Part shown: positions 1-64,000 of the stretch, piece after piece
How positions within the stretch are numbered: the first letter of the stretch is position 1
Layout: every line of letters begins with the position of its first letter
Virus record (IMG/VR): IMGVR_UViG_3300014204_000172
Location: 1 to 64,000 of that record
From: a virus
Lineage: Duplodnaviria; Caudoviricetes
Length of the DNA: 64,000 nucleotides
Direction: 5' to 3' (one strand)
The notes under the pieces: generated by a model
What the model was told of the DNA's origin: nothing
Databases searched by the model: none
The model's input: the letters and a program-made list of their open reading frames with translations, nothing else
Translations under genes and position numbers: made by a program

Positions 1-92
1 ACTTCGAGTAATAAAATTCCCGAATCATTATAAAGTTTACCTTTATAACCGGGAATCATCTCAGCAGTGGATATATATCTTTCGTTAGCCAT
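1..92 (-). CDS. Tail tube protein, N-terminal fragment (XkdM-like), runs off the window
   Basis: Hand-translated MANERYISTAEMIPGYKGKLYNDSGILLLEV; GGAGG SD; directly downstream of sheath. Confidence 0.7.
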   Translation of the reverse strand, partial: MANERYISTAEMIPGYKGKLYNDSGILLLE

Positions 93-114
93 TGTTAAAC
101 TCCTCCTTCCTTAT

Positions 115-1521
115 TTAAGATGCCGGAGCAAATCTGAATTGAAACGTCATATAAGCCTTTTTAATGGAATCGTTATCATCAACAGTTAATAAGAAGTAGG
201 AATAATCACCGGCTGAACTATATAAAGGATCAACTGTAACTGTACCTGTCGATAATTTTCCTTCATCTTTCATCTTTTTGATTTCGCCATTACAAAGCAT
301 AATTAGTGAAGCTCTGCCAGACGAATCATTGTTGATTACTCCCAATAAAGGACTGGTAACTGATTGACAACGTTTTATCAATTCAAATCTTTCTCTTACT
401 CGTCTAATGGATTTCCAACCATCGTCTTCATCCGTACCCGGACTAACTAAGGTGGTAATGTCATATTCAATCTGAACAGCACCGGCGGAAGATTGACTGA
501 ATACAACCATTCCATTATCTACTGCCTGGTTAATGTAGGTATTCGATAACGATCCTTTGATGGTTGAATAATTGTCCATAATGTAATGAGTAGCCGAAAT
601 GGACGGATCCATAGCAGCGATTACACCTGCTAAAATAGCAGCGGCTTTGTAACCTTCGTACTCATTTAAAGATGAATCAATAACCCCATTCCCAATATAG
701 ACTACCTGTTTGTTATTGAATGCAGCAGCATCCGCTAATCTGGTAGCAATAGCAACTGTAGTTGGTTCACCTACGACAGCGATACAAGGTATCCCTGCTG
801 CATACTGTGATTCTACAAATGCTTCTAGTAAAGCGTGTACTGTAGTTGTATCTGTGTCTACGCAAACTAAATCCATCTGCATAGAATCCATAGCAGTAAA
901 TCCCGCTGTGTATTCAGTATTGGTTACCGCAGGATTAGCACCGGAAACAAAGGGAGATCCGGTAACAATAGCCATTAATTTATTACCATCGGCTAACTTG
1001 GTAGCAGTAATCCATTCTGATGTAGCATTAACAGCAGCAACCAAAGCAGCAGGTTCACCAACTCCGGTAGCACCTTTCGCAAAAGTAATAACTTCTTTTA
1101 GTGTTGTTACATCGTAAATTAATAGTTCTCTTTTTGTCGTGTCAGTTAGGGAATCTTGGATTGATACCCGAATATCCCTAGCTCCCACATATTTAGCTAA
1201 AAGAGTAACAACATCGATTGGACTACCAGTAGTATCATGCATTCCAACTAATGTTCCTTTTACACCTGCTGCATCACCTATTCTGGTAGCTAAAACAATA
1301 GAACCCTCACGTAAAGCTAATTTGATTTGTTCTGTGGTTCCAGCCGAACCATAAACAATATCAATTTCTGACTCATAGCTGAATTCTGTCGGCGTATTTA
1401 ATGGTCCCCAGTCTGCCTGAATAGGCATAGCTACTTTATTGGTGGATATAGCCCTACCAACCAGCGTTACATTTTGGGTTCTAAAATATACTCCAGGTCG
1501 TTTTTCAAATCCCCAGCTCAT
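115..1521 (-). CDS. Contractile tail sheath protein (XkdK-like)
   Basis: N-terminal EKRPGVY, ADWGPLN; C-terminal WKSIRRVR; size and position. Confidence 0.92.
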   Translation of the reverse strand: MSWGFEKRPGVYFRTQNVTLVGRAISTNKVAMPIQADWGPLNTPTEFSYESEIDIVYGSAGTTEQIKLALREGSIVLATRIGDAAGVKGTLVGMHDTTGSPIDVVTLLAKYVGARDIRVSIQDSLTDTTKRELLIYDVTTLKEVITFAKGATGVGEPAALVAAVNATSEWITATKLADGNKLMAIVTGSPFVSGANPAVTNTEYTAGFTAMDSMQMDLVCVDTDTTTVHALLEAFVESQYAAGIPCIAVVGEPTTVAIATRLADAAAFNNKQVVYIGNGVIDSSLNEYEGYKAAAILAGVIAAMDPSISATHYIMDNYSTIKGSLSNTYINQAVDNGMVVFSQSSAGAVQIEYDITTLVSPGTDEDDGWKSIRRVRERFELIKRCQSVTSPLLGVINNDSSGRASLIMLCNGEIKKMKDEGKLSTGTVTVDPLYSSAGDYSYFLLTVDDNDSIKKAYMTFQFRFAPAS

Positions 1522-1531
1522 TTATTCCTCC

Positions 1532-1750
1532 TTACTTATTCATAAAAGCAGTAATCATTGTTTTTGATTCTTCGATGGTCAATCTATCCGTAGGCAACTT
1601 CTTATTAAATCGAAAAACAGCTTTAACCGCAAATGAAGGTTGATCGAATAACTTTAAGGAATTGGTAACTAACTCTTCACAAGTGTACCCTTCCTTTATC
1701 GATTCTTCGCTTACTGATGGTTGATTAGCCATGCTTGGTGTTTTAGGCAT
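1532..1750 (-). CDS. Small hypothetical protein preceding sheath
   Basis: SD present; position typical of Xkd-like tails. Confidence 0.65.
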   Translation of the reverse strand: MPKTPSMANQPSVSEESIKEGYTCEELVTNSLKLFDQPSFAVKAVFRFNKKLPTDRLTIEESKTMITAFMNK

Positions 1751-1770
1751 TTTATATTCCTCCTCAACTA

Positions 1771-2904
1771 CTAGCTAAAAATTCTTCTCCAATAAATATG
1801 ATTCAATTTTTCAATCGTCAAATCTTCTATATATTTTGACATGTAATATTCACCAGTCAAATTAATTTGTCCTGTTATATAAGGGTCGGCTTTTGCATTT
1901 AATTTGATATTCCCAAAAAGGTTGAAAGATAAAGTATTATTCATCGTAAATTGTCTAGCATTAGCTAGTAATTCAACTAAATGTTTCATCAATTTAAATC
2001 TGTCTTGTGTTAATGGTGCAAAAATATGTAATGCTATATTCATCTGGTATAGATTGATTGATAACGAAAATTGCTTCACGTTTAATCCATCTACCCGAAA
2101 ATAAAAAGCTGGTTTTATTGCTGTAGGTTTCCAAACATCAATTAACTGTGGGCTACCTTCAATATAATAACAACTAGGAATAGCTACTTTTAAGTAATCA
2201 AAGAGAGCTAATATCGGATCAGGTAATAAAGGAACCTCAGTAACAATATACGTATCACCGGCAATTAAAGTTACTCCTACTGATGCAAAAGTAATTACTG
2301 TTGAAGTATTACTCAATACTGGTCTTACATAAGTTGTACCACCATGAACAATGGATACTGAACCAAATTTCCATTGATTGATTCCATACGCTTTTGTAGA
2401 ACATACAATAGTAGTAGTTGAGCCACCAGTTAATACTCCAGAATCAGTAACCGCATCTGCCGGATTGTATACTTCCTGACTAGGAAATCCAATCCGATTG
2501 AATGTCATATGTAAACCATTGATAAATCCGTCAATATCTGTTATCGGATCTGAACGTATCCATGATAATGATTCTGTACCATTTAACGATTCAAAGAATG
2601 TTCCATGTAAAGCAGTTTTAACTAATCCTTCAATACTTTCTGGTCCTGTCAAAGATTTGGATGATATATAAATATCAACAAAGATGTTACCCATTAAAAA
2701 TCTAGCTGGGTCTTCTTGGATTGATGAATAATAAACAATCCTAGGAAATTGAAAGTCATGGGTTGCTCCCCATTTCTGGTCAGTATCGATAGGCGCTTCC
2801 CCTTCAAATACAGCAGGAATAGAATTAAAACTAGCTAATGCATTAATCAATGAACTATCAGTCGTTAATGTTCGATAAATTAATTCTTCTAAACTTAAAC
2901 TCAT
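1771..2904 (-). CDS. Tail terminator/completion protein (two domains) with an inserted beta-rich module
   Basis: Position between gp10-like gene and sheath; QFPRIVY..QEDPAR N-domain, KPAFYFR C-domain. Confidence 0.6.
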   Translation of the reverse strand: MSLSLEELIYRTLTTDSSLINALASFNSIPAVFEGEAPIDTDQKWGATHDFQFPRIVYYSSIQEDPARFLMGNIFVDIYISSKSLTGPESIEGLVKTALHGTFFESLNGTESLSWIRSDPITDIDGFINGLHMTFNRIGFPSQEVYNPADAVTDSGVLTGGSTTTIVCSTKAYGINQWKFGSVSIVHGGTTYVRPVLSNTSTVITFASVGVTLIAGDTYIVTEVPLLPDPILALFDYLKVAIPSCYYIEGSPQLIDVWKPTAIKPAFYFRVDGLNVKQFSLSINLYQMNIALHIFAPLTQDRFKLMKHLVELLANARQFTMNNTLSFNLFGNIKLNAKADPYITGQINLTGEYYMSKYIEDLTIEKLNHIYWRRIFS

Positions 2905-3386
2905 TAAATCCCCAATTCGTATTTATCGCCAAAAATAGCTGCCACTTCTTCTTTGGAATCTTCAATAATTTTTTCTTTAAACGGTCTTGGTTCCATTTTG
3001 GATGTTCCATTTTCCAGTAATTCAGCTAACAAATAATTGCCAACCAATAAAACAGAAGAAATAGCTGGATGATAAATAATATTTTTGCCCGAACCTTCGA
3101 TAAACCATCGATTGTTCCAAGACTGTCTAAAAGCACCAGTTCTTACTGCTGGTGGTTCACCGGGGGCTGATGCCTGATACGTAGTTTTCTTGCTTCCTTT
3201 TTTGTTTCCTGTAAAGGGTAAGTTATAGATTCTCCCTGTTCTAGGACCTCTTAAAACTGATAATGCATGATTTCTCAAAACATTTGAAGATCTAAAACAT
3301 CTTGAAGCTGCCTGATCTTTAATCTGGTCTAACAATTGGTCAGTTATCGTAGATACATCTGGTAATTCGTCATTATTACTAATCAT
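2904..3386 (-). CDS. HK97 gp10-like neck/tail-component protein (start reassigned to ATG at 3386)
   Basis: ASAPGEPPAVRTG and LENGTSKMEPRPF motifs; the ATG overlaps the upstream stop. Confidence 0.8.
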   Translation of the reverse strand: MISNNDELPDVSTITDQLLDQIKDQAASRCFRSSNVLRNHALSVLRGPRTGRIYNLPFTGNKKGSKKTTYQASAPGEPPAVRTGAFRQSWNNRWFIEGSGKNIIYHPAISSVLLVGNYLLAELLENGTSKMEPRPFKEKIIEDSKEEVAAIFGDKYELGI

Positions 3387-3750
3387 GGCTAACCTCAAAT
3401 TCCTGACGCAAACAATAATAAACAGTTTTCCAGCCATTTCTAGCTGTTTCTATGGATTGAATATAGTATCTGTAACTATTCGATGCCTGAATTAATGTAT
3501 CTCCTATTTCTGCTTTAGGAGATCCATCGTGAACGATCGTATGGCTAATAGGATGCTGTAACGATTGATATTTGACTACTTCTTTTTGATTAGCATTACC
3601 AATAACCCCTGTAAAATCTGGCGGTAATATGGTTTCTGTATGATCACGGATAATTCTTCCTCTGGAATTAACGGAAGTGTTTTTTACCTCTACGTAAAAG
3701 GCTTGATAGAAACTAATGATCGGACAATATAATCTCGGCTTTTGATACAT
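3379..3750 (-). CDS. Head closure / head-tail adaptor protein
   Basis: Position; beta-rich, SHTIV..G and YYIQSI pattern. Confidence 0.6.
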   Translation of the reverse strand: MYQKPRLYCPIISFYQAFYVEVKNTSVNSRGRIIRDHTETILPPDFTGVIGNANQKEVVKYQSLQHPISHTIVHDGSPKAEIGDTLIQASNSYRYYIQSIETARNGWKTVYYCLRQEFEVSHD

Positions 3751-3752
3751 AT

Positions 3753-4172
3753 TTATAATCCATCCGTATCATCGCTACTTACAGAATCAATATCGAATTT
3801 TCCTCTTTCAAATATATATCCGCCTTCTTCTGCACTTAATGTGGATTCATTAAATAAAACTGGTGGATTGGATTGATTAACTTCTTTTTTCATTTTTTCA
3901 TATAATTCCGTCCATCGTCTAGCTCTTTCTGACAAATCAAAAGAAACTCCACCAATAGAAGTGGATACTTCTGTCTGGAATCTCATGCAAACAGATTCAA
4001 CCAATTTTAATTTAGCTGTATACCAATCATCTGAATAATAAGCAATTACGGCTATGATTTCTTCATCAGTTAATGCAGCCGAGCTAGGATCAGTATTAAC
4101 GTCACCTAGCTCGAATCTCATTTTATCCTTTGTATTGGTCATAATGTTTGCAATATTATAAGTATAAGCCAT
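3753..4172 (-). CDS. Head-tail connector protein
   Basis: MRFELGD..LTDEEI motif; position after capsid. Confidence 0.7.
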   Translation of the reverse strand: MAYTYNIANIMTNTKDKMRFELGDVNTDPSSAALTDEEIIAVIAYYSDDWYTAKLKLVESVCMRFQTEVSTSIGGVSFDLSERARRWTELYEKMKKEVNQSNPPVLFNESTLSAEEGGYIFERGKFDIDSVSSDDTDGL

Positions 4173-4571
4173 TTATACTCCCAATTTCTGAGCTAAAGCT
4201 GTGTAGAATGGTTTAGCATTTTTTCTGATGTCAGAAGTAGCTAAAACAATTAACATATCCGAATCCGTTACAGTTTCTAAAAGTTCTTTGAATTTTGATT
4301 CATCACTAATTTTGCATTGTAAGATTCTAAATATGTTTTGGATCTGGTTTTCTTTTAAAACCAAAAGATGTTCTTCCTTGTTCTGATCTAAAAAGGGAAC
4401 ATTAATCTTTTTTAATTCTTCCTCAGTAAATATTTTTTTTAAAGTTCCATTGTTTAGATATATTTCAATCAACCGGGGAGTCGCTATAGCTTCGGTTACG
4501 ATTGTTCCTACTTCTATAAACTTCCCCCCACTTTTAATTGCTTCACTTTTTAATACTTCATAACTAGGCAT
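4173..4571 (-). CDS. Hypothetical virion-associated protein
   Basis: Tiles between capsid and connector. Confidence 0.6.
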   Translation of the reverse strand: MPSYEVLKSEAIKSGGKFIEVGTIVTEAIATPRLIEIYLNNGTLKKIFTEEELKKINVPFLDQNKEEHLLVLKENQIQNIFRILQCKISDESKFKELLETVTDSDMLIVLATSDIRKNAKPFYTALAQKLGV

Positions 4572-4593
4572 TCTTCGTTACTCCTTGTTATTA

Positions 4594-5610
4594 CTAGCTT
4601 ACACAATCAGCTAAATAGAATCCTAAATCATCGCTGGTTTTTTTCATATCAATGGAGATTAATCCCTCTTGATATGTTGCGTGAGTTCCAAACTCACCGT
4701 CACCCTGAGCTATGCTAATCCAATTATCGCCCATGAAGTTCCATGCGAAACAATAACCGGCAGAAGGTGTATCAATAGACGGTTCATTAGGAGCAAAAAC
4801 AGCCAGCATATCTTTAGGTCCGATGATACGACCCATGACCGCTGTTTGACCTTTTTTCGCTGAATTGTAAACCTGTTTAGCTACCATAATCTTATCTACT
4901 CCGAATAAAGCAGCTAAAGTAGTTTCGTTAACTGTGGCTGGTGAAGTGGTATTGCCGGAAGCGTGTTTGACTCGGTCCAATATGTCCGGGTGATCAATCA
5001 GGCATTCGTAAACATCTGCACCAAAACCAATTTTGTTAACTAAACGTCTACCAGAGATTTCGATTTGCTTCAAGGCGTATCTGATGGTTTTTACCGGATC
5101 GCCTAAAGATTCATCGAATCTCATAAAGGATGTTCCAGGCACAGCAGGACCAATGGCTAAACCATGCATATGGTTAGTCCAGTTGGCTACTCCCCAGAAT
5201 TTCTGCCCAAACGTGTAATCTAAAAAGAGATTGACTTGTTCGGCAATATATCTGGATCGCTGGACTTCCGGCTTAGCTGCCGAGTTCTTGAAATTGACAT
5301 TCTGTAACTGGTCCTGACCGCAAATGACCTGATTGACTTTACAGCTATAGGTATCATCCGATAAACCTAACTGTATAGGATCGGTTCTCCCATACATTGG
5401 CTTTTCGACCATATCTATTCTGCATAAGTCTTCTTGATTCCATTCGTAGTAGTAAGCGCTTTCCACGTCTACTGGAACGATAGGAAACATCTCACGTGCA
5501 ATATAAGGAAGACCAGTAAACCAGTTCATAGCTACGTTGCTTAAATACCGGTTCGGTACATAAGCTTTGCTAATTATCTGCATTTTTAATAATTCTGTTG
5601 TTAATTTCAT
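4594..5610 (-). CDS. Major capsid protein (HK97 fold, gpE-like)
   Basis: YLSNVAM..YIAREMFPIVPV, TLAALFGVDKIMV; 338 aa; position. Confidence 0.88.
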   Translation of the reverse strand: MKLTTELLKMQIISKAYVPNRYLSNVAMNWFTGLPYIAREMFPIVPVDVESAYYYEWNQEDLCRIDMVEKPMYGRTDPIQLGLSDDTYSCKVNQVICGQDQLQNVNFKNSAAKPEVQRSRYIAEQVNLFLDYTFGQKFWGVANWTNHMHGLAIGPAVPGTSFMRFDESLGDPVKTIRYALKQIEISGRRLVNKIGFGADVYECLIDHPDILDRVKHASGNTTSPATVNETTLAALFGVDKIMVAKQVYNSAKKGQTAVMGRIIGPKDMLAVFAPNEPSIDTPSAGYCFAWNFMGDNWISIAQGDGEFGTHATYQEGLISIDMKKTSDDLGFYLADCVS

Positions 5611-5628
5611 TTATTTAATCCTCCTTAT

Positions 5629-6039
5629 TTATACAAAGTGCGTGGTAAAGTTAACTGGTACGCCGATAAAATTGATCCATACAATGTCTCCATCTGCCCC
5701 GGCAGCTTGAAGAACCATAGCTGCTGCGTATTTTCCATTAGTAACCGCTTCAAATTTACCAGTTGCGGATACCTGAACAATAGCACCAACAGCAGCAATC
5801 TCATCAGCGACTGCTAAAACTCTACCGAATACACAAACTGTTACGTTACTACCGGAAGCTCCACCTTTGGTTAAAACTCCAATAGGCAATTCTCCCTGTG
5901 CACAAATAACAACTAGACCAGCATTCATTTTTACGAAATAACCCTCTTTTCCGGTTAAATCACCTGCTCCGCAAGGTAAGCAGAGTAATTGCTGGTTAGA
6001 ATTCCACTGTCCGATTTCGCCTCTTTTTACTAAAGCCAT
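5629..6039 (-). CDS. Capsid decoration/cement protein (DUF2190-like)
   Basis: Small Gly/Ala/Val-rich beta protein (GVL..G..V.V...G) directly upstream of capsid. Confidence 0.7.
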   Translation of the reverse strand: MALVKRGEIGQWNSNQQLLCLPCGAGDLTGKEGYFVKMNAGLVVICAQGELPIGVLTKGGASGSNVTVCVFGRVLAVADEIAAVGAIVQVSATGKFEAVTNGKYAAAMVLQAAGADGDIVWINFIGVPVNFTTHFV

Positions 6040-7185
6040 TTACTTTACCTTTCCTTTCCCTTGATATGCATCAAGTAAATCAGGATTACTGTTACAGGCT
6101 TTTTCAATAGCCTCTGAACGTTTTAAATCAGGATTAGATTTTTGTAGTTCAGTGGCTTTTACTTCTATTTTTGCCCATGCTTCGTCTTTGTCTGTTACTG
6201 CGCCTGAACCAGTATGACCTAATTCATCAAACAGACCTGATTTGTTGATAGCATCAACAGATTTGTCGAGCATGGTTATGGTGCTTTCATAAGCTTTTGG
6301 ATTTGCTTTTTTTAAATCCACTAAATCCTGAGCCAGTTTGTTAATATCTGTATCAGGAATTATCTCATACTTTTTAGCTATAACCGTCTGCTCTGCTAAT
6401 AAGTTTTTAGCTATCAACTCGTCTAGCTGTGCCTGTGATTTTCTCACAGTTGCTTCTAACTCCGTTTCTGAAGATTTTTTTTCTACTGTTGGATAGGCTT
6501 TTTCAAGCTTCTCGTAAGCTGTTAAATCTTCTGGAGTCATTTTTGTTTTGTCCAGCATTTTCTCAACCCCTTTCTTCTTCGTATCTTTTGTACATTCTTT
6601 AGAAACTTTGCAAGATTCGCAATTACCATCGCACTTAACTAATTTATCCTGATTTGTTTCGTCATCCAACTCTTCGTCAGTAGGATTTTCTGTATCAGGA
6701 AACTCGTCAGTAGGTGTAGTTTGCTTGTTTTTTGGATCTTCATTAAGCATGGTTTTTGCTTTAATGATATAGCTATTCAATAAAGCTCTCATGCCATCTG
6801 TTACTTCGATTAATCCTGTATTGGATTTTGCCACCGTATTAATGGCTTCTTCATCGAATAGTAATGTGTCGATCATTTCCGAGAACTCTTCCAGACTTTT
6901 TTGAATTAGCTCCTGTCTGTTGTCCTCTTTGCTTTTGTATAGATCGATGATGTTTTCATGCAAAGCAGTGGCAGCTATTAAATAGTTGTCGTTGAAAACA
7001 TCTTCCGCTTTCTTTTTGCGGACTAACCAATTTAATCCGAACTTCGGAAATTTGAAATTCACGGATACCCCCCTCTTTTTCAACATAATTTTTGCACCCT
7101 GATTTGCTCCTCTATCAACCAAATCAACTTTGGTTATTTCAGGGTCCTTCAAATTTGTTATTTTTAACTTATTAACTTTATTCAT
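6040..7185 (-). CDS. Capsid scaffolding protein
   Basis: N-terminal ITKVDLVDRGANQ motif of XkdF-associated proteins; coiled, charged; many [VIL]xK[SA] repeats. Confidence 0.65.
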   Translation of the reverse strand: MNKVNKLKITNLKDPEITKVDLVDRGANQGAKIMLKKRGVSVNFKFPKFGLNWLVRKKKAEDVFNDNYLIAATALHENIIDLYKSKEDNRQELIQKSLEEFSEMIDTLLFDEEAINTVAKSNTGLIEVTDGMRALLNSYIIKAKTMLNEDPKNKQTTPTDEFPDTENPTDEELDDETNQDKLVKCDGNCESCKVSKECTKDTKKKGVEKMLDKTKMTPEDLTAYEKLEKAYPTVEKKSSETELEATVRKSQAQLDELIAKNLLAEQTVIAKKYEIIPDTDINKLAQDLVDLKKANPKAYESTITMLDKSVDAINKSGLFDELGHTGSGAVTDKDEAWAKIEVKATELQKSNPDLKRSEAIEKACNSNPDLLDAYQGKGKVK

Positions 7186-7188
7186 TTA

Positions 7189-8145
7189 CTACTCGATGTA
7201 GGAATTACCAGCGTGTACGATGGTTCCTGCTCCGGTTTTGGTAAAGGATGCCGCTTTGTCGGTAGCTTCAAACATATTGTTTAATAAGTGGATACTACCT
7301 GTTGCATGGTTAGCGGTAGTCATGACACATTTGGTTAAGACTTCTCCTGTATTGGTTCCATCAATAACCCTGCATCTCTCCATGACTATATCGTGACCAT
7401 CTCCATCCATTTCTAAACCATACTTGCAAGATACGATCAAACAGTTGGAAATGTAAATATCGTCAGCTCCTCTGATGGTTGAATTAACAGCCATGACAGC
7501 CCCGGATTTACAACCTTTGAATACACAGGATGCAAATTCAATATTATTTGCTCCCTGTATATAAGCTCCGAATCCCATATCGTCACCATCTGCTTGTTTG
7601 GATAAATAACAATTAAGGAATTTGTTAAACGATCCGGTGAAATCGGTAGCGGTTGCTGATCCTAGATAGACAGCAGCTTTTGTATCTTTGTAGGTATAAA
7701 GAGATAAACCAACAAAAAGATTTTTACTTCCCGAGATTTTCAATAAATGGTCAGTTGCAGCATCCAAAACTCCTGCCGTTCCTGTACCAATTAAGATAAA
7801 ACCATCGGAAGTTCCTGGACCAATTACCAATAAATCATCAAAATCGATGACTATACCCGAAACTTCGTAGGATAAACCAGCTAAACAATAGATGGTATAT
7901 CCCTTCTTTAATGTAGCAGTGCTTAGTGCTCTTATAAAAGCGATAGCTTCTCTAAAAGTCTTATAAGCAGTGCTAATAGTTGTACCATCCCCTGATGCGG
8001 TTATGTTTGGATTTACAAAAAGAAACTTGCTAGAATCTCTTTGCTGTAATCCATTGATTTCTTGGTCATACCCATCATTGGAATGTATGTCACGATGTCC
8101 TTTATCGTAATAATCTGATCTGTTATCTTTTCTCATTCTCGTCAA
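7189..8145 (-). CDS. Right-handed beta-helix (pectate-lyase-like) protein; likely start ATG 8136
   Basis: FVNP..SGDGTT..AYKTF motif then periodic I.F.NC.I repeats. Confidence 0.65.
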   Translation of the reverse strand: MTRMRKDNRSDYYDKGHRDIHSNDGYDQEINGLQQRDSSKFLFVNPNITASGDGTTISTAYKTFREAIAFIRALSTATLKKGYTIYCLAGLSYEVSGIVIDFDDLLVIGPGTSDGFILIGTGTAGVLDAATDHLLKISGSKNLFVGLSLYTYKDTKAAVYLGSATATDFTGSFNKFLNCYLSKQADGDDMGFGAYIQGANNIEFASCVFKGCKSGAVMAVNSTIRGADDIYISNCLIVSCKYGLEMDGDGHDIVMERCRVIDGTNTGEVLTKCVMTTANHATGSIHLLNNMFEATDKAASFTKTGAGTIVHAGNSYIE

Positions 8146-8161
8146 TCCTCCTTTTAACTAA

Positions 8162-8188
8162 ATTATAGCCTATTCTAACTGATTTCAA
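8162..8188 (-). promoter_or_regulatory. Putative internal sigma70-type promoter upstream of beta-helix/scaffold/capsid genes
   Basis: TTGAAA-N15-TATAAT in a 70-bp intergenic gap, followed by AGGAGG SD; the spacer is short. Confidence 0.45.
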
Positions 8189-8215
8189 TTTTTCTATTTA
8201 TTTCATAATCATTAA

Positions 8216-9604
8216 TTAAGTATGTATATATTTAAAAAATGTCTTTACTATTGATTTTTCAGTTTCTTTTTTTTGTTCATTAACAATAGTTAAATGTATA
8301 TATTCGACGGTTCTTTTACCAGATTTAATCTCGCCCATGAATCCCCGATAATGATAGTTTTCTTTAATTCGATCAACTGCTGTTATTTTATATATATTAC
8401 CCCGACCCAATAAAACTTCTTTTTCTAAATCTCCAAAAGCTCCTATTTCATTGGTAATTATTCCAGCTTTAGTTCCTTTGGGAGCATCAATAACAAATAA
8501 TCGTTCTCCCTTATCCAAAAATTGAAAAGCTTTGTCTTTACTCAACGTGGTTGATGTATAGCCTAACTCAGTAAAAGTTTGTCCGATAGGATTCGCAGAA
8601 CTTAAAACTTTTTCTGCATCCGGGTTATAAGCAGCTCTGTAAAGCTTCTGATTTTCATATAAGGTAGAATCTTCCTGCAATCTTGATTTTTCTAAAGCTG
8701 TATCAATCGATTCGATTAATTTTTTATTTTTAGAATCAACTTTACCTTTTCTTAATTGTTCGTTAATTGATTTATAACTCTCGGATGTATAGCTATTTAA
8801 AGCATTTACTTCTTTTGTCGATAGGCGTTTAATCCAAGTTAATGGATGATAAGCAGTCAAAGATTTATCATTGCTACTACTCGTTTCTTTTGTTGATGTT
8901 TTTTCGTTAGTTGTATTGGATGAACTATTCGAACCTTCTGTAGAGCAAAACTGTCCTCCGTTAGATTGCCCTGCTTCTTCGTGACATTCATTGAATTTAA
9001 ACAATGAACCAAAAGTCTTTCCTATTTTTCTTTTAGCTACTTTATATAAAGTTTCATCTACGTTTGTTTCTTCTCTGGTAGCCATACCCTCAATGGAAAA
9101 ATCTTTTAATTCGCCATTCTTGATTCTATTCCAAATTGATTCATCTGTTATTTGGAATCCTCCCCACCATCCAATAGGAATTAAACCTTGCGGTATATTC
9201 ATGGCTATCTGTTTTTCTATAGTCCAGCACATGGATTCAATACATTTGCCGATTATCTTTTTGTTTGACTCATGCATGACTCCTGAATCTCGATACTTTA
9301 AAACATAGGTATAAGCCATTTTTTCTAGTTCTGATTCATCTATAGCATCTTGCTGGTGGTCAACAAGCTGTTTTAATACCCATTTTCCATTTTCTTGTTC
9401 CCAGTCTGCACTAACTAAAAACCATCCAAATACCTGTTTTTTATCTTCATAAGCTTTACTGATGGTAAATATTGATTTACTAACTGGTTTATCTTTTTTA
9501 TCTTTATCATTAGTTGTTTTTGGATTAATTCTCTTTAATTCTTTACCTCTTAACCATTGTCTATTTTCTATATCCATGTCTAAAGGTATTAATATTTTTG
9601 TCAT
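8216..9604 (-). CDS. XkdF-like prohead serine protease fused to a C-terminal VIP2-like ADP-ribosyltransferase
   Basis: N-half: KKQVFGW..VDHQQD..MHE..GWW.G..IKNGELKDFSIEG. C-half: LNSYT..YKSINEQLR, LYR, GYTSTT, EKEVLL (R-S-E). Confidence 0.85.
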   Translation of the reverse strand: MTKILIPLDMDIENRQWLRGKELKRINPKTTNDKDKKDKPVSKSIFTISKAYEDKKQVFGWFLVSADWEQENGKWVLKQLVDHQQDAIDESELEKMAYTYVLKYRDSGVMHESNKKIIGKCIESMCWTIEKQIAMNIPQGLIPIGWWGGFQITDESIWNRIKNGELKDFSIEGMATREETNVDETLYKVAKRKIGKTFGSLFKFNECHEEAGQSNGGQFCSTEGSNSSSNTTNEKTSTKETSSSNDKSLTAYHPLTWIKRLSTKEVNALNSYTSESYKSINEQLRKGKVDSKNKKLIESIDTALEKSRLQEDSTLYENQKLYRAAYNPDAEKVLSSANPIGQTFTELGYTSTTLSKDKAFQFLDKGERLFVIDAPKGTKAGIITNEIGAFGDLEKEVLLGRGNIYKITAVDRIKENYHYRGFMGEIKSGKRTVEYIHLTIVNEQKKETEKSIVKTFFKYIHT

Positions 9605-12004
9605 TTAAGATAATTCCCTCTTTAATTGGACTTCATCTTTACTTATTTTTAATGTATTATTTTTGCTTCCTACAATATATTCGTATTCTTCATCACCACC
9701 AAATAAGAAATCAGAAGTTCTTAAATAAGGCGTTGTTTCATGGTTAAGTAATATATCTTCCAAAGGTATTTCTTTAATGATTACAATTCCCTTCTTATTC
9801 GCGAATCTTTCTGCAACCCCAAGATCGCTAGTCCATGAAGAAACTGGATAGGTAGCTATTTCTATCTCATTTTCTTTTTTTAATAAATCTTTAATCTTAT
9901 TGGCATATTCACCTTGGATCCCACGATATAATTTAATTTTACCGTCAATTGCTCTGTCTTTTAAAATACGTTGCGTTTCCTGTACTTGTCCTAAAAAGCT
10001 ATTAATTGTTTCTTGGGAATAAAACTGGACTCTTTTCATATTCATATTAATATCGTACATCTTTTCATACCATTCTTTTTCTATTAATTCTTGCTTACAT
10101 CTATCAATAATAGTTTTTTCCCAGTTAGCCAATTCTTTTGCATGCCCTTCTTTATTGACTAAATCTTCTACTTGATTAATTTCCTCTAATAATGTTTTTT
10201 TTCTATCTTCCCATCTTGTCTGCATTTTAATATCAGCAGGACTTATTTCTCCTTTGTAGTAAGCTATTGCCATGGTTCTTAATGGATTTGGATCGCTAGG
10301 CATTGGTCCTTTATAATAAGCCATCATTTGTGCTAAGGAACCAGTTTCTTCTTCATTGGGAGCAGCCGATCTAAAACTACCTACTTCATATTTACTCTCA
10401 CTCAAATAGGAATACATATCATTAATTAATTGTTGCACTTCCGGGACTTCTTCTATAGTTCTTCCTATCCATTCATCTTTTCCAGACATAATCGTATTTT
10501 CTTTTAATTTATTTCCTTCAAATTCTGTACCAGTAAATATTGATAATGCATCTTTACCTTCTTTAATGGGAACTATTTCGGTAGATAAACCTCGACCTTC
10601 AACGGCTAATATTATTTTTTGATTGTATTCTTTTCTGTAATCTTCAAATCTTTCATTCTCCCTATCTATATGTCGTTTATAATAATCAATATTGAATGGT
10701 GCTTCTTTTTTTTCTTGATCTGTTCCATTCTTTAGTAATTCTTCCTGCTTTCTTATTTCTTCATTTGCATATTTAATTTGATTATCACGCCAATCCTTTT
10801 TGGATGTATAATCCCATGATTTTTCAAAGGGAAACAATTCTAATACTTTATTTCGACCCATCATGATTAATTGTTTTCCTTCTGATGTATGAGTTGTTTT
10901 TTTGGAATTATCGGATGTTTCTTTATTTGATGAGCCACTATTACTAGAATCTCCACTACAGAATTGACCACCATTACTTTGTCCTGCTTCTTCGTGGCAG
11001 GTGTTGAATTTGGATACATTTTCATTAGGCTGTAGGATTACTTTATAAATTTTACCTTCTGTTTCATCTATTTGATTAATATCTTTAATTGGTTTTCCTT
11101 TAATTTCTTTATCCATGGAAGTGTAATAGTCTTTTATATCATATTCTTGTATTTCCTTTAATTTAAATTCCTGACCACCTTTTATTAATATCTCTGAAAA
11201 AGAATCCTTACCAAAACTTGTTATAGGTATACTTTTCGTTACTCCTTGAGTTTCAAAAACTATTCTTACTTCGTTCTTTTTATCCGTATAACTTTCAGTA
11301 AATTCTTTAGCTTTTCCCCAATCAGTAGTCCAAGAAGATAAGCCATTCTGCCCTACTGGTTTATCGTTTAAAAGGCTTAAAATTAAATTCTTTCCATCAT
11401 CCTCTTCTAAATAAATTCCTCTAAATATTGGTATGTCCTGTTGAAAGATTACTCCTTTTTCAAATAGGCTATTTATAATTTCATCTTCTCTTTTTACTGT
11501 TTCGTATATTTCTTTGCTAGCCATGCTTACTGTTTCTTTTCCGTTATAAGTTGTTTTGTATGTATAATCTTTTGCTTCTATTGTTTTTTTATATAAATCA
11601 TAATTTCCATTGACTTGTTCATAAACTCTAATAGCTGAACAAAAATTGTAATCAGCCCAATCATTCATGGTCTTTGTTATTTCTTTCCATTGTTTATCTG
11701 TATATTTTTCTCCATGCGTTTCTAAAGCTTTTCTAAATTCATTTCTTTCTACATCATATTCTTTGCTATTGTTAAATTGGGCTTTAATATTTTTTGATGG
11801 TACATTCCGTCTAGGTAGACCATATTCAATTAATTTAGGAGATTTATCGTTTTTTAAATTTCCATTACTGCTATCTGAATCATCTGAACAGAATTTTCCG
11901 TCTTCTGGACTATGACATTCATTGAATTTAAAAATGAATAAATCATTTAAAGATTTTTTAAATGTTCTCGGTTTTTTTAAATATCTATCAAATGTTTTAA
12001 TCAT
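9605..12004 (-). CDS. Multidomain (polyvalent-type) protein with two ADP-ribosyltransferase-like domains
   Basis: Domain 1 IFRG/LSSWTT/FSEILI; domain 2 LYRG/VSSWTS/EEYEYIV; two KFNxCH..GxFCS leaders. Confidence 0.7.
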   Translation of the reverse strand: MIKTFDRYLKKPRTFKKSLNDLFIFKFNECHSPEDGKFCSDDSDSSNGNLKNDKSPKLIEYGLPRRNVPSKNIKAQFNNSKEYDVERNEFRKALETHGEKYTDKQWKEITKTMNDWADYNFCSAIRVYEQVNGNYDLYKKTIEAKDYTYKTTYNGKETVSMASKEIYETVKREDEIINSLFEKGVIFQQDIPIFRGIYLEEDDGKNLILSLLNDKPVGQNGLSSWTTDWGKAKEFTESYTDKKNEVRIVFETQGVTKSIPITSFGKDSFSEILIKGGQEFKLKEIQEYDIKDYYTSMDKEIKGKPIKDINQIDETEGKIYKVILQPNENVSKFNTCHEEAGQSNGGQFCSGDSSNSGSSNKETSDNSKKTTHTSEGKQLIMMGRNKVLELFPFEKSWDYTSKKDWRDNQIKYANEEIRKQEELLKNGTDQEKKEAPFNIDYYKRHIDRENERFEDYRKEYNQKIILAVEGRGLSTEIVPIKEGKDALSIFTGTEFEGNKLKENTIMSGKDEWIGRTIEEVPEVQQLINDMYSYLSESKYEVGSFRSAAPNEEETGSLAQMMAYYKGPMPSDPNPLRTMAIAYYKGEISPADIKMQTRWEDRKKTLLEEINQVEDLVNKEGHAKELANWEKTIIDRCKQELIEKEWYEKMYDINMNMKRVQFYSQETINSFLGQVQETQRILKDRAIDGKIKLYRGIQGEYANKIKDLLKKENEIEIATYPVSSWTSDLGVAERFANKKGIVIIKEIPLEDILLNHETTPYLRTSDFLFGGDEEYEYIVGSKNNTLKISKDEVQLKRELS

Positions 12005-12106
12005 TATTCCATTTTACTCTTTTTTTCTGCTTTTTACTCATTTTTGAAAATACTCATTAATGCTGAATAAAATGATGGTAGACCACCGGGAGAACATTCG
12101 AGATAG

Positions 12107-12277
12107 TTACGATTTTTCGTTTGTAACTCCTTGTAACAATAATGGTTCACTTTCAATTACTCTAGCTGATCCTTCTGGAATAGTAGAATCTTCTTTTTTT
12201 AAATCATTGAGAACTGAAACAAAGGTAAAATATTTTAAAATCATATCCATATAGTTGTTTACTTTTTTATTATCCAT
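12107..12277 (-). CDS. Small hypothetical protein (56 aa, not in ORF track)
   Basis: Hand-translated MDNKKVNNYMDMILKYFTF...; fills the gap between MuF and the ART gene. Confidence 0.5.
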   Translation of the reverse strand: MDNKKVNNYMDMILKYFTFVSVLNDLKKEDSTIPEGSARVIESEPLLLQGVTNEKS

Positions 12278-12283
12278 GGTTAG

Positions 12284-13147
12284 TTATACCTCGTTGAATC
12301 CACATAAGCATCGACAATTTGGATGGCTCAACGAAGGAATAGTTATCATCCGTCCATCCGGGAGTACAAATAAATCATTTAAACCAATTCTTGTACCTTC
12401 CATTTCTCCGCAAATAGGGCATACCCTTTCATCTAAAGCAGTTAGCCATTCCTTCTCTAAATTACCAATTAAATTTTGTTTCTGTCCTTCTCTGACTGAA
12501 TACTCTGCGCCTGTATTGTAAGCATTCGCAAGTTCTGTTCTGGCTATGGTGTTAGCTCGTTGTCTGTGTTTTCCTTGGGCGTATCTGATAGTAAGATTTA
12601 ATGCTTTGTCTTTGTTGTAATTGTCTTTGATTAGTGATTCATAATAAGTCATTACTGACTGGCTCTGTTTATTGGTTAAACCGATAACCGGTCTGATTAA
12701 ATATTGTAATTGGTCAGGATGCATGGCTTTGTCTTGACTAATCGTAGAACCAATAATAGTTTTTAGTGCTTCTGTTTGCATACTCGTCATATCTCTGACT
12801 AATTGAACGCCTTTACTATCTACCCATTGTTTAGCACCTATCCAATCCTCAATCCAATTACGTCTGAATCCCTGTTGCGTATTGGTCATGGCTTGGCTAA
12901 TCGTCTGAGCTAATAAAGGTTGAAAATGAGTTACTACTAGCTGAGAGTAATTCATTCTCCATTGATTGACTATTTTTTCAGCGATGGTTCCAACTAAAAA
13001 AGCCTGTGCTATTTCTTTATAGCTAATTTCATTTTGCTGTAAGTTCCAGAAGGTAGTTAATAATCGAACCAGTTTTGGTTCTTTACTATCCAAGTAATTT
13101 ATCATTCTTGAATGTAAAGCTAAATTTCGTTGAGAAATGCGAGGCAT
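12284..13147 (-). CDS. Minor head morphogenesis protein (MuF / SPP1 gp7 family), short form without a toxin extension
   Basis: RANTIARTEL, EWLTALDERVCPIC, HPNCRC motifs. Confidence 0.92.
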   Translation of the reverse strand: MPRISQRNLALHSRMINYLDSKEPKLVRLLTTFWNLQQNEISYKEIAQAFLVGTIAEKIVNQWRMNYSQLVVTHFQPLLAQTISQAMTNTQQGFRRNWIEDWIGAKQWVDSKGVQLVRDMTSMQTEALKTIIGSTISQDKAMHPDQLQYLIRPVIGLTNKQSQSVMTYYESLIKDNYNKDKALNLTIRYAQGKHRQRANTIARTELANAYNTGAEYSVREGQKQNLIGNLEKEWLTALDERVCPICGEMEGTRIGLNDLFVLPDGRMITIPSLSHPNCRCLCGFNEV

Positions 13148-14689
13148 TTAGATTCTCAAATAGCTACCGAATGTTGAGTATCTTTTCTTTATTTCCGGCT
13201 GTTTTTGATTTGCTTTTGGATTGTTTTTATCTTTTAAGGATTGAAAGAATTTAGCATTATCATTGGTTTTTTGATTTAGTTGCTGTTCTTGTAGTTTAGC
13301 TTTATTGTTTAAATCATTAATCGCTGTCTGCTGTTCTTCTTTCTGTTGAGCTACCTGCTGTTCGTATGTTTCATCTTCTTTAGGTAATCCTGAAATCATC
13401 TTCGCCCATTGTTCCAATTTAGGACCGGGAATAATAACCCCGGAAGCAATCATCGAAGAGATCCAGCTAGCCAATTCATTTAAATCAGGAACCTCAACAT
13501 CTCCATGGATAATTTTAGGGTAACCAGTAATACCAGTAAAATGTCTTTCATTTAACTTGAATAAATCCGGTACAGCTTGGCTATTCATGGTCTGACAAAT
13601 GATATCTAAATAAGCACCTATAGCTACTCCGAATGTATTAGTTTTGGATGATGCTAATGCATAAGAGCCTACCTGCTGGTGACCTAAAAGGATCATATCA
13701 GCAAATCCATTCATGGCTATTCTCGTATCATATCTCTGAATGATTTTATCAGTATCAATTTGTTTAGAGCCACCAGAACTCATTAAAGAAAGAACCCATC
13801 CAAAAGGTATAACGATTCCCTCTACCTTATCTCGTCTGATATTTTGTACAATTGACTTAGCGTTATTTAAAAAAGATACCATTTTAGGATCTTTGGTATC
13901 CCAGATATTTGTACCTTCCGGGGCTTGTAATAATGGTAAACCAGCTAAATCTCGTTCAATACCGATTCCTTCAATAATCTTTAGGTTTTTTTTGTAGTAA
14001 TAACTTTCATAAGCTCCACGCCAAATAGAACGACCCTCTGGATTGTCTTTGATGGATGTAGTACGAAAATGAATAGCTTTGCTTAATGGTATTGTTTTTA
14101 ATTCATAACTAGGCGGTGGCATTTGTGTCATTCCCAATAATTCATCGGAAGACTCATCGATAACCCATTCATATAAGGAATCCTGACTACGTATAGGTAG
14201 TTTTCTCCAACCGATTAATCCATCATCAAATTTAGATCTCATTCGTAAATCAGGATGATCGCCTCTTCTTAGTTTGTATACTTTTTCGTGATAACTAAAT
14301 CCGTAATCTAAGAAGGATAAAGCCTCAGCAATAAAATCAATGAATGTTTTATTTAAATCATCCATGCAATCTTTAAGGAATTGTGCTGCTTCCATATCTA
14401 TTGGATCTTCACTAGCTGGTTCAACATCGAATGTAGCTTGTCTAATCATCAGTTCAATTAAGCGATCGACAGCAAAGACAACATCGTCATTATTGGTCAT
14501 TTCCTTATAAGTTCTGACACCTTTACGCCCTTTTAGTTCTTCTAGGAATTCTTCAAAGAATACTCCGGCGTATCTAAATTGACCTACTGCTCCTAATTCC
14601 TGATAAACACTATAGCGTTCTCTTTCATCTTTAGCTTCGGTAGCATTCATAGGATTTAAAGTAGCGTTACTCGTCGTATCGTCTGGCAT
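13148..14689 (-). CDS. Portal protein (DUF935/Mu gp29-like)
   Basis: FFEEFLEELKG..YKEM, GFSYHEKVY, NPEGRSIWRGAY, IGIERDLAGLP. Confidence 0.9.
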   Translation of the reverse strand: MPDDTTSNATLNPMNATEAKDERERYSVYQELGAVGQFRYAGVFFEEFLEELKGRKGVRTYKEMTNNDDVVFAVDRLIELMIRQATFDVEPASEDPIDMEAAQFLKDCMDDLNKTFIDFIAEALSFLDYGFSYHEKVYKLRRGDHPDLRMRSKFDDGLIGWRKLPIRSQDSLYEWVIDESSDELLGMTQMPPPSYELKTIPLSKAIHFRTTSIKDNPEGRSIWRGAYESYYYKKNLKIIEGIGIERDLAGLPLLQAPEGTNIWDTKDPKMVSFLNNAKSIVQNIRRDKVEGIVIPFGWVLSLMSSGGSKQIDTDKIIQRYDTRIAMNGFADMILLGHQQVGSYALASSKTNTFGVAIGAYLDIICQTMNSQAVPDLFKLNERHFTGITGYPKIIHGDVEVPDLNELASWISSMIASGVIIPGPKLEQWAKMISGLPKEDETYEQQVAQQKEEQQTAINDLNNKAKLQEQQLNQKTNDNAKFFQSLKDKNNPKANQKQPEIKKRYSTFGSYLRI

Positions 14690-14692
14690 ATT

Positions 14693-16225
14693 TTACCCAC
14701 CTTTCCAATATGAATTCTTTTCTATGGCTGTAGGCATCTCTTCATCACTCTTTTCTGGTTTCATGCAATATATTATACCTAGGCTCATAGCATCCACAAT
14801 ATCTTTTAATATCATTTTAGGGAAACCTAATAATTGATTTTTAAAATCTTCTACCCATGGTTGATGTAAAGAAGGATCAGGTAAAAGAATATTGCCGGAT
14901 AACCAATAACCAGTAGTAGCCCTAGCTCTTTCCTCTTTGCTTCCCTTAGGTTTAACTAAAATAATCCCCGGAATTGTTTTATGTAAGGTATCTGAAACGG
15001 ATTGAGCAGCAGCAGCATCTTCTACAATCTTTTTTCTGACTTCAATATACTTGTCGTGAATACTCCTGAATTCATTACAAATATCGGTGAATGCCATTTT
15101 ACGATGAACCAAGTCAATGATATATACCATCATTCCATCCTGAGCTGCAATAATACAAGCACATTCCGCCGTATTTTCTCCCTTTTTAAATGGCATATCC
15201 CAGAAAGAGAACCATTCAGCAGATTCAGGAACAGCATCGAAATAATGGGTAAACATTTCCTGTTTGAATATGATACCTTCAGCCGGTGTCGGATTCTGTT
15301 GGAATTGAGCTGAAAAGTATTGAGGACCCATGTTGACCCACATCTTGTCTAATGTCTTTTGGCTTAATCGAATAGGATCCAATAAATCATCTTTTTCTCT
15401 TATCTTATACGTCTTACTTATAGGAAAATAGATGGTTTGTCTTTCCTCAGCTTTAGCAGGTAAGATTAATTTATCCCATCCTAACTCATTGATAAAATGG
15501 TTTGCAGCATCCGCCTCATGTAAGCGTTGCATAATACATATCATGTTTCCGGTTTCCTGATCGTTTAATCGTGTTGCCAAAGTGTTTTTAAAAAATGTTA
15601 TAACATTCTCTCTGACTGTTTCTGAAAATGCTTCATCCGGTTTCTGTGGATCATCAATAATAATACAATCTCCACCTTCTCCTGTTAACATACCACCAAT
15701 GGATGTAGCAAACATAAATCCTGAATCTAAGTTTTCAAACATTTCTTTCTGGTTTGTATCATGGCTCAGTATAACTTTCCAGTAGTTCTGGTACCATTTG
15801 GAATTAATTAACTTTCTAGCGATAACATTATGTTTGGTTGATAGTCTATAGCTATAAGAAACTTTGATAAATCGTTTCCATGGTTTAGTAGTCCAAACCC
15901 ATGAAGGATAAGCAACAGCTACCGATAACGATTTAGTGGATCGAGGCGGTACATTAATAACTAAATTTTGTATCTGTCCTCGTTCAATGGCTGTTAAGTA
16001 TTCACAGATAGCATCTAAATGCCAGTTCCATATAAAGCTTCTTTTCGATTCGTAATTACCCCATGATGCCTTTAGAAATTCAGCTAAGTTTCTTTCGTAA
16101 ACTGCTTTTTCTAAACAATAATCATGAAGTTTTGGATTTTTTGGCTTTTTCGTTAATTCGTTGGTAAGTAAGTAATTCGTCATCGGTGAGGTTTGAGAAA
16201 TCATAGACCTCCTCTGAATCTTCAT
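14693..16225 (-). CDS. terL: Terminase large subunit (exact start uncertain: 16225, 16204 or 16183)
   Basis: WNWHLDAIC, NVPPRSTKS (Walker A), IIIDDP (Walker B), QQNPTP, nuclease WD..K and KDIVDAMS. Confidence 0.93.
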   Translation of the reverse strand: MKIQRRSMISQTSPMTNYLLTNELTKKPKNPKLHDYCLEKAVYERNLAEFLKASWGNYESKRSFIWNWHLDAICEYLTAIERGQIQNLVINVPPRSTKSLSVAVAYPSWVWTTKPWKRFIKVSYSYRLSTKHNVIARKLINSKWYQNYWKVILSHDTNQKEMFENLDSGFMFATSIGGMLTGEGGDCIIIDDPQKPDEAFSETVRENVITFFKNTLATRLNDQETGNMICIMQRLHEADAANHFINELGWDKLILPAKAEERQTIYFPISKTYKIREKDDLLDPIRLSQKTLDKMWVNMGPQYFSAQFQQNPTPAEGIIFKQEMFTHYFDAVPESAEWFSFWDMPFKKGENTAECACIIAAQDGMMVYIIDLVHRKMAFTDICNEFRSIHDKYIEVRKKIVEDAAAAQSVSDTLHKTIPGIILVKPKGSKEERARATTGYWLSGNILLPDPSLHQPWVEDFKNQLLGFPKMILKDIVDAMSLGIIYCMKPEKSDEEMPTAIEKNSYWKGG

Positions 16226-16697
16226 TAAGCTTTTGTATGTTTGTAACGTCCTGAGTCAATATGGTCTGTTTTGATTTTTCCATCCATTTGTCCGGCGCTC
16301 TGTTTGCTAAAAGCATTTTAATAGCAAATGCAGAAGGTGGCATCTTTTTTTTATGTACCACTTTATTCATGATTGTTTGTTTCATCTCAACAACTACACC
16401 GTTTTGATCTACTTTGATTGGTACTATTTTGTAACTAATGTCTTCCTCTTCATATTCATAACCGTTAGCTAGTTTATATAGGGAATCTTCTGTGGTTTTT
16501 ACCTTGTATCCAATAGATTTAGCCCTGCCCTTAGATAAGGCATCTTTTAATTCCTGTTTGTCAGGATCTTTTAGCCATAAATGCCATGTATTATGACCAA
16601 TATTCAAATGTGCTCTTATTTCCTTATCCGTTTTTTCTTCTTCCGCTAATTGCTCTATTAGTGGTAATTTAGATTTAACGAATTCCCATTTTGCCAT
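16122..16697 (-). CDS. terS: Terminase small subunit
   Basis: N-terminal HTH, EDSLYKLANGYEYEE, C-terminal DFSNLTDDEL; precedes terL. Confidence 0.8.
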   Translation of the reverse strand: MAKWEFVKSKLPLIEQLAEEEKTDKEIRAHLNIGHNTWHLWLKDPDKQELKDALSKGRAKSIGYKVKTTEDSLYKLANGYEYEEEDISYKIVPIKVDQNGVVVEMKQTIMNKVVHKKKMPPSAFAIKMLLANRAPDKWMEKSKQTILTQDVTNIQKLNEDSEEVYDFSNLTDDELLTYQRINEKAKKSKTS

Positions 16698-16745
16698 TTA
16701 AAATTCCTTTTTTATCCTTTGCTATTTGGAATCAAACATAACTTG

Positions 16746-17453
16746 CTATTTTACCCAATGCTGACTACTTAAAAATAACTTATTGGTGTAATTAGTAACT
16801 TTACCATTCTTTCTAGTTAATGTAGCTATATTGTATTCTTCGTTAGCAATACCTTTCTTTAATCCATAATAACTTTCTTTTATCCATGAAGTAGAATCTA
16901 CGGAACTAAAATTGTTTTTAGTCATAATAGCTAAAGAAGTCATAGCTAATCCATGAATCTTTACATTCTTCTTGTTAGCCATATTGACAAAATAGGGAGC
17001 ATCTTCTTTTTTAGTTCTAGCTATAGCTACATAGGGATAATGTTTAATCATAAATTCAAAGTATGGTAAACCCCGGCATGGATGCCAGACAACAATAGGC
17101 GGTCTTCCTATTCTCTTGGTCATATAATCTCGCCATGATTCCACTTGGGTTAATCCTACCAAATTCTCAATGTCAAATTCGATATATTCATCAATGAACG
17201 ATTCGTGTCTAATAATGAAATCTATATATCGTTCTATATAGTCATGGTAATTCATTCTTTTTTTTTGGCTTCTCTTTTGGTAAGTAAATGCTCCCGAATC
17301 TAAAATAAAGAATTCACATACTTTGCTTATATCTGGAATAACCTTTTCCAGTTTTTCGGATTGAGCGAATGTCGATAACCAATATTTACATTTGCTATTA
17401 ATTAATACCGAATGATGGATCATTTCTTCTCCGCCAGCTAAACATAGTTTCAT
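16746..17453 (-). CDS. dpdA: tRNA-guanine-transglycosylase-like DNA base-exchange enzyme (phage DpdA-like)
   Basis: MKLCLAG, FILDSGAF, EFDI, WH, IHGLA, VDSTSW (TGT barrel motifs); inside que operon. Confidence 0.7.
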   Translation of the reverse strand: MKLCLAGGEEMIHHSVLINSKCKYWLSTFAQSEKLEKVIPDISKVCEFFILDSGAFTYQKRSQKKRMNYHDYIERYIDFIIRHESFIDEYIEFDIENLVGLTQVESWRDYMTKRIGRPPIVVWHPCRGLPYFEFMIKHYPYVAIARTKKEDAPYFVNMANKKNVKIHGLAMTSLAIMTKNNFSSVDSTSWIKESYYGLKKGIANEEYNIATLTRKNGKVTNYTNKLFLSSQHWVK

Positions 17454-17478
17454 TTAATTATTAACCATCCAATTTAAT

Positions 17479-18042
17479 TTATAAATTCTTAGTCGTAACT
17501 TTAATTGATTTATCTTTCATGGCTACTAATACCATATCCAATTCTTCTTTGTCTTTGCATTGAACCAATATGTCAAATTTATTGGTAGTATTAGCCATTT
17601 CTGCATCTTCCAATTCTGCGTTTTCTATTTCTGTGGTAAATATGACTATTTCTCTATCCGAAAATCCAGTTAATAGTAAATCATCTTTATCGATTGATAT
17701 TAAAATAGTTTTCAATTTGTCTATATCCCAGTATCCCTCTATTCTATTTAAAGCTATATTGAGTGCTTTTTCTTTGCTAATCGTTAAATTCTCAACTAAT
17801 ATGCATGGGATTTTAGTATCTGGTTTTTCTATATATATTTCCTTTAAAACTGATAATCTTTGATTTCCACCAATAACTATATTGTCTATGTTAATTACCA
17901 AAGGTTCCACTAAATCAAAATTAAGCAAGCTATCTTTCAATTGTTTGCGAGTATCAACAGTCAATACTCTAGGATTATTCTCAAATGGGATTAATTCGCT
18001 CAACAATCTCTCAGTAAATTTAGGTTCTTTGTTTGTATTCAT
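17479..18042 (-). CDS. ParB/Srx-like N-terminal domain protein
   Basis: LIPFENNPR, LVEPLVIN, IGGNQRL, EKALNIALNRIEG. Confidence 0.85.
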   Translation of the reverse strand: MNTNKEPKFTERLLSELIPFENNPRVLTVDTRKQLKDSLLNFDLVEPLVINIDNIVIGGNQRLSVLKEIYIEKPDTKIPCILVENLTISKEKALNIALNRIEGYWDIDKLKTILISIDKDDLLLTGFSDREIVIFTTEIENAELEDAEMANTTNKFDILVQCKDKEELDMVLVAMKDKSIKVTTKNL

Positions 18043-18557
18043 TTATAGCTAATCCCCTTTTCTGATAAATAATCCATCACTTCTTTTTTCTGTTTTTCAT
18101 TGATACAATGGATAACCAAATCAAAGCTGAAATTCTCCATTACGTTTGGTAAATTATCGGTAGTTGAATTATTCATAAAGATTGTTAATTCTTGGTCTGA
18201 AAATCCAGTTAGCGTTAAATCTAATCTATCGATAGTCAATATCATGTCTTTTAATTTTGAAACATCCCATACTCCCTCAATCCTGTTTAATGCTATATTT
18301 AAGGCTCTTTCTTTTGAAGATGTTAAGTAGTCAATATAAATGCAATCTAATGAATAATCTAATCCATATAGCTCAATTAAAACTGTAAATCGTTGGTTGC
18401 CACCCAATACTTCATTTTTTTTGTTAATTACTAATGGTTCAACAATTCCAAATTCTTCAATACTTGCTTTTAATTTGTCAAACATAAATTGCGGAAACAC
18501 TCTTGGATTGTTTTCAAAACTCTTTAACTCTTTTAACTGCCTTTTTACATATTTCAT
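18039..18557 (-). CDS. ParB/Srx-like protein (tandem paralogue)
   Basis: FENNPR, FGIVEPLVIN, LGGNQRF, ERALNIALNRIEG. Confidence 0.85.
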   Translation of the reverse strand: MKYVKRQLKELKSFENNPRVFPQFMFDKLKASIEEFGIVEPLVINKKNEVLGGNQRFTVLIELYGLDYSLDCIYIDYLTSSKERALNIALNRIEGVWDVSKLKDMILTIDRLDLTLTGFSDQELTIFMNNSTTDNLPNVMENFSFDLVIHCINEKQKKEVMDYLSEKGISYK

Positions 18558-18577
18558 GTATGCCTCTTTTTTTTAAA

Positions 18578-18877
18578 TTAAATCCTACATCTATTAGCTT
18601 GTTCAGCTAATTCTTTTTTTGAATAAACAATAGCATTGATTTTTTTATTAATGGCATATCCCTCAAGTTCCATGTCATTTAAAACTAGCAATAAAGTATT
18701 ACCATCGATAATGTCATAAAATGTATAATTTCCTTCTTTGCTTTCTACGACTGAAATAGTGAAGAATTGTCCTTTTTTCTGTATTTCTTCTTTAAGGAAT
18801 TTATACATTTTAGGATCAATAACTCTTGTTCCATCTCTTCTGACTAATGACCTATCAATTAAACATTGGTAACTCAT
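18578..18877 (-). CDS. Minimal ParB/Srx-like protein
   Basis: LKEEIQKKG..I.V..IIDGN pattern; lacks the usual HR residues. Confidence 0.55.
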   Translation of the reverse strand: MSYQCLIDRSLVRRDGTRVIDPKMYKFLKEEIQKKGQFFTISVVESKEGNYTFYDIIDGNTLLLVLNDMELEGYAINKKINAIVYSKKELAEQANRCRI

Positions 18878-18880
18878 GGG

Positions 18881-19621
18881 TTATTTAATTATTCCTAGTA
18901 AATTTAATGTTTCTTCAATTCTTTCTTTGTAATAGTGGCTGTAATCATTCTTCCTTAAAGCTTCTTTATAATTTTCGATTAATAATTTACCCTCAGAAGA
19001 TTCTAAAGGATCTTTCGTATATACTTCATCAATCCCATTAGCTTTCATAGCTATATATCGTTTGAAACATAACGAACATTCCCCGCATCTTTTTAAGAAA
19101 TCATGGTAGCAACTGGTAGTTTTCCCTAATTCTTCTTTGGTTATTCCATTTGATAAAGCCCACTTGATTGCTTCTGTTTTTGATAAATTCATAAAAGGAG
19201 ATTCAACAATTGTTAATTCTCCTAATGCCTGAGTTAAAGCTACTGTTGACTTATTAAAAAAGGATCCGTTTTTATCATACATATGTATATGGTTTTCATA
19301 TTTCATTCCTAAAATCCATACTCTCTCACCTAATGAACCGGCGATTGATGCAAATATCATATTTCTACCCGGGATAATGTAATTCGATATATCCGGTATA
19401 TTATTAAATTCTTCACTAATTAGATCTACTTTTAAGTAATGGATTAAAAAACCAAAGCTATCTAACGCTTCTTTTTCCTTTAAAAAGTATGGCTGGTTAA
19501 TATTGAAATTAATACAAAGGATGTCTTCTTTGTTATATTTTTTTTCAATTAGTGCATAATGGTAAGCAATAAAAGAATCTAAACCACCGGAAACGCAAAT
19601 AACTAATTTTTTTCTATTCAT
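18881..19621 (-). CDS. queC: 7-cyano-7-deazaguanine synthase
   Basis: SGGLDS PP-loop, IPGRN, TTSCY..RCGECSLC..R. Confidence 0.9.
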   Translation of the reverse strand: MNRKKLVICVSGGLDSFIAYHYALIEKKYNKEDILCINFNINQPYFLKEKEALDSFGFLIHYLKVDLISEEFNNIPDISNYIIPGRNMIFASIAGSLGERVWILGMKYENHIHMYDKNGSFFNKSTVALTQALGELTIVESPFMNLSKTEAIKWALSNGITKEELGKTTSCYHDFLKRCGECSLCFKRYIAMKANGIDEVYTKDPLESSEGKLLIENYKEALRKNDYSHYYKERIEETLNLLGIIK

Positions 19622-19920
19622 AATATATTCTCAATGTCTTGGATATTTAAAGCCTTATCATCAATATAACAATCCGCTTTCAACTTTTCTAAAACCAATA
19701 CATGGTATTTTATACCTGCACTTTTTAAATCTCTGACCGTATTAAATCTATCCTCTTCCAATCTTGATGAGTAAATAATGATGTAGTTATTTTCATACAA
19801 CTGGTTGATCGCATTAATAATCTTCAAATTTGGAATTGACGACTTACCAGTTTTTAAATCAAAAGCCTCGAATATGGTTTGGTCAATATCTACTGCAATA
19901 ATTTTATTAATCGTTCGCAT
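19618..19920 (-). CDS. Minimal HAD-superfamily phosphatase
   Basis: DIDQT (DxDxT), YSSR, K..D.YIDDK. Confidence 0.8.
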   Translation of the reverse strand: MRTINKIIAVDIDQTIFEAFDLKTGKSSIPNLKIINAINQLYENNYIIIYSSRLEEDRFNTVRDLKSAGIKYHVLVLEKLKADCYIDDKALNIQDIENIL

Positions 19921-20795
19921 ACTTGTTTGCTGTCAAATAATGAATAGTCGACTTCATAATTTGGCATCTCCTTTATAAATTTAAAAATAGATTCTTGACT
20001 GAATGGTTCATATCCTCCCGATAAATAATCTCTCCATACCGGGTAACCATTAGTAATGTTTGGATATAACAAATAGCATCCACAAGCTTGTGCTTCCACT
20101 AACGATAAACAAATCGTATCTCCTAATGAACAAGTAAAGAAAAATTTAGCATTACCTAATTCTTGGTAAAATTCCTCCTGCGTGTTGTAATGAAAGATAA
20201 AGCCTAATTCCTCGAATCTCGTTAAATCATAAAAATTAACCCATTCTCGACTATCATTAGCCGATATGGAAAAAACAATCTTGTATTTATTCAATAATGG
20301 TTGCAATAAATAAGTTGCCAAATAGAATTGTTTATCCGGGCTAATCCGACCACCAATAACAATTTTTTTCTCTTTATGCAATTTGTTGTAACAATTCCAT
20401 AAAATTTCTAGCTGTAAAGGGAATCCGATATATTCGGCTCTGTTTGTTTTATCTTTCAATAATAATTGATGGCTCATGCTTAATGTAGTAACCAAATCTA
20501 CCTGTTTTAATTGTTCTCTTTCATAAGTGCCTACATTATAAGCATATGGGTTATAAGAAGTTCCATGACTATGCATGATTAATTTCGCTTCAATTCCTAG
20601 TTCTTTTACTACTTCCAAATCTTCATAATTCATGATAAATAGCCAATCTTTTGAAGTAAAACTTTTCTTATATAGACAATCAATGCTAATTGTTTTATAA
20701 GGATAGTTAAGCATTTTGAATCCATCCATCAAATTATCCTCAAATTGTCTAGACCATGGGTTATGATTTTTAGAATCTAGCAACAAATTAAGCAC
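19890..20795 (-). CDS. GT-B fold (GT4-like) glycosyltransferase
   Basis: MHSHG, GGRISPDK, SLGDTICLSLVEAQACGC (D/E-x7-E). Confidence 0.85.
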   Translation of the reverse strand: MLNLLLDSKNHNPWSRQFEDNLMDGFKMLNYPYKTISIDCLYKKSFTSKDWLFIMNYEDLEVVKELGIEAKLIMHSHGTSYNPYAYNVGTYEREQLKQVDLVTTLSMSHQLLLKDKTNRAEYIGFPLQLEILWNCYNKLHKEKKIVIGGRISPDKQFYLATYLLQPLLNKYKIVFSISANDSREWVNFYDLTRFEELGFIFHYNTQEEFYQELGNAKFFFTCSLGDTICLSLVEAQACGCYLLYPNITNGYPVWRDYLSGGYEPFSQESIFKFIKEMPNYEVDYSLFDSKQVCERLIKLLQ

Positions 20796-21358
20796 TATTC
20801 CACCAGTTTCATAAATTCTTGTCTTGTTTTTTCATTCATAAAATTACCACGTAAAGATGAAGTTATCATTTCACCCTCTTTTTTAACTCCTCTATAAATC
20901 TGGCAAGTATGTCTGGCTTTTAAAATGACTCCACATCCTTGAGGCTGTAATTTATCTTGTAATTGCTGGCATATTTTTTCTGTCATATATTCCTGTGTGT
21001 TCAATCCTTTGGAATGATATTCAACTAATCTTGCCATCTTGCTTAAACCAATAATCGATTTATCCGGGATATATGCAATAATAGCTGTACCCATGAATGG
21101 CATCAAGTGATGTTCGCAAAGACTCATAAAGGATACATTCTTTTCAATAATCATCTGGGAGTATCCTTCTGAATCAAAAGTAGTCATATTAAATTCAATC
21201 GGAGTCAATAATTCTTTCAAGGTTTCGTAAACTCTTCTAGGTGTTTCTTCTAAAGATGGTTTTGCTGATGGGTCATACCCAAAATAGCTCATAATCTGAG
21301 ATATTTTTAATTGGATGTCTTGCGTTACATGGATGTTGTTCATTTTCCTTCTCTCCAT
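20795..21358 (-). CDS. folE: GTP cyclohydrolase I
   Basis: ETPRRV, SLCEHHLMPF, GLSKMAR, HTC..RG, MITS. Confidence 0.95.
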   Translation of the reverse strand: MERRKMNNIHVTQDIQLKISQIMSYFGYDPSAKPSLEETPRRVYETLKELLTPIEFNMTTFDSEGYSQMIIEKNVSFMSLCEHHLMPFMGTAIIAYIPDKSIIGLSKMARLVEYHSKGLNTQEYMTEKICQQLQDKLQPQGCGVILKARHTCQIYRGVKKEGEMITSSLRGNFMNEKTRQEFMKLVE

Positions 21359-21534
21359 TTAATATCGATGTTATAATACTTCTTTGCTACATCATTAACC
21401 ATTTTATCTATCTCTATTGTTGATTTATCATAGGAAACAAAAAAATGTCCTTTGGCTATTAAAGTTCCATCAACAATTAATTCCCAATTTATAATTTTTT
21501 TATCAATTCTAGGAATAACTATTACTTTATTCAT
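21340..21534 (-). CDS. Hypothetical protein inside que operon
   Basis: Tiles between queE and folE. Confidence 0.5.
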   Translation of the reverse strand: MNKVIVIPRIDKKIINWELIVDGTLIAKGHFFVSYDKSTIEIDKMVNDVAKKYYNIDIKWREGK

Positions 21535-21539
21535 TTCTA

Positions 21540-22148
21540 TTATTTTACTCCTATGATTTTATGAATCTGCAAGCTTAAATGAGCTTCTCCATTTCTATAA
21601 TTAGTCGAAACTAATTCAATAGTTCTTTTTAAATTTAATTCATAATTGCTATCCATTAACGGCTGGAGAGATACCATTTTTAGAGTATTAATGTATTTTT
21701 CTATGACTCGTATTGTTGTTCCTTCGGTAATTAAAAGCTTATATTCATCGATATAAGGTTCTAATTCTTCATTTATTTCTACCATTTTTGGTGAACAGGT
21801 AATCCATAACAAATCTTTGAATCTTTCTAAATTAAATTTTGGCTTCAATGATCCATTGGTTTCAATGATGATTTTTCTGCTATTCAATTGAAGATTTTCT
21901 AATAATTCATTATCGACTTGTAGTAATGGTTCTCCGCCAGTTAAAACATATAATTGTCTCATTCTTCTTTTATATGATATTAATCCAGCTAATGAAGTTT
22001 TTCTTTCATCGATTAAATTTTGAGGAGTATCACAAAAAATACAAGAAAGATTGCATCCATAAAATCTTATAAAAGTTGCAAATTCACCTGAGTATTTACC
22101 TTCTCCTTGAATCGATTCAAATGTTTCTTGTATTTTATAAGTTTTCAT
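21540..22148 (-). CDS. queE: 7-carboxy-7-deazaguanine synthase (radical SAM)
   Basis: ESIQGEG, GCNLSCIFCDT, TGGEPLLQ, IETNG, SPK, LSLQIHK. Confidence 0.95.
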   Translation of the reverse strand: MKTYKIQETFESIQGEGKYSGEFATFIRFYGCNLSCIFCDTPQNLIDERKTSLAGLISYKRRMRQLYVLTGGEPLLQVDNELLENLQLNSRKIIIETNGSLKPKFNLERFKDLLWITCSPKMVEINEELEPYIDEYKLLITEGTTIRVIEKYINTLKMVSLQPLMDSNYELNLKRTIELVSTNYRNGEAHLSLQIHKIIGVK

Positions 22149-22503
22149 TATTTTTTAACTCCGACTCGTTATAAATAATTGATGAATCTTCTGATTCATA
22201 AATTTCTATTTGACTTATAGGTAGTTTTAGTTCGTCTTTAACTCGATCAAAAAGGTATTTAGCGATGTTTTCTGCTGTAGGATTTCTTAAAAAGTCATTC
22301 CAGTCTCTATGGTCAGGTATCATTTCTTTTAGATCTCTTTTTAAATTTGAAAAATCAACAGTAAATCCCACGTTGTTTAATTTCTCAAAACTTAAACTAA
22401 CAATAATTTTCCAAGTGTGTCCATGGATATTAGCGCATTTTCCATGATAAAAAGGTAAATGATGTGCGTTGTCGACTTTGATTGCAACCTTAATTACATA
22501 CAT
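22135..22503 (-). CDS. queD: 6-carboxy-5,6,7,8-tetrahydropterin synthase
   Basis: AHHL..CANIHGHTW, DF..LK, PTAENIA, ES. Confidence 0.93.
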   Translation of the reverse strand: MYVIKVAIKVDNAHHLPFYHGKCANIHGHTWKIIVSLSFEKLNNVGFTVDFSNLKRDLKEMIPDHRDWNDFLRNPTAENIAKYLFDRVKDELKLPISQIEIYESEDSSIIYNESELKNNENL

Positions 22504-22507
22504 TTAT

Positions 22508-22735
22508 TTATTGTACCTTCCTTTTTTCTTTTTCCATTTGCTCTTGATTAATTGGCTGAAACAAATCTTTATATTCAAAAGGTAACTGTAGAAAGAAATC
22601 TGGTGTAACAGCAAAAACCATTCTTAAAAAAAGGAAGATGAAAAAGTCTAGTTTTTTCTCTCTACTCATGGATTCAATTTTTACTAAATCTAAACGATAC
22701 TCAACAATTTTGTTTGGTTTATTACTATTATTCAT
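22508..22735 (-). CDS. Hypothetical protein
   Basis: Tiles in operon; hydrophobic central segment. Confidence 0.55.
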   Translation of the reverse strand: MNNSNKPNKIVEYRLDLVKIESMSREKKLDFFIFLFLRMVFAVTPDFFLQLPFEYKDLFQPINQEQMEKEKRKVQ

Positions 22736-23048
22736 TATCTTCTTCCAAATCTGGGTATTTACATAAATCCTCAGAAACTCCTAAACCATCCAATACTTCT
22801 TGAAAGAATGAACTAAAAGGAATTCCCCAGTTAACATCATTGGAATCTGGATCTGGGTTATCCATCATAAATTCAACTAAGCATTCTACAAATTTTTGCA
22901 TTTTTCCACGTTTAATTGTAACTAGCTTTTCTGGGTCTTGTGTAGGATCGTTTTCAAAAAGAAAGCTTATATTTTTTAAGGATATTTCCATCTTTAATTT
23001 ATCCTTAGTAATTGCGAACTGCATCAAGGTTTCATTATATTTTTTCAT
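22728..23048 (-). CDS. Hypothetical protein
   Basis: Tiles in operon. Confidence 0.6.
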   Translation of the reverse strand: MKKYNETLMQFAITKDKLKMEISLKNISFLFENDPTQDPEKLVTIKRGKMQKFVECLVEFMMDNPDPDSNDVNWGIPFSSFFQEVLDGLGVSEDLCKYPDLEEDNE

Positions 23049-23236
23049 TATTTTGTCCTTAGTTTTCTTTCTGCTTCTTCAAATTTTCGTAATGTAACCA
23101 AAGAAATTAAAGTATTTGTATTTTCTTCCATCATTGATAAGATGTCACGTATTTCCTCATAACAAAGAATAATTGATATTTTTGGAGCAAGTAATCTTTT
23201 CGTTTCAATTTCTCTTGAGTAGTAATCACGTTTCAT
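23048..23236 (-). CDS. Hypothetical protein
   Basis: Tiles in operon. Confidence 0.5.
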   Translation of the reverse strand: MKRDYYSREIETKRLLAPKISIILCYEEIRDILSMMEENTNTLISLVTLRKFEEAERKLRTK

Positions 23237-23481
23237 TAAATTAACTTCTTATAGCCATCCAATAGAGTTAAAACTACTTTTCTCATGGCTTCTGCTCCAC
23301 TATTAAATTGAAATGACTCTTTTGGATAACTGATTGATTCTACTGATTTTTTAACCTCTGCTAAAAGTTCGTTGGTGTTTGTTATTTTTTCCGTTTTGAT
23401 TGCTTCGTTTAAAGTAGTTACTTTGTCTCTATCCCCGATCACTGCTAAATTTCCAACTTTAATTACTTTATTATCTTCCAT
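23236..23481 (-). CDS. Hypothetical protein
   Basis: GAGG SD; first gene after a promoter-like motif. Confidence 0.6.
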   Translation of the reverse strand: MEDNKVIKVGNLAVIGDRDKVTTLNEAIKTEKITNTNELLAEVKKSVESISYPKESFQFNSGAEAMRKVVLTLLDGYKKLI

Positions 23482-23514
23482 TTTTTACCTCAAAAAAGAC
23501 TTATATAAGTATGT

Positions 23515-23542
23515 ATTTTAATACTATTTTTAATTACTTCAA
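23515..23542 (-). promoter_or_regulatory. Putative promoter (16-bp-spacer family)
   Basis: TTGAAG-N16-TAAAAT; heads the unit leading into the que/dpdA operon. Confidence 0.45.
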
Positions 23543-23799
23543 TTTTTACTAACAGTTAAATCCTGTATTGCCATTAATATTTTATCCATCATTTCTAATT
23601 TGCTTTTTTGTATTTTTCTTTGATATAGATCAGGTAATCCTATCAAAGCTAATAAAGCAATCGGACCCATTAGTAATCCATAAAAATACCATCTTGTAGT
23701 AGGATAACCTTTCCATTTAGCTATATCCAAACATATAGTAGGTATAAAAAAGATGTACCAGGCAATAATAATTAGACATAATATGGTCCAAATATTCAT
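23539..23799 (-). CDS. Small membrane protein
   Basis: Two hydrophobic segments; KGY..WYFYGLL.GPIALL.LIGLPD. Confidence 0.65.
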   Translation of the reverse strand: MNIWTILCLIIIAWYIFFIPTICLDIAKWKGYPTTRWYFYGLLMGPIALLALIGLPDLYQRKIQKSKLEMMDKILMAIQDLTVSKN

Positions 23800-23962
23800 T
23801 TGTTCTCCTTTTTTTCTTTGAGATAATCACGATAGTTTTTATATTCTGTGCATTTCTTACGACAGAGAATGCAATTAGCTACAGCCATTGTTAAAGTAAA
23901 TACTTCTTCACTATTTAAACAAGAAATTATTTTTACCTCAGCTAGTGTTTTTTCTTTCTCAG

Positions 23963-24259
23963 TCATTTTTCCTCTTTTACAAAGTCATTGATAATTTCTT
24001 GACAATTTCTAATGCCGAGATTTAACCCTCTATTTTTTTGTGCCATAGGTGGTATATCTAATGCTATTAGCCAATCTTGTTGTATTTTTACATCCATTTT
24101 AAGAATCAATTCTTTTTTAACATCCCTATCGAGAGCTTTTAAGATTTCTTCACAAGTTTTATAACCATCGTCTTCAGGAAAATAATGACCCTGATTGTAC
24201 TTTATTTCAAGTTTTAGAAATTCCCTCTGTTCATCTGTAAGTAATATTAATTTTTTCAT
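23963..24259 (-). CDS. Hypothetical protein
   Basis: Tiles on - strand with SD. Confidence 0.6.
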   Translation of the reverse strand: MKKLILLTDEQREFLKLEIKYNQGHYFPEDDGYKTCEEILKALDRDVKKELILKMDVKIQQDWLIALDIPPMAQKNRGLNLGIRNCQEIINDFVKEEK

Positions 24260-24396
24260 TTTTTCTTTCTCCTTGAATCGGTTAAATCAAACAATAATAA
24301 ATAGATGATGCATAAAATAACGATGGCTGTTGCATATATTGGATGAAAAAGTATTAACCACCAAAATATTAAGAAAAAGATCATCTCTAATAACAT

Positions 24397-24639
24397 TTAA
24401 TTCCTACCTTCTTTGACTAATTTTAATAAATGATGCATTCTTTCTAATTCATCTAACTCTTTTATATCTGCAAATAATTCTTTAAAAAGCAATCTGATCT
24501 GTTTTACTGTATAGTTAAATGCTAATTCTTTTATAGCTACCATTGACCATTCTTGATTTGCTAAATATAGCTGATGGTTAATTTCTATTATTTCTTCGGT
24601 TTTAGGGTACATATCCATTCTATTTATTCTTCCATCCAT
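24397..24639 (-). CDS. Hypothetical protein
   Basis: Tiles on - strand. Confidence 0.5.
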   Translation of the reverse strand: MDGRINRMDMYPKTEEIIEINHQLYLANQEWSMVAIKELAFNYTVKQIRLLFKELFADIKELDELERMHHLLKLVKEGRN

Positions 24640-25027
24640 AATTTTTTAAATCTTTTTTAGTTGCTTTATAAAATTCGTAACTTAATTTTTCTTCAATAAA
24701 TTCAAATAGTTCCTCTTCAATTTCTTCCTCTGTCTTTCCATCAACATCAATTTCAACTATTTCATCCAAATCTTCAAGAGTAGCTTTAATTACATATTTT
24801 TTGTATACAGCATTTTTAAGTAAGTCTGCTTTTAACTCATCAGTACAACATGATTCAGGTAAATCTTCAATCTTCATTCCCTCTAAAGCTTTTTTAATCC
24901 ATTCCTTATTTTCTTTCCACCAATAACAATGTTCAATATCACATCTATTAATCTTTTTAGCTTTTTCACATGTTTTCAAATATTGAATGGCTTGTTCTTT
25001 TCTTATTTCTTCCCATGTATGACTCAT
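24620..25027 (-). CDS. Hypothetical protein
   Basis: Tiles on - strand. Confidence 0.6.
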   Translation of the reverse strand: MSHTWEEIRKEQAIQYLKTCEKAKKINRCDIEHCYWWKENKEWIKKALEGMKIEDLPESCCTDELKADLLKNAVYKKYVIKATLEDLDEIVEIDVDGKTEEEIEEELFEFIEEKLSYEFYKATKKDLKNYGWKNK

Positions 25028-25209
25028 TAAACATCTTCCCTCATATATCTTTTAAATTCATAGTTTTTATATTTTTCACAATTTTCTTTTCCACAACACG
25101 ACCAGCAATAATCATCAATATTTCTTTTTTTGCATAATTTGACTCTATTTTTAGCTATTCTTTCTTTTTTTATTTTTATTTCTTCATCAGTCATTTTTGA
25201 ATTCCTCAT
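25027..25209 (-). CDS. Small Cys-rich hypothetical protein
   Basis: C..YCWSCC...C. Confidence 0.55.
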   Translation of the reverse strand: MRNSKMTDEEIKIKKERIAKNRVKLCKKRNIDDYCWSCCGKENCEKYKNYEFKRYMREDV

Positions 25210-25426
25210 AATTTATCTCTATCACATATTTAGAATTAATTTCTTTGTTTCCTTGTCTATACCAAAGAGCGTAGGTTTCTTTGTTTGAATCTCTATCATC
25301 GTAATGAGTTCCTCTTACAGAAGAGTTACCTACTAATTTTGAAAACTCTATTATTTCTCCGTTTTTTGAATCAAGTAATTTTTCTTCAACTATAATGCTA
25401 TAGATTAAAGATTTAATTTTTTTCAT
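25187..25426 (-). CDS. Hypothetical protein
   Basis: Tiles on - strand. Confidence 0.55.
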   Translation of the reverse strand: MKKIKSLIYSIIVEEKLLDSKNGEIIEFSKLVGNSSVRGTHYDDRDSNKETYALWYRQGNKEINSKYVIEINYEEFKND

Positions 25427-25431
25427 TTTTT

Positions 25432-25620
25432 CTATCTCTTTTCAATTTCTCCCATTATTTCAATATAATTATGAGTTTCGATTACTTCCCAGTAATTTTT
25501 TGCCAATCTTATAAAAGCGTTTTGTTCTGTTTTCGCATTTATTTCGATTAATCTGTGATTTTTATCCAATTCGTAAAAGTTATCATTTTCTTTTCTTAGC
25601 ATAAATCCATATATTCTCAT
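25432..25620 (-). CDS. Hypothetical protein
   Basis: Tiles on - strand. Confidence 0.55.
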   Translation of the reverse strand: MRIYGFMLRKENDNFYELDKNHRLIEINAKTEQNAFIRLAKNYWEVIETHNYIEIMGEIEKR

Positions 25621-25802
25621 TTTGTTCCTGCCTCTCTAAGAATATTTAAAATATCTGTGCAAGACATACAATAACATCCTTCTTCCATAAACTTTTTTTC
25701 TAATTCTTTCCATTTCTTAGGAGAGAATATTCTGTATTTTTGTTTTTTTAAATCCTTTAAAGCTATAGACATAATTTGTTTTTTTGTTAATATATCGGTC
25801 AA
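25617..25802 (-). CDS. Hypothetical protein
   Basis: Tiles on - strand. Confidence 0.55.
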   Translation of the reverse strand: MTDILTKKQIMSIALKDLKKQKYRIFSPKKWKELEKKFMEEGCYCMSCTDILNILREAGTK

Positions 25803-25803
25803 A

Positions 25804-26001
25804 TTAATCCTCCGTAATTCTTTTCCAATTAACTTTGATAATGTTAGATTTTACTAATGAATTAACAACTAATCTTGCCATCTGGTTTTCAACATCTTCT
25901 TTGGTGCATAAATCATCAATTTTTAAATTTATTTGTATTGAATGTAATCTAACTGTTTCAATCTTTATTTCATATTGAATCGGGTCTTTTTTAATCGTCA
26001 T
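25804..26001 (-). CDS. Hypothetical protein
   Basis: Tiles on - strand. Confidence 0.5.
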   Translation of the reverse strand: MTIKKDPIQYEIKIETVRLHSIQINLKIDDLCTKEDVENQMARLVVNSLVKSNIIKVNWKRITED

Positions 26002-27022
26002 TATGCATATACCTAAATTTTAATTGATTAAGTTTTTCCGCTGTGTTAATGATTACTTCTTTTAATTCAATTCTATTTATCCAATCCGTAGGAAGTTTAT
26101 CTGAACCTAAATAAGCTCCTAAGATTTGTCCAGTAATGGATCCTGTACTATCTGAATCTCCTGAATGGTTAACTGCTACTCTTAATGCTTGTTTAAAATT
26201 ATGTTGATATTTTAACGAACAATAAATAGCAATTGCCAATGCTTCTTCGGCTATCCATCCCTGACCAATAAATTCTATAATTTCCTGATCTGTATGCTTT
26301 CTAGTTTGTTCCGCAAATTTAATTGCCTGGAATGCTTTGTAGGTAGTAGAGTTATTTAGAGTATTGCTTACTCTTTTTGCTGATTCTAATATAGCTACTT
26401 TTAAGTCATAACCCATCAAAAGTAAACTAATTAAATAAGATAAAAATCCAGCCGGGATATATGCTTTTTCTGAACCATGGGTAATAGCTGCTATATGACA
26501 TCCAGCTTCAAAGGATTCATCATGTCTATAAACCAATCCTACCGGGGCGATTCTCATTAAACCACCACAACCAGAACTATCATTAATCGGTTCTCTTACT
26601 GTTCCTAACTTATTACTTAATAAAGATTTAATACAAGTTTCTCCCGGTGATCTAATTTTCCATAATTCTTGAATACTACTTAAAAAACTATCTTTGTTAG
26701 TTGATTTATTTGGATAGCCTTGCGTTGCTAACCATTGTAAATAAGATTGATAAATAAAATTAATGGTTTCTTCTCGGTTATCTCTTATATTTTTATCAGC
26801 TATAATTAATCCCTCGGCTGTAAATAAAGTCATTTGCGTATCGTCAGAAATTAATGCTTTTTTGGTTTTAAGATCTATTTCTGGGTCCTGTATTCCATAA
26901 TATCCATAATGGGTCTGAATCGCATTAAAACTTAAAAATTCTATAGGATAGCCTAATGCATCACCTAAAGCTCCGCCAAGTAAGCAACCTGTGATTTTAT
27001 TTCTCATCTCTTTCCCGTCCAT
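25991..27022 (-). CDS. ADP-ribosylglycohydrolase (ARH/DraG family)
   Basis: GCLLGGALGDALG, SDDTQMT, SGCGGLMR, THG, GDSDSTGSITG. Confidence 0.95.
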   Translation of the reverse strand: MDGKEMRNKITGCLLGGALGDALGYPIEFLSFNAIQTHYGYYGIQDPEIDLKTKKALISDDTQMTLFTAEGLIIADKNIRDNREETINFIYQSYLQWLATQGYPNKSTNKDSFLSSIQELWKIRSPGETCIKSLLSNKLGTVREPINDSSGCGGLMRIAPVGLVYRHDESFEAGCHIAAITHGSEKAYIPAGFLSYLISLLLMGYDLKVAILESAKRVSNTLNNSTTYKAFQAIKFAEQTRKHTDQEIIEFIGQGWIAEEALAIAIYCSLKYQHNFKQALRVAVNHSGDSDSTGSITGQILGAYLGSDKLPTDWINRIELKEVIINTAEKLNQLKFRYMHNDD

Positions 27023-27024
27023 GA

Positions 27025-27192
27025 TTATTTTCCTTCTTTACTCTCAAAAAGGACTAAAGCGTATTTATGATAGTCTTCTCTTTTTTGGATAGCTTTGACT
27101 AGACTTCCTAATTTTTGTGTAGTTTTATTTACATATTCCCAGCTTGTATAGCTTGATCCATTTTTAAATTCTATTTCTGTATTGCCATTCAT
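27025..27192 (-). CDS. Small hypothetical protein (55 aa, not in ORF track)
   Basis: Hand-translated MNGNTEIEFKNG...; AAGGAG SD; directly downstream of the ribozyme. Confidence 0.6.
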   Translation of the reverse strand: MNGNTEIEFKNGSSYTSWEYVNKTTQKLGSLVKAIQKREDYHKYALVLFESKEGK

Positions 27193-27205
27193 TTTTACTC
27201 TCCTT

Positions 27206-27270
27206 TAAGTTGTCTCATCAGGGTTAGTAACTTATTTCTAACCGACTCGGATTTTACTCCGAGTTTCGAC
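27206..27270 (-). ncRNA. Type II hammerhead ribozyme with pseudoknot
   Basis: GUC-GAAA-[ACUCGGA/UCCGAGU stem III]-C cleavage site (GUC)-[GGUUAG/CUAACC stem I]-CUGAUGA-GAC; loop I UAAGUU pairs with 3' AACUUA; intergenic. Confidence 0.9.
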
Positions 27271-27271
27271 T

Positions 27272-27451
27272 TTAATTATGAGCTGATCCCTCTTTTTTGT
27301 AGAAATAACTACCGACTGGATTATTGGCTAAATCGAATAACTTTCCGTTACCTTCTACTAAAGACCCATCTACTAATGAATCAATTAATATTCTTAGGAC
27401 GTTTCTTGCTGTCATATCGTCAGTGGTTTTGATGTTTATAATTAATGTCAT
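27272..27451 (-). CDS. Small hypothetical protein (59 aa, not in ORF track)
   Basis: Hand-translated MTLIINIKTTDD...LFDLANNPVGSY. Confidence 0.6.
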   Translation of the reverse strand: MTLIINIKTTDDMTARNVLRILIDSLVDGSLVEGNGKLFDLANNPVGSYFYKKEGSAHN

Positions 27452-27979
27452 TTAAATTGTTCTCTCCTGACAACCATTACAGGTCTTTACTTCTAGTCCA
27501 GTTCTTAAACAAATTGAATCTTTTTTACGATATTCCGTACATTCTATTATTATCTTTTTAATTAACTTTTCTCTTGCCTCTTCTTTAACTGTGATGGTTT
27601 CTACTAATAGTTCAACCCATTCCATTATTGATCGGATAGCCCACCAAAAATAATTACCTCTTAATTCGTTGATAAGTGTTCCCCAGCAAGCCATATAATT
27701 ACCTCCATCTGTTTGATAGAAACCTGTTTCTTCTTTTTGGTTTGTGCCATGATGGATTTTATATCTGAAATAAAGATTGATTTGTTTCTTTTCTTTATTT
27801 CTAAGCCATACTGAATTTGGGCAATCTGAAGCTGAATTCTCGTCATCATCTTCGCCCCACATATCAATAGCTAATGGTAGTACTATATCTTCTACTTCCT
27901 GCAACCATCTTATAGCTATTTCACGTCTTTTCTTCTCTCCTTCTAGCATCTTGTTTATTCTGTTTTTTAGATCTTCCAC
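27452..27979 (-). CDS. Hypothetical protein
   Basis: GGAGG SD with GTG start; first gene after a promoter. Confidence 0.7.
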   Translation of the reverse strand: MEDLKNRINKMLEGEKKRREIAIRWLQEVEDIVLPLAIDMWGEDDDENSASDCPNSVWLRNKEKKQINLYFRYKIHHGTNQKEETGFYQTDGGNYMACWGTLINELRGNYFWWAIRSIMEWVELLVETITVKEEAREKLIKKIIIECTEYRKKDSICLRTGLEVKTCNGCQERTI

Positions 27980-28029
27980 TTTGCCCTCCTAGGCTTTTTT
28001 ATTTACAACCTCTTGGTTGATTGCTATTA

Positions 28030-28057
28030 ATTATAGTGACTTATAATTAATAATCAA
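28030..28057 (-). promoter_or_regulatory. Putative promoter (16-bp-spacer family)
   Basis: TTGATT-N16-TATAAT(TAAT) in intergenic gap. Confidence 0.7.
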
Positions 28058-28070
28058 GTATTTTCTTAAT

Positions 28071-28538
28071 TTATTTTAATAGTTTTTTTTCATCTAAAAG
28101 GGTAATTAATTTATCCCTCATAAATGAATAATTCTTAACTGGTAGTTCACAATCTTTAATTAAAAAGTCATAGATGATATTTAATTCAGTGCTTGTTGCT
28201 TCTCTCAATGATTCTTTGTTGATTAATTTTAAATATATTTCCTTTTTTCTAAGCTCTAATCCTGTATTTTTGATTAATAAAAAGATTGTCTGCGTTAATT
28301 TGGTATAATTTGATTCTTCATCGACTATTTCTACATTATTTAATAATCCTTCATTGATAACCATATCTCTAGCTTCATCCATGGTAAATATGCAAATAAT
28401 GACTTCATTATTCCATAAGTCATCTAATTCATGTAATTCTTGGGTCTGTCTTTTTCGATCAATCGTAAATGTAATTTCTTTAGATCCATCTTTAAAATTT
28501 TTGATTACTCCGACTGTAGCTTTTTTAATTTGTATCAT
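28071..28538 (-). CDS. Hypothetical protein
   Basis: Tiles on - strand. Confidence 0.65.
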   Translation of the reverse strand: MIQIKKATVGVIKNFKDGSKEITFTIDRKRQTQELHELDDLWNNEVIICIFTMDEARDMVINEGLLNNVEIVDEESNYTKLTQTIFLLIKNTGLELRKKEIYLKLINKESLREATSTELNIIYDFLIKDCELPVKNYSFMRDKLITLLDEKKLLK

Positions 28539-28540
28539 TA

Positions 28541-29401
28541 TTATTCCTTGTCATTGTTAAATAGAGAAACTTCTGGTTCTTCTATTCTTTCGATCTGTTT
28601 CAATAAATATTCCATTCTGCCTTTAACTGTTTCTATAGTCCTTAAAATTGACCCACATTCCCCTAATGAGTTATTTAATTCAAGCTTGAATTGTTTGCTA
28701 TTACGTTTAAAATCTCTGCTTTCTTCTTCCAGTTTTCTGACTAATTGTTGTTTATAACTATTCCATGTATGATTTTCATTTGTAAGTATTCCTGCTGATT
28801 CCAAGAACTTTTTTACTTCTTCATATTGTTTGATTTGCTCTTCTAAGTTGTCGTTAGTATTTTTAATTTCTTCCAATTTCATCCAAAGTTTATGTCCGTA
28901 ATTTTTACCCCAATATTGACCAAGTTTTTCATTCTGTAAATTAACAATCGCTTCTTTAATTCTTTCTTGTCTTGTCTTTGGTTTATCACTCAAAGCATTA
29001 TCGGACAATCGATTGATTAATATTCCTAACAAAAAAGTAGAATCCAAAACTACTTCTCTGTAAGGACTTTTTTTCTTACATTGCATTGTTGTTAATTTTT
29101 CGGATATATAAAATAAACCAGCACTTTCCGGTACTTCTGAAATATTAATTAAATTGGTAGGACAAACGAAATAGAAGTTATTACAAGTCGTTAAATATCT
29201 CTGCCATTTATCATCTTGAATGAAATCATGACGATTTACCTTAACTTCATACCCGGTTATTTGATCTTTGCCCCATGAAGGTTTTATCGACCAGGCATCT
29301 AGTCGACCTTTTTGTCCCGGGATATTTAATTCTGTAAAACAATGTTCTCCTCGATTCCTACATCGTTCATGGATAACTTTAGTAATATCTTGAGCTGTCA
29401 T
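28541..29401 (-). CDS. MmcB-like PD-(D/E)xK nuclease-fold protein with coiled C-terminus
   Basis: RLDAW..ITGYEVKVNRHDF.QDDKWQRY..CNNFYFVCP. Confidence 0.7.
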   Translation of the reverse strand: MTAQDITKVIHERCRNRGEHCFTELNIPGQKGRLDAWSIKPSWGKDQITGYEVKVNRHDFIQDDKWQRYLTTCNNFYFVCPTNLINISEVPESAGLFYISEKLTTMQCKKKSPYREVVLDSTFLLGILINRLSDNALSDKPKTRQERIKEAIVNLQNEKLGQYWGKNYGHKLWMKLEEIKNTNDNLEEQIKQYEEVKKFLESAGILTNENHTWNSYKQQLVRKLEEESRDFKRNSKQFKLELNNSLGECGSILRTIETVKGRMEYLLKQIERIEEPEVSLFNNDKE

Positions 29402-29910
29402 TTTTTCCTCTTGATGTAAGGAACAATATAACAGTTAATTTTATTTTCTGCTTTGATCATTTTTAATTGTTGTTTAGTTACCATTTCTGGGTTATCGAAA
29501 ATATTTCCAATTTTTTTGAAATATCTCAGTTCGCTTAATTCAACTGTTTCTCCTTCACTAGCTCCTCTAAGATGTTTTGCAATTCCTTTTGCCGTTAATA
29601 GTGTTAGTCCTTTATATGTAATATCTTCTTTATTCCATACAATTACTATTTGGTAATCATCTTGATCGAATGGATACAAATTGCTAGTTAATAAATCTCC
29701 CGGATATAATTCTTTATCTAACTGATCTTTAGTATTGATATATTGACCAACTGTTATTGGATCTACTTCTGGTTCAAAATAAGAATCTTTTGAATGCTCG
29801 GTAATATAAAAATTTCCTTTAGTAGATGCTGAGGTTTTTAAATCTCCAAAAATCCACTTATTTTCTCTTAAAGTTTTATGTAGTATTTTCCCTCTGTATT
29901 TACTAATCAT
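29398..29910 (-). CDS. YopX family protein
   Basis: KYRGK..WIFGDL..VDPITVGQY..D..ELYPGD..IGNIFDNPE. Confidence 0.9.
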   Translation of the reverse strand: MISKYRGKILHKTLRENKWIFGDLKTSASTKGNFYITEHSKDSYFEPEVDPITVGQYINTKDQLDKELYPGDLLTSNLYPFDQDDYQIVIVWNKEDITYKGLTLLTAKGIAKHLRGASEGETVELSELRYFKKIGNIFDNPEMVTKQQLKMIKAENKINCYIVPYIKRKK

Positions 29911-29928
29911 TTCAATTTAATCCTTTCT

Positions 29929-30246
29929 CTATTTAACTTCTCTTTCTTTATTCTCGATGATTTCAACGTCAAAATATATATTCTTTGTTAATTCTCCAAA
30001 ATACTTGTTTAAATGTTGCCAATATTCATGATCTTGATAAATAAACATGATAGATATACCAAAATTAGAAGGTTTAACTTTTAATCCTTTGTTAAAAGTC
30101 CAACCAGTAATTTCAACTTCTTCAATTACCGATGAACCTAAATCGACTCCATTTTTAACTGCGTAATTATCCCATTCAAAAATAACATTAGGAAGTTGTG
30201 GATAGTTTTCTTTAATTTGTTCAACCGATAAATCTTTTATCTTCAC
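29929..30246 (-). CDS. Hypothetical protein
   Basis: Tiles on - strand. Confidence 0.6.
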   Translation of the reverse strand: MKIKDLSVEQIKENYPQLPNVIFEWDNYAVKNGVDLGSSVIEEVEITGWTFNKGLKVKPSNFGISIMFIYQDHEYWQHLNKYFGELTKNIYFDVEIIENKEREVK

Positions 30247-30436
30247 TTTTTACCTCTTGCCATTCTGCATTGTATTGATAAAATCCTTCTGAATGATAGT
30301 CAGGTTCAGAATAAAGCCATTCTTTTTTTATTTTTCCTTCTCTAATATACCAATCAATCCAATCTTTTAATGTTTCTTGTTTTCTGAATTTTAAAATTAA
30401 AAAGTTTCTTATTTTTTTAAAAATATTTATCATCAT
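30221..30436 (-). CDS. Hypothetical protein
   Basis: Tiles on - strand. Confidence 0.5.
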   Translation of the reverse strand: MMINIFKKIRNFLILKFRKQETLKDWIDWYIREGKIKKEWLYSEPDYHSEGFYQYNAEWQEVKSEDKRFIG

Positions 30437-30667
30437 CTACTCCATATTGATGTAAATTTCATCACCATATTTTTCCCAATCTTTACCTAATTCTTCTAAG
30501 CTCCATGAATTTCTTATATCTTTTTTTGCATAATGACAACCTTGTAAACAATCCATTATTGTTAAACAATTCCAACAGCACATATTTTTTGAGTAAGGAC
30601 AATTTGAAAATTTAAAATTACATTTTTTTGTATCTGTTTCATCTACTATATAGCAAATCATTTCCAA
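30437..30667 (-). CDS. Small Cys-rich protein (CCx2Cx5Cx3C)
   Basis: Paralogous Cys pattern with the adjacent gene. Confidence 0.6.
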   Translation of the reverse strand: MEMICYIVDETDTKKCNFKFSNCPYSKNMCCWNCLTIMDCLQGCHYAKKDIRNSWSLEELGKDWEKYGDEIYINME

Positions 30668-30855
30668 GTAACCTCAATTTCGATTTCTTGCTTTTTTTCT
30701 TCTGCATCTATATTTTTGGATGTTTCACATTCCATCCAGCATCTACCAGATAAATTACATAATTGACAGCAAGTTGCTGTTTCGGCATTAGGTAAGTAGC
30801 AAATTCCTTCACAGGTTTTACCGGAATAATGGCAAGCAGGAAACATTGAACTCAT
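30658..30855 (-). CDS. Small Cys-rich protein (CCx2Cx5Cx3C)
   Basis: Paralogous Cys pattern with the adjacent gene. Confidence 0.6.
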   Translation of the reverse strand: MSSMFPACHYSGKTCEGICYLPNAETATCCQLCNLSGRCWMECETSKNIDAEEKKQEIEIEVTWK

Positions 30856-31103
30856 TTTGATTCCTTATTTCTTATTTTGTATGAATCTTTTTTACCAGAA
30901 AAAACATATTTATTATTGATACAAGTTAAATATCTTCCTCCTTCAGTAAATATTACAATTTCTTTATGATGCATTATTTTAGTTGTTGAAACTCCATAAG
31001 CTCTATTACACATTCCAGGCTTTCTAACTATCTTTGCAGATTCATAAATTATTCCAGTAAACATTTCTATAGGCTGTTTCCAATCAATTTTTATTTTTTT
31101 CAT
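30852..31103 (-). CDS. Hypothetical protein
   Basis: Tiles on - strand. Confidence 0.55.
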   Translation of the reverse strand: MKKIKIDWKQPIEMFTGIIYESAKIVRKPGMCNRAYGVSTTKIMHHKEIVIFTEGGRYLTCINNKYVFSGKKDSYKIRNKESK

Positions 31104-31342
31104 TTTTTAAATCTTCTTTTAATCCATGAATAATAAGTTAGTTTTTTGCCAGTAATTTTTGGCATATTAATTGCAATTACTAATTGACTGTATCTAGTTT
31201 CTTTTCCAAAATACCATGGATATATAAATTCATATTTGTGTAATTCTATCCATTGTTTTACTTTAAATGGCAAGTGCTTTTTCCCTCCATAATAAGTAAA
31301 AGTTTTTTGCCAATAGTTTTGATAACTACTAAGAATCTTCAT
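31100..31342 (-). CDS. Hypothetical protein
   Basis: Tiles on - strand. Confidence 0.5.
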   Translation of the reverse strand: MKILSSYQNYWQKTFTYYGGKKHLPFKVKQWIELHKYEFIYPWYFGKETRYSQLVIAINMPKITGKKLTYYSWIKRRFKK

Positions 31343-31415
31343 TTCTTACTCCTGATTAATTCTGAAAGCAATACAAAGATACAAACAATAATAAAGAATG
31401 TTATGTCTTTATCAA

Positions 31416-31661
31416 TCATTTTCGATCCAATCCATAAATTCTATTTTTAAGGTTTTTCATCGAATCATAAAATTTATGAGCGTCAACTTGTGTACTGTAA
31501 TTCCAGTAATTTTTAGCTAATTCCTCGAATTGTTTTAAATCGCCTAAAAAATGGAATTGGCATCTTTTATTGTTTTCTCTTTCAATTTTTTCTATCTTGA
31601 AGTCTAAAGCTGTTAATAAAGAAGCGATACCTATATCTGATGTAATATAATTCTCATTCAT
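31416..31661 (-). CDS. DUF5659-like small protein
   Basis: TSDIGIAS.L..F..VDAHKFY..MKNLKNRIY pattern, recalled by eye. Confidence 0.6.
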   Translation of the reverse strand: MNENYITSDIGIASLLTALDFKIEKIERENNKRCQFHFLGDLKQFEELAKNYWNYSTQVDAHKFYDSMKNLKNRIYGLDRK

Positions 31662-31936
31662 TTTTTTTCTCCTTGTTTTACTATTTTATATCCTTTTACT
31701 CTTAATGGGCAACCATTCTGACTTGGTAATTTAGTTGGATAAGAATTTCCAGAAGGTTCAGTATGTCCACCTCCAGCATTACAATACCATCCTATATCTT
31801 GATTAAAAATAAAAAGCTTACAATACTTTTTTTGTATTTTTCCCGGTGCGCCAAATAAAGGTCCTTTATATCCATTAATACAATCTTTTAGGATTTTTTC
31901 ATACTTTATATGTATCATTTTTATTTCCTGATTCAT
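31658..31936 (-). CDS. Cys-containing hypothetical protein
   Basis: CKLF..WYC..CPL. Confidence 0.55.
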   Translation of the reverse strand: MNQEIKMIHIKYEKILKDCINGYKGPLFGAPGKIQKKYCKLFIFNQDIGWYCNAGGGHTEPSGNSYPTKLPSQNGCPLRVKGYKIVKQGEKK

Positions 31937-32159
31937 AAATAGTTACGTTCCACTCAAGGTTTTTTACAGTATTGGTTATTCCTAAACAATTACTTTTTAA
32001 TGTTTCGGAAACCGAACCCATCCATAGATAAATTTTGCCATTATCTAAGATTAAAAAGCTCCCTCTTTTACCACCAGTAAATAGATATATCTGGTTCATC
32101 AAAAACTTTTGTTTTGTTTTTTTGAACCAATCTCTTGAAGCTAGGAAGCCATGGATCAT
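31899..32159 (-). CDS. Hypothetical protein
   Basis: Tiles on - strand. Confidence 0.45.
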   Translation of the reverse strand: MIHGFLASRDWFKKTKQKFLMNQIYLFTGGKRGSFLILDNGKIYLWMGSVSETLKSNCLGITNTVKNLEWNVTIYESGNKNDTYKV

Positions 32160-32371
32160 TTTCTTTTCCTATTCTTGGCTGCTGTTTTAGGTCTTTTGGT
32201 TACTCCATATTTTTTAGCTATTTTTAATCGTTTTGTTACTGAGTGATGGCTCTGTTTTCTTTTACCTTTTAAAAAGGGGTCAATATTCTGTATTTGCTTA
32301 GTTTTTTTTATTTCTTCCATTCCTGCAATTAAGCCAGTAGTTAAAATTACTGCTGCTGTTTTGTTATCCAT
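32156..32371 (-). CDS. Basic hypothetical protein
   Basis: Tiles on - strand. Confidence 0.5.
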   Translation of the reverse strand: MDNKTAAVILTTGLIAGMEEIKKTKQIQNIDPFLKGKRKQSHHSVTKRLKIAKKYGVTKRPKTAAKNRKRK

Positions 32372-33231
32372 GGTATGTACCTCATTTCTTTAATTTTGTC
32401 TAAATCACTTCTTGAATAACTTTTAATCAAACTAGAACCATCACAATTGGTAGAGTCAATATTTTTAATAATACTATCCTTTAGAAATATATGTTCGTTT
32501 ACTATACTGATTCCTTTGATAGCTTGGACCATATCGATATTTAAAAAGTCAGGATGCCCGGAATTATTTAAAGCACCCATAATTATCCAGTCAATATCTT
32601 CCAATCCAAAAGTGTATATATCGTTAAAATTCAACATAGGTTCATAGCTAACAAATGTATTTACTCTATATTTTCTTTTCAATTCGTTGAGTAAATCTAC
32701 TCTCATCATATCTTTTTCTAAAAAGTTTGTTTCAATAGTTGAGCCAAACCAAAAGTATTCTCTATATATATAAGATGTGGCTGGATCGTTTTGTAATCTA
32801 GCCATTACTCTTAAATATCCTTCTGGATTTTTCGTTAAAAATAAAAATCTATGAGGCTTTTTACTATTCAATACTCGTTCAATATTAATTTTCATACAAG
32901 ATTTAATAACTTTTGATCCTAAATTTTGATAGATTATTTCAGGATTTTCTTTATCTATCCAATCGCAATTTGAAAAATAATCACCCATAGAACCCGGGAA
33001 AATAACTGTTTCCTTTTTCTTTTTGATGATTACTTCTATATCTTCTTTTAATCTTTTTTCTGAATGAGTTGGTTTGAATCCATAGGGATAAATTTTCGGG
33101 AATCTTTTTGCCATTTTTCTAGCAAAGCAATAAAAACATTCGTTTATACATCCAGTTGCAAAATTCCAAGTAAATCCCGGTTTGCCTTGACTATCTAGGA
33201 CCCATTCGATAGTTGTCTGATTGTTAACTAT
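32347..33231 (-). CDS. DUF5131 (phage gp37/gp68) radical-SAM-like protein; start extended to a probable ATA codon
   Basis: In-frame upstream sequence gives TTIEW..TWNFATGCINECFYCFARKMA (CxxxCxxC); downstream SMGD, FLTKNP, W.GSTIE, SYEPML, WII.GA. Confidence 0.8.
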   Translation of the reverse strand: MVNNQTTIEWVLDSQGKPGFTWNFATGCINECFYCFARKMAKRFPKIYPYGFKPTHSEKRLKEDIEVIIKKKKETVIFPGSMGDYFSNCDWIDKENPEIIYQNLGSKVIKSCMKINIERVLNSKKPHRFLFLTKNPEGYLRVMARLQNDPATSYIYREYFWFGSTIETNFLEKDMMRVDLLNELKRKYRVNTFVSYEPMLNFNDIYTFGLEDIDWIIMGALNNSGHPDFLNIDMVQAIKGISIVNEHIFLKDSIIKNIDSTNCDGSSLIKSYSRSDLDKIKEMRYIPWITKQQQ

Positions 33232-33442
33232 TTCTTTTTCTCCTTCCTGACTTTAATGGACATTTAGAACATTCAACTTTAGACGGAATGCACATCGAGC
33301 ATGGATAAATAGATTTTCCACAGCTAGGGCATTTTTGAATAACAAACGATACAGCTAATTCTACTTCAATTCCACATTTCGGGCATAACTCATTGACTAC
33401 TTCATAAGGATAATATTGATGCAATGTATCTTTATTACTCAT
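33224..33442 (-). CDS. Zn-ribbon protein
   Basis: CPKC..CPSC..CSMC..CSKC. Confidence 0.65.
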   Translation of the reverse strand: MSNKDTLHQYYPYEVVNELCPKCGIEVELAVSFVIQKCPSCGKSIYPCSMCIPSKVECSKCPLKSGRRKRNS

Positions 33443-33448
33443 GATTAC

Positions 33449-33673
33449 TTAGGACTCCTTATTAACTATTTCGATCGTGCAAAATTGTCTTCTACAAGGA
33501 ATTTCATCGCCACCTTTCCAATCTTCTGAACTTCCTTTAACATATTCGTTTTTAGTTAATTTTATAGGATAGAAATCGATATTTTCTGTATCAAAATCAG
33601 TAGTAACTATAGCTAAAAAAGTTCCTTTTCTGTTATGCCTAACTTTTATTATTGTTCCTTTTTTGATAAGCAT
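33449..33673 (-). CDS. Hypothetical protein (SH3-like)
   Basis: Short beta-rich; tiles on - strand. Confidence 0.55.
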   Translation of the reverse strand: MLIKKGTIIKVRHNRKGTFLAIVTTDFDTENIDFYPIKLTKNEYVKGSSEDWKGGDEIPCRRQFCTIEIVNKES

Positions 33674-33897
33674 TACTTCTCCTTATTAAATTGACTTGCT
33701 TGTAATGATAGCCAGATATTATATGGATTTTTAACTGGTTTTTGTGTTAATAAATAGTCTCCATAATCTTCTAAAGGTGTTAATTCATGATTTATTTTTG
33801 TTACCACATAATTATCATCAGTTATTTTTACCAAACCATGATCTTTAGTAACTCCTTGTTCTTCGTGAAAAGTATAGAGATATTTATATCGGTTCAT
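33673..33897 (-). CDS. Hypothetical protein
   Basis: Tiles on - strand. Confidence 0.5.
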   Translation of the reverse strand: MNRYKYLYTFHEEQGVTKDHGLVKITDDNYVVTKINHELTPLEDYGDYLLTQKPVKNPYNIWLSLQASQFNKEK

Positions 33898-34307
33898 TTT
33901 TCTTTCACCAATTCCGAATTATCAAAAATATTTCCAACCATTCTAGGGTTGAAATCATCTTTGTTATTCATGATATATCTCAAATAAGTTCCGGTCCAAG
34001 TGATTCCTTTTGGATTTCTAACTTTGAATGAACCTTCTTTAAATTCAACAACCAGAAACACTAAATCTTTTGGTGATTTATCTTCAATGGTTATGATATC
34101 GTTTTCATGTATATATTTCTTGTCGATATCTCTCCATTCGGAATAAATTGATACGGTTTTTGGATCTACTTTTATACAATACCATGATTCCATGGTTGCT
34201 GTTGGAATCATGATTGCTGTTTCTTCTCCGAATATATTACCATACCCATAAATCCATTCACCTTTTGTATCCTCTTCAATGCTTTTTCCTTTAACCTTTG
34301 GTATCAT
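33894..34307 (-). CDS. YopX family protein (second copy)
   Basis: GK..GEWIYG..VDPKTVSIY..D..IHENDI..VGNIFDN.EL. Confidence 0.88.
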   Translation of the reverse strand: MIPKVKGKSIEEDTKGEWIYGYGNIFGEETAIMIPTATMESWYCIKVDPKTVSIYSEWRDIDKKYIHENDIITIEDKSPKDLVFLVVEFKEGSFKVRNPKGITWTGTYLRYIMNNKDDFNPRMVGNIFDNSELVKEK

Positions 34308-34563
34308 TTTTATCTCCTAAAAGTTCGGATTCCATCTTAATCATGGTTTTAAATAAAACATCTGAAATTTCCACTACGTCAAAACTATTTACTAATCCTA
34401 TCAAAGGAAAACTAATTGTCTGCTCTTCTCTAGTCAAAATAGCTCCATGATGGATCCTAGATCCATTTTTTCTAAAATCCCATGTGCATTCAGTATTGCT
34501 AAATTTTACTGGATTGACTAGCTTAAATGTATCCCGCTTATTGAATATTGTAATTCTTTTCAT
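34291..34563 (-). CDS. Hypothetical protein
   Basis: Tiles on - strand. Confidence 0.5.
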   Translation of the reverse strand: MKRITIFNKRDTFKLVNPVKFSNTECTWDFRKNGSRIHHGAILTREEQTISFPLIGLVNSFDVVEISDVLFKTMIKMESELLGDKNDTKG

Positions 34564-34811
34564 TGATACAACTCTTTACTATTTTTTACTAACCTCTCAA
34601 TTAAACTCAATGCTTCTTCTCCTTTTGTTTTAAAAATAAAATCATGTAATGTTTCATTCTCGGGAATAGTTAAAAATTCATCTAACTTAAAAAGGTCAAA
34701 TTCTTCTAAATCGGAGCATTCCATTAATACTGTATCTTTGAAAAAGTTGATGTCTTTTCCAAATAACTTTAAAAATTTATCTCTGGTATCTTTACTCCAT
34801 AATTTAGGCAT
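34560..34811 (-). CDS. Hypothetical protein
   Basis: Tiles on - strand; FDLFKLDEFL pattern. Confidence 0.55.
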   Translation of the reverse strand: MPKLWSKDTRDKFLKLFGKDINFFKDTVLMECSDLEEFDLFKLDEFLTIPENETLHDFIFKTKGEEALSLIERLVKNSKELYQ

Positions 34812-35631
34812 TTGTTTTGCCCTCCAAAATATACCGTAATGCTCTCTCAGCTTGACTAGCTGATTTGATGAATAGATATTTATCCTCTTTTACTGCTGTT
34901 GACCATCCATTGATATAATTAGCAGCCATGTTGATTGGAAAAGGTATTTCGGATAGTTCTAATAAATAAGAAGCTCCCATCTCAGCTATCATTTCCTCTC
35001 TACTATATTCTTCCTTAGTCGGTCTCTTATCGCTAATGCATCTATTTAATCTTGATTCATGCCCGGTAGAATGAATTAACTCATGGAATAAAGCTTCATA
35101 ATAGGCATCTTGAGTGACAAATCTATTAATAGGTGGTATTCCTATATAATCTCCAACCGGTGCATAATAACCATCGTTGTCTGTTCTGATTTCCGGGCAA
35201 TCTTTGTAATTGTTGATTATTGATTCGGCGTTAATGTTTTTCTCAATTCCTGTATCTTCTATAGGTTTTAGTAGTTTTATATCCACTTCACATTGTTTTA
35301 CATTAAATACCGTGTAACTTTCTAATAGTGGTATTGTTTCTTTTTTGTCGTCTTTTTTGATTTCGATAGGTTTCCAAAAAATGATGGTTGTTCCTTTTTC
35401 TTTAGCTAATACATGACCATTGATTTTTTTGACTTGATTGAATGTTAACCATCTAGGATCCTCGTAACCTTTCATAGCCAAAATAAATATATTAATTCCA
35501 TGATATGAATAATCAGTAACCCCATTTTTAAGGTTTAAGGATAGCCATCTTTTTTTCCAAGGAATTGTACCTTCCTCGATTGCTTCTAAGATTTGTTGAT
35601 TAATTTTTTGTATAATCTCATCTGTTCTCAT
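34804..35631 (-). CDS. ardC: ArdC-like antirestriction/ssDNA-binding protein (DUF1738 + zincin-like metallopeptidase)
   Basis: IPWKKRW, YHGIN, WLTFNQVKK.NG.V..EKG, VFNVKQC, FHELIHSTGH.SRLNR, YSREE.IAE. Confidence 0.92.
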   Translation of the reverse strand: MRTDEIIQKINQQILEAIEEGTIPWKKRWLSLNLKNGVTDYSYHGINIFILAMKGYEDPRWLTFNQVKKINGHVLAKEKGTTIIFWKPIEIKKDDKKETIPLLESYTVFNVKQCEVDIKLLKPIEDTGIEKNINAESIINNYKDCPEIRTDNDGYYAPVGDYIGIPPINRFVTQDAYYEALFHELIHSTGHESRLNRCISDKRPTKEEYSREEMIAEMGASYLLELSEIPFPINMAANYINGWSTAVKEDKYLFIKSASQAERALRYILEGKTNA

Positions 35632-35676
35632 TTATTCATCCTTTTTTCATTTTTTTTCATCTTCATCTTACCATTA

Positions 35677-35704
35677 ATTATAGGTATTTATCTTAATTAA
35701 TCAA
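35677..35704 (-). promoter_or_regulatory. Putative promoter (16-bp-spacer family) upstream of ardC
   Basis: TTGATT-N16-TATAAT(TAAT). Confidence 0.7.
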
Positions 35705-35707
35705 ATA

Positions 35708-36001
35708 TTATTTTATTACTAAATTATTCATTAACTCTTTATATCTAGCATTAAATTCATCAATAGTAAAAAGATCATTGCAATTACAAAAATCTTCAAA
35801 GGTTCTTTCATCTTCTGAACCTTGCCAAACGAATGATTTACCAAATGCTTCCAAAGCTGTTTGTTTATGTAATTTATTCATATTGTATCGAAAGAATTTA
35901 TCACTATTTAATCGATAGTTAACCAAGTTGTCTTGAATAATCGATATAAATCCTTCATGGCAAAACTTTATCTTTTGTTGGATTAAATTGCTAAAAATCA
36001 A
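35708..36001 (-). CDS. Hypothetical protein
   Basis: Tiles on - strand. Confidence 0.55.
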   Translation of the reverse strand: MIFSNLIQQKIKFCHEGFISIIQDNLVNYRLNSDKFFRYNMNKLHKQTALEAFGKSFVWQGSEDERTFEDFCNCNDLFTIDEFNARYKELMNNLVIK

Positions 36002-36257
36002 AAGCTGAACCCCAGAAAATCCTTCTGTCTTCTTCGTCTTGGTTAGAAAAAGTTCTTCTTTTAACTACTTTATTATTTCTACTAATCCAATCTTTCCATA
36101 ATTTCTCAAATTCTATAGGATCATTATGGTATAGCCACATTCCAAAGTATTTTGTATTGTTAGGTACTTTTCCACCATCTCTTCGATAGAATCCATTAGG
36201 AACGCCTTTTCTGTTTAGATTCTTTATAAATGCCATTCTTGTTAATTTATTTTTCAT
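35991..36257 (-). CDS. Hypothetical protein, tandem paralogue A
   Basis: FIK.L...GVP..RR.GGK.PN.TK..G.WLY shared with 36260..36469. Confidence 0.7.
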   Translation of the reverse strand: MKNKLTRMAFIKNLNRKGVPNGFYRRDGGKVPNNTKYFGMWLYHNDPIEFEKLWKDWISRNNKVVKRRTFSNQDEEDRRIFWGSAFDF

Positions 36258-36259
36258 TA

Positions 36260-36469
36260 TTACAACCGTCCTTGTATGTGCATTTTGTATGTATCGAATG
36301 CTGTATCAAATCTAACTCGATTATTTACATAAAGCCAAATACCGTATCTTTTAGTTCTATTCGGTATTTTTCCTCCAAATCTTCTTAACTGATCTGCCGG
36401 AACACCCAATCCATCTAAATACTTTATGAATTGTTTTTGCGTTATTGATTTTCTTGTTTTACCAATCAT
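36260..36469 (-). CDS. Hypothetical protein, tandem paralogue B
   Basis: Same motif as 35991..36257. Confidence 0.7.
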   Translation of the reverse strand: MIGKTRKSITQKQFIKYLDGLGVPADQLRRFGGKIPNRTKRYGIWLYVNNRVRFDTAFDTYKMHIQGRL

Positions 36470-36474
36470 TTTTA

Positions 36475-36711
36475 CTACTCCTTTTCTTCTTCATCTTCAT
36501 TAATTCTATCAATAGCATACTTTAAGCCAACCTGAGCTAAAGGATGATAATCGCCTTTTTCTGCTGCTTCTTGATAAATCTTAATTCCTGCTTCCAATTT
36601 CTTTATCAGCTTGTTCTTGTAGTGATTATGAATAATTAACAACTGATCCAAACAATAAGTGCTGATTTCTCCATTATCTTTTAATAACTGAACATCACTT
36701 TTGAAGCTCAT
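36475..36711 (-). CDS. Hypothetical protein
   Basis: Tiles on - strand. Confidence 0.55.
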   Translation of the reverse strand: MSFKSDVQLLKDNGEISTYCLDQLLIIHNHYKNKLIKKLEAGIKIYQEAAEKGDYHPLAQVGLKYAIDRINEDEEEKE

Positions 36712-36946
36712 CTTTACTCTCCTTTATTTCTTTAGGACAACCATCTTTTGGTGGGAATAAATATACAAATTTACCTTTATTTCTGTAATAATATGTCAAT
36801 TGTTTTTTGTTATCTCCACAAGTAAAAAATCTTACTCTCCAAATCCATTGAAATTCAGCAAATCCACATTGCGAACAAGAAACTATTTTTCTCTTTTTTC
36901 CAAGTGAATCAATGATATAAAATTTTGGTCTTTCTTTGATTGTCAT
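36695..36946 (-). CDS. Cys-containing hypothetical protein
   Basis: CSQC..C..CP. Confidence 0.55.
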   Translation of the reverse strand: MTIKERPKFYIIDSLGKKRKIVSCSQCGFAEFQWIWRVRFFTCGDNKKQLTYYYRNKGKFVYLFPPKDGCPKEIKESKDELQK

Positions 36947-37647
36947 TCTTTTCCTTCTTTTTTATTATTGTTGTAATCACAATGTTTTTGACATTCTTCT
37001 AAAGTGCTGTAAATATTCGGATAGTGAGTTATCAATGGATCAAACTTATCTCTTATCTTGTTATTATTTTTAAAAGATACTGTTTCTAATTGATTGTCTT
37101 TATAGGTATTTGAGATATTACTAAATCTTGCTACCAAAGAAAATGGTTGACTATTGCTTTTTGTAATGTCTAAATCAAATAATTCCAATTTAATGGGATA
37201 ATAAGTACAAATAGTTTTTGCACATTCACAATCAGCTTGTATTGAGTTACCATTAATTGCTGTATATGTTATTTTTCTGGAACCATCACATAAATTGCAT
37301 TTTTCTTTTTTTGTATATTTAATTTCTACTCCCCAACAAATACCAAATAAATCTTTGGTTGCTTCTTTAAATTTCATACGTAAAAAGTTACTTTCCAAAT
37401 CTTGTTTTTCTTGATTCAATAGATATTTTAAATCACTAATTTCTCTTTCCTTTGTTCGATATTCTTGAACTGTTTTAGTTAGTTCTATATTCTCTTTCTG
37501 TATTTGTTCGTAATATTCTTTTACATGAGATTTAATCGCTACTAATACTTTTGACTCAAATTCTCTCGCTAATTCATTTAATACATCTTCCTCAAAATTA
37601 CTTTCTTCAAATTCTTCAAAGTCTAAATTATCCATCTTACTCCTCAA
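36943..37647 (-). CDS. Coiled-coil + Zn-finger hypothetical protein
   Basis: CNLCDG..CEC pattern; common phage hypothetical architecture. Confidence 0.65.
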   Translation of the reverse strand: MRSKMDNLDFEEFEESNFEEDVLNELAREFESKVLVAIKSHVKEYYEQIQKENIELTKTVQEYRTKEREISDLKYLLNQEKQDLESNFLRMKFKEATKDLFGICWGVEIKYTKKEKCNLCDGSRKITYTAINGNSIQADCECAKTICTYYPIKLELFDLDITKSNSQPFSLVARFSNISNTYKDNQLETVSFKNNNKIRDKFDPLITHYPNIYSTLEECQKHCDYNNNKKEGKE

Positions 37648-37873
37648 CTAAATTTTCTTTGATTACTTCTAACAATTCCTCTTCTGATTGAGCGATTACT
37701 TTTCCACATTCAGGACATTCAAATAAATCGTAACCATCATTAGATAATATATTCTTATAGGTAACAATTAACTTTTCATCAACCGTTACTTCTTGAGTAG
37801 CGTTTCCGCAAGGATTAAAATCAACATGATTAATAATAGCTAAACAAGCAGGACAATTAAATTTTTTATTCAT
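37637..37873 (-). CDS. Zn-ribbon protein
   Basis: CPAC..CPECG. Confidence 0.65.
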   Translation of the reverse strand: MNKKFNCPACLAIINHVDFNPCGNATQEVTVDEKLIVTYKNILSNDGYDLFECPECGKVIAQSEEELLEVIKENLVEE

Positions 37874-38017
37874 CTAAATCCTCTTCCTCTGATTCTTCAT
37901 ATAAAATACTTTGTTTGGTTAATTCTCTGCAGATAGGACAAATCATTGAATCTCTACTTTTAGTCCAGTTTTTTTCTTCTGTTGAGTCTCCACAAATAGG
38001 ACAAGTTAAATAAACTT

Positions 38018-38248
38018 TCATTTTAAATTTTTAATTTCCTCTCGTAAATCTTTTAATGCCTTAATTCTGGATGATATATCAACAGCATTCATACAATAAT
38101 CATAATCCCATTTTTCGATTACTTTTATTTTGTCTGTAGGTCCATAGACTTCTTCATTATTAAGATCATGAATTGTTATTTCCATTAGCTGAGAATATTG
38201 TATTTCTAAAGCTTTATTAATCTTAGCTAATACATCTTTTTTTCTCAT
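38018..38248 (-). CDS. Hypothetical protein
   Basis: Tiles on - strand. Confidence 0.55.
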   Translation of the reverse strand: MRKKDVLAKINKALEIQYSQLMEITIHDLNNEEVYGPTDKIKVIEKWDYDYCMNAVDISSRIKALKDLREEIKNLK

Positions 38249-38481
38249 TTAGATTCCTCATATTCGCTATCTAAAATTATTCTCCTCATGTGAGCTGCTG
38301 GATCGTTGCTAGGTGGAATAGGTGAATAATTTTTAAAGCAGTCTTCCTCTTTTGTTTCCCGGATAATGTGTTTGATACAATCTATACATACTTTGGGATT
38401 TCCTCTACCTCTTTTAGTCGGCTCATAATTTAAGAAATTGTTTATACAAGTGTCACAAGTTTTCATATTGAATCCTTTCAT
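38245..38481 (-). CDS. Cys-rich hypothetical protein
   Basis: CDTC..CIDC..C. Confidence 0.55.
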   Translation of the reverse strand: MKGFNMKTCDTCINNFLNYEPTKRGRGNPKVCIDCIKHIIRETKEEDCFKNYSPIPPSNDPAAHMRRIILDSEYEESK

Positions 38482-38774
38482 TGGTTATGAGTACATTCCC
38501 ATCCGATTTTATCCAATTCTTCCTCTTCCAATTCTTTATTTATTTCTTCTAAAGAGCTTTCACAAAATTCTTCATAAAACCATAAACTATCACAGCAAGA
38601 AGTTTTTAAAGTTTTTTTGTTTTGTATTAATCTGCCATAAAAACTATAGTTGTTATTTTCTCTTGCGAATCCAACAAAATATCCTTTGTATTTATGTCGA
38701 AAGATTCTAGTTAATTTAAAGTCTGGTGTAGGAGCTATACCTGCCAAAGTTTTTTCTATCGCTGTTTTTCTCAT
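38478..38774 (-). CDS. Hypothetical protein
   Basis: Tiles on - strand. Confidence 0.55.
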   Translation of the reverse strand: MRKTAIEKTLAGIAPTPDFKLTRIFRHKYKGYFVGFARENNNYSFYGRLIQNKKTLKTSCCDSLWFYEEFCESSLEEINKELEEEELDKIGWECTHNQ

Positions 38775-38775
38775 T

Positions 38776-39363
38776 TTAAATTTTTATTTCTAGAAATAAT
38801 ACTGCTGCATCATATTTTGATTGATGACTCATCGAATTATCTGCAATTATTTTGTCTTTTTGCTCTTTTATTTTAACTGCATATTTTAATTCTAAATAAT
38901 TATTTATTTTTTCTAATATCTCAAAATAAAGAAGATCATCCGGCGTAATACATTCATTTTGAATACAATCATTTTCTTTTCCATCGTTTATATCTATCCA
39001 CCATTGATTAGATTCTTCTTCTCGAAATATTAAGAATTTATCTTCTTTTATTTGATTCAATGAAACTCCATTTTCCCATAATTGACAACCCATTAAATCT
39101 GTGTGTAATTGATTAAATTTTTCATAAATCAATTTGTTTTTTAAGTTTGGATCCGGCACTACAGTAATTCCATATTTCTTGAATCGATAATCCGGTAACT
39201 CTGGATAAGTAAAGAAGTGTTGCCATCTTTCAAAAGACCTACCTTTTGCTAAATCGTAACAATGGTCGATAGTAAATGTTAAAATTTCTCCATCTTTGAC
39301 CATTTCCTTCAAACCAACTTTAAGATCAGCTAATTCATCTGTAGAATTAAATTTTATTTTCAT
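38776..39363 (-). CDS. Hypothetical protein
   Basis: Tiles on - strand with SD. Confidence 0.65.
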   Translation of the reverse strand: MKIKFNSTDELADLKVGLKEMVKDGEILTFTIDHCYDLAKGRSFERWQHFFTYPELPDYRFKKYGITVVPDPNLKNKLIYEKFNQLHTDLMGCQLWENGVSLNQIKEDKFLIFREEESNQWWIDINDGKENDCIQNECITPDDLLYFEILEKINNYLELKYAVKIKEQKDKIIADNSMSHQSKYDAAVLFLEIKI

Positions 39364-39377
39364 TTTACTACTCCTTA

Positions 39378-39833
39378 TTAATAATCGTCAGGAAACATAA
39401 TTGTTACAGCTTGTCTAAATCCTGTATCCAAGAAAGCATCGGCAATAATCCATATTTTCATTGATTCATCTACAGGGTGCTCGTAGGATGCCAAAATTCT
39501 TTCTCCACTAAATAAACATTCATCATTAGATTCTAAATCTTCCTGATGCATATTTCCCCAATCTAATTGAAGAAATCTTTCTATACAATTTCTTACAAAA
39601 AGATAAAATCCAGCATCTTTTTGGGTTTTAATTGATATATCTTTTGTCGCTACTTGTGGAGCATGTGCCAAAGTATTTCTAAGAAATCTTAACTCAGTAT
39701 CCACTAATCCAAAGTTTTCTTCTGTTCTGTCGAATTTAGGTCTAATCTGTTCTAATCGTTCTAAGGTTTCTTTTAATAACTCTTCATTAACCATTAGTAA
39801 TCCTCGCTTCTTGAAAGTCCTCTGAATTTTCAA
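39378..39833 (-). CDS. Conserved mobile-element protein (GDWG...S.Y...IWII...T..FP.DY type)
   Basis: LDWGNMHQEDLESND..RILASY..IWII..VTIMFPDDY; family recalled from plasmids/phages. Confidence 0.65.
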   Translation of the reverse strand: MKIQRTFKKRGLLMVNEELLKETLERLEQIRPKFDRTEENFGLVDTELRFLRNTLAHAPQVATKDISIKTQKDAGFYLFVRNCIERFLQLDWGNMHQEDLESNDECLFSGERILASYEHPVDESMKIWIIADAFLDTGFRQAVTIMFPDDY

Positions 39834-40020
39834 AGTGGATTAATCCGTTCTGATTAGTTTTTAGTAAACAAGCTTCTGTTTCATTTGATTGACTAATCCA
39901 AGTGATTAAATATCCTTGAGAGACTTTCTGCTTCGTTAGTATTTTTGTCTTATATCTTTTTTCTCCATCGGCATAAAAGGATATTATTAGCTGTCTGCCA
40001 TAATCGATAGGTTTTGTCAT
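39787..40020 (-). CDS. Hypothetical protein
   Basis: Tiles on - strand. Confidence 0.5.
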   Translation of the reverse strand: MTKPIDYGRQLIISFYADGEKRYKTKILTKQKVSQGYLITWISQSNETEACLLKTNQNGLIHFENSEDFQEARITNG

Positions 40021-40168
40021 TTTATTTTTCTTGCAGCTTCTTCTAAAATATCAATAGCTTTACTCAAATCTTTTTCTTTCAATTTATTTTTGAGTAACTC
40101 AAATTCTGTAGGAGTAAAACAAATATTATTGCTCTTGAAATCAATTAGAAATTTTCTTTCTTTTTCTG

Positions 40169-40393
40169 TCATTTTGTTTTTACCGGATCGTCGATAAAGA
40201 CTTCGTTAATTTCTTTTGACTCAAACCCTATTCGATATTCTTCGTAATTACTCATTATGTCTAAACAATCTTTTCGATTTAAAATTAAATTTTTTCTTTT
40301 GCAAGCTAATTGACAAACCATAGTGATATCAAACATATTTGTTTTTCCGGATTTCTGAACTTTTAAATACGCTTCAAATTTTTCTCTAGTCAT
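40169..40393 (-). CDS. DUF5049-like protein
   Basis: VQKSGKTNMFD..V pattern. Confidence 0.6.
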   Translation of the reverse strand: MTREKFEAYLKVQKSGKTNMFDITMVCQLACKRKNLILNRKDCLDIMSNYEEYRIGFESKEINEVFIDDPVKTK

Positions 40394-40715
40394 TTTTTTC
40401 CTTCTCTTTCTTGTTTTTTTAATGCTTCAAAAAGAGGACCAAAAAATTTAGTTGTTTCTGGTGTAGTGCTCCATCCTAAATCTGTTTTTGCTTTGTACAA
40501 AGAACTCCAAAGTCTTAATGCTTGGCTACTTGTTAAATTTTCTATAGGTATTTCTAATAACATTTTAGTTATTCTTTTTTTTAGCTAGAGTAAAAACTAG
40601 CCATTTTCCTTCTGGATAGTAAGATTCAAACATTCTTAGAAAAGCGAATAGTTCTGAATCATCAGTAAATGTGTAATGAGTTACGATGTTATTGCTTTCT
40701 GGATCAGTAGCTACC

Positions 40716-40913
40716 TTAATCATTTGACGTTCCTTTAATCGTTACAAAGGACCAAGTTAAACCTGGAAAATTGAATTCAAGCATTCTTAATATTTTAATT
40801 GTCAAATGTAAAGTTTCTACACATAAATATTTAATTTCAGACTCGTGAGTGTTGTACATAATCTTAATCATTTGGATGATCTCTCGATGGATGAAGCCAT
40901 ACAGGAATCGCAA
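40716..40913 (-). CDS. Hypothetical protein (true start probably internal MIKIMY)
   Basis: Tiles on - strand. Confidence 0.4.
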   Translation of the reverse strand: MRFLYGFIHREIIQMIKIMYNTHESEIKYLCVETLHLTIKILRMLEFNFPGLTWSFVTIKGTSND

Positions 40914-41110
40914 ATTGCTCCCTCGTCACAGGGGCGATTACCGGTAAATGGTGATTCTGAACAATACTGATTCATTTTAATTTGATGGGTAATAGCTGCT
41001 TCGACTTGATCGATTTCATCTAAATAAGATTGCTCTTCGTCCTCATCACATAGAATGAGTTTCTTTTTTAAGGTTGCTAGCTTGTTTTCTAGTCTATCTT
41101 TCTCTGTCAT
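40868..41110 (-). CDS. Hypothetical protein with Cys-rich C-terminus
   Basis: First gene after a promoter; AAAGGATGAATAAATG start context shared with ardC. Confidence 0.65.
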   Translation of the reverse strand: MTEKDRLENKLATLKKKLILCDEDEEQSYLDEIDQVEAAITHQIKMNQYCSESPFTGNRPCDEGAICDSCMASSIERSSK

Positions 41111-41148
41111 TTATTCATCCTTTCGTCATTTTTTACTAACTACTATTA

Positions 41149-41176
41149 ATTATAGTTATTTTTAATTAATAAACAA
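41149..41176 (-). promoter_or_regulatory. Putative promoter (16-bp-spacer family)
   Basis: TTGTTT-N16-TATAAT(TAAT). Confidence 0.7.
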
Positions 41177-41184
41177 GTCTTTTC

Positions 41185-41574
41185 TTACTTAAATTCTTGG
41201 TTAGGATTAATTTTCTTTTGAACGATTTCTTTAGTCTTTATTAATTTCTCATGGTCTTCGTTGATTAATTTAAACATATCTAATGTAACAAGCATAAAGT
41301 AGTCATAACTAGACTCTTCAATCTTGTCATAGATAGTTTTTATTTCACTTCTTCGTATGTAATATTTTTCAACCATTACATGAACTTTGTATTTCTCATT
41401 TTCCAAATCAAATAATAAATCCTCAAAAAGTAGTTTGTATTGAATAGTTTCATTAATATACATCATGATTTCTATCCGATCTAAACCGCTCTGATTATCT
41501 GTTCTGTAAGAAAAATAGTAATTACCAACTAAATAACTCATATATCGATAACTCATACAATCAATAATTTTCAT
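41185..41574 (-). CDS. Hypothetical protein
   Basis: Tiles on - strand. Confidence 0.55.
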   Translation of the reverse strand: MKIIDCMSYRYMSYLVGNYYFSYRTDNQSGLDRIEIMMYINETIQYKLLFEDLLFDLENEKYKVHVMVEKYYIRRSEIKTIYDKIEESSYDYFMLVTLDMFKLINEDHEKLIKTKEIVQKKINPNQEFK

Positions 41575-42069
41575 TTATTCCTCTTTAATGATTCCATACT
41601 CTCTAATTAATATGTTAATAGTATTTACTAATCCATATTGTTTTTTAGCAATCAATTTTACAATCTGTGTATCATCTAAATATGGATAGAAATCATGCAC
41701 ATATATATCAGGAATACATATTTTTTTCTTGATTGCTATATTTGGTATGGGTATTTTAACTTTCTTAGGATTTAAAGCATCCATGACTAATTTGCATAAA
41801 TTATCAATATCAGGTTTAACTGTATGGTTAATTCTTTTTTTTGCTGACTTAGGCTTAATAAATGTAAACTGAATGACCATTACTAATGGAATATTACCCT
41901 TCCGAAATTTGATCGCTTCTTCTTTGTAGTTTTTGATATTCTTAATAAATTCATCAATGATTTCTTTTTCGGCTATAACTGTTTTGGTTGGAGTAAAACT
42001 GGAAGTTGAACATATTCTAGCTCTTTGTTTTCCTACAATCTCGGAAGGGTAAACGGTAAAACTAATCAT
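41575..42069 (-). CDS. rusA: RusA-family Holliday junction resolvase
   Basis: GKQRAR, TP.KT, KPDIDNLCKLVMDALN..DDTQIV. Confidence 0.9.
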   Translation of the reverse strand: MISFTVYPSEIVGKQRARICSTSSFTPTKTVIAEKEIIDEFIKNIKNYKEEAIKFRKGNIPLVMVIQFTFIKPKSAKKRINHTVKPDIDNLCKLVMDALNPKKVKIPIPNIAIKKKICIPDIYVHDFYPYLDDTQIVKLIAKKQYGLVNTINILIREYGIIKEE

Positions 42070-42479
42070 TACTTTTCGTTTTCTAAAATTTCTAGTTCCA
42101 TACCTAATTCTTCTTGTTCTTTAGCTGAACCTGTATTATCTGCTGATTCTTTGTTATCCTCTTTGGAAAAATCACCAAACAAAGTCGGCTCTTCTTTCTT
42201 TAAAACTTCCGGGTTGATTACTGTAATTTCTACTAATAATAAATCTCCATTAATTCCCGAATTGATATCAATAAAATCTTTAAGAATTGCTGATTCGGCT
42301 TTGCTAATGGAACCTATTTTAACTGATAAGGAATCGTCTTTGTTATTAGTCATTCCTTCTTTTCTACCATGGAAACTAAGCTTAAATTGCTTGAAATTTG
42401 TAAAACAAGTATTGGTATCTTTGTCATAATACGTACCCGGACAAGTAGTTCTCTTCATACAAAATGCACAAATTTTCAT
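42069..42479 (-). CDS. Hypothetical protein
   Basis: Tiles on - strand. Confidence 0.6.
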   Translation of the reverse strand: MKICAFCMKRTTCPGTYYDKDTNTCFTNFKQFKLSFHGRKEGMTNNKDDSLSVKIGSISKAESAILKDFIDINSGINGDLLLVEITVINPEVLKKEEPTLFGDFSKEDNKESADNTGSAKEQEELGMELEILENEK

Positions 42480-42495
42480 TTAAATCTCTCCTTTA

Positions 42496-43014
42496 TTAAT
42501 TTATTCTAAACATAGGCTCTGGTTTTAGCCATACTAATTTACCATTTAATTTAGCATCTTTAATTGCCCACATATTTTGTACTCCATAAGCAACTAAACA
42601 AGATGGGGCGTTTGCTGCGTTTTTAGCTTCTACTCCTGATTTATAAAAGAACTTTAATCTACCCTTAAAGAAAAATATTCCATCAGCCCGGTTAAAAATG
42701 AATTCATGGAATCCTTTCGTTTCTGTTCTGGTGAATATTAATGCTATGCCATTTCCATGGTTAGATAATCTTTCAATCCATTTGAATGCTTGAGATCCAT
42801 AAGGTGGATTTAACCAAATTCGACCAATCCAATCCTGTTTTAATCCATCATTCCAGAAATCTTTATAAAACATAAAATTTGCTGTATCCCATGGTCTTTC
42901 TTCTGGTTTTAGATAGCATGGATCCAAATCAAATTTTCCCAATGCATTGATTAATTTAGGATTAGTAAGCCATTCTTCTTTGTTTCCAATATTGGTGTTA
43001 AAATTGTTACTCAT
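42496..43014 (-). CDS. Phage DNA N6-adenine methyltransferase (Dam-type)
   Basis: EWLT..FDLDPC..DGL..W.GRIWLNPPYG..GIAL..RTET. Confidence 0.9.
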   Translation of the reverse strand: MSNNFNTNIGNKEEWLTNPKLINALGKFDLDPCYLKPEERPWDTANFMFYKDFWNDGLKQDWIGRIWLNPPYGSQAFKWIERLSNHGNGIALIFTRTETKGFHEFIFNRADGIFFFKGRLKFFYKSGVEAKNAANAPSCLVAYGVQNMWAIKDAKLNGKLVWLKPEPMFRIN

Positions 43015-43212
43015 TTAATCTTCTTTAGCCTCTTTCAATTTTTTTATCATTAAATGAACGAAATGAAATGGTTCTTTCTTTTGTTTCTTTTCGCTTAAAT
43101 ATGAATTAATTGTCGCTAAAGTTGTAACAAGGAATTCTGCTAAACTTCTAGCTTCATTTTTAGTTATGTCTATCTTAATCATTTTTAATCCTTTTCTGAA
43201 ATGAAACATCAA
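43015..43212 (-). CDS. Hypothetical protein
   Basis: Tiles on - strand. Confidence 0.45.
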   Translation of the reverse strand: MMFHFRKGLKMIKIDITKNEARSLAEFLVTTLATINSYLSEKKQKKEPFHFVHLMIKKLKEAKED

Positions 43213-43465
43213 TCATTTCAATCTTTTTAAATGCAGTTATTACTAAATTGTTATGGTTTTCATCGTATTTACAATCGAAGGAACCAACTTCACAATGCAA
43301 ATCAGTAACTACACATCCAACACCAGTTAAATAAACTGGTGAAGCTTTTTGTAGTTTTTTATTTAGATAATTCTTGATTCGTATTAAATTCTTCTCGGTG
43401 GCTTTTTTCTTTTCATATTTTTTTAGTATTGGTTTAACTGATTCATAAAATTCTTGTAGGTTCAT
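43175..43465 (-). CDS. Hypothetical protein
   Basis: Tiles on - strand. Confidence 0.55.
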   Translation of the reverse strand: MNLQEFYESVKPILKKYEKKKATEKNLIRIKNYLNKKLQKASPVYLTGVGCVVTDLHCEVGSFDCKYDENHNNLVITAFKKIEMIDVSFQKRIKND

Positions 43466-43752
43466 ATTTTAAATCCTTCCAAAGAATTTTCTTTTCTTTG
43501 TTTAATCCTAACTAATAGTTTTTTATATCTTTCTTCTTTTCTCTTTTTGTACTCCTGACCACCAATTATTTGATTCAATGATTCAATTTTTTGCTCTATT
43601 CCTAGATACTCAAAAACTTTAGGACTAAAAGAAGCTAAACAAGCTTTTCCTAATATCGCTTTACGATTACCAACTTTGTTTGGTTCTTTGCCTAAAATCT
43701 CTTTCTTTTTTTCTAATTTGGAGATTCTTAATAATATGCTTAACTGATTCAT
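43462..43752 (-). CDS. Basic hypothetical protein
   Basis: Tiles on - strand. Confidence 0.5.
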   Translation of the reverse strand: MNQLSILLRISKLEKKKEILGKEPNKVGNRKAILGKACLASFSPKVFEYLGIEQKIESLNQIIGGQEYKKRKEERYKKLLVRIKQRKENSLEGFKI

Positions 43753-44171
43753 TTTTCTTCTTTTTTGATTGCTTGAATCAATACAGCTTTTGTTAAATCC
43801 TCAGACATTTTGTAATACTGTAAAGGTTCTTTAATCTTTCCTTCTTTTTCCAATATTTTGAATACGGAATCATCGATAGATTCTACGATAACCCGACGAG
43901 CTAGTAATTCATCCTTACTCTTGATTAGTTCCAAATCATAAGTTCTTTGTTGGCTATGTCTGATTTGTAATACAAACTGCAAATGATTTCCAATTAATAG
44001 AGGTGTTTCGTTTTCTTTAATCTCAGTTTTTAATTCTTTTTCCATTTTAGCTAATTCTTTCTGTTGATTCATTAATGTTTTGTACAAATTGCTTTTTTCC
44101 AATAACTCTTGAATACCTTTCACGTTTTCTAGTAATGATTCATACTTAACAATCTTTTCGCTAATTTCCAT
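43749..44171 (-). CDS. Coiled-coil hypothetical protein
   Basis: AAGGAG SD; tiles on - strand. Confidence 0.65.
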   Translation of the reverse strand: MEISEKIVKYESLLENVKGIQELLEKSNLYKTLMNQQKELAKMEKELKTEIKENETPLLIGNHLQFVLQIRHSQQRTYDLELIKSKDELLARRVIVESIDDSVFKILEKEGKIKEPLQYYKMSEDLTKAVLIQAIKKEEK

Positions 44172-44534
44172 TTAAAACTCCTTATATATTTATAAATTCA
44201 AAGATTCGATAAATTCTAAATTAGTTTTAATCAATTTTAAACCAGTTGCTAAAGCCTTACTTTTTTTACTTCTTAAATCCAATAAATCTTCTTTATTCAT
44301 TTTTAAATTTTCAATTTCGTTTTCTAATTTTTTTATAATGATTCTCAAAGGTCCTTCAATACCATCTTTCTCTTTGATAACTTCTATTAAATTTTATATC
44401 CATCCTGTTGCAGTATTTACTTTTATTTTAAGCTCTCTTATTTTTTTACTTGCTATTTCTATAGTCAGCCAGGCTACAAGAATACTTATTAGCGAAATAA
44501 AAATTAAAAAACAAAAAATTAATTTTGTGATCAT

Positions 44535-45431
44535 TTATTTACCTCTCATCGAAGGTCCAATAATCTGGAATCCTTTATTTGTTTTTTTCTGTCTATCGTA
44601 AATTCTAGGATAATTTTTCTTAAATTGACCATCTGAAAGATTCATTGTAAATGAGGTAAATAATCCCCTCGCATAGCGATCGCATATAATTGTATCGAAC
44701 TGAGAAGTTGCAAATTCTTGCTTATATTCAGTTCCAACATCATCAATAAATAAATACTTTGAATCCAATAATTTTTTAACAACAATTTCGTTTTCTTTTA
44801 GAATGGCTGTAAAAAATTGGCTTATCGTTAAAAAGTAGGGTATTTCCTTCTTCAATAATAATTCCTTGATTGCTAAATAAAATAAGGATGTTTTTCCATT
44901 TCCAGTCGAACCATAAATAGTAATTCCTGATTCTAATACTTCTTTCAAATATTTGTTAAATGCCACTTTAATTCCAGCATTAACTCCCTTGATATTTGCT
45001 ATTTGATATTCAAAAGGGATTACATTAGGCTTAAATACTTCTAAAGTATTTTGTTTTAATTCTATTGTTTCTCTGTTAAATTGAGATAATAAACAATAAC
45101 TAGCATTAATTTTGTTGCATGTATAAATAAAATGACCACCAAATTCATCTTCAATATTAATTAAGCCATCACAACCGTCTTTGCATCTGTATTGAATATA
45201 ATTATCAATTTCTTCTTTCGTTTTTCTAGAAAAAAATACTACTTCTCTAAAATTACGAATAGCTTGAGCCAGCATTATTCGTTCATAACAAAGTTTTAAG
45301 TTTCCTTCCTCGCAAGTTTGAAATCTTTCCATAGCTATTGGAGAAGCGAACCATTCAATATATTTTCTATCAATGCCAATATCGGTTAAAAATCCTTTAA
45401 ATAGATCACTCATCTGCATTTGCATTTTCAA
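44535..45431 (-). CDS. DnaC/IstB-like AAA+ helicase loader
   Basis: Walker A GSTGNGKT, Walker B LFIDDVG, RY..T..T.NL..RI.DR; follows the initiator. Confidence 0.9.
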   Translation of the reverse strand: MKMQMQMSDLFKGFLTDIGIDRKYIEWFASPIAMERFQTCEEGNLKLCYERIMLAQAIRNFREVVFFSRKTKEEIDNYIQYRCKDGCDGLINIEDEFGGHFIYTCNKINASYCLLSQFNRETIELKQNTLEVFKPNVIPFEYQIANIKGVNAGIKVAFNKYLKEVLESGITIYGSTGNGKTSLFYLAIKELLLKKEIPYFLTISQFFTAILKENEIVVKKLLDSKYLFIDDVGTEYKQEFATSQFDTIICDRYARGLFTSFTMNLSDGQFKKNYPRIYDRQKKTNKGFQIIGPSMRGK

Positions 45432-46434
45432 ACTCCTTTATGTCTTCATCTGTAATTTCCATTTCGTTTTCCAATTTATGATTGCTAGCATATTCTTTAA
45501 ATTGTTCTGTATTCATTATCGTATCTTGTCCTTTTCCATTTGTTTTTTGTAAATCGACTGTATTGTTAAACTGTTTTCTGTTTAGATAGCCTTCAAACTT
45601 ATTTGAGAATAAAGTTTCCGGTTTTAAATACTGACTCCATTTTGGATCATGTAACCAATCCAAACATTTGTTATCGATAACTTTATAAAAATCATCTAGT
45701 ATAAATCCTTCTTTTACCCTTGTGTTAATTAGTTTTTCAGTCTTCGGAATATCTGTCTTAAAATGACAATTAGTTTTCTCATTTAAATAAGAAATCACTT
45801 TTGAATAAAATTCTTTTTTTGTTTTTAATTCTAAATCAGATTTTAATTCTAAATCTAAATTTTTGGAAGATGAAGAAATAAGAAAAAGCGGATTAGCTTT
45901 TTCGTCTCTTTTTATATTTTCTTCTTCTGTATTTCTTTTAGTTTCTTTTAGTTTAGTTTTATTGGCATCGTTTCGCATTGCCAGCGGATTAGGATCGCAT
46001 TGCGATTGTAATGCGTTTGTAATGGGGTCGCATTGCGTTGGTAATGCCATCGCATCATCTATGTTCTCATTATTCCAGCGTTTATATGCATTATTTTTGT
46101 TACTTTCTGAAATTTTATTTCTTAGACTAATCCAGTTGAGTAAATCTTGATTATAAACTTTTTCTTCTTTTTGAAAGCAGATTGAAAGCAGAATTAAAAA
46201 ATCCAAAAGTGCTTTTACTTTTTTAGCAGAAATTCCAATCTGGAATGATAAATTTTTATACAAATTTTCTGAAACAATTAGACAACAATCTTCACGTTTT
46301 GCCATGATTTCTAAAATCATCCAATAAAAGCCATACCCTTCTACTCCGTATTCTCTTCTTAAAGTAACAAAACTATCCTCATTAAATCTATCAATTATGT
46401 GAGGAAAGTATGGATGGCTACTTTTATATTTCAT
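45406..46434 (-). CDS. Replication initiator (DUF4373/Lin1244-like N-terminus, phage conserved C-terminus)
   Basis: YG.EGYG.YW.ILE; C-terminal YLNEKT..F..GF.LDDF.KVID.K..W..YLKPETLF.NKFEGYLN. Confidence 0.88.
   Translation of the reverse strand: MKYKSSHPYFPHIIDRFNEDSFVTLRREYGVEGYGFYWMILEIMAKREDCCLIVSENLYKNLSFQIGISAKKVKALLDFLILLSICFQKEEKVYNQDLLNWISLRNKISESNKNNAYKRWNNENIDDAMALPTQCDPITNALQSQCDPNPLAMRNDANKTKLKETKRNTEEENIKRDEKANPLFLISSSSKNLDLELKSDLELKTKKEFYSKVISYLNEKTNCHFKTDIPKTEKLINTRVKEGFILDDFYKVIDNKCLDWLHDPKWSQYLKPETLFSNKFEGYLNRKQFNNTVDLQKTNGKGQDTIMNTEQFKEYASNHKLENEMEITDEDIKEFENANADE
45820..46056. repeat. Probable replication origin inside initiator gene: phased iterons plus AT-rich tract
   Basis: TCGCAT at 45973, 45995, 46028, 46050 (spacing 22/33/22); three copies are TCGCATTGC; adjacent T-rich tract and 15-bp direct repeat at 45823/45841. 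Confidence 0.65.
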
Positions 46435-46457
46435 TGGATATTAAAGTTCTCTATCAT
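46431..46457 (-). CDS. 8-codon leader peptide (MIENFNIQ) translationally coupled to the initiator
   Basis: AAGGA SD; its TGA overlaps the initiator ATG (ATGA); the initiator has no strong SD of its own. Confidence 0.5.
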   Translation of the reverse strand: MIENFNIQ

Positions 46458-46467
46458 TTTTAATTTC

Positions 46468-46522
46468 CTTTCTCTATCTATATTTTAGGAGCAGGGGGTA
46501 CGATAGAGAGAATACCCCCTGC
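46468..46522 (-). promoter_or_regulatory. GC-rich stem-loop whose loop is complementary to sequence at the leader-peptide SD (possible pseudoknot)
   Basis: 10-bp perfect stem 46491-46500/46513-46522; loop UCUCUAUC complementary to GAUAGAGA at 46471-46478 and 46448-46455; no U-tract. Confidence 0.5.
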
Positions 46523-46546
46523 AAATTGAATTGTAATTGCTAACTT

Positions 46547-46768
46547 CTATTTATCAATGTTTAATTGATTTTGTTTTAAAAACTGTGCCAAAGATTCTTC
46601 GCTGATTCTTATGGTTCTTCTTCCATGTTTACTTTTGTTTGCATAGTCTTGGTTAGGAGTGAAATCAATAGCTATCAGTTTTCCCTGTTTGATTAATCTC
46701 CTAGTAGAATCATCCTGTTTGTATCCTAGCCTTTTTGTTACTTCTTGCACAGTTAATAATTGACTCAT
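46547..46768 (-). CDS. Excisionase/MerR-like HTH DNA-binding protein
   Basis: LLTVQEV..RLG..RRLIKQGKL.A..RISEESL..FL. Confidence 0.8.
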   Translation of the reverse strand: MSQLLTVQEVTKRLGYKQDDSTRRLIKQGKLIAIDFTPNQDYANKSKHGRRTIRISEESLAQFLKQNQLNIDK

Positions 46769-46785
46769 ATTTTACCTCTTTCTTT

Positions 46786-47622
46786 TTATTTGTTTGCTGC
46801 TGCTGCTGACGGTGATTCTGTTGGAGTTGTACCAGATACATTTCCATCCGCTTTACCTTTTTTTAAATCTTCCAATCGTTGGATTGTTATAGTTAAGCAA
46901 TCCTTTTTCTCCTGACTCGATGAAGCCCAAAATCTGGTATATAACTCCGGGTTATCGCAATCATAGAAAAGCATCATCTTTTCTTTTAACAAATCAAACT
47001 CAATTGTTGTTAATTCTGATTCGTTCTTTTTACCCATCAGTTCTAAAAATTTTGGGTAATCTCCGTGACCGCTATTAAATGTTTTCTGGACTAAATCAAG
47101 TTGTTTTGCTGTCAATGGATATGATTTTACTTTTGGTTCTTCATTCCCGGAATCATTGTCCGATGAATCATTTTCTGGGTCGTCAGCAATAGATAAATCA
47201 AATGTCTGAATTTTAAAATATTTGAAGGATCCGGTTAATGCTTTATAAATTCCTTTGTCTCCGGTGTCTGTACCATCACCAGGCATTCTAACCGAAATGA
47301 AATAGCCAGTTTCAACGTCGTTGATAGTGTATTCTGTAATGATTCGTGCAACTTTTTTGTCAACTATTTCCCCGGTGTCTTTATCGGTTGAAGTGCCTAC
47401 CGATAATTCTTGACAATCAACGACGTTAGGAATAATGACTATCTTATTTTCCTGTAAGTGTTTTTTCAATGCAGTAGTAATATTTTCTGATGTGGCGTAT
47501 CGATATTTGTGAAACTTATTATTTCCGTCTTTTTCGATATTTTCTACCGCCTGCTGGATTTTTAATATTTTATCCAGCAATTTCATACGACTAGAACGGT
47601 CTGAATATATTTCATCACTCAT
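46786..47622 (-). CDS. ERF-family single-strand annealing protein
   Basis: KDGNNKFHKYRYAT, GDGTDTGDKGIYKALTGSFKY..DDPEND. Confidence 0.88.
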   Translation of the reverse strand: MSDEIYSDRSSRMKLLDKILKIQQAVENIEKDGNNKFHKYRYATSENITTALKKHLQENKIVIIPNVVDCQELSVGTSTDKDTGEIVDKKVARIITEYTINDVETGYFISVRMPGDGTDTGDKGIYKALTGSFKYFKIQTFDLSIADDPENDSSDNDSGNEEPKVKSYPLTAKQLDLVQKTFNSGHGDYPKFLELMGKKNESELTTIEFDLLKEKMMLFYDCDNPELYTRFWASSSQEKKDCLTITIQRLEDLKKGKADGNVSGTTPTESPSAAAANK

Positions 47623-47654
47623 AATTAACTCTCCTTATTTATACATAATACTTA

Positions 47655-47682
47655 ATTATAGGTGTTTTTTGTAATTAAACAA
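47655..47682 (-). promoter_or_regulatory. Putative promoter (16-bp-spacer family) for ERF/replication operon
   Basis: TTGTTT-N16-TATAAT(TAA). Confidence 0.7.
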
Positions 47683-47764
47683 GGATTACTAACTAAAAAA
47701 AATATTCAAAATTTATTGTTGATTAATTAAATTTAAACTATACTTACTATGCATTCTTCGATGT

Positions 47765-47804
47765 ATTACCCGGTAAACTTCACTTATCGGGTAATTTTAT
47801 TTTT
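47765..47804 (+). terminator. Possible + strand intrinsic terminator overlapping the 3' end of the RHH gene
   Basis: ATTACCCGGTAA/TTATCGGGTAAT stem followed by TTTATTTTT. Confidence 0.45.
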
Positions 47805-47974
47805 AGCTTCTCAGCTATGGCATCATTAATCCAATCCGAAGCTGAATAACTTTTACTAATAATCTTTTTTTTAGTTACCTTACCCTGCAATTCATACAAT
47901 AAATCCTGGTCGATACAGAACGTATAATGTAATCTCGTCTTATTATTTTTTCTAGGTCTGCCTTGTTTTTCCAT
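47780..47974 (-). CDS. Small ribbon-helix-helix-like DNA-binding regulator
   Basis: GRPRK, YTFCIDQDL..L, SASDWINDAI.EKL. Confidence 0.7.
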   Translation of the reverse strand: MEKQGRPRKNNKTRLHYTFCIDQDLLYELQGKVTKKKIISKSYSASDWINDAIAEKLKIKLPDK

Positions 47975-47980
47975 GCCGAT

Positions 47981-48009
47981 ATATTAATACGTATGTATTA
48001 AAATGTCAA
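47981..48009 (-). promoter_or_regulatory. Sigma70 promoter with palindromic operator; predicted leaderless RHH mRNA
   Basis: TTGACA-N17-TAATAT then 6 nt to ATG, no SD; TTAATAC-N4-GTATTAA palindrome at 47984-48001. Confidence 0.7.
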
Positions 48010-48020
48010 TTGGTAATTTC

Positions 48021-48046
48021 GGGGGCTCGGAATCACACAAGCCCCC
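48021..48046. other. GC-rich inverted repeat upstream of the RHH promoter
   Basis: GGGGGCT-N12-AGCCCCC. Confidence 0.5.
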
Positions 48047-48100
48047 TATATATACAAGGAGAGTATTGCTACTCAATAAAAGTTTACTACAAATTGAAAA

Positions 48101-48162
48101 TAAAAAAAGAGAGTAAGTATCTTTTTAATCGTCACTAAAAAGTGCTAACTTACTCCCTCTTT
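48101..48162 (-). terminator. Intrinsic terminator (long interrupted hairpin + U-tract)
   Basis: GAGTAAGT/ACTTACTC outer stem, CTTTTTA/TAAAAAG inner stem, T7 tract on - strand. Confidence 0.65.
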
Positions 48163-48204
48163 AATCCGTAAGTGAATCATTCTGCAATTTAGCATTGCTG
48201 GCTA
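48102..48204 (-). ncRNA. Candidate ~100-nt small RNA
   Basis: Bracketed by a 16-spacer promoter (48211-48238) and a terminator; only an SD-less 16-codon ORF inside. Confidence 0.4.
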
Positions 48205-48210
48205 ATATTG

Positions 48211-48238
48211 AGTATAGTTTCTTTTGACTACTAATCAA
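48211..48238 (-). promoter_or_regulatory. Putative promoter (16-bp-spacer family)
   Basis: TTGATT-N16-TATACT immediately after a terminator. Confidence 0.55.
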
Positions 48239-48239
48239 A

Positions 48240-48273
48240 TAAAAAAAGGGAGTCCAATTAAAAGTAACTCCCT
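48240..48273 (-). terminator. Intrinsic terminator
   Basis: AGGGAGT/ACTCCCT stem followed by T-tract on - strand. Confidence 0.7.
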
Positions 48274-48311
48274 AAGTCTAGTTTGCAGTATTTATAAGTA
48301 TAAAAACTTTT

Positions 48312-48347
48312 TAAATAAAAAAAAGAGCTGGTGGATAGCCAGCTCTT
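48312..48347 (-). terminator. Intrinsic terminator ending the late/lysis operon
   Basis: AAGAGCTGG-N7-CCAGCTCTT followed by a long T-tract on - strand. Confidence 0.9.
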
Positions 48348-48414
48348 GGTTCTAATAACGAATGTATTGATTTTGCAAATATATTAGGAGCATAAAATGC
48401 TTGCCTATTTTTTT

Positions 48415-48762
48415 TTAAATAGCTACCACCCCCTTTGATTTTAAATATGCCAATCTTCTAGCTTTCATTAATGCTACTGGTTTACGCCAGAAAGCTTCCC
48501 ATACTATTTTTGTCTCAGCAACTAACATTAGCCATAAAGTAGCTATGTCAGTCATGGATTGCCAATTAATTTGGAATCCATTCTTGACTCCAACTACAAT
48601 AATCGCTGATATAACGCAGTAGAGAGCCACTAATAATGCTTTTTTAATTCCATCAGCCATGGGTGATAAAACTTCTATGATTAATGGAGCAAAGAAACCC
48701 CAAACCAGCGAAATTATGGTAAAAATACCCATCCAAAGTTGAACTCTCACAACTGGATCCAT
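48415..48762 (-). CDS. Probable holin
   Basis: Three hydrophobic segments, basic C-terminus, adjacent to endolysin. Confidence 0.7.
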   Translation of the reverse strand: MDPVVRVQLWMGIFTIISLVWGFFAPLIIEVLSPMADGIKKALLVALYCVISAIIVVGVKNGFQINWQSMTDIATLWLMLVAETKIVWEAFWRKPVALMKARRLAYLKSKGVVAI

Positions 48763-48783
48763 AATGCATTCCTCCTCAAATAA

Positions 48784-49701
48784 TTAGTATCGTAACAGTA
48801 TAATTTCTTTCGTCTCTGGAGTAAAGAAAATTACTCCTCCAAAAATAGTAGTTAAATCAGATAAACCAATATACGTTCTATTACTAATAATTGATGGTAT
48901 GACATTTAATTTAAAATATTTACCATCAATACTGCCTGTCTGATTGTTAATTGTTAAATGGACTGTTTTATTATTAACTTTAATATCCATGGATTTGTTC
49001 GATGCAAACCAAGTAATCGATGCATTATAAATACTTGCCACATCAGCTAATCCTATCAAAGTTCTTGAATTCTTAATTATTGGTGCAACTTTTAAATTGA
49101 TTGACTTAAAATTGTCAACCATCGTTAATTGACCGATTTTAAACCAAGTAACTTTAAAGCAATTGTAATACATATTGATGTAGGTATGTATAATTCCTTT
49201 AGCCATCAAATAGCTATTTTTAATTAGTTTTACTTCGTTAGGATTCGATATAAATCCAGCTTCTATTAATACTAAAGGAATTTGAGCTACATCAAATTCT
49301 CTGGTATATCTCTGTATCCCATTCACCCAGTTGTCGTAATAATACTTGATGTCAATTATCCGTAGATTGGTATATTTCGACATATTACTCATCAATGATT
49401 TAGCAAATTCTGAACCTTGCTCGTTTTTTAGTGCTAACAATCCTGTTGATTTTGGTCCTGACGAATTGATATGAATAGATATCTTATGGGTTATTCTTGG
49501 ATCGTATTCTAAGCGTTCAACCGTGTCGTAAAAATAAGGTGGCGAAATATGAGGTATCTTTAAAGCATTGCAGTAAACATTTACGGAATCTCTGATCGCT
49601 TTAGCTAATTTAGCTTCGGTTTCATTATTATCTACAGCTCCTGGATCATCACCTGCTAAATGTCCTGAATCATTGCTATATAAGTAATAATTACTCATCA
49701 A
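48784..49701 (-). CDS. Endolysin: N-acetylmuramoyl-L-alanine amidase (Amidase_3) + copper-amine-oxidase-like stalk domain
   Basis: GH..DPGA..E..ISIHINS..VLIEAGFISNP.E; C-terminal AP.IKNSRTLI.L..A.I.W..L.I..DG..P.I..RTYI.L. Confidence 0.9.
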   Translation of the reverse strand: MMSNYYLYSNDSGHLAGDDPGAVDNNETEAKLAKAIRDSVNVYCNALKIPHISPPYFYDTVERLEYDPRITHKISIHINSSGPKSTGLLALKNEQGSEFAKSLMSNMSKYTNLRIIDIKYYYDNWVNGIQRYTREFDVAQIPLVLIEAGFISNPNEVKLIKNSYLMAKGIIHTYINMYYNCFKVTWFKIGQLTMVDNFKSINLKVAPIIKNSRTLIGLADVASIYNASITWFASNKSMDIKVNNKTVHLTINNQTGSIDGKYFKLNVIPSIISNRTYIGLSDLTTIFGGVIFFTPETKEIILLRY

Positions 49702-49716
49702 ATGCCACCTTATTCA

Positions 49717-50007
49717 TTAAATCAAAACAAAATCTACGCCTAAAGTTTCACAAAAGATTTTGAAATTGGCGTATTCATCAGGAGTTAAACCTTGCCCTTT
49801 GTCAAACCAAATCGGGTCACCAGTTGGATGTCCGAATGCCTGTAATCGATCTTCTGGTTGGTGATTGATAATTTGTCGATCAAACCAGATAGGTTCACCA
49901 ATAGGAAAACTTGCTCCGCCTACTTGATAAGTAATAGGAGTATTAACTGGTAACTCCCACGAATCAATGTGATACGAAGTCGAATCATGCGTAAAATTGA
50001 TCTTCAT
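49717..50007 (-). CDS. Hypothetical protein with internal P.G.PIWFD duplication
   Basis: PIGEPIWFD and PTGDPIWFD; GGAGG SD. Confidence 0.65.
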   Translation of the reverse strand: MKINFTHDSTSYHIDSWELPVNTPITYQVGGASFPIGEPIWFDRQIINHQPEDRLQAFGHPTGDPIWFDKGQGLTPDEYANFKIFCETLGVDFVLI

Positions 50008-50026
50008 TTTTTATTCCTCCTTTCTT

Positions 50027-50740
50027 TTAATTTACTAAACCCCAACAATCATAAGAATATTTTTCTAAATAAGCGAATGGTAAATAACAATAACCTTTAG
50101 AACCAAAAGCTACTCCCCAGGAATTCCGAATAATCATATACCATTTACATCCTATTTTCTTATAACCAACTACTAGTATTGCATGACCACCTAACGATCT
50201 TTCCGATAACTTAGGCATCTTGACTATTCCTGTTGAATTAACATTTTCAAAAGTAGAAAATACATCAATTCCTACTAATACCGGCTGTTTTTTTAGATAT
50301 AAAAAATTTTGGATTCCTGATAAATTATGAACAGCTTGATAGGAATTTATTTTTAATTTTAATGCTTCTTCATAAGCATTTTCTGATGGTTTTACTGAAT
50401 AACTGCTTACCGGTAAATACATATCATAGGAATCATAGCAAACTCCATATTTTTTCAATGCATCACAAATTGAACGCATCGTTGCTCCGTTGTCATTATT
50501 CGTATCATTCAATAAAACTCTCTCCTGATAATACAAGAAATGACGACTTAAAGTAATAGTTATTCCTGATAACATTTGTCTAGCCGAACAGCCGGCGTTA
50601 GCTGTGCAATCATTAATCATCTGGGTAAAAATAGGTGGACAGATTGGACGTAAATCGATTGATTTTGGTAATTTTACTTTTACATACTGATATTGGAAAT
50701 CTCTAACGTCTAATTGTTGTCTAATTAATCCGTATTTCAT
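50027..50740 (-). CDS. Papain-like cysteine peptidase (C1 family)
   Basis: LPKSIDLR, Q..DCTANA (Cys), LS..FLYY, GGHAI..VGY (His), IRNSWG..G..GY (Asn). Confidence 0.9.
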   Translation of the reverse strand: MKYGLIRQQLDVRDFQYQYVKVKLPKSIDLRPICPPIFTQMINDCTANAGCSARQMLSGITITLSRHFLYYQERVLLNDTNNDNGATMRSICDALKKYGVCYDSYDMYLPVSSYSVKPSENAYEEALKLKINSYQAVHNLSGIQNFLYLKKQPVLVGIDVFSTFENVNSTGIVKMPKLSERSLGGHAILVVGYKKIGCKWYMIIRNSWGVAFGSKGYCYLPFAYLEKYSYDCWGLVN

Positions 50741-51180
50741 GGTTCTTTAGCTCCTGTAGTATTTTTAGATAGTAATTCTTTTAAATCTTTTTCTAACTGA
50801 TTTTTTATTTCTTCTTTAATCTTAACTTCATTAACTGTATTTAACTGAACTGATTTCGTAATTGCATTAACTTTAACAATGATGTAGCTAGTTGTTGATA
50901 TAAATGATGCAAGTACCAATAAGGTAGCCCAAAAACCCTTCCAATCTCTGTAGATATTTAATACCGGATTTATTTTTTGTCTAAATTCTTCCTCAGCTTT
51001 CTTTTTTGTTTCTTCCTCTTTAGTTTTGAAACAATCCTTTACTCCTTCAATCAATAAGGAATCTTTGATTTTCTGTAACTGCAAAGAATGTTCGGAACAA
51101 AGCTTATCTTTTTCATTCAATCGAAATAGTATTGTTTTTACATCTGCAAAAATATTGCTTATCTTCTCTTCTGTTGTCAT
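50737..51180 (-). CDS. Single-TM coiled-coil protein (holin/XhlA-like)
   Basis: One TM segment GFWATLLVLASFISTTSYIIV; starts the lysis cassette. Confidence 0.55.
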   Translation of the reverse strand: MTTEEKISNIFADVKTILFRLNEKDKLCSEHSLQLQKIKDSLLIEGVKDCFKTKEEETKKKAEEEFRQKINPVLNIYRDWKGFWATLLVLASFISTTSYIIVKVNAITKSVQLNTVNEVKIKEEIKNQLEKDLKELLSKNTTGAKEP

Positions 51181-51194
51181 TCATCCTCCCTATC

Positions 51195-51512
51195 TTATGG
51201 TTTATAAGAAGGTTTTACCACAATAAGAAACTCAGGTAAAGATAAAACTGAACCATCTACATATCTTAATTGTATTTGTGATTTACATTCAGATTCCGAT
51301 GTAAAATCAGCAGCAGTTAATGAATAGGATATGATACCCAAAACATTTACAATCGTGCATAATCTCTCATATTTAGGAGTAGCTGATTTGCCATAGCCAT
51401 ATTGCAAATAAGGAAAGCAATTCGTTAAATTAATCAATGTATCATGGTCGTCTGTTAATGTCATTACTCTTGGAAACTTTAAATCACCAACAGTAACAAT
51501 TAATTCTTGCAT
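51195..51512 (-). CDS. BppU-N-like baseplate/tail accessory domain
   Basis: GD..P..TL.D..INLT..C.I..GII.Y...AADFT..QIQL.Y.DG...P. Confidence 0.6.
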   Translation of the reverse strand: MQELIVTVGDLKFPRVMTLTDDHDTLINLTNCFPYLQYGYGKSATPKYERLCTIVNVLGIISYSLTAADFTSESECKSQIQLRYVDGSVLSLPEFLIVVKPSYKP

Positions 51513-51518
51513 ATTAAT

Positions 51519-51962
51519 TTATTCTTTCAACAAACTCTGAATGTAGTTATCACTAAAAAAAGGTTCTAAAACTGCCAATTCATATCCTTTTAATCCATGA
51601 TTTAAACCAGTTAAATCTAAAGGATAGAATTCAATGATAATTTTTTCATTCAACATTGGTTCCAGTTTTTCTTCATATTCATTTTTTGTAACTAATCGAA
51701 TCTCCCATCCCTGTTTTTTTACTCCTGATTCATCAGTTTTTTCAATTCGATCAGCATATTGTTCTAGTAGTGGTTTTCGGATTAATTCAAAAGTTTGCAT
51801 TTCATTACTCATCATTTTTAAAATCCGACCAGCTCTAAATTGCATTCCTGAATTATTCATATCTGCAATCGCTAATTTACCCATACTAGCTAAGATATTC
51901 GTATCTAAAACTTGATTCGTAATCATTTTTATGGTTATTGGTAAACTCCTTAATTCTTGCAT
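51519..51962 (-). CDS. Hypothetical protein
   Basis: Typical of tail-distal phage hypotheticals; SD present. Confidence 0.6.
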   Translation of the reverse strand: MQELRSLPITIKMITNQVLDTNILASMGKLAIADMNNSGMQFRAGRILKMMSNEMQTFELIRKPLLEQYADRIEKTDESGVKKQGWEIRLVTKNEYEEKLEPMLNEKIIIEFYPLDLTGLNHGLKGYELAVLEPFFSDNYIQSLLKE

Positions 51963-51979
51963 TCTTCGATTCCTTTCTT

Positions 51980-52258
51980 TTACTTGCCTAATGCCTGGCT
52001 AATCAAATTTTTATATTCAGCCAGTTCTTCTTTGTTAAGTGCTTTTAAAGCTTCTGAAACTAAATTTCGTTTGGCTTTCAATAGTAATTCAACATTAATT
52101 GCATCTTTGCATAGCTGAACCAAAGAAATAAACATCTCATTGACTGATTTTTCGGTATCCTGAAAATCAATGGATGTTACTTCACCTTCTTTTAATTCAG
52201 GTTTGATTACTTTACCTTTCAAATCTTTTGGCAAATCTTTTTCAATTCTAACTAACAT
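51980..52258 (-). CDS. Hypothetical protein
   Basis: GGAG SD; tiles on - strand. Confidence 0.6.
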   Translation of the reverse strand: MLVRIEKDLPKDLKGKVIKPELKEGEVTSIDFQDTEKSVNEMFISLVQLCKDAINVELLLKAKRNLVSEALKALNKEELAEYKNLISQALGK

Positions 52259-52282
52259 TTTATTTACTCCTTCTTAATTTAT

Positions 52283-53761
52283 TTATGGAATAGCCATTAA
52301 TCTACAGCCTATCCATCTTTCATAGGTAGATGATACTGATTCTGTCGTATAAGCGAATAATCCTTCGTTAGTCGTTGGGTTCCATGATTTTGGTGCACCC
52401 TTTAGTAAAATTCCTTGACTTCCCAAAACAGTTCTATATGAATCACCAATTTTTGTTCCTCCACCTTCTGTAAAAACAGGTAAAAATCCAGGATGGTTTG
52501 GACTTCTCATCGGTAATCCAAAAAAATTATTATACTGAGCGATCGTATCTCTTAATTTTATATACGGATGAGCGAAAGTATCGCAAACAAACCCATGGTC
52601 AGCTAACCAAACTGTTTCATCTGATTTTTTATTTATACCTTCCACAAACTTCATGATATTTCCCCATAGATTTTCTAAACCTCTATAAGAAACTGAACAT
52701 AAATTATCAGTTCCAGTTTGTCTACCAGAAGCATTTCCTAAAGCAGTCGTAGCTCCGGTTACATGTGCCATATTGGTTGAACCATCATCCGTTTCTCCGG
52801 TAACTCCCTGTCCTATTTCTGTCTGAGCGAATGGTGATGCATATTCGATTAAATACATGAGTTGAGATACACTTAAACTTAAAAAATCATGTAAACCCCA
52901 ACCAACACCTCGGTTGACTGCTAACTTTCTAGCATTGGCAAAATTCAATGTATTATTCTTACCAGATATAGGTTTTACTAGTGCTATAGAACTTAATTTG
53001 TCTCCGGTGGTTGCTGTAAAGTCTATTCCTGACTCATCATTGTTTAAATATCCCGGCTCTCCCATGGTTGTATTGGCTATTGTAGCTGTAACTCCTGTTG
53101 TTGAACCATCAAAAATATAAGTTCCTCCACGATATCCGACAGCATCCGAGGTAAATATAACGGTAGTTCCGCTACCTGATAAAGTCCATCCAGTAAATAC
53201 CGTACCCCGAATAATAGTTGCAACTTCTGTCGCATCATCGGTATCTGTAACTGCAATAACAACTGGCGTACCATCCATGGTTATTGTTATGTTACCTGTA
53301 ACCGAACAACCAGCGGTGACTTCTAATGTTCTTACAGTTGCTACCGATCCGACTACATAGGCTGAGGCTTCATAAGCACCGGCGAATATATGGGTTTTTA
53401 ATACGGAATCTCTTATAAAATTCGGATGAATAAAAGATCCTTCAAAAGGATAGGGAGAAATCCACCATCGGTATCTATTCGGGCTTTTGATGTATTCGAC
53501 AGCCATATAACATAATTTTTGATAAACCATTACCTGACCATCTGAACCATCTTCTAAATATCCGCCTTCTCCGAAATAATGGTTAATGGTTTTTGCATCA
53601 GCAATCGTACATCGTTTATGACTCAACCAAGGTTCGACTGTATCAAAATTGGCTCTTACCATACCCCTAGCTAAACCTAGACGAGTCCAAACATTGGTAT
53701 CATAATTCCATTCTACTCCATAAGCATTTCTGACTTTGGATAAAAATTGCTTGTTACTCAT
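52283..53761 (-). CDS. Tail fibre/receptor-binding protein, C-type-lectin (FGE-sulfatase/Mtd-like) fold with inserted beta domain
   Basis: GAYEAS, A..RG.GW, YRGLENLWGNI, C-terminal IGCRL. Confidence 0.7.
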   Translation of the reverse strand: MSNKQFLSKVRNAYGVEWNYDTNVWTRLGLARGMVRANFDTVEPWLSHKRCTIADAKTINHYFGEGGYLEDGSDGQVMVYQKLCYMAVEYIKSPNRYRWWISPYPFEGSFIHPNFIRDSVLKTHIFAGAYEASAYVVGSVATVRTLEVTAGCSVTGNITITMDGTPVVIAVTDTDDATEVATIIRGTVFTGWTLSGSGTTVIFTSDAVGYRGGTYIFDGSTTGVTATIANTTMGEPGYLNNDESGIDFTATTGDKLSSIALVKPISGKNNTLNFANARKLAVNRGVGWGLHDFLSLSVSQLMYLIEYASPFAQTEIGQGVTGETDDGSTNMAHVTGATTALGNASGRQTGTDNLCSVSYRGLENLWGNIMKFVEGINKKSDETVWLADHGFVCDTFAHPYIKLRDTIAQYNNFFGLPMRSPNHPGFLPVFTEGGGTKIGDSYRTVLGSQGILLKGAPKSWNPTTNEGLFAYTTESVSSTYERWIGCRLMAIP

Positions 53762-53771
53762 TTGTTCCTCC

Positions 53772-54890
53772 TTATCTCACAAACCAGTTGGCATTATTAG
53801 AGTACAGCGATACTGAGTCATATTGGTTATTCAATGTGTATGTAATCTGATCGTCAATACTTTCCGTTCCATTTGGTACAATATGAACAACAAATACTGT
53901 ATCGTCCAATTTTTTGATTGTAAATCTATTGACATTCCCAACAGCGGTTGGAAGTGTAATTACAATATCGACAGTCGAGCAAGTCACATTAATACAATTA
54001 TCATCTGTAGTTACCGTATAATCAGCGGTTTTGGATAATACATTGCACTTGTAATTTTTAGCTACCAAATTTCCAAGTAAAGTAGTGTTTCCTGAGTAAT
54101 CGATAATTAATGGATACACATAAGAACCACCATTGATAGCCATACCTAAACTAGCTAATATTCCAGCGGTAGCTCCTGAAACTGGCAATACTTTTAAAAT
54201 AACATCGATTGCTTGATTAGAAGGTCCTGTCGTTTCCCAGACATTTCCTTTGATATGAATTAATCCCGGCATTTGTACCGGAACTATATTCGTAGCATTC
54301 GTAATATTTTCTATTAATAAGGCATCGGTAGGGGTTGCAGCAATCCCAGATAAATAATTACCAATAATATCACCGGCAGTAAAAGGATTGACAACTATAC
54401 CCGATCTAGCCCAAAATGAAGCAGGAGTAGCATCGTCTACATATTTCTTATTTGCTACTTCATAATCAGCATCAGGAGCGGATGAAGGTGTTACAGGAAA
54501 CACGCTAAATGTTAATATACCCGCCGAATGAGTAATCGTAGCGTTTCCATTATTAAAATTGATTACTGCTCCATCAGCTAAAAATAAATCTGACCACATT
54601 TTAGTTACAGAACCCAAAGCAAATGCATCTGACGTACCCAAAATTAAATCAGCATTAATAGCGACTGATGCTAAATTGGATAATGCCTTATTAGCACCAA
54701 TCGAATCATCGACATATTTTTTGTTTGCTGTTTGATAATCAGTTGTCGGTGGTGAACTTGGAGTAACCGGGAATGCCGGGAAAGTCCAAACACCAGTTGA
54801 TACATTGACAGTTAAACCAGTTCCAAAAATATCAGTAATGGTTGTTGACAATGGATCGTATTTAAAAAGAGATATTGCTCCTGCTTCCAT
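53772..54890 (-). CDS. Tail fibre protein
   Basis: Two FPVTPSS..DY..ANKKYVDD repeats; C-terminal KTADYTVT..ITLPTA..IKK.D. Confidence 0.8.
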   Translation of the reverse strand: MEAGAISLFKYDPLSTTITDIFGTGLTVNVSTGVWTFPAFPVTPSSPPTTDYQTANKKYVDDSIGANKALSNLASVAINADLILGTSDAFALGSVTKMWSDLFLADGAVINFNNGNATITHSAGILTFSVFPVTPSSAPDADYEVANKKYVDDATPASFWARSGIVVNPFTAGDIIGNYLSGIAATPTDALLIENITNATNIVPVQMPGLIHIKGNVWETTGPSNQAIDVILKVLPVSGATAGILASLGMAINGGSYVYPLIIDYSGNTTLLGNLVAKNYKCNVLSKTADYTVTTDDNCINVTCSTVDIVITLPTAVGNVNRFTIKKLDDTVFVVHIVPNGTESIDDQITYTLNNQYDSVSLYSNNANWFVR

Positions 54891-54902
54891 TTATAATCCT
54901 CC

Positions 54903-55970
54903 TTAAACCCAAGCTTCAACAATAAATAATCCACCACCTACTTTAGGAGTGGCGAAATATATTGTCTTACCAACTAAATCTTTATCCATCTCTGTATATC
55001 CCATTGAACCATCGTGTCTATCGTAAGGACTCGTAGGAGTAGCGACTTTTCCTATTTCCCAAGCTGTGTAAAAAATATCTCCCGGTAATCCACCAGCTAA
55101 TTTGATATTGAATGATTTCGTATGATCTGGCAATAATTGAGAGCCTTCTGTACTAGCTAAAACTGTAACATTGTATAGAGTGGATACCGAAGCTTTTTTA
55201 GGCTGAGCTTCCAGTAAAGTTAAAATACCTTTTAAATAAGCAATAATTGATCCATCTGCTGTAGGATCAATAATCGCCACATCTGCTTTACTACCTAAAC
55301 GAGTAATAAAATTGTCACCAGCCGCTACATCTCCAAAGGATTTTAATAATCCTTTAGTCGTTTCGTCTTGGAATATTCTTAACAAACCTTTGGTAAAAGT
55401 AAGTAATGAACCTGAATCCGTATAATCAATTTTAGCTGCATCTGCCAATTCTCCGATACGATTTGCTATATTTGTTCCAGCTCCAATATCTCCGACTGAT
55501 TTTAAAAGTCCTTTGACTGAATCATCATTTAATGCTTTAAATCTTGCAGTCCAATCATCGGCTGTTAAAGCTGTGCCAGCTATAGAAGATATATCGACTG
55601 AACCAAAATTAGAAATAATCGCGTAAGGTGCTCCAATAGGAATAACTACGCCAATCGCGGGGAATGTTAAAGTAGTTGCGTTATTAGTAGATATTTCTTG
55701 AGTATAATGAATACCACCAACTTCAACGACAACAAAGGCATCTCTGGCTACCCACATATTTACTGCCCATGACATTAAAGCATCTATAACATTTATTCCA
55801 CCTGCGGATGCTGCTGTGGTTACGGATTTAATAAATGCAAATTGTGTTGAATGAGCCATAACTATAGCAAGTTCAGCTAAAAAGGACGCATCTGAACCAT
55901 CTGCTTTCCTTATTTTATCTAACGGATAATGTCTATCCGGCGTTGCTTCTTCATATCTAGGATCAACCAT
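54903..55970 (-). CDS. Tail fibre/structural protein
   Basis: KGLLKS.GD repeats; N-terminal beta module shared with the tail terminator. Confidence 0.65.
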   Translation of the reverse strand: MVDPRYEEATPDRHYPLDKIRKADGSDASFLAELAIVMAHSTQFAFIKSVTTAASAGGINVIDALMSWAVNMWVARDAFVVVEVGGIHYTQEISTNNATTLTFPAIGVVIPIGAPYAIISNFGSVDISSIAGTALTADDWTARFKALNDDSVKGLLKSVGDIGAGTNIANRIGELADAAKIDYTDSGSLLTFTKGLLRIFQDETTKGLLKSFGDVAAGDNFITRLGSKADVAIIDPTADGSIIAYLKGILTLLEAQPKKASVSTLYNVTVLASTEGSQLLPDHTKSFNIKLAGGLPGDIFYTAWEIGKVATPTSPYDRHDGSMGYTEMDKDLVGKTIYFATPKVGGGLFIVEAWV

Positions 55971-55997
55971 TTTTAATACCTCCTACCTATTATCTAC

Positions 55998-56327
55998 CTA
56001 TACTATATTAGTAATCAAACCATTAACAATGGTTAGTGTTTTTGTGTCAATCGTAACTGTACCTGAATATCCATTGCTTACACCTGACGGTAATTTTTCA
56101 ATCCAGATTCCTTGAGTTAAAAAATCTAAAGGTCTAATAATCCATGGATGAGTAATTACCTGTTCTGCTGATACTCCATCTATATCAAATATAAATACTA
56201 AGTTTTCATTACCTGATATAACATTTGCCAAATCTTCGTCTTGTATGGTTGCTATAGGAATGTTTTTTAAATATCTTAATCCTGATCCAGTTATTCCATT
56301 TAAATGATGGATATTTTTATAAGGCAA
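55998..56327 (-). CDS. Tail-associated hypothetical protein (probable TTG start at 56327)
   Basis: GGAGG SD before TTG; C-terminal L.IVNGLIT. Confidence 0.6.
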   Translation of the reverse strand: MPYKNIHHLNGITGSGLRYLKNIPIATIQDEDLANVISGNENLVFIFDIDGVSAEQVITHPWIIRPLDFLTQGIWIEKLPSGVSNGYSGTVTIDTKTLTIVNGLITNIV

Positions 56328-56490
56328 TTGAAACCTCCGGAACCAATAAATCATTATTAGTTAGTAAATCTCCATTAGTCAATAAATCTCCATGAATCCA
56401 AACAATATTAACTGTATAATTAGCACTCAATGTTATTTCTCTTGGATAACTTTTTAAACTAATGCTTTGTGGATAAGCTTTTAAAATCAT
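56317..56490 (-). CDS. 57-aa protein with internal repeats (not in ORF track)
   Basis: MILKAYPQSISLKSYPREI...GDLLTNGDLLTNNDLL; fills the gap exactly. Confidence 0.6.
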   Translation of the reverse strand: MILKAYPQSISLKSYPREITLSANYTVNIVWIHGDLLTNGDLLTNNDLLVPEVSIAL

Positions 56491-56503
56491 TTTATTACCC
56501 TAC

Positions 56504-57772
56504 CTATGGCAGCCAACAACATCTGAAACCTGTCTTGGCTGATGTAAAAGTTCGAGCATTACGAAGGTCTAAATTCATAATTCCAGCAGCTAATTCACTT
56601 TCATAATCTCCTCCACGAATTGCTATTTTTTCCGTTATAGAAGTCGAATTTAAATATGCTCTTTCTTTATGTCGTTCAACTAATGCATTACCAATTAATC
56701 TTGCAGCAGAATCAGCTTCTATATAACCTAATCCACCACCACCATAAACATATCCACCAGCTAACCCTAAGCTAGTTAAAGCAAAAACTGCTCTATAATT
56801 CAAAGCTAATCCTGTACCTAAATTAATAAATGCAAAATCCCCTGAACCATCATAATATAAACCTGGATATGATTGATAATGTATTAATATATTATACATG
56901 CCATATCCAGTTCCTGCACAAAAAGCTTTAACTGCATTTGGATCAGCTAGAGATGTATAAGTTCCATCTGTTCCCTTAATAGTATACCAATCAGTACTAC
57001 CGGCTAAGTGACCAGCAACTCCTATAATAGCTGATTCATTGTATCTAGTTATTTGTAATTCATGATCTTTATATCTTAATCCAGCTATCCATTCAGAAAC
57101 ATTTCCATTTAGATCTGAAATTCCCCAAGGAGTATTATCATGATTCCAATTATTAGGACCGGAACCAGTTTTTATTAAATTTGTTATTGCTGGAGGTCCT
57201 GAACCATCGTTTGTAGCTTCAATTCCTATTTCATTAGGTCCTGTTCTAAAAGAGGTATATACTATATTTTCCTTTTGTGATCCATAATAATTATTCCCTT
57301 TAGGAATAACTCCTTCATAATTTTTTGCTAGAATATTTGTGTATGTACAATTATATCCACTAAACATACAAGATAGTAATTGTATCATACCCCATTCGGC
57401 ATTTGTCATCAAATGCCATCCAGTTCCTTTGTTTGTACAATAAGCTTGAGCAGTATCAAAATCCATTCCACTAGCTGGTGTTCTGTTAGGTAATGAATAA
57501 GCTTTTGAATCTTCAATCACGTTTTCATATTTGGAACACATAAAATAATCTTTGACTGTTCCATCTGCTAACTTAAAAGCTGGAAAATAATCATCTATTA
57601 CTCCCCAAGTAGTTAGTTGTGTCGCTGGATATAAATTACTGTACTTCATTTTTGGTATTTTAACCATAACTGATGGCTTACCTGTTTGAGCTATTACGTT
57701 ATCAAATAAAATGGTGTTTTTTCCACCACTAGCCATTTCCAAACCTAATTTTATATCTTGCCAGTTAGCCAT
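56504..57772 (-). CDS. Mtd-like C-type-lectin (FGE-sulfatase fold) tail protein
   Basis: PSVMVKIPK, SKYEN..AYSLP, GWHLMTNAEW, HD.T.WGISDLNGNVSEW, RGG..AG..GFRC. Confidence 0.85.
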   Translation of the reverse strand: MANWQDIKLGLEMASGGKNTILFDNVIAQTGKPSVMVKIPKMKYSNLYPATQLTTWGVIDDYFPAFKLADGTVKDYFMCSKYENVIEDSKAYSLPNRTPASGMDFDTAQAYCTNKGTGWHLMTNAEWGMIQLLSCMFSGYNCTYTNILAKNYEGVIPKGNNYYGSQKENIVYTSFRTGPNEIGIEATNDGSGPPAITNLIKTGSGPNNWNHDNTPWGISDLNGNVSEWIAGLRYKDHELQITRYNESAIIGVAGHLAGSTDWYTIKGTDGTYTSLADPNAVKAFCAGTGYGMYNILIHYQSYPGLYYDGSGDFAFINLGTGLALNYRAVFALTSLGLAGGYVYGGGGLGYIEADSAARLIGNALVERHKERAYLNSTSITEKIAIRGGDYESELAAGIMNLDLRNARTFTSAKTGFRCCWLP

Positions 57773-57784
57773 TATTATTCACCT

Positions 57785-58843
57785 CTAACTCATATCCGCC
57801 CAGGAACAGCGAAATCCAATTTTTGTTGAAACATCAGTCCTTTTGTTTAAGAAATCTAAAGCACCTAAGCCAGCATTTACGGTATCTGAATTATCTCCGC
57901 CTCTGGCACAGAATCTTTCTCCATTATTTCTTATTCTAGCTAAATCCGAATCATATAAACCATCAGGGAATAGTCCAAAAGTTTTTAAAATTAATAAAGC
58001 AGCAGCATCCGCTGAGCCTCCATTAGTAATCGTTTGGAATGGCTGAGTCGTTGAATTAACATCAGTTGTTATATTTGTTACTGAGTCATTAATACAAATT
58101 CCAGTAGGTGTAGCAGTTAATGCGTCCATAAATATAGCATCAGCAGCACCGGCATTTTGGATTACTCCGCCAGTTTTATTTAAAGATTTCCATAATCCAG
58201 AACCAGCGGAATGACCAACGACTCCTGCATCGACAGATTTATTACGTTCCATTACATTGATTTCCCCAACATTTAAGCGGATTCCTGATAACCATTCCGC
58301 TACGTTACCATTTAAATCAGCTATTCCATCTCTAGTGAAATTATGATTCCAAGTCGAAGGACCGGAACCGGTAGCTGTATAATTACCGGATGTTATAGTT
58401 CCGAATTCATCTGGATAGGTGATATCAAATCCAGAATTATTATTTCCATGAGGTATAGTTAAATTTTTCTTACACCATAATAAAATACCAGCCCATTCTA
58501 TATAACTCATCAAATGCCATCCCAAACCTTTAGTTTCACAGTAGGCTAATGCTGCATCAATAGTGATATTGTTTGTTGGTTGTTTCAATGGCAATGAATA
58601 AGCTCTGTTATTTAAGATACAGTTCTGATATTTAGATATATAAATTTCGTCTAGGGTTATCCAAGTCCCTCCTTTCCAAACGTCGAAACAAGGATATATT
58701 GTATGCGGACCACCTACCAAGACATCATCTACATAAAACTTAGGAATCTTATACATTACTGATGGCATATTTAAATCATCCAATAATACTTCTACGGAAG
58801 GAAAAATATTCTTAGCCAATATTTTTATCTGATCCATAGCCAT
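57785..58843 (-). CDS. Mtd-like C-type-lectin tail protein (tandem paralogue)
   Basis: PSVMYKIPK, SKYQN..AYSLP, GWHLM..EW, GIADLNGNVAEW, RGG..AG..GFRC. Confidence 0.85.
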   Translation of the reverse strand: MAMDQIKILAKNIFPSVEVLLDDLNMPSVMYKIPKFYVDDVLVGGPHTIYPCFDVWKGGTWITLDEIYISKYQNCILNNRAYSLPLKQPTNNITIDAALAYCETKGLGWHLMSYIEWAGILLWCKKNLTIPHGNNNSGFDITYPDEFGTITSGNYTATGSGPSTWNHNFTRDGIADLNGNVAEWLSGIRLNVGEINVMERNKSVDAGVVGHSAGSGLWKSLNKTGGVIQNAGAADAIFMDALTATPTGICINDSVTNITTDVNSTTQPFQTITNGGSADAAALLILKTFGLFPDGLYDSDLARIRNNGERFCARGGDNSDTVNAGLGALDFLNKRTDVSTKIGFRCSWADMS

Positions 58844-59331
58844 TAGAAGCCTCCCTCTACGTGTACTGAAAGTGTAACAGCGGTTGCATCTCCGTCAAAA
58901 GCAATCGTAAACCCTGTTAAAGCTTTGGATGTTATATTTACATCGCCTAAAAATCCACCAGTAATGGTTGATACTTCCCACCAAATATGGTAGTTTAAAT
59001 TACTTCTGGCTATATCTAATAAAACATTAGCTGTTGAGTCGTTAAATGGATATTCCTTCGTATTAGTTAAACTGACTGTAAATATTTCTTCTTGCGAATC
59101 TCTTTCCAATTTAGATAAAGCATCGCTTAATAATAATATCATTTCCTGAGCTTCAAAAACACCTGCTTCCAATAAATTGAAATGAGAGGCATCCATGGGA
59201 GTACCGGGAATAGTTATTGTTCCATATTTCGGATTGACTTCGTACTCATCAATGCCAATCAAAAATATTTCATAATGTGTAGGATGATCTGAAACTTGGT
59301 CTAACCAATATGTTCTGGCATAAGGTATCAT
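58843..59331 (-). CDS. Tail fibre-associated protein
   Basis: W.D.V..GTPMDASHFNLLEAG motif; precedes the Mtd-like genes. Confidence 0.65.
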   Translation of the reverse strand: MIPYARTYWLDQVSDHPTHYEIFLIGIDEYEVNPKYGTITIPGTPMDASHFNLLEAGVFEAQEMILLLSDALSKLERDSQEEIFTVSLTNTKEYPFNDSTANVLLDIARSNLNYHIWWEVSTITGGFLGDVNITSKALTGFTIAFDGDATAVTLSVHVEGGF

Positions 59332-59352
59332 TTTTTAATCCTCCTACTCCTA

Positions 59353-59646
59353 TTAACTAACCGTAACCGCAGCAGTAATAACAACTGAAACATCCACCAA
59401 AGAGGTGATTGCAACAATAGTAGTATACCACAATTCACTATGGCTATTATAAACATTTATTTCAGTAACAGTCATAGATCCACCAGTATTTGGCAATGTC
59501 AAATATATCTGAATATTAGCTGCATTTTCAAATATGGAATTGATATATGCATTGTAATAAGTGCCGGATACCAAATAAGTAACAAAGCTAACAGTTTCAT
59601 ATAAATGTTCTACCATTCCTTTGATTGCATCGCTAGTAAGTGCCAT
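59353..59646 (-). CDS. Tail/baseplate-associated hypothetical protein
   Basis: Position after the XkdU-like gene. Confidence 0.6.
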   Translation of the reverse strand: MALTSDAIKGMVEHLYETVSFVTYLVSGTYYNAYINSIFENAANIQIYLTLPNTGGSMTVTEINVYNSHSELWYTTIVAITSLVDVSVVITAAVTVS

Positions 59647-59662
59647 TTATTTTATTACTCCT

Positions 59663-60262
59663 TTAGTTATTTCTTATCTGTGCTACCGCAGGTAATGTGC
59701 CACAAACAACTTCACCACACCTATTTAATCGTTGGCTACTGGATGTATAACTCATCGCTACGTTAAATCCGATAGTAATCATCGGCGTATAAATAATAGT
59801 ATAGCTCATGTGAGCAGGTTTAAATCGTTCAATTAAATCTATTACGTTTTTGGTTAGTATGGGTGCAGATAAATCAAGCAATATTTCTACTCCAAATGTA
59901 TAAGCTCCAATATAATCATGGACTACAGCATTAGAAACTCCCTGTATCATTTCTAGATATGTTTCCATTCTTGATCGATTGATTGAATATCTTTTTAGAA
60001 TCTCAGCTAAAACAATAGATCGTCTCTGCGCGTATGTAAGTTCTATAGCTCTTCTAACGTGTACATAATCTTCCCACCAGATTAATCCCCATGTAGCAGT
60101 ACTTAAATGCAATTGACTTTGAGTATCTAAAATCATTGCTTCCGATAATCCCCATTCCGTGCCTAATGCTTGAATCAATACATTCATCTGGAAGCATTCG
60201 GAATAAATGGGTGCTATCCAATTCATCATTATTATTCCGGTAGGGCTAGTTAATATATTCAT
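59663..60262 (-). CDS. Baseplate wedge protein (XkdU/YmfQ/DUF2313-like)
   Basis: TATWGLIWWE..RR..V, IERFKPAHM. Confidence 0.85.
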   Translation of the reverse strand: MNILTSPTGIIMMNWIAPIYSECFQMNVLIQALGTEWGLSEAMILDTQSQLHLSTATWGLIWWEDYVHVRRAIELTYAQRRSIVLAEILKRYSINRSRMETYLEMIQGVSNAVVHDYIGAYTFGVEILLDLSAPILTKNVIDLIERFKPAHMSYTIIYTPMITIGFNVAMSYTSSSQRLNRCGEVVCGTLPAVAQIRNN

Positions 60263-61633
60263 TTAAGGTGTTTCTGCTCCTGTTATATTTCCAATTACCG
60301 GATACTGGTCTTTATCAATCGTAAAGTCATTCATGGCTGTATCGATAGTAATTATAACTGCTGTTGAGGTAATGGATCCCGGACCGGATAAAATCTCCGC
60401 TGTTTTGGTAGCTGTTACATAGTCATGGATAGTGTAATCAGATCCATCGATAGTAATTACATCATTTAAAGCTATGTCTAAACATCCGCTAACCAATTTA
60501 ACAAAAGCGTTTCCGCCTCCGGGGGGGGTATAGGTATCTATGGTATCTGAAATCGAAACTGTCAGTATCGTATGGTTTAAAACTCCTTGAATCAATAATA
60601 ATGTCTTTGAGATTTCTTTGTAATAAACCAATCCAATATCTTTTGACTCATAAAAATAATCCTGAACGTCAACAGCAAATGCAGTTAATACATCCGCTAA
60701 TTTAGCAGTTTTAGGATCTAGCCAAACTGTAAAATCTATATTGATTATGATTGGCGTAGGAGCAACCACCGTAACAATAGCACCCACAGGAGCTTTGCCA
60801 GTTCCAGTCGTAGGATATATATATGCTTGTACAGCAGCAACTAAAGCTGCTATAGCCGGTAAATAATTGGTATCTAGAACCAATATTTTTACAGTACCAG
60901 TAGAAACTCCTAGCCATTCAGGAATACAATAAGCTCTGCCAACTCCATCCACTTCTTCCGCCCAGTTTTCGTAATCATCTTTAGAACCACCTCCGGGTGT
61001 AGAAGCAGCTTTTTCTAGGATTCTTATTTGTAATGCTTCATCAGTTTCAATATCAGCACCGCCAGCAGCCGGCAATGGATTGTTAATTGAAGTTATTCCA
61101 GCTAAAGGCACACTCATTAGCGATATTCCATTGGCTGGGATATTGGTTAATTCGCCAGTTAATACCGATTTTACTTGTATACTGGCTAGTGTTCCGCCAA
61201 TAGGAATTGTATAACTAGCTAAAGTTTCATATTCAACCGCAACTTGGGTAAAGGAAGCGACGGAAGAAAATCGAAAAGCTAAAGGGATTATTACTCCGGG
61301 AGTTCCAATTACCGTCAATATGGCATAACTAGGTAAAGCAGGTAGTCTTACCAATCCATTTAATGTTGCGTGCAAATCTAAGAAAGCTTCTTCGGCATAT
61401 TGAGCGAATCCATTTTTTACTATCTGATTTAATATTTGTTGTACTAATTGTGCTTTTTCGACTGCTGTTGGATAAGCTGAATCATAAAAGAAGGAAGCTT
61501 CCGAGGTATCAATGCAATCTTTGATCTTTTTCCCATTACTAAGTGTAATATCAATCATTCTTGCATATATAGTATCAACGTCCTCTGTGTTAAAAATGCT
61601 AGGCTGTATATATGGAACTATTTCAATAGTCAT
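60263..61633 (-). CDS. Baseplate J-like protein (XkdT)
   Basis: A..AFLDLHA..GL.R, GGADIETDEALQ.R, GGSKDDY..WA..V.GV, GTVK, GKAPVGA.VTV. Confidence 0.92.
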   Translation of the reverse strand: MTIEIVPYIQPSIFNTEDVDTIYARMIDITLSNGKKIKDCIDTSEASFFYDSAYPTAVEKAQLVQQILNQIVKNGFAQYAEEAFLDLHATLNGLVRLPALPSYAILTVIGTPGVIIPLAFRFSSVASFTQVAVEYETLASYTIPIGGTLASIQVKSVLTGELTNIPANGISLMSVPLAGITSINNPLPAAGGADIETDEALQIRILEKAASTPGGGSKDDYENWAEEVDGVGRAYCIPEWLGVSTGTVKILVLDTNYLPAIAALVAAVQAYIYPTTGTGKAPVGAIVTVVAPTPIIINIDFTVWLDPKTAKLADVLTAFAVDVQDYFYESKDIGLVYYKEISKTLLLIQGVLNHTILTVSISDTIDTYTPPGGGNAFVKLVSGCLDIALNDVITIDGSDYTIHDYVTATKTAEILSGPGSITSTAVIITIDTAMNDFTIDKDQYPVIGNITGAETP

Positions 61634-61635
61634 TT

Positions 61636-62103
61636 CTAATTTACACCTCCTATCATATTTAACGCTAAATTGTAGTTAAAAGTCAATCCTTCAATCGGTG
61701 TAACCGTAAAATCAACTAAACATTCATCTCCCTGGCTAGTAAAATTGAATGAAGAAACCATCTTAGTTTTAGGATTAACCATCAATGCATCTGTAATAGT
61801 TCGTATCAATGCTAATTTCTGTTCTTCGTGACTTCCAGTTTTGTATAATTCTTCAATACCAATTAACGAGTCGTAAGCTAACTTGGAGTATCTAATAATA
61901 TATAATTGTTTAATACACCAATTACGCCAACCGAACCATCCATCTGATAATTCAACTCCTCGTTTGGTATTACTAACAAATTCCATTTTGGAATAATCAA
62001 ATAGCCAGTCAGGCTTAAAATCTGTTGAATATGATTCATCAGTAATAGGTAAAATTACTGATGAATCAATAGGCGTATAAAGTTTTCTTCTGTAAGTACT
62101 CAT
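61636..62103 (-). CDS. Baseplate wedge protein (XkdS/DUF2634-like); start reassigned to 62103
   Basis: W.FD..F..W..K.L...RY..AY..G.E, ITDAL..P.T..V..F. Confidence 0.8.
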   Translation of the reverse strand: MSTYRRKLYTPIDSSVILPITDESYSTDFKPDWLFDYSKMEFVSNTKRGVELSDGWFGWRNWCIKQLYIIRYSKLAYDSLIGIEELYKTGSHEEQKLALIRTITDALMVNPKTKMVSSFNFTSQGDECLVDFTVTPIEGLTFNYNLALNMIGGVN

Positions 62104-62552
62104 TATATTTTTTTCACCACACATAAAATTATGGGAACTGATAAAGTCCAAATTACCAATACTCTATCATTAACTTTCAAAGGTAAAAAAGCAATTGGTA
62201 AATGTACTGAATGCTGGTGTTTTCCTTGGTTAGCTAACGAAAACGTATGAGTATGTCCGGGAGATCCGCCAACATCCGTTGTACCTGTATGATCATGTAA
62301 CCCTTCAAAAGTAGAACCTTCCTCTAAATCTTTTAGAGTTATAGTCATAGGTTCTAAATCATCGAAACAAAAAATACGATTAACTAGATATAAGGTTTTG
62401 GGAATTTTATATTCAGGCAAGGAATCAACAATCAAATTTAATTCAGCATCCATTTTACCTAACTCAATAGGTAATTGCTGGCTTCTATCATTAATTAGTT
62501 TTGTTCTCTTTTCTAGAACTAATGCTAATTTATTAATCCCTTCATTTTTCAT
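62103..62552 (-). CDS. Baseplate spike-like protein (XkdR/DUF2577-like)
   Basis: ELG..L..D; His-rich HDH/HTH/HQH; LKVNDRVLV. Confidence 0.75.
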   Translation of the reverse strand: MKNEGINKLALVLEKRTKLINDRSQQLPIELGKMDAELNLIVDSLPEYKIPKTLYLVNRIFCFDDLEPMTITLKDLEEGSTFEGLHDHTGTTDVGGSPGHTHTFSLANQGKHQHSVHLPIAFLPLKVNDRVLVIWTLSVPIILCVVKKI

Positions 62553-62558
62553 TACTAA

Positions 62559-63851
62559 TTACTTCTCCACTTCAACTGTCATTTTCTTTTCCATTAAGTT
62601 TTGGGTCACCGTTTTGATATAAAATGTACCAATCTGGTTTCCAGCATGCAATATAATTTTATCACCTTTTCTTAATGTAGGAATAACTAATCCATCAAAT
62701 TTGGTAACTTCCACAGGTTCAGAATATTCAGCCAATATATCGTTAGCTTCTAACATGGCATCGGATATGTCGTCATCTTTGGTTCGATAGACTATACGTT
62801 GGAATCTTCCGTACTTAATATTTCTATTTAATGTTGCTTCTAATTTTGCTAATTCAATCCCTTCATCCTTAGCACCTAAAGGTGGTTGATAATAGTCCGG
62901 TTCCAATATTCCATATTTATCTTGTATAGGTGTCGTTCCAGTAGTGGTTATGGTTCCATCGCCTAAACCCATGGGAGCTACAAAAGATCCTGATTCGTCA
63001 TAATTATCAGGGTCCGTTAAATCTAAATCAGGATCTTCAACTGTACCATTATCTGTACTCGTCACATCGTCTTTGCTTAATACCCCATATTTATCTGTTT
63101 CTCCTCCGCCTTTATAACCTGAACCTGAACCGGGTTCACCATCTAAGGAATTATAAGTAGTCATAACTTTGACAACAGTAACAATGTCTTCAATAGAACC
63201 CTCATAACTAATATCAACCAATTCATTGGTATATAAAGTTGCAATATTGGTATTGTTACCTCTGGGAACTACTTCGATAATTCCATTATTAATTCTTAAT
63301 ACATATTTGCCTTTCCCGCGTAACTGGGCTAGTTTCAAAATGCTTAATATGATTTCTGATACTGGATCATTCGTAAATTTTACAATTGCCGGGAAAGCAA
63401 AATCAGGTCCTTGATAGTTGTAAGTAATTCCAGTATCAGTCAATACTTGTTTGAGAAATTTGGCTGACGAACTACCTTTCAAAGCTAAGTATCTTTCTTC
63501 TGATCTTTGAAAGTTCCATAATTCATCTAAACATCCCAGTTGAATGATTTTCGATAATGCTGAACTATAATTTTTCTTTACTACTTCACATCTCATTAAC
63601 TCATTGAAACTTTTACCGTTATTCAATGAATAATAAACAATGACTTTGTTCTTGAATTTAAGCATATCAACCAGCCATTGACCATTAAAAAAGATATTTG
63701 GCATTTCTAAACTCAAGGCAACCGCTAGCTGTGTAGTGGTATCTGTCGATTCAGCATTGGTAATAATCCTGCTTAAATTGAAATTATTTCCATATTCGTC
63801 AATCAATATTATTTTATATTTGATGTTTTCAAATTGAATATTAGTAATCAT
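62559..63851 (-). CDS. Baseplate hub protein (XkdQ/YqbQ, Mu gp44-like) with acidic insertion
   Basis: Position; YG.FQ.IV, G..IPTLRKGD.I..G.FYIK.V. Confidence 0.8.
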   Translation of the reverse strand: MITNIQFENIKYKIILIDEYGNNFNLSRIITNAESTDTTTQLAVALSLEMPNIFFNGQWLVDMLKFKNKVIVYYSLNNGKSFNELMRCEVVKKNYSSALSKIIQLGCLDELWNFQRSEERYLALKGSSSAKFLKQVLTDTGITYNYQGPDFAFPAIVKFTNDPVSEIILSILKLAQLRGKGKYVLRINNGIIEVVPRGNNTNIATLYTNELVDISYEGSIEDIVTVVKVMTTYNSLDGEPGSGSGYKGGGETDKYGVLSKDDVTSTDNGTVEDPDLDLTDPDNYDESGSFVAPMGLGDGTITTTGTTPIQDKYGILEPDYYQPPLGAKDEGIELAKLEATLNRNIKYGRFQRIVYRTKDDDISDAMLEANDILAEYSEPVEVTKFDGLVIPTLRKGDKIILHAGNQIGTFYIKTVTQNLMEKKMTVEVEK

Positions 63852-64000
63852 TTACTTAGGCATCTTCAATATAGTGCCGCTAGTTAAGGTATTCGGGCTA
63901 GTTAATTTACCTCCTGCGGAAATTTTATTCAACTCGTAAATTTCAATATAACGTGATCCATCTCCTAATTTAGTTTTTGCTATTCCCCATAACGTATCAC
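63852..64000 (-). CDS. LysM-domain protein (XkdP-like), C-terminal fragment
   Basis: Hand-translated DTLWGIAKTKLGDGSRYIEIYELNK..I..P..L..G..LKMP. Confidence 0.85.
   Translation of the reverse strand, partial: DTLWGIAKTKLGDGSRYIEIYELNKISAGGKLTSPNTLTSGTILKMPK

Follow-up and report, generated by a model that had tools for sequence, protein, structure and literature searches.

An XkdF-type prohead protease fused to an ADP-ribosyltransferase through a recurrent junction motif in a metagenome-derived phage genome

The general theme of the locus described here is already published, in the form of the phage polyvalent proteins and of a Nudix-peptidase fusion (PMC5512222, PMC9503650). Polyvalent proteins, as defined by Iyer, Burroughs, Anand, de Souza and Aravind in 2017, are predicted to be packaged, processed and injected, with a published range of 2-15 domains, among which ADP-ribosyltransferases (ARTs) are the commonest modifying domain, and their 'assemblin-like' peptidase, the presumed processor, is described as 'always at the C termini' (PMC5512222). 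The text of that paper has no match for the word 'linker', and its few mentions of cleavage describe no junction motif. The open reading frame (ORF) of 462 amino acids that we analyzed similarly joins an unrelated enzyme and a prohead-type peptidase on one head-module polypeptide, at the two-domain minimum of the published range, but its peptidase is N-terminal instead of C-terminal, and its ART is of the Alt/VIP2 R-S-ExE kind, whereas the polyvalent 'ART-PolyVal' is of the H-Y-D kind. The fusion of a Nudix domain to a capsid-processing peptidase, for which packaging into the head and injection have been argued as for T4 Alt (Iyer et al. 2022, PMC9503650, section 3.5.2), follows the same carrier logic with another enzyme of the NAD/ADPr network. 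The ART carriers named in that paper are MuF and portal, and our literature search found no statement of an ART fused to this peptidase; full-text searches likewise found no paper on an XkdF-ART fusion or on the junction motif described below.

MuF toxins, of which 14% are ARTs (Jamet et al. 2017, PMC5576092), resemble the present protein in that a head-assembly protein carries a swappable C-terminal effector, but here the MuF protein is short and the protease is the carrier. Two further parallels come from phage T4. Alt is an Arg-specific ART that is carried in the head and injected, comparable to the predicted Arg-type ART of our locus, although Alt is a separate protein that is not part of the protease. 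The internal proteins of T4 carry an N-terminal tag that is cut by gp21, whose fold the XkdF domain resembles, while the tag sequences are unrelated to our junction. The consensus site of the T4 prohead protease is cut after Glu, whereas the conserved residue of the junction is Lys. Beyond phages, the ART shares its fold and R-S-ExE site with Lmo0066, VIP2, iota Ia, C2-I, C3 and Certhrax (Z 16-18, 22-28% identity), and, as in the Listeria Lmo0066/Lmo0067 pair (8za7), an ADP-ribosylglycohydrolase (ARH) related to Lmo0067 is also encoded by the phage. In contrast to those toxins, the ART described here lacks a secretion signal, a binding component and a neighbouring immunity gene, and is embedded in a head protein.

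The fused protein and its head module

The window, by which we mean the whole 64,000-nucleotide stretch of DNA that was analyzed, is part of a linear IMG/VR viral record of 73,126 bp that is ~84% complete according to CheckV. The record is a metagenome-derived viral contig. All genes of the window lie on the minus strand, and the XkdF-ART ORF stands within the head module, between the portal and MuF genes and the scaffold and capsid genes (Table 1), with a frame that is uninterrupted over its 462 aa. MuF is a separate 287-aa gene that matches PF04233 only in Pfam, in agreement with an earlier note on this DNA that took it to be the short, toxin-free form, and it therefore differs from MuF polymorphic toxins, in which a toxin is fused to an N-terminal MuF domain.

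Table 1. Coordinates of the head-module genes, domains, junction copies and candidate catalytic residues in the window
Feature	Positions	Strand	Residues, evidence or remarks
Major capsid protein	4594-5610	(-)	phrog_1005, E 7e-56
Decoration/cement protein	5629-6039		head module
Scaffold-like 381-aa protein	6040-7185	(-)	phrog_17741; orthologue after protease in MT835491.1
Beta-helix protein	7189-8145		head module
462-aa ORF: XkdF protease domain, leader, linker, ART domain and leader-like C-terminal tail	8216-9604	(-)	
C-terminal tail S-I-V-K-T-F-F-K-Y-I-H-T, like a shortened leader copy	8219-8254	(-)	
VIP2/C3-type R-S-ExE ART domain	8276-8854	(-)	residues 251-443; Pfam and structure
E396	8417-8419	(-)	in E-K-E 8417-8425
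E394	8423-8425	(-)	in E-K-E 8417-8425
S351 of S-T-T	8552-8554	(-)	S-T-T 8546-8554
Catalytic R323	8636-8638	(-)	in L-Y-R 8636-8644
Ser/Thr/Asn-rich disordered linker	8855-8941	(-)	residues 222-250
Junction leader	8942-9040	(-)	residues 189-221
XkdF-type (Peptidase_S78_2) prohead protease domain	9068-9463	(-)	residues 48-179; Pfam PF14550
Ser170 in F-S-I-E-G, family-conserved	9095-9097	(-)	family alignments
His111, family-conserved	9272-9274	(-)	family alignments
799-aa ORF, two leader-plus-ART cassettes	9605-12004	(-)	
ART domain 2 of the 799-aa ORF	9638-10123	(-)	residues 628-789; custom profile 53.8 bits
Internal leader copy of the 799-aa ORF	10961-11008	(-)	
ART domain 1 of the 799-aa ORF	11144-11479	(-)	residues 176-287; custom profile 50.8 bits
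N-terminal leader copy of the 799-aa ORF	11891-11926	(-)	
MuF head-morphogenesis protein, short, no toxin extension	12284-13147	(-)	PF04233, E 1.2e-12
Portal protein, Mu-type	13148-14689	(-)	PF06074, phrog_113
510-aa ORF, terminase position	14693-16225		no Pfam match
ADP-ribosylglycohydrolase, ARH/DraG family	25991-27022	(-)	PF03747, E 3.7e-65

Using Pfam, we found that PF14550 matches the N-terminal half of the 462-aa ORF with E 8.9e-15 and 55.3 bits, compared to a curated cut-off of 24, and with 58.5 bits when the DNA itself is searched. An AlphaFold2 model of the ORF, built on 76 homologues, contains two confident domains at residues 50-175 and 257-445, with a pLDDT of mostly 75-93 in the ART domain and below 50 across residues 186-255. 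A profile of the XkdF domain retrieved from the PDB sequences only chance beta-lactamase matches at E 0.1 or worse and was thus uninformative, so that a comparison of folds was required. In two independent models, the top structural match of the domain was T4 gp21 (5jbl_A), at Z 7.8 for the full model (rmsd 2.4, 109 residues aligned) and Z 7.9 for a domain-only model (rmsd 2.6, 104 residues aligned), while the next unrelated rows stood at Z 4.4 and 5.6 and the herpesvirus proteases ranked lower than gp21, with that of VZV at Z 5.4 and 4.7. From this match of Z about 8, we assign the domain a prohead-protease (gp21/assemblin-like) fold with moderate confidence. His111 and Ser170 are invariant or nearly so in family alignments A1-A5 and are present here, making them a candidate catalytic pair; E123-S124, D82 and D86 are also conserved. 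Pfam describes the proteolytic activity of the XkdF family as 'putative', and the 462-aa ORF reads as encoding a phage head-maturation protease of putative activity. By profile searches, XkdF is the only recognizable prohead protease of the 73-kb record: PF04586, PF03420 and PF00574 gave no match anywhere in it, although the PF03420 result carries little weight because that search was blank in every control genome as well.

The C-terminal half is an ART of the VIP2/C3 type. PF03496 (ADPrib_exo_Tox) covers residues 257-423 with E 1.6e-24 and 86.8 bits (cut-off 23.4), the sequence matches in the PDB are Vip2 and Lmo0066, and among PHROGs the ORF weakly matches the Alt-like ARTs (phrog_802, E 3.8e-6). 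For the modelled domain, Foldseek gave E 2e-11, and VIA-align gave Z 17.9 to the Listeria Lmo0066 ART toxin (8za7_B), 17.2 to VIP2 (1qs1_A) and 16-17 to C2-I, Certhrax and C3, with an iota-like toxin superposing as well. The catalytic Arg, S351-T-T and, in the ARTT loop, E394-K-E396 are all intact. A HMMER alignment to Vip2 placed the catalytic Arg on an upstream L-Y-E, which we rejected, as this motif is not conserved in the close ART homologues P0004 and P0005; both keep K-L-Y-R-A-A instead, which identifies R323 as the catalytic Arg. The E-x-E suggests that the enzyme is of the Arg type, with a predicted NAD+-dependent transferase activity. The earlier note had read this ORF as an XkdF-like protease domain followed by a short leader, a Ser-rich linker and a complete VIP2/C3-type ART: the Pfam matches agree with both domain assignments, the modelled protease fold is closest to T4 gp21, the modelled ART superposes on solved ARTs, and the L-Y-R, S-T-T and E-K-E motifs lie exactly where they had been placed.

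The junction motif and its link to XkdF

The leader that joins the two domains is composed of an amphipathic half (V-A-K...K-T-F..L-F), the invariant Lys203 and a hairpin of the form F-N-x-C-H...G-Q-F-C-S, which is the Cys-Cys variant of the motif; in the AlphaFold2 model, the junction is not docked onto the protease (pLDDT <50). Leader and linker are real elements: the window contains three leader copies, one in the 462-aa ORF and two in the 799-aa ORF upstream, each followed by a Ser-rich linker. No copy is found elsewhere in the window, the scaffold and capsid proteins included. Across 204 instances, the logo reads (V)-A-K-T-F-x-E-I-L-K-F-N-P-Y-H-D-x-x-G-R-F-[A/T/S]-S, around a consensus of ...I-L-K-F-N-P-x-H-D-x-x-G-R-F, with the Lys conserved in 98%, the Phe in 99% and the Arg in 85%. 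Upon anchoring the alignment without the Asn or the His, these two residues are still conserved at 95% and 92%, respectively. The Pro is present in 75-78%, and the family consensus is N-P-Y-H, while the copies of the window read N-E-C-H and N-T-C-H and all three are without Pro. A Cys at the position after the Pro covaries with a Cys at the position after the Phe in 13 of 14 cases, suggesting that the two positions touch in a hairpin. Among the best 150 of 3,610 HMMER matches, 121 of the 142 XkdF proteins contain the junction, in 1-5 copies, typically ~15 residues past the protease core, and 36 copies are located at the extreme N-terminus.

Of the three ARTs that the head module encodes, each preceded by a copy of this leader, a single one is joined to the protease. 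The two others lie in the 799-aa ORF, where ART domain 1 has the motifs I-F-R-G, S-S-W-T and F-S-E (a single Glu) and ART domain 2 has L-Y-R-G, S-S-W-T and E-Y-E. Both were detected with a custom ART profile that was iterated from the ART of the 462-aa ORF across fetched homologues, and Pfam and PF18760 searches recognized neither of them; the earlier note was right about the fused ART but had understated the leader-borne payload by leaving out these two. P0158, a relative of the 799-aa ORF, is without the first ART cassette. The 799-aa ORF and the protease ORF share one frame and are separated only by a TAA directly abutting an ATG, with G-A-G-G upstream, for which reinitiation or coupling is a simpler explanation than read-through. 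Elsewhere in the window, the ARH of the phage matches DraG, Lmo0067 (8za7_A, E 3.7e-14) and 6dre/6drh among PDB sequences, which makes it a candidate for removing the modification made by the ARTs or for conferring immunity to them.

Searching IMG/VR with the back-translated junction consensus, we obtained 100 stretches, and just 20 of the 176 motif-bearing ORFs in these loci also hold XkdF, indicating that the junction resides mostly on separate genes. Searches of whole records detected PF14550 in 26 of the 32 viral records that bear the motif and are at least 25 kb long, and in 14 of the 17 motif-bearing records that are at least 90% complete, three complete motif-bearing phages giving no PF14550 match; none of 37 control records in this size class, retrieved with a random 14-mer, had it. 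The F-N-P-x-H-D junction is absent from a MuF-ART fusion (L003) of a Streptococcus phage region that has no annotated protease. This association between junction and XkdF is the main argument that the junction would work together with the XkdF protease, and as a specific protease site the junction is a candidate only.

Relatives, cargo swapping and prevalence

Among deposited phages, the nearest relative is MT835491.1, which comes from human faeces; its portal is 53% identical and its gene order (terminase-like ORF, portal, MuF, XkdF, scaffold, decoration, capsid) is that of the window. The XkdF of MT835491.1 occupies the same slot as a standalone protein of 156 aa, and the ART, the 799-aa ORF and the beta-helix gene are absent, indicating that the ART is a later addition to an ordinary head protease. 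Cargo is swapped among the relatives: over the protease and junction, P0002 shares 71% identity with the 462-aa ORF, but it then carries a different, unrelated and unassigned cargo, with homology ending at residue 225; P0158, with its missing first cassette, is another case. The proposal of the earlier note that the protease serves as the carrier finds support in the standalone XkdF of MT835491.1, in the lack of matches to another prohead-protease family in the record and in the many effectors to which XkdF is fused elsewhere.

The 3,610 matches came from running HMMER exhaustively over 1.84 billion representatives; we surveyed the best 150, which are mostly XkdF proteins and range from 130 to 2,992 aa. 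As the survey was seeded with the whole fusion, its share of ARTs is inflated. Pfam searches on 148 top representatives found XkdF in 138, the PF03496 ART in 29, ART-PolyVal in 12, NUDIX in 22, 2H phosphoesterase in 21, Zeta toxin in 10, glutamine deamidase in 6 and Acb1-like domains in 5, besides others, and topoisomerase IB is also among the enzymes located behind the junction. Using our own profiles, we detected an R-S-E ART in 35 of the 142 XkdF proteins of this fusion-seeded set, a share that is inflated for the reason given; the commonest order among proteins with both domains is XkdF, junction, ART, as in the 462-aa ORF. In the motif-seeded IMG/VR loci, XkdF occurs with an R-S-E ART in 4 of 30. 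Over the 142 homologues, the peptidase stands at the N-terminus in 62, at the C-terminus in 19 and inside the chain in 53, and 8 short proteins count as both.

The combination of XkdF with an ART of this kind was found in at least 35 sequence clusters at 50% identity, which is the outcome of the survey of XkdF homologues that the earlier note had proposed, and standalone leader-plus-ART genes are common as well (17 ORFs). As judged from these sequences, the XkdF-ART architecture is common in uncultured phages. A tblastn search of 50,697 deposited phage records with the full-length protein gave one match, which covers the protease half alone, and with P0003 as the query, isolates were found to have XkdF or the ART apart, never fused; at the tblastn sensitivity used, no cultured phage with the fusion was found among the deposited records. 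A related-locus search of IMG/VR with the single 462-aa protein gave no match. While the fusion itself is real, as the earlier note had held, its commonness in uncultured phages and its anticipation in print (PMC5512222, PMC9503650) had been understated.

A delivery model and its alternatives

We infer that the protease carries the ART into the prohead, that the junction is cut, and that the ART is ejected and modifies the host, a model to which we assign a probability of roughly 0.6. On the usual route of such proteases into the forming prohead, the protease half would take the ART along, and the junction would be cut, most likely by XkdF itself, immediately behind the near-invariant Lys in front of F-N-x-x-H. 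Cut free, the ~25-kDa ART would stay confined to the capsid, leave it together with the DNA and ADP-ribosylate a host protein on Arg early in infection, like T4 Alt. The two ARTs of the 799-aa ORF would be loaded in trans via the same junction tag, and the phage ARH would reverse or contain the modification. More tentatively, and at somewhat less than even odds, the ~25-residue junction may be a portable load-and-cut label of XkdF phages, such that cargo bearing it, in cis or in trans, would be encapsidated, cut after the Lys and injected, while recombination between junctions would shuffle the cassettes. On this reading, the label would be made up of an amphipathic A-K-T-F-x-E-I-L helix, the invariant Lys and the F-N-P-x-H-D-x-x-G-R-F hairpin with its covarying Cys-Cys variant.

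The release of the ART might instead be autocatalytic, with the Asn-Pro-x-His of the junction cleaving itself by Asn cyclisation, like the N-P-T-H of FlhB/YscU/EscU, and with XkdF being dispensable. Self-cleavage at N-P-T-H is established in T3SS switch proteins (PMC3189125, PMC2615192), the conservation of Asn, His and Pro in the junction (95%, 92% and 75%) holds with independent anchors, and a tight turn or hairpin is suggested by the covarying Cys pair. Yet the Pro of Asn-Pro-Thr-His is missing from every copy in the window, the motif is tied to XkdF phages, as would not be required of a self-cleaving element, and a near-invariant Lys two residues before the Asn suits a protease site better; we consider autocleavage unlikely. 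It is also improbable, in our estimate, that the packaged ART is a polymorphic-toxin-like weapon against cells without ARH (as in abortive or superinfecting encounters, or against lysogen competitors), with the ARH as the immunity protein, instead of a means of Alt-like takeover. Such a role has been proposed for MuF toxins (PMC5576092) and would fit with the best structural match of the ART being one half of the Listeria ART-ARH effector-immunity pair (8za7_B) and with the phage ARH matching the immunity protein of the same pair (8za7_A), but the ARH gene lies ~16 kb from the ART among early/middle genes, whereas immunity genes usually adjoin their toxin, and three different ARTs suggest several host targets.

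We see only a slim chance that the ART is not delivered to the next host and works instead where it is made, within the producing cell or, while heads assemble, on the DNA or head proteins of the phage itself, with the fusion serving for co-expression or co-localisation with the prohead. ARTs of the head module might in this way counter immunity aimed at the packaging apparatus (PMC9503650); against this, the junction tags enzymes as unlike one another as NUDIX, 2H/Acb1-like, Zeta kinase and topoisomerase IB, likely to be used in a newly infected cell, and T4 Alt provides a precedent for injection. That the fusion is an assembly or sequencing artefact, with a chimera or a lost stop codon joining separate protease and ART genes, we regard as extremely improbable: even though the record is derived from a metagenome and leader-plus-ART genes commonly stand alone, the 80%-identical P0008 extends over leader, linker and ART as well, both domains share one ORF in at least 35 independent clusters, and the frame is unbroken here.

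If the model of an ART carried into the prohead by its protease is right, a head-maturation protease would double as a throwaway carrier, and a short peptide would address arbitrary enzymes to the interior of the capsid. This would explain the varied first-strike payloads (ARTs, NUDIX, 2H/Acb1-like phosphodiesterases, kinases) of many uncultured phages, and it would make the payload predictable from sequence and give laboratories an easy means of tagging proteins for entry into phage capsids. Should the junction indeed be a load-and-cut label, the three ARTs and the ARH would constitute a virion-delivered set of writers with a genome-encoded eraser. The locus offers a compact test case, with one protease, one junction, one easily assayed enzyme, two cargo domains in trans and a hydrolase.

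The C-terminal tail of the 462-aa ORF is kept in P0008 and can be read, from its likeness to the leader, as a possible cassette-boundary remnant, left by an exchange between junction copies, or as a docking tail. The idea that such a C-terminal half-motif is a general need of cargo-bearing proteases was rejected, as most XkdF-motif-ART proteins stop right after the ART. Among the relatives of the 462-aa ORF, P0020, P0133 and P0143 are classic examples of polyvalent proteins, with 4-11 junction copies, and P0002 ends, as does the 462-aa ORF, in a truncated junction copy.

A possibly split ART-bearing reading frame and its junction motif

The 799-aa ORF, which carries two ART domains, and the protease-ART ORF downstream of it share one reading frame, and at their boundary they are separated solely by a TAA that is directly followed by an ATG, with a G-A-G-G ~11 nt upstream. 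Together, the two ORFs look like a split, or translationally coupled, form of a single ART-ART-XkdF-ART polyvalent protein.

The junction motif that lies between protease and cargo recurs elsewhere. P0020, a homologue from the HMMER search, is a giant polyvalent protein of 2,992 aa in which the junction occurs 11 times in its Cys-Cys variant, and these copies set apart its ART-PolyVal, KptA-like, topoisomerase IB, PF03496 ART and metallopeptidase-like modules. Three IMG/VR records of 93-102 kb retrieved by the motif (G005, G014 and G021, behind loci L010, L036 and L059) are complete phage genomes, each with several junction-motif ORFs, and a PF14550 match was absent from all three. Either their protease is too divergent for detection, or the tag is compatible with a different protease.

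In another homologue, P0002, a 71%-identical protease carries an alternative cargo (residues 225-409). No Pfam family matched this cargo, in which an H-N-H-P-G motif is, as a sequence pattern, reminiscent of RadC/JAB-type domains.

A candidate counterpart of the ART domains

Relatives of the ADP-ribosylglycohydrolase among PDB sequences include DraG, Lmo0067 and the hydrolase chain of 6dre/6drh, which comes from a pair of ART toxin and immunity protein. In Listeria, Lmo0067 is paired as immunity partner with an ART, and that ART is the best structural match to the ART domain of the protease-ART ORF.

Features of the window
Feature	Position	Strand	Family
Scaffold-like protein	6040-7185	(-)	phrog_17741
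Right-handed beta-helix protein, 318 aa	7189-8145	(-)	PF13229
799-aa ORF / protease-ART ORF boundary	9602-9607		
Portal C-terminal tail	13148-13270	(-)	
ADP-ribosylglycohydrolase, intact	25991-27022	(-)	PF03747, E 3.7e-65

Neighbouring structural genes

The scaffold-like protein, whose family has no assigned function, shares a conserved N-terminal stretch (L-K-I-T...V-D-x-V-D-x-G-A-N) with its counterpart at L002:7583-8824 in MT835491.1, the closest deposited phage. Between the protease and scaffold genes lies the beta-helix gene, for which MT835491.1 has no counterpart; its true start is probably the ATG near 8136, which a G-G-A-G-G-A precedes, not the listed TTG. The MT835491.1 portal has no C-terminal tail of the kind found here, which reads ...S-T-F-G-S-Y-L-R-I, preceded by A-K-F-F-Q-S-L-K; this tail bears a loose likeness to the junction motif's first half, which may be due to chance.

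Follow-up and report, generated by a model that had tools for sequence, protein, structure and literature searches.

Why should a phage gene cluster for 7-deazaguanine DNA modification carry a glycosyltransferase (GT) and a HAD phosphatase? The cluster lies at positions 16746-22503 of the window, the 64,000-nt stretch of viral DNA that was analysed (IMGVR_UViG_3300014204_000172:1-64000), which belongs to a genome of 73 kb estimated to be 84% complete. It had been proposed that FolE, QueD, QueE and QueC make preQ0 for insertion by DpdA, and that the GT and the phosphatase suggest a further, possibly glycosylated, base or a second, sugar-modified one.

Organization of the gene cluster

All ORFs of the cluster are found on the minus strand, in the order queD-queE-orf64-folE-GT-HAD-queC-orf99-ParB-ParB-dpdA-terS (Table 1). 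They are tightly packed: neighbours either overlap or leave a gap of no more than 48 nt. The coding strand of the cluster showed no terminator-like site. The row of genes upstream of terS that had been described is real and lies at the stated coordinates; a third ParB gene is not confirmed, and the QueC appears to depart from the canonical type (see below). The packaging and head module continues downstream of terS with terL and portal.

Table 1. Genes of the cluster and the adjoining terminase gene, with the evidence for their assignment
Gene or product	Position	Strand	Evidence
queD, 6-carboxytetrahydropterin synthase, 122 aa	22135..22503	-	Pfam PTPS 1.1e-25; TIGR03367 4e-22
queE, radical-SAM CDG synthase, 202 aa	21540..22148	-	Pfam Radical_SAM 9.7e-9; TIGR04508 queE_Cx14CxxC 1.5e-24
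orf64, small basic protein	21340..21534	-	no match in Pfam, PHROGs, NCBIfam
folE, GTP cyclohydrolase I, 187 aa	20795..21358	-	Pfam GTP_cyclohydroI 6.5e-52
GT4-type GT-B glycosyltransferase (predicted), 301 aa	19890..20795	-	AF2 model, Foldseek, family alignments
minimal capless HAD phosphatase, 100 aa	19618..19920	-	phrog_1238 3.8e-17; profile matches to solved structures
divergent QueC-like PP-loop ATPase, 246 aa	18881..19621	-	Pfam QueC 8e-18, residues 76-194 only
orf99	18578..18877	-	no family match
ParB-like protein 1, 172 aa	18039..18557	-	phrog_620 6e-34
ParB-like protein 2, 187 aa	17479..18042	-	phrog_620 1e-32
DpdA-like DNA guanine transglycosylase, 235 aa, pI 9.2	16746..17453	-	phrog_887 6e-34
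terS, small terminase, start of packaging and head module	16122..16697	-	phrog_309 5.7e-20

FolE, QueD and QueE, the core set of phage 7-deazaguanine clusters, are all present; in the established pathway these enzymes convert GTP to 7-carboxy-7-deazaguanine (CDG). Genes of the QueF and TGT/ArcS types are absent from the 73-kb genome, as had been noted for QueF and ArcS. The slot occupied by orf64 is not conserved in relatives, which have a 76-aa YgjV-like ORF (locus L001) or a 133-aa ORF (L004) in its place.

The last gene of the operon is dpdA-like. Its product has no Pfam TGT match; tblastn gave matches in 183 phage records, some of them in genes whose annotation is queuine tRNA-ribosyltransferase or DpdA-like, and the motifs LDSG(G/A)F and VDSTSW are invariant between the protein and its homologues in L001, L004 and L006. 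Two ParB-like genes lie directly upstream, and DpdA has a ParB-like neighbour in phiFN37, L001, L004 and L006 as well. In the bacterial Dpd system DpdA is accompanied by the ParB-like ATPase DpdB (PMC10164549), of which the two genes would be candidate counterparts. Three ParB genes had originally been counted, but orf99 matched nothing in PHROGs, Pfam or NCBIfam and showed no resemblance to the ParB genes by BLAST, so that only two are confirmed (both phrog_620).

The glycosyltransferase and the HAD phosphatase

Pfam alone calls neither of these proteins, and their identities required structure or profile evidence. The GT scored 17.8 bits against Pfam Glycos_transf_1, below the gathering cut-off of 26.4. 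Its AF2 model (pLDDT 88.6, pTM 0.87) has the two Rossmann domains of a GT-B fold and is closest to GT4 members: Foldseek matched it to GT4 enzymes with E about 1e-9 and probability 1.0, and Z scores of 20-22.6 over 276-292 residues were obtained with TarM, BshA, tetrahydrobiopterin glucosyltransferase, SenB, SPS, PimA and MshA (about 22 for the first three). Judged by this predicted model, the protein is a GT4-type GT-B glycosyltransferase. The D-x7-E variant noted earlier is real, since D226 and E234 are nearly invariant among 43 homologues, Asp replacing the first Glu of the GT4 E-x7-E motif. In the donor loop, GRISPDKQ, K155 is likewise nearly invariant in this set of 43, R150 being the consensus at its position. 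The family (32 cluster representatives at E<1e-30) was seen only in viral or metagenomic DNA. It is acidic, with a median pI of 5.7, which speaks against direct binding of DNA but is compatible with a free base as substrate.

The HAD protein carries all four catalytic motifs (DxD, S/T-R, K, DD). In an alignment of seven sequences, including a Menderavirus ORF, D11, D13, R53, D87 and D88 are invariant and a Lys is present in the motif III region; R53 is preceded by Ser or Thr in six of the seven, the Menderavirus ORF having Gly there and Thr one position earlier. Profile matches were found to 9iqw (2.8e-12), 1xpj (1.3e-9) and 2obb (1.5e-5), whereas the NCBIfam equivalog BT0820 was not reached (23 against a cut-off of 165). 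The closest solved relative is 9iqw, the AfhF arabinose-1,5-bisphosphate phosphatase of phage HY126 (Foldseek rmsd 2.3 over 97 columns).

A divergent QueC-like enzyme

The QueC of this cluster appears, by its sequence, not to be a canonical QueC and belongs to a divergent clade. It passes the Pfam QueC model at 65 bits but reaches only 60.6 against the cut-off of 150 for the NCBIfam equivalog TIGR00364. In this clade the canonical DHAxYPDCRPEF and SxLTD..GHY motifs are replaced by clade-specific ones, and the protein is extended at its C-terminus; the closest isolate proteins are QueC-like proteins of Menderavirus (31% identity, 1e-29). The top structural neighbours of the domain include Cap9 and QatC, QueC-like proteins of defence systems, but canonical QueC structures (2pg3, 3bl5) score equally well, and the fold thus cannot separate the two types. 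The assumption that the four enzymes simply make preQ0 is not supported, as an enzyme of this clade may not make the nitrile. RoyL, a QueC homologue of the roseomycin A pathway, is reported to ligate CDG to amines other than ammonia (bioRxiv 10.64898/2026.04.15.718813). RoyL, Cap9 and QatC share the QueC fold and activation of the CDG carboxyl that is proposed below for the phage enzyme, RoyL being likened here by its reported activity rather than by sequence. That the phage enzyme may also use an amine other than ammonia is indicated indirectly by its divergent motifs and the HAD fusion.

Conserved neighbourhood in related phages

In 10 independent contexts the DNA downstream of the GT can be read. 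In 9 of them (the window, L001, L002, L004, L006, L057, L098, L118 and L124) the GT lies directly upstream of a HAD or QueC-like gene, in L002 without a HAD between GT and QueC. The cluster has DpdA-like genes at its flank in L001, L004, L006 and L124. In most relatives (L004, L006, L057, L098, L118 and L124) HAD is fused to the QueC-like protein, and GT is directly upstream at 7 of 7 loci with such a fusion. Such fusions account for about 30 protein clusters, with four contigs among them equal in length to GT-bearing contigs. The adjacency is kept across phages that differ in genome architecture and range from 43 to 154 kb in size. In phages of 134-154 kb about 60 kb separate the GT-HAD-QueC trio from folE and queE, yet the trio itself stays together, with a homologue of UDP-Glc/GDP-Man dehydrogenase ahead of the GT. 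All contexts are metagenomic, one sample (3300045988) having supplied several of the loci, so that shared ancestry may account for part of the kept gene order.

GT and HAD can also occur apart (Menderavirus, L133, L130, L002, L003), which we count against the reading preferred below. In Menderavirus, L133 and L130 a HAD adjoins the QueC-like gene with no GT of the same family nearby; it is of the minimal type in the first two and of the NT5C type in L130. The 2.3-kb contig L003 carries no deazaguanine gene; the neighbours of the GT there are an AAA_28 protein and a second GT4-like gene.

A proposed pathway to a glycosylated 7-deazaguanine

We suggest, with moderate confidence, that this is a co-transcribed phage module which exchanges guanine in phage DNA for a tailored 7-deazaguanine that most likely bears a sugar, with DpdA as the inserting enzyme. 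The glycosylated base would probably be built on the C7 carboxyl group. Given the known pathway and the family assignments, FolE, QueD and QueE would turn GTP into CDG, and the next three genes (GT, HAD, QueC-like) would form a conserved tailoring unit. The divergent QueC-like PP-loop ATPase would activate the C7 carboxyl of CDG and, in the chemistry that we prefer, might join it to a phosphorylated amino-alcohol or sugar, rather than ammonia, in an amide or possibly an ester. HAD would remove phosphate from the co-substrate or product of this enzyme, and the hydroxyl so freed may then be glycosylated by the GT, a retaining GT4 enzyme that would take its sugar from a nucleotide-sugar of the host. 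For the large relatives a uronic acid, supplied by the adjacent dehydrogenase, is the probable donor. Enzymes that form an amine-phosphate or activate a sugar are not encoded by the phage, and host metabolites must therefore be assumed. An alternative within the same scheme is that the base preQ0 or ADG is glycosylated directly, in the manner of HuiG. The basic DpdA-like transglycosylase, beside the two ParB-like proteins, would swap guanine in DNA for the finished base, or might insert a precursor that is completed on DNA.

What ties GT and HAD to the deazaguanine module is their kept adjacency, the HAD-QueC fusion, the dehydrogenase of the large phages and the lack of a ThyA-like rival acceptor pathway. 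The original idea of a further base, probably bearing a sugar, is supported; a second sugar-modified base is disfavoured.

Alternative explanations

An ordinary dPreQ0 or dADG phage, in which the QueC-like enzyme makes preQ0 or ADG for insertion by DpdA and GT and HAD are passengers of the same early or middle operon (serving, for example, host surface-glycan or metabolite modification), is unlikely. All other parts fit the known preQ0/DpdA layout, the GT is missing from the same QueC-like clade in Menderavirus, L133 and L130, and L003 places a homologue outside any visible deazaguanine context. Passengers would, however, hardly account for an adjacency that persists across the range of genome sizes despite the separation of folE and queE, nor for the physical fusion of HAD to the QueC-like enzyme. 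Moreover, a pattern-based scan of 185,579 prokaryote genomes did not find the GT family, nor was it found in 50,697 isolate phage records, unlike typical surface-glycan GTs.

HAD could also be a pyrophosphatase or nucleotidase that helps the QueC-like adenylation, a possibility that we likewise count against the preferred reading. Coupled with a GT that glycosylates DNA-borne ADG or preQ0 after insertion, this role appears improbable. The differing HAD subtypes beside the QueC-like clade at loci without a GT would fit a helper, and capless HADs often take large or exposed substrates; the closest solved homologue is, however, a sugar-bisphosphate phosphatase, and the charge of the acidic GT gives no sign of a DNA-binding surface.

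We regard as quite improbable a huimycin- or dapiramicin-like glycosylated deazapurine that is directed at the host or at competitors and does not enter phage DNA. There is precedent in HuiG of actinomycete secondary metabolism (huimycin), a GT4-type GT that acts on a free preQ0-derived base (PMC7439116; bioRxiv 10.64898/2026.04.15.718813). The GT family is acidic and small like the small-molecule GT4 enzymes SenB and tetrahydrobiopterin glucosyltransferase, and in L129 a GT4-like gene accompanies genes for a SAM methyltransferase and a QueC-like protein, the combination seen in huimycin clusters. Against this, a DpdA-like gene ends the operon and flanks four related clusters, whereas secondary-metabolite clusters are without DpdA according to a genome-mining preprint.

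Finally, glycosylation by GT and HAD of a hydroxylated or hydroxymethylated pyrimidine, as in T4/RB69-type phages, is highly improbable: an AfhF-like HAD with GT4-like transferases is a hallmark of arabinosyl-5-hydroxycytosine phages (PMC13326640), but the 73-kb genome, whose 84% completeness means that absence is not absolute, has no match to a thymidylate-synthase-like (ThyA-like, PF00303) hydroxylase or hydroxymethylase, and hence would make no hydroxylated pyrimidine acceptor, nor to SIS isomerase or NTP_transferase, and no DNA polymerase of its own is among the ORFs scanned.

Comparison with known systems

The preferred reading, a sugar-bearing 7-deazaguanine in DNA, shares with the phage 7-deazaguanine systems (FolE/QueD/QueE/QueC and DpdA) the core genes, base exchange by DpdA and the expected evasion of restriction. 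The known tailoring enzymes of deazaguanines are QueF, ArcS, Gat-QueC, QueF-L, DpdL, DpdM and DpdN, and neither of the papers describing them (Hutinet 2019, PMC6884629; Cui 2023, PMC10516641) mentions a glycosyltransferase or a HAD phosphatase; the window has both, and a divergent QueC.

The RB69/DLP3/HY126 pathway to arabinosyl-5-hydroxycytosine, with its AfhF-type HAD and GT4-like sugar transferases (PMC13326640), is similar in being a phage DNA hypermodification and in supplying the closest solved relative of the minimal HAD. There, however, the acceptor is a cytosine hydroxylated by a ThyA homologue, and HAD, an isomerase and a kinase/pyrophosphorylase build UDP-arabinose. These partners were not found here, where HAD is instead tied to a QueC-like enzyme; the ThyA-like gene and own sugar-activation genes that pyrimidine glycosylation requires (T4 glucosyl-hmC, RB69 arabinosyl-5hoC) are thus missing.

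A parallel in enzyme types, with no homology claimed, is offered by the glucuronamide branch of the Campylobacter jejuni HS:2 capsule, which uses a nucleotide-sugar dehydrogenase (Cj1441 UGDH), a GT4 (Cj1432N), an amidoligase (Cj1438C) and a HAD (Cj1435); ATP-dependent amidation of a carboxylate with an amine-phosphate is followed by dephosphorylation by HAD (PMC11800397). The ligase is ATP-grasp-like there and a PP-loop QueC-like enzyme here, and the carboxylate is that of a polysaccharide sugar acid rather than of CDG.

GT4-type transferases can place a sugar on a 7-deazaguanine derivative, either as a free base (HuiG) or in nucleic acid. QTMAN/GTDC1 forms mannosyl-queuosine in eukaryotic tRNA, acting on the cyclopentenediol of queuosine. 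Neither enzyme is known to act in DNA or phages, and a sequence relationship to the GT was not detected. Full-text literature searches turned up no description of phage DNA with a glycosylated deazaguanine, in agreement with what had been assumed. The linkage of a known phage deazaguanine gene set to a GT, a minimal phosphatase and an atypical QueC-like enzyme thus predicts a sugar-decorated deazaguanine. If this is true, the phage would benefit by evading restriction enzymes as well as host glycosylases that recognise plain deazaguanines.

Gene content and order of the cluster

From 13 kb to 26 kb of the window, every gene, including those of the 7-deazaguanine cluster, is encoded on the minus strand. 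The cluster genes adjoin with overlaps or gaps of at most 48 nt, and a search of their coding strand for terminator-like sites revealed none. Beyond the DpdA-like gene follow the small terminase, the large terminase and a Mu-type portal. The gene row of the original prediction was confirmed in its order, with three corrections that concern orf99, the Pfam evidence and the type of QueC. A third ParB gene had been proposed; this candidate, orf99, was rejected as it has no detectable ParB similarity, leaving two. The absence of QueF and ArcS holds, the only QueF match in the genome being the expected T-fold cross-hit within folE, and no Pfam TGT/ArcS-type gene being present.

Genes of the 7-deazaguanine cluster, from queD to the DpdA-like gene
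Gene	Position in window	Strand
queD	22503-22135	minus
queE	22148-21540	minus
orf64 (64 aa)	between queE and folE	minus
folE	21358-20795	minus
GT, glycosyltransferase (301 aa)	20795-19890	minus
HAD, phosphatase (100 aa)	19920-19618	minus
queC	19621-18881	minus
orf99 (99 aa)	between queC and the ParB-like genes	minus
ParB-like genes (two)	18557-18039 and 18042-17479	minus
DpdA-like gene (235 aa)	17453-16746	minus

The source genome (73 kb, GC ~30%, estimated completeness 84%) belongs to an uncultured phage and also encodes a DnaC-like loader, a replication initiator, Erf and an anti-restriction protein, with no DNA polymerase among the scanned ORFs. The anti-restriction protein (275 aa, window 34804-35631) matches the PHROG family of that name, phrog_7245, at 1.8e-56; judging from this match, the phage would have two anti-restriction devices, this protein and DNA modification. 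A blastn search of 50,697 deposited phage records found no DNA-level relative of the region.

ParB-like genes adjoin DpdA-like genes in the window (17479-18557 and 16746-17453) and in the related metagenomic loci L001 (12762-13445), L004 (12824-13507) and L006 (2999-3679), and in Fusobacterium phage phiFN37 (L007 8519-9804) the ParB-like and DpdA genes overlap. The two ParB-like genes next to the phage dpdA recall the pairing of bacterial DpdA with the ParB-like ATPase DpdB (PMC10164549). An alternative reading, given their proximity to the terminase, is a role related to packaging. Two key surveys of phage deazaguanines do not mention ParB-type genes (PMC6884629, PMC10516641). Upstream of the cluster in the 66-kb relative L004 there is a queuosine-precursor transporter of the Vut_1/YhhQ type (6859-7470), and such a transporter adjoins the DpdA of phiFN37 too. 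On an 80-kb phage contig (L124), two paralogous DpdA-like genes (3158-3976 and 7033-7836) flank the GT-HAD/QueC unit.

The glycosyltransferase, phosphatase and QueC-like enzyme

The identities proposed for the GT and the HAD are upheld by structure and profile comparisons; Pfam alone is insufficient, the GT scoring 17.8 bits where the gathering threshold is 26.4. An AlphaFold2 model of the GT, built from 15 homologues, displays a GT-B fold of two Rossmann domains (pLDDT 88.6, pTM 0.87). Its fold matches (Foldseek E ~1e-9; VIA-align Z 20-22.6 over 276-292 residues) are retaining GT4 enzymes, namely TarM, BshA, tetrahydrobiopterin glucosyltransferase, SenB, sucrose-phosphate synthase, PimA and MshA, and its neighbours in the ESM Atlas likewise fall into Glycos_transf_1/GT4 clusters, many of them viral. 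As the GT profile has no match to PDB sequences at E<=1, the enzyme is placed by fold comparison alone. The C-terminal domain contains a GGRISPDKQ loop and, as predicted, a variant of the GT4 E-x7-E motif, D226-x7-E234; K155, D226 and E234 are near-invariant among 43 homologues. Action on a pterin, prompted by the match to tetrahydrobiopterin glucosyltransferase, was set aside because this match is no better than those to other GT4 enzymes and the linkage partner of the GT is the QueC-like gene rather than folE.

The GT family appears to be small and restricted to viruses. It comprises 15 clusters in a word-indexed search and 32 cluster representatives (E<1e-30) in an exhaustive one, and a hand-made degenerate DNA pattern yielded 3 further GT loci among 103 mostly spurious matches. 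Relatives were found neither in a pattern-based scan of 185,579 prokaryote genomes (genome_contigs) nor, by tblastn, in 50,697 isolate phage records. The family is acidic, with a median pI of 5.7, and the DpdA-like protein has a pI of 9.2.

The HAD was aligned with six relatives, one of which is a Stenotrophomonas Menderavirus ORF. D11, D13, R53, D87 and D88 are invariant in the 7 sequences, Ser or Thr precedes R53 in 6 of them, and a Lys is found in the motif III region; together these residues make up the four HAD motifs. The alignment profile matches PDB entries 9iqw (2.8e-12), 1xpj (1.3e-9) and 2obb/BT0820 (1.5e-5). The first of these, also a Foldseek match, is AfhF of phage HY126, a D-arabinose-1,5-bisphosphate phosphatase. 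In phages of the RB69/DLP3/HY126 type, such HADs take part in making the UDP-arabinose with which 5-hydroxycytosine is arabinosylated, and the transferases are GT4-like (PMC13326640). Thus, the nearest characterised relative of the HAD already serves phage DNA glycosylation. AfhF has as partners an isomerase, a kinase/pyrophosphorylase and a ThyA-like hydroxylase, whereas genes for none of these were found in the source genome.

The third enzyme is not the plain QueC of the original prediction, but a non-standard one from a divergent clade. Nine HAD-associated sequences were compared with 19 other phage QueC sequences from the same scan, most of which have YGQRH or YGSKH, an SxLTD..VP.GHY insert and DHAxYPDCRPEF. 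By contrast, the HAD-associated group displays F(N/D)IG(H/Q)PY and ENHxxMYDKNxxFF, is devoid of the SxLTD..VP.GHY insert and carries a C-terminal extension of ~50 residues. Several of these features, including the extension, are shared by 3 of the 19 (from loci L129, L130 and L132), which are counted with the clade. The QueC-like protein passes the broad Pfam QueC model but, at 60.6 bits, falls short of the 150 bits required by the NCBIfam QueC equivalog; its only close isolate relatives are the Menderavirus QueC-like proteins (31% identity, 1e-29). An AlphaFold2 model of a form fused to the HAD (pLDDT 87.8, pTM 0.74, flexible linker at 78-85) fits QatC and Cap9, which are QueC-like proteins, about as well as canonical QueC (2pg3, 3bl5), so that the fold leaves the chemistry of the QueC-like enzyme unsettled.

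Linkage of the three genes

Linkage is the strongest evidence for a GT-HAD-QueC-like unit. Eleven independent GT-family contexts were read, of which 10 have readable downstream DNA (in L005 the contig ends within the GT). The GT is followed by a free-standing HAD and then the QueC-like gene in the window and in L001, by a gene for one HAD-QueC-like fusion protein in L004, L006, L057, L098/L114, L118 and L124, and by the QueC-like gene directly in L002. The sole exception is L003, a 2.3-kb contig where the GT is flanked by an AAA_28 protein on one side and by a further GT4-like gene on the other. The GT directly precedes HAD/QueC-like genes in 9 of the 10 readable contexts. The GT is immediately 5' of the fusion in 7/7 fusion loci. 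The fusion family comprises ~30 clusters of 327-368 aa, and four of its contigs equal GT-bearing contigs in size (19,007; 8,736; 33,819; 57,441).

The trio is also present on three large phage contigs, L098/G001 (138 kb), L118/G002 (134 kb, a record near-identical to L098/G001) and L057 (154 kb). The trio is ~60 kb distant from folE and queE in G001 and G002. In the 138-154 kb phages, a UDP-glucose/GDP-mannose dehydrogenase homologue (L098 5231-6487, L057 15-1253) closely precedes the GT; such a nucleotide-sugar-modifying enzyme is difficult to account for in this place if the GT does not transfer a sugar in the pathway. A phrog_887-type DpdA was not found in the large trio-bearing contigs, and the 264-aa gene that follows HAD-QueC there was rejected as a DpdA (hhalign E 0.14).

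The GT and HAD might be mere passengers in a phage with plain dPreQ0 or dADG. This is improbable, being weakened by the HAD-QueC fusion and by a linkage that has outlasted genome rearrangement. We consider it likely that the unit belongs to the deazaguanine pathway.

Modularity in related phages

The cultured Menderavirus phages (160 kb) have a cluster consisting of folE, a hypothetical gene, inositol-phosphate synthase, HAD, QueC-like, DpdA-like and QueE. For example, it is found at 3366-8895 of locus L123 from Stenotrophomonas phage Bhz51 (OR797040.1), in which the minimal HAD is annotated as a 'polynucleotide kinase'. Similarity of the 403-aa DpdA-like gene to the DpdA profile is weak (hhalign E 3e-4); the Ps15 annotation calls it a TGT (PMC9025141). 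A DNA-modification analysis of these phages was not found in the literature.

In another related phage locus, L133, the order is two radical-SAM genes, HAD, QueC-like, one further gene and FolE. A UDG-PolA fusion polymerase (9401-11800) adjoins this deazaguanine cluster; polymerases of this type have recently been tied to phages with T-modified genomes. In the 124-kb phage of L130, an NT5C-type HAD (5'-deoxynucleotidase, 5468-6010) separates FolE from a QueC-like gene that also belongs to the clade; dUTPase and NAD-salvage genes adjoin it. In L129 (IMGVR_UViG_3300021440_000017, high GC), genes for a distant GT4-like protein and a SAM methyltransferase directly precede the QueC-like gene of the clade (4385-6771). 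Enzymes of these types tailor preQ0 in huimycin biosynthesis; here they are encoded by a phage.

HAD and GT are add-ons of the QueC-like clade that can be separated, the GT being an extra layer in one sub-lineage. The repeated presence of a phosphatase beside the clade suggests a QueC-like reaction that inherently involves a phosphorylated co-substrate or product.

Proposed chemistry

Homology shows that FolE, QueD and QueE would yield 7-carboxy-7-deazaguanine (CDG) and that the DpdA-family enzyme would exchange guanine in DNA for a deazaguanine. The QueC-like enzyme may adenylate the CDG carboxyl and couple it to a partner other than ammonia, instead of or besides ammonia itself. The HAD would then strip phosphate from the coupled partner, and the GT4 would glycosylate the product with a host NDP-sugar; in the large relatives the capping sugar would be a uronic acid. 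On balance, we lean towards a product in DNA that carries a sugar. More tentatively, it might be an undescribed base whose C7 carboxyl is ligated by the QueC-like enzyme to a phosphorylated amino-alcohol or sugar, dephosphorylated by the HAD and sugar-capped by the GT4. The acidity of the GT would point to tailoring of the free base, before insertion; the capless HAD might instead point to tailoring of a base already in DNA. A variant of the main idea, with a helper phosphatase and glycosylation on DNA, is rather unlikely.

There are precedents for steps of this kind. RoyL, a QueC homologue, ligates amino acids to adenylated CDG (bioRxiv 10.64898/2026.04.15.718813), and the GT4-type enzyme HuiG N-glycosylates a preQ0-derived base (bioRxiv 10.64898/2026.04.15.718813; PMC7439116). 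In the C. jejuni capsule, an ATP-dependent amidoligase takes serinol-phosphate or ethanolamine-phosphate, the HAD Cj1435 then dephosphorylates, and the GT4 Cj1432N and the UDP-glucose dehydrogenase Cj1441 act alongside (PMC11800397). A free huimycin-like metabolite as the product of the cluster is quite unlikely, as DpdA is present. Glycosylation of a pyrimidine instead is barely credible, the genome being without any enzyme that makes a hydroxylated pyrimidine; a thymidylate-synthase-like gene is likewise absent from its 73 kb.

Known and new elements

The tailoring enzymes in the two key phage surveys are QueF, ArcS, Gat-QueC, QueF-L, DpdL, DpdM and DpdN, and glycosyl- and HAD-type genes are unmentioned (PMC6884629, PMC10516641). 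Full-text literature searches revealed no report of phage DNA in which a deazaguanine is glycosylated or linked to a sugar, in agreement with the original prediction. Deazaguanine DNA modification as a type of system and the enzyme folds are already known; the tailoring unit of GT4, HAD and divergent QueC-like enzyme is new, as is its predicted product. To our knowledge, all sugar decorations of phage DNA are on pyrimidines, and the eight known deazaguanine derivatives of phage DNA carry small groups only. In T4, glucose on hmC allows escape from hmC-targeting enzymes. Host glycosylases that attack modified guanines are now known (bioRxiv 10.1101/2025.10.29.685425).

The prediction is directly testable: cultured Stenotrophomonas Menderavirus phages have the HAD and QueC-like pair, and the cluster, at 6 kb, is short enough to express heterologously. 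If it is true, the CDG ligase, the minimal phosphatase and the compact 300-aa GT4 would provide enzymes for site-selective DNA labelling. A tailoring route by QueC-like ligase and HAD would be new, and would also exist, without the GT, in cultured Menderavirus. With a sugar-bearing deazaguanine, natural DNA bases would gain a new chemical class, and a glycosylated purine analogue would for the first time be known from DNA of any kind. Given the host glycosylases against modified guanines, the arms-race logic of T4 would then reach the guanine position.

Follow-up and report, generated by a model that had tools for sequence, protein, structure and literature searches.

A conserved, pseudoknotted type II hammerhead motif between two small genes of an uncultured phage lineage

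Introduction

Type II hammerhead ribozymes occur commonly among bacteria and prophages (Perreault et al. 2011, PMC3088659), and prophage hammerheads have been shown to cleave polycistronic RNAs both in vitro and in vivo (PMC3088659). The criteria by which candidates were accepted in that work are the presence of the core nucleotides (C3 U4 G5 A6 N7 G8 A9, G12 A13 A14, A15.1, U16.1 and H17), the absence of mispairs adjacent to the core, and the absence of multiple mispairs in the stems (PMC3088659). The type II consensus in addition includes, as a feature of the majority, a pseudoknot in which loop I pairs with the bases that directly follow stem II (PMC3088659). Among the closest described cases, the prophage hammerheads at ardA in Agrobacterium tumefaciens cleave in vitro and in vivo (PMC3088659), and in Desulfovibrio vulgaris, in vivo cleavage by three type II hammerheads was detected with cyPhyRNA-seq as 2',3'-cyclic phosphate and 5'-OH ends (PMC8782182). 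A further hammerhead, from the haloarchaeal viruses HF1 and HF2 and discussed in PMC3088659, is located 13 nt upstream of the start codon of a helicase gene, with a mapped 5' end at most 3 nt away from its cleavage site (PMC3088659).

Here, we analyse an element of this kind in a window of 64,000 nucleotides (positions 1–64,000), part of a 73-kb IMG/VR virus record (IMGVR_UViG_3300014204_000172) that is ~84% complete. A first-pass annotation, made from the letters alone, had proposed a pseudoknotted type II hammerhead on the minus strand of this window, and that identity was upheld by the criteria of Perreault et al. 2011, by compensatory changes in an orthologue (contig L030) and by the geometry of a large class of similar elements. 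By sequence criteria, it is well supported that the motif is real and conserved and that it belongs to a known, very large class. We consider it very probable that the window contains a functional type II hammerhead, stabilised by its pseudoknot, in a minus-strand polycistronic phage mRNA, probably starting near 28030, and at least equally probable that it self-cleaves.

Results and discussion

The phage lineage and the gene neighbourhood

All ORFs of at least 250 aa in the window are found on the minus strand, and no tRNA genes were detected in positions 1–64,000. The TerL protein (14693–16225) is at most 34% identical to that of any GenBank phage, and a blastn search with the ribozyme region gave no match among GenBank phages. 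Judged from these comparisons, the window represents a sparsely sampled phage lineage without a close sequenced relative.

The ribozyme is positioned between two small genes, a 59-aa ORF (27272–27451, minus strand) and a 55-aa ORF (27025–27192, minus strand, with its start AUG at 27192), and occupies almost the whole of the 79-nt spacer between them. The gene that follows (25991–27022, minus strand) encodes an ADP-ribosylglycohydrolase (ARH) of 343 aa (PF03747, E = 3.7e-65), in agreement with the first-pass annotation, and is the second gene downstream of the ribozyme, not the first. No Pfam or PHROG family was found for the 55-aa ORF, the protein of which was found only in this phage lineage, as three variants among 5.8 billion proteins. 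Its stop codon is 2 nt from the ARH start, a spacing that suggests coupled expression and possibly a functional pair.

Architecture of the ribozyme

The ribozyme, including its pseudoknot tail, comprises 65 bases on the minus strand (27206–27270) and has a G+C content of 42%. It is separated from the stop codon TAA of the 59-aa ORF (27274–27272) by a single A (27271), and begins with the GUC strand of stem II (27268–27270; positions 11.3–11.1), which pairs with GAC at 27214–27212 (positions 10.1–10.3). The core nucleotides G12 A13 A14 (27267–27265) and A15.1 follow as GAAA (27264–27267) and lead into the stem III hairpin, which consists of 7 bp (27264–27258 with 27251–27245), all Watson–Crick and including A15.1:U16.1, closed by loop III with the sequence GUAAAA (27257–27252). 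When hammerhead numbering is applied, the predicted cleavage site falls between C17 (27244) and G1.1 (27243), with 27243 as the predicted 5'-OH end. The stem I hairpin has 6 bp, again all Watson–Crick (27243–27238 with 27227–27222), and a loop of 10 nt (27237–27228), within which the strand UAAGUU (27229–27234) is fully complementary to the 3' tail AACUUA (27211–27206). Core positions C3–A9 (CUGAUGA, 27215–27221) precede the GAC strand of stem II, directly after which the tail begins. The Shine–Dalgarno (SD) sequence AAGGAG of the 55-aa ORF (27200–27205) abuts the pseudoknot with a gap of 0 nt, and the start codon is found 19 nt after the ribozyme.

Compared with the published acceptance criteria, the core is complete, as CUGAUGA, GAAA, U27245 (U16.1) and C27244 (H17) are all present. 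The core-adjacent pairs are all standard (G10.1:C11.1, G27214:C27268; G1.1:C2.1, G27243:C27222; A15.1:U16.1, A27264:U27245), and stems I, II and III contain 6, 3 and 7 uninterrupted Watson–Crick pairs, respectively, with no mispair. Stems I and III are loop-closed and stem II is open, giving the type II order 11.x-GAA-III-H17-I-CUGANGA-10.x, and the pseudoknot between loop I and the nucleotides just 3' of stem II, for which at least 4 bp were required, has 6 bp at tail offset 0 (4 bp in L030). Stems III and I were also recovered in the unconstrained minimum-energy fold (z = -2.5). The complete core described in the first-pass annotation (CUGAUGA, GAAA, the GUC triplet and cleavage at 27244/27243) was recovered base for base on the minus strand; the stem lengths and the open GAC/GUC stem II given there are those read here, and the complementarity it had pointed out between loop I and the tail amounts to six pairs directly before the SD.

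A chance origin of such a motif within an AT-rich spacer was assessed with a permissive type II descriptor, which demanded the core and no fewer than 3/1/3 stem pairs and accepted G:U, run on random genomes generated as first-order Markov sequences. In favour of chance, the descriptor gave 0.83 matches per random genome, and in the real genome it found one weak match elsewhere besides the ribozyme site. Against this, the stem total of 16 pairs was reached in none of 300 random genomes (maximum 15), with neither the 6-bp pseudoknot nor the G10.1:C11.1 pair counted in, and an all-Watson–Crick pseudoknot of 6 bp located exactly after stem II adds approximately three further orders of magnitude. 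Considered along with the conservation and compensatory changes, a geometry that matches the modes of a large natural class exactly and the covariance model score described below, the chance reading is effectively refuted, and we assign it next to no probability.

Conservation in an orthologous locus

A search with the ARH protein returned one close protein, 72% identical, encoded by the 10-kb JGI contig L030. This contig is syntenic with the window (YopX, MmcB-like, small ORFs, 59 aa, an 80-nt spacer, 55 aa, ARH) and is the only syntenic relative with a full-length, different variant of the ribozyme (L030:4749–4813), three more contigs from other samples carrying an identical spacer. L030 has kept the core, stem II, tail and SD without any change. 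Stem III contains one compensatory change (U:A to C:G) and stem I contains two (G:C to A:U and A:U to G:C), making three compensatory double changes with no disrupted pair, and 100% of the stem cells are paired in both sequences. Loop III differs in both length and sequence, while loop I carries one U to C substitution through which one pseudoknot pair is lost and a 4-bp UAAG/CUUA core is left. Altogether, 11 of the 12 differences within the ribozyme are either compensatory or located in loop III. This covariation comes from one comparison of two full-length variants, for which a shuffle control cannot fall below ~1 in 8 (69/500); in a slid-partner control, the proportion of paired cells dropped from 97.7% to 25–46%.

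The ribozyme is 81.5% identical between the window and L030, compared to 57–59% for the third codon positions of the flanking genes, and it accounts for a 79-nt spacer that is better conserved than the synonymous sites of the adjacent genes. The flanking genes themselves display the codon-position pattern of real proteins, and in the 55-aa protein, which is 67% identical in L030, the third codon positions are the most diverged. A third variant of the locus, on contig L033, encodes a 55-aa protein 91% identical to that of the window; the contig starts inside CUGAUGA (L033:1–28, UGAUGAGAC), most likely as the result of an assembly break, and the core strand is invariant here as well. Profile searches with the 55-aa and 59-aa proteins against 5.8 billion proteins found only the window, L030 with identical copies, and L033, and an ARH-based scan of viral contigs for related loci found none. 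Samples in which the lineage is present are JGI 3300037067, ENA ERZ27247350/58 and SRR6484787.

The pattern of substitutions also bears on a non-catalytic explanation, in which the hairpins would serve as a protein or RNase III site or as an mRNA stabiliser and the hammerhead core would be a non-cleaving relic. Such a relic would fit with the lack of an Rfam match at the ribozyme, treated below, and with the inactivity in assays of a minority of the candidates of Perreault et al. (PMC3088659). On the other hand, all 11 of 11 core positions as well as stem II are invariant while synonymous sites are only 57–59% identical, and a relic would have drifted. The hairpins moreover change while keeping their pairing and the single-stranded core remains constant, which is the pattern of a ribozyme and not of hairpins alone, and the pseudoknot occupies the position that it has in active type II ribozymes (PMC3088659). 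We therefore regard a relic as very unlikely and retain the reading of a catalytic hammerhead.

A large class with the same geometry

In a scan of metagenomes, the search pattern was constrained at the core, the 3-bp stem II and three neighbouring bases only; it yielded at least 119 loci where approximately six are expected by chance. Among the matches listed, 125 hammerheads were parsed, with modal values of 6 bp for stem I, 10 nt for loop I, 7 bp for stem III and 5 bp for the pseudoknot. The window's stem I, loop I and stem III coincide with these modes among the matches listed, and its pseudoknot has 6 bp. Several listed members share the exact pseudoknot register of the window (3 nt, 6 bp and 1 nt within loop I, with tail offset 0), and 82% of the listed class have, at tail offset 0–2, a Watson–Crick pseudoknot with 4 or more pairs, compared to 13% of the control. 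A covariance model (R1) built from 67 listed members, with the window left out, matched the window at full length and without a gap (27271–27202) at 65.1 bits (E = 3e-15), a score that is partly circular as 23 positions are fixed by the window-derived pattern; the corresponding score for L030 was 63 bits.

An exact 16-mer from the 3' half of the ribozyme gave 28 matches in viral contigs, all of them chance matches in coding DNA, and a pattern derived from the ribozyme's own pseudoknot sequence gave 8 matches and 0 hammerheads. Type I and type III descriptors and R1 were run over the whole record and detected no second ribozyme.

Several members of the class are found in dense arrays. In L151:360–3165, L139:2925–4830, L110:325–1520 and L085:90–1595, 4 to 7 or more type II hammerheads are present per 1.5–3.3 kb, so that nearly all small genes are preceded by one, which takes the prophage 'flanking' arrangement to an extreme. 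L126, a phage-like contig with an AT-rich type II hammerhead, carries three to four clustered tRNA genes (935–1007, 2571–2652 and 3828–3979).

The Rfam type II model and base composition

An Infernal search with the Rfam hammerhead models had been put forward in the first-pass annotation as a check, and this check failed: no Rfam family reached its gathering score in the window (1–64,000), the ribozyme included. RF02276 (Hammerhead_II) likewise gave no match over the whole 73-kb record at E up to 10. When an 81-nt stretch was searched with Rfam, only a partial Hammerhead_3 alignment of 12 bits was obtained, which we regard as noise, as we do the 17-bit 'freshwater-2' match in the window. RF02276 does align the L030 orthologue end to end, at 32.5 bits (E = 1.5e-5), below the gathering cut-off of 37 bits.

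The behaviour of the model depends on composition. GC-rich class members pass the RF02276 gathering score with 42–60 bits, and among 22 descriptor-verified members in 12 loci the model recovered 10 of 14 with a G+C content of at least 54% and 0 of 8 with at most 52%. Four of the latter (L125:536–592, L126:7044–7106, L117:6621–6680 and L140:101–164) were missed both at the gathering score and at E up to 1, and the other four (L085:659–722, L096:3168–3230, and L048:1742–1808 and 2016–2081) at the gathering score. Because all eight AT-rich verified members are also missed, we read the negative Rfam result as a composition blind spot of RF02276 and not as counter-evidence to class membership. As every AT-rich, descriptor-perfect member tested escaped the model, type II hammerheads are probably under-annotated in AT-rich phages, and the present locus would add a bona fide ribozyme to the annotation of an uncultured phage lineage.

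The transcription unit and the predicted cleavage products

A promoter-like, sigma-70-like site (TTGATT-16-TATAAT; 28030–28057, minus strand) is found ~780 nt upstream of the ribozyme, and both hexamers are conserved in L030. The site is located in a 91-nt gap upstream of a 175-aa ORF, and this gap is ~90% identical to that of L030. Transcription of the unit to which the ribozyme belongs probably starts here. A conserved hairpin, CAACC-AAGA-GGUUG, follows the promoter-like site shortly before the SD of a gene with a GTG start (window 27985–28060, minus strand; L030:3560–3640), and could act as a 5'-UTR stabiliser or an operator. No terminator-like sites were found on the minus strand between the promoter at 28030 and the ribozyme, nor from the ribozyme down to position 16000. 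The conserved upstream promoter and the lack of a terminator-like site together place the ribozyme in the interior of what is predicted to be a long polycistronic RNA; with all genes on the minus strand, this sustains the placement of the ribozyme inside an operon by the first-pass annotation. The same annotation had described a downstream RNA encoding the 55-aa protein and the ARH. Both genes are indeed on this RNA, but an end after ARH is not supported, since with no terminator-like site down to 16000 the predicted 3' product is probably longer than these two genes. A weak promoter-like site at 27303–27275, which would start transcription inside the ribozyme, was rejected: L030 lacks a conserved counterpart, and sites of this sort occur less often here than in shuffled sequences.

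On the preferred reading, stems III and I would fold as hairpins once the polymerase has passed 27206, the 3-bp stem II would close the three-way junction, and the pseudoknot between loop I and the tail would hold stems I and II parallel, whereupon the 2'-OH of C27244 would attack its own phosphate. The predicted 5' product carries the 175-aa and 59-aa genes and would end in the 7-bp stem III hairpin plus one C with a 2',3'-cyclic phosphate, whereas the predicted 3' product would start with a 5'-OH G and carry the 55-aa and ARH genes, probably together with other small ones. With this G paired in stem I, the 3' product would have no single-stranded 5' leader. As the two halves would be base-paired only through the 3-bp stem II, they should separate, making the cut effectively irreversible.

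Both predicted new ends would be hairpin-capped, and in bacteria such ends generally slow exonucleolytic and 5'-end-dependent decay. The suggestion of the first-pass annotation, a 5'-OH, hairpin-capped downstream RNA whose stability or translation may be tuned, is in accord with hammerhead chemistry and with this geometry. The expected consequence of cleavage would be operon halves with different decay and translation rates, as in the 'intercistronic punctuation' that has been suggested for hammerheads of prophages. When precursor and 3' product were compared by nested folding, no clear change in SD accessibility was seen, which leaves a translational effect without computational support. With a single ribozyme between a stop codon and an SD, the locus offers a clean, small construct for the question of how cleavage relates to downstream expression.

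Gene context of the class and a possible link to translation

The position of the ribozyme relative to its neighbouring genes recurs throughout the class. Among 83 non-redundant listed ribozymes, 75 (90%) have an SD and a start codon no more than 45 nt downstream (median 25 nt; control 17%), and 46 (55%) are preceded by a stop codon ending 0–4 nt upstream (control 15.5%). The arrangement in the window, with the stop 1 nt before and the start 19 nt after the ribozyme, is the norm of the class, with the space between two cistrons filled by the ribozyme. Listed members are directly followed by genes that are small (median ~97 aa) and mostly without a Pfam family. A link of the class to ARH or to any one gene family was rejected, as a Pfam scan of 59 downstream genes left 54 without a family and found 0 ARH genes. 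This variety is in line with the published remark that genes flanked by hammerheads are not constant (PMC3088659), and the association of ARH with the ribozyme is positional and specific to this lineage.

Such tight spacing raises the possibility, unlikely in our judgement, that the element is a translation-coupled switch and not a constitutive cutter, its cleavage rate reporting ribosome traffic and determining how strongly the upstream part is expressed relative to the downstream part. Termination at the UAA 1 nt before the ribozyme would place a ribosome over the GUC-GAAA strand and block folding, and a 30S subunit at the SD abutting the pseudoknot would compete with the tertiary contact. 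The distances in the window are those that such a switch would use, the stop ending 1 nt before stem II and the SD starting 0 nt after the pseudoknot, and the class-wide frequencies of adjacent stop and start signals given above point the same way. In a tested type II ribozyme, pseudoknot integrity moreover alters the cleavage rate 20- to over 100-fold (PMC3088659). The spacing is, however, equally explained by compact packing of phage genes with the ribozyme filling the spacer, no alternative conserved structure was seen, and the nested folding gave no difference in SD sequestration. Extended to the class, the proposal would make these type II hammerheads ribosome-sensitive cistron separators, with terminating and initiating ribosomes gating both folding and cleavage, and in this general form we find it similarly doubtful. 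If true, ribosome gating would give phages protein-free control over the dosage and lifetime of adjacent accessory genes relative to each other, in this case the 55-aa ORFan and the ADP-ribosylhydrolase.

Comparison with known systems

The element most resembles the class described by Perreault et al. and modelled in RF02276 (Hammerhead_II), with which it shares the permuted topology (loops on stems I and III, a short and open stem II), the invariant core, the placement of the pseudoknot and a location between small genes of a phage-type operon. It differs from that class in being AT-rich (42% G+C) and unreported by RF02276, and in being present as a single copy in the 73-kb record instead of as one of several flanking copies. 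With the triple hammerheads at ardA in the A. tumefaciens prophage it has in common a polycistronic phage transcript punctuated beside an accessory gene; in that case three ribozymes are located on both sides, whereas here there is one, upstream only, and the neighbours are the 55-aa ORFan and ARH. The hammerheads of D. vulgaris (PMC8782182) are of the same type and found near hypothetical and phage-like genes, but host and sequences differ, and the D. vulgaris ends have been mapped while those of the present element are predicted from sequence. The HF1/HF2 hammerhead is similar in lying directly upstream of a start codon, which in HF1/HF2 is the first start of an early polycistronic transcript. 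It belongs to an archaeal virus, has a variant core and is positioned at the 5' end of its transcript, in contrast to the ribozyme of the window, which is located between two cistrons.
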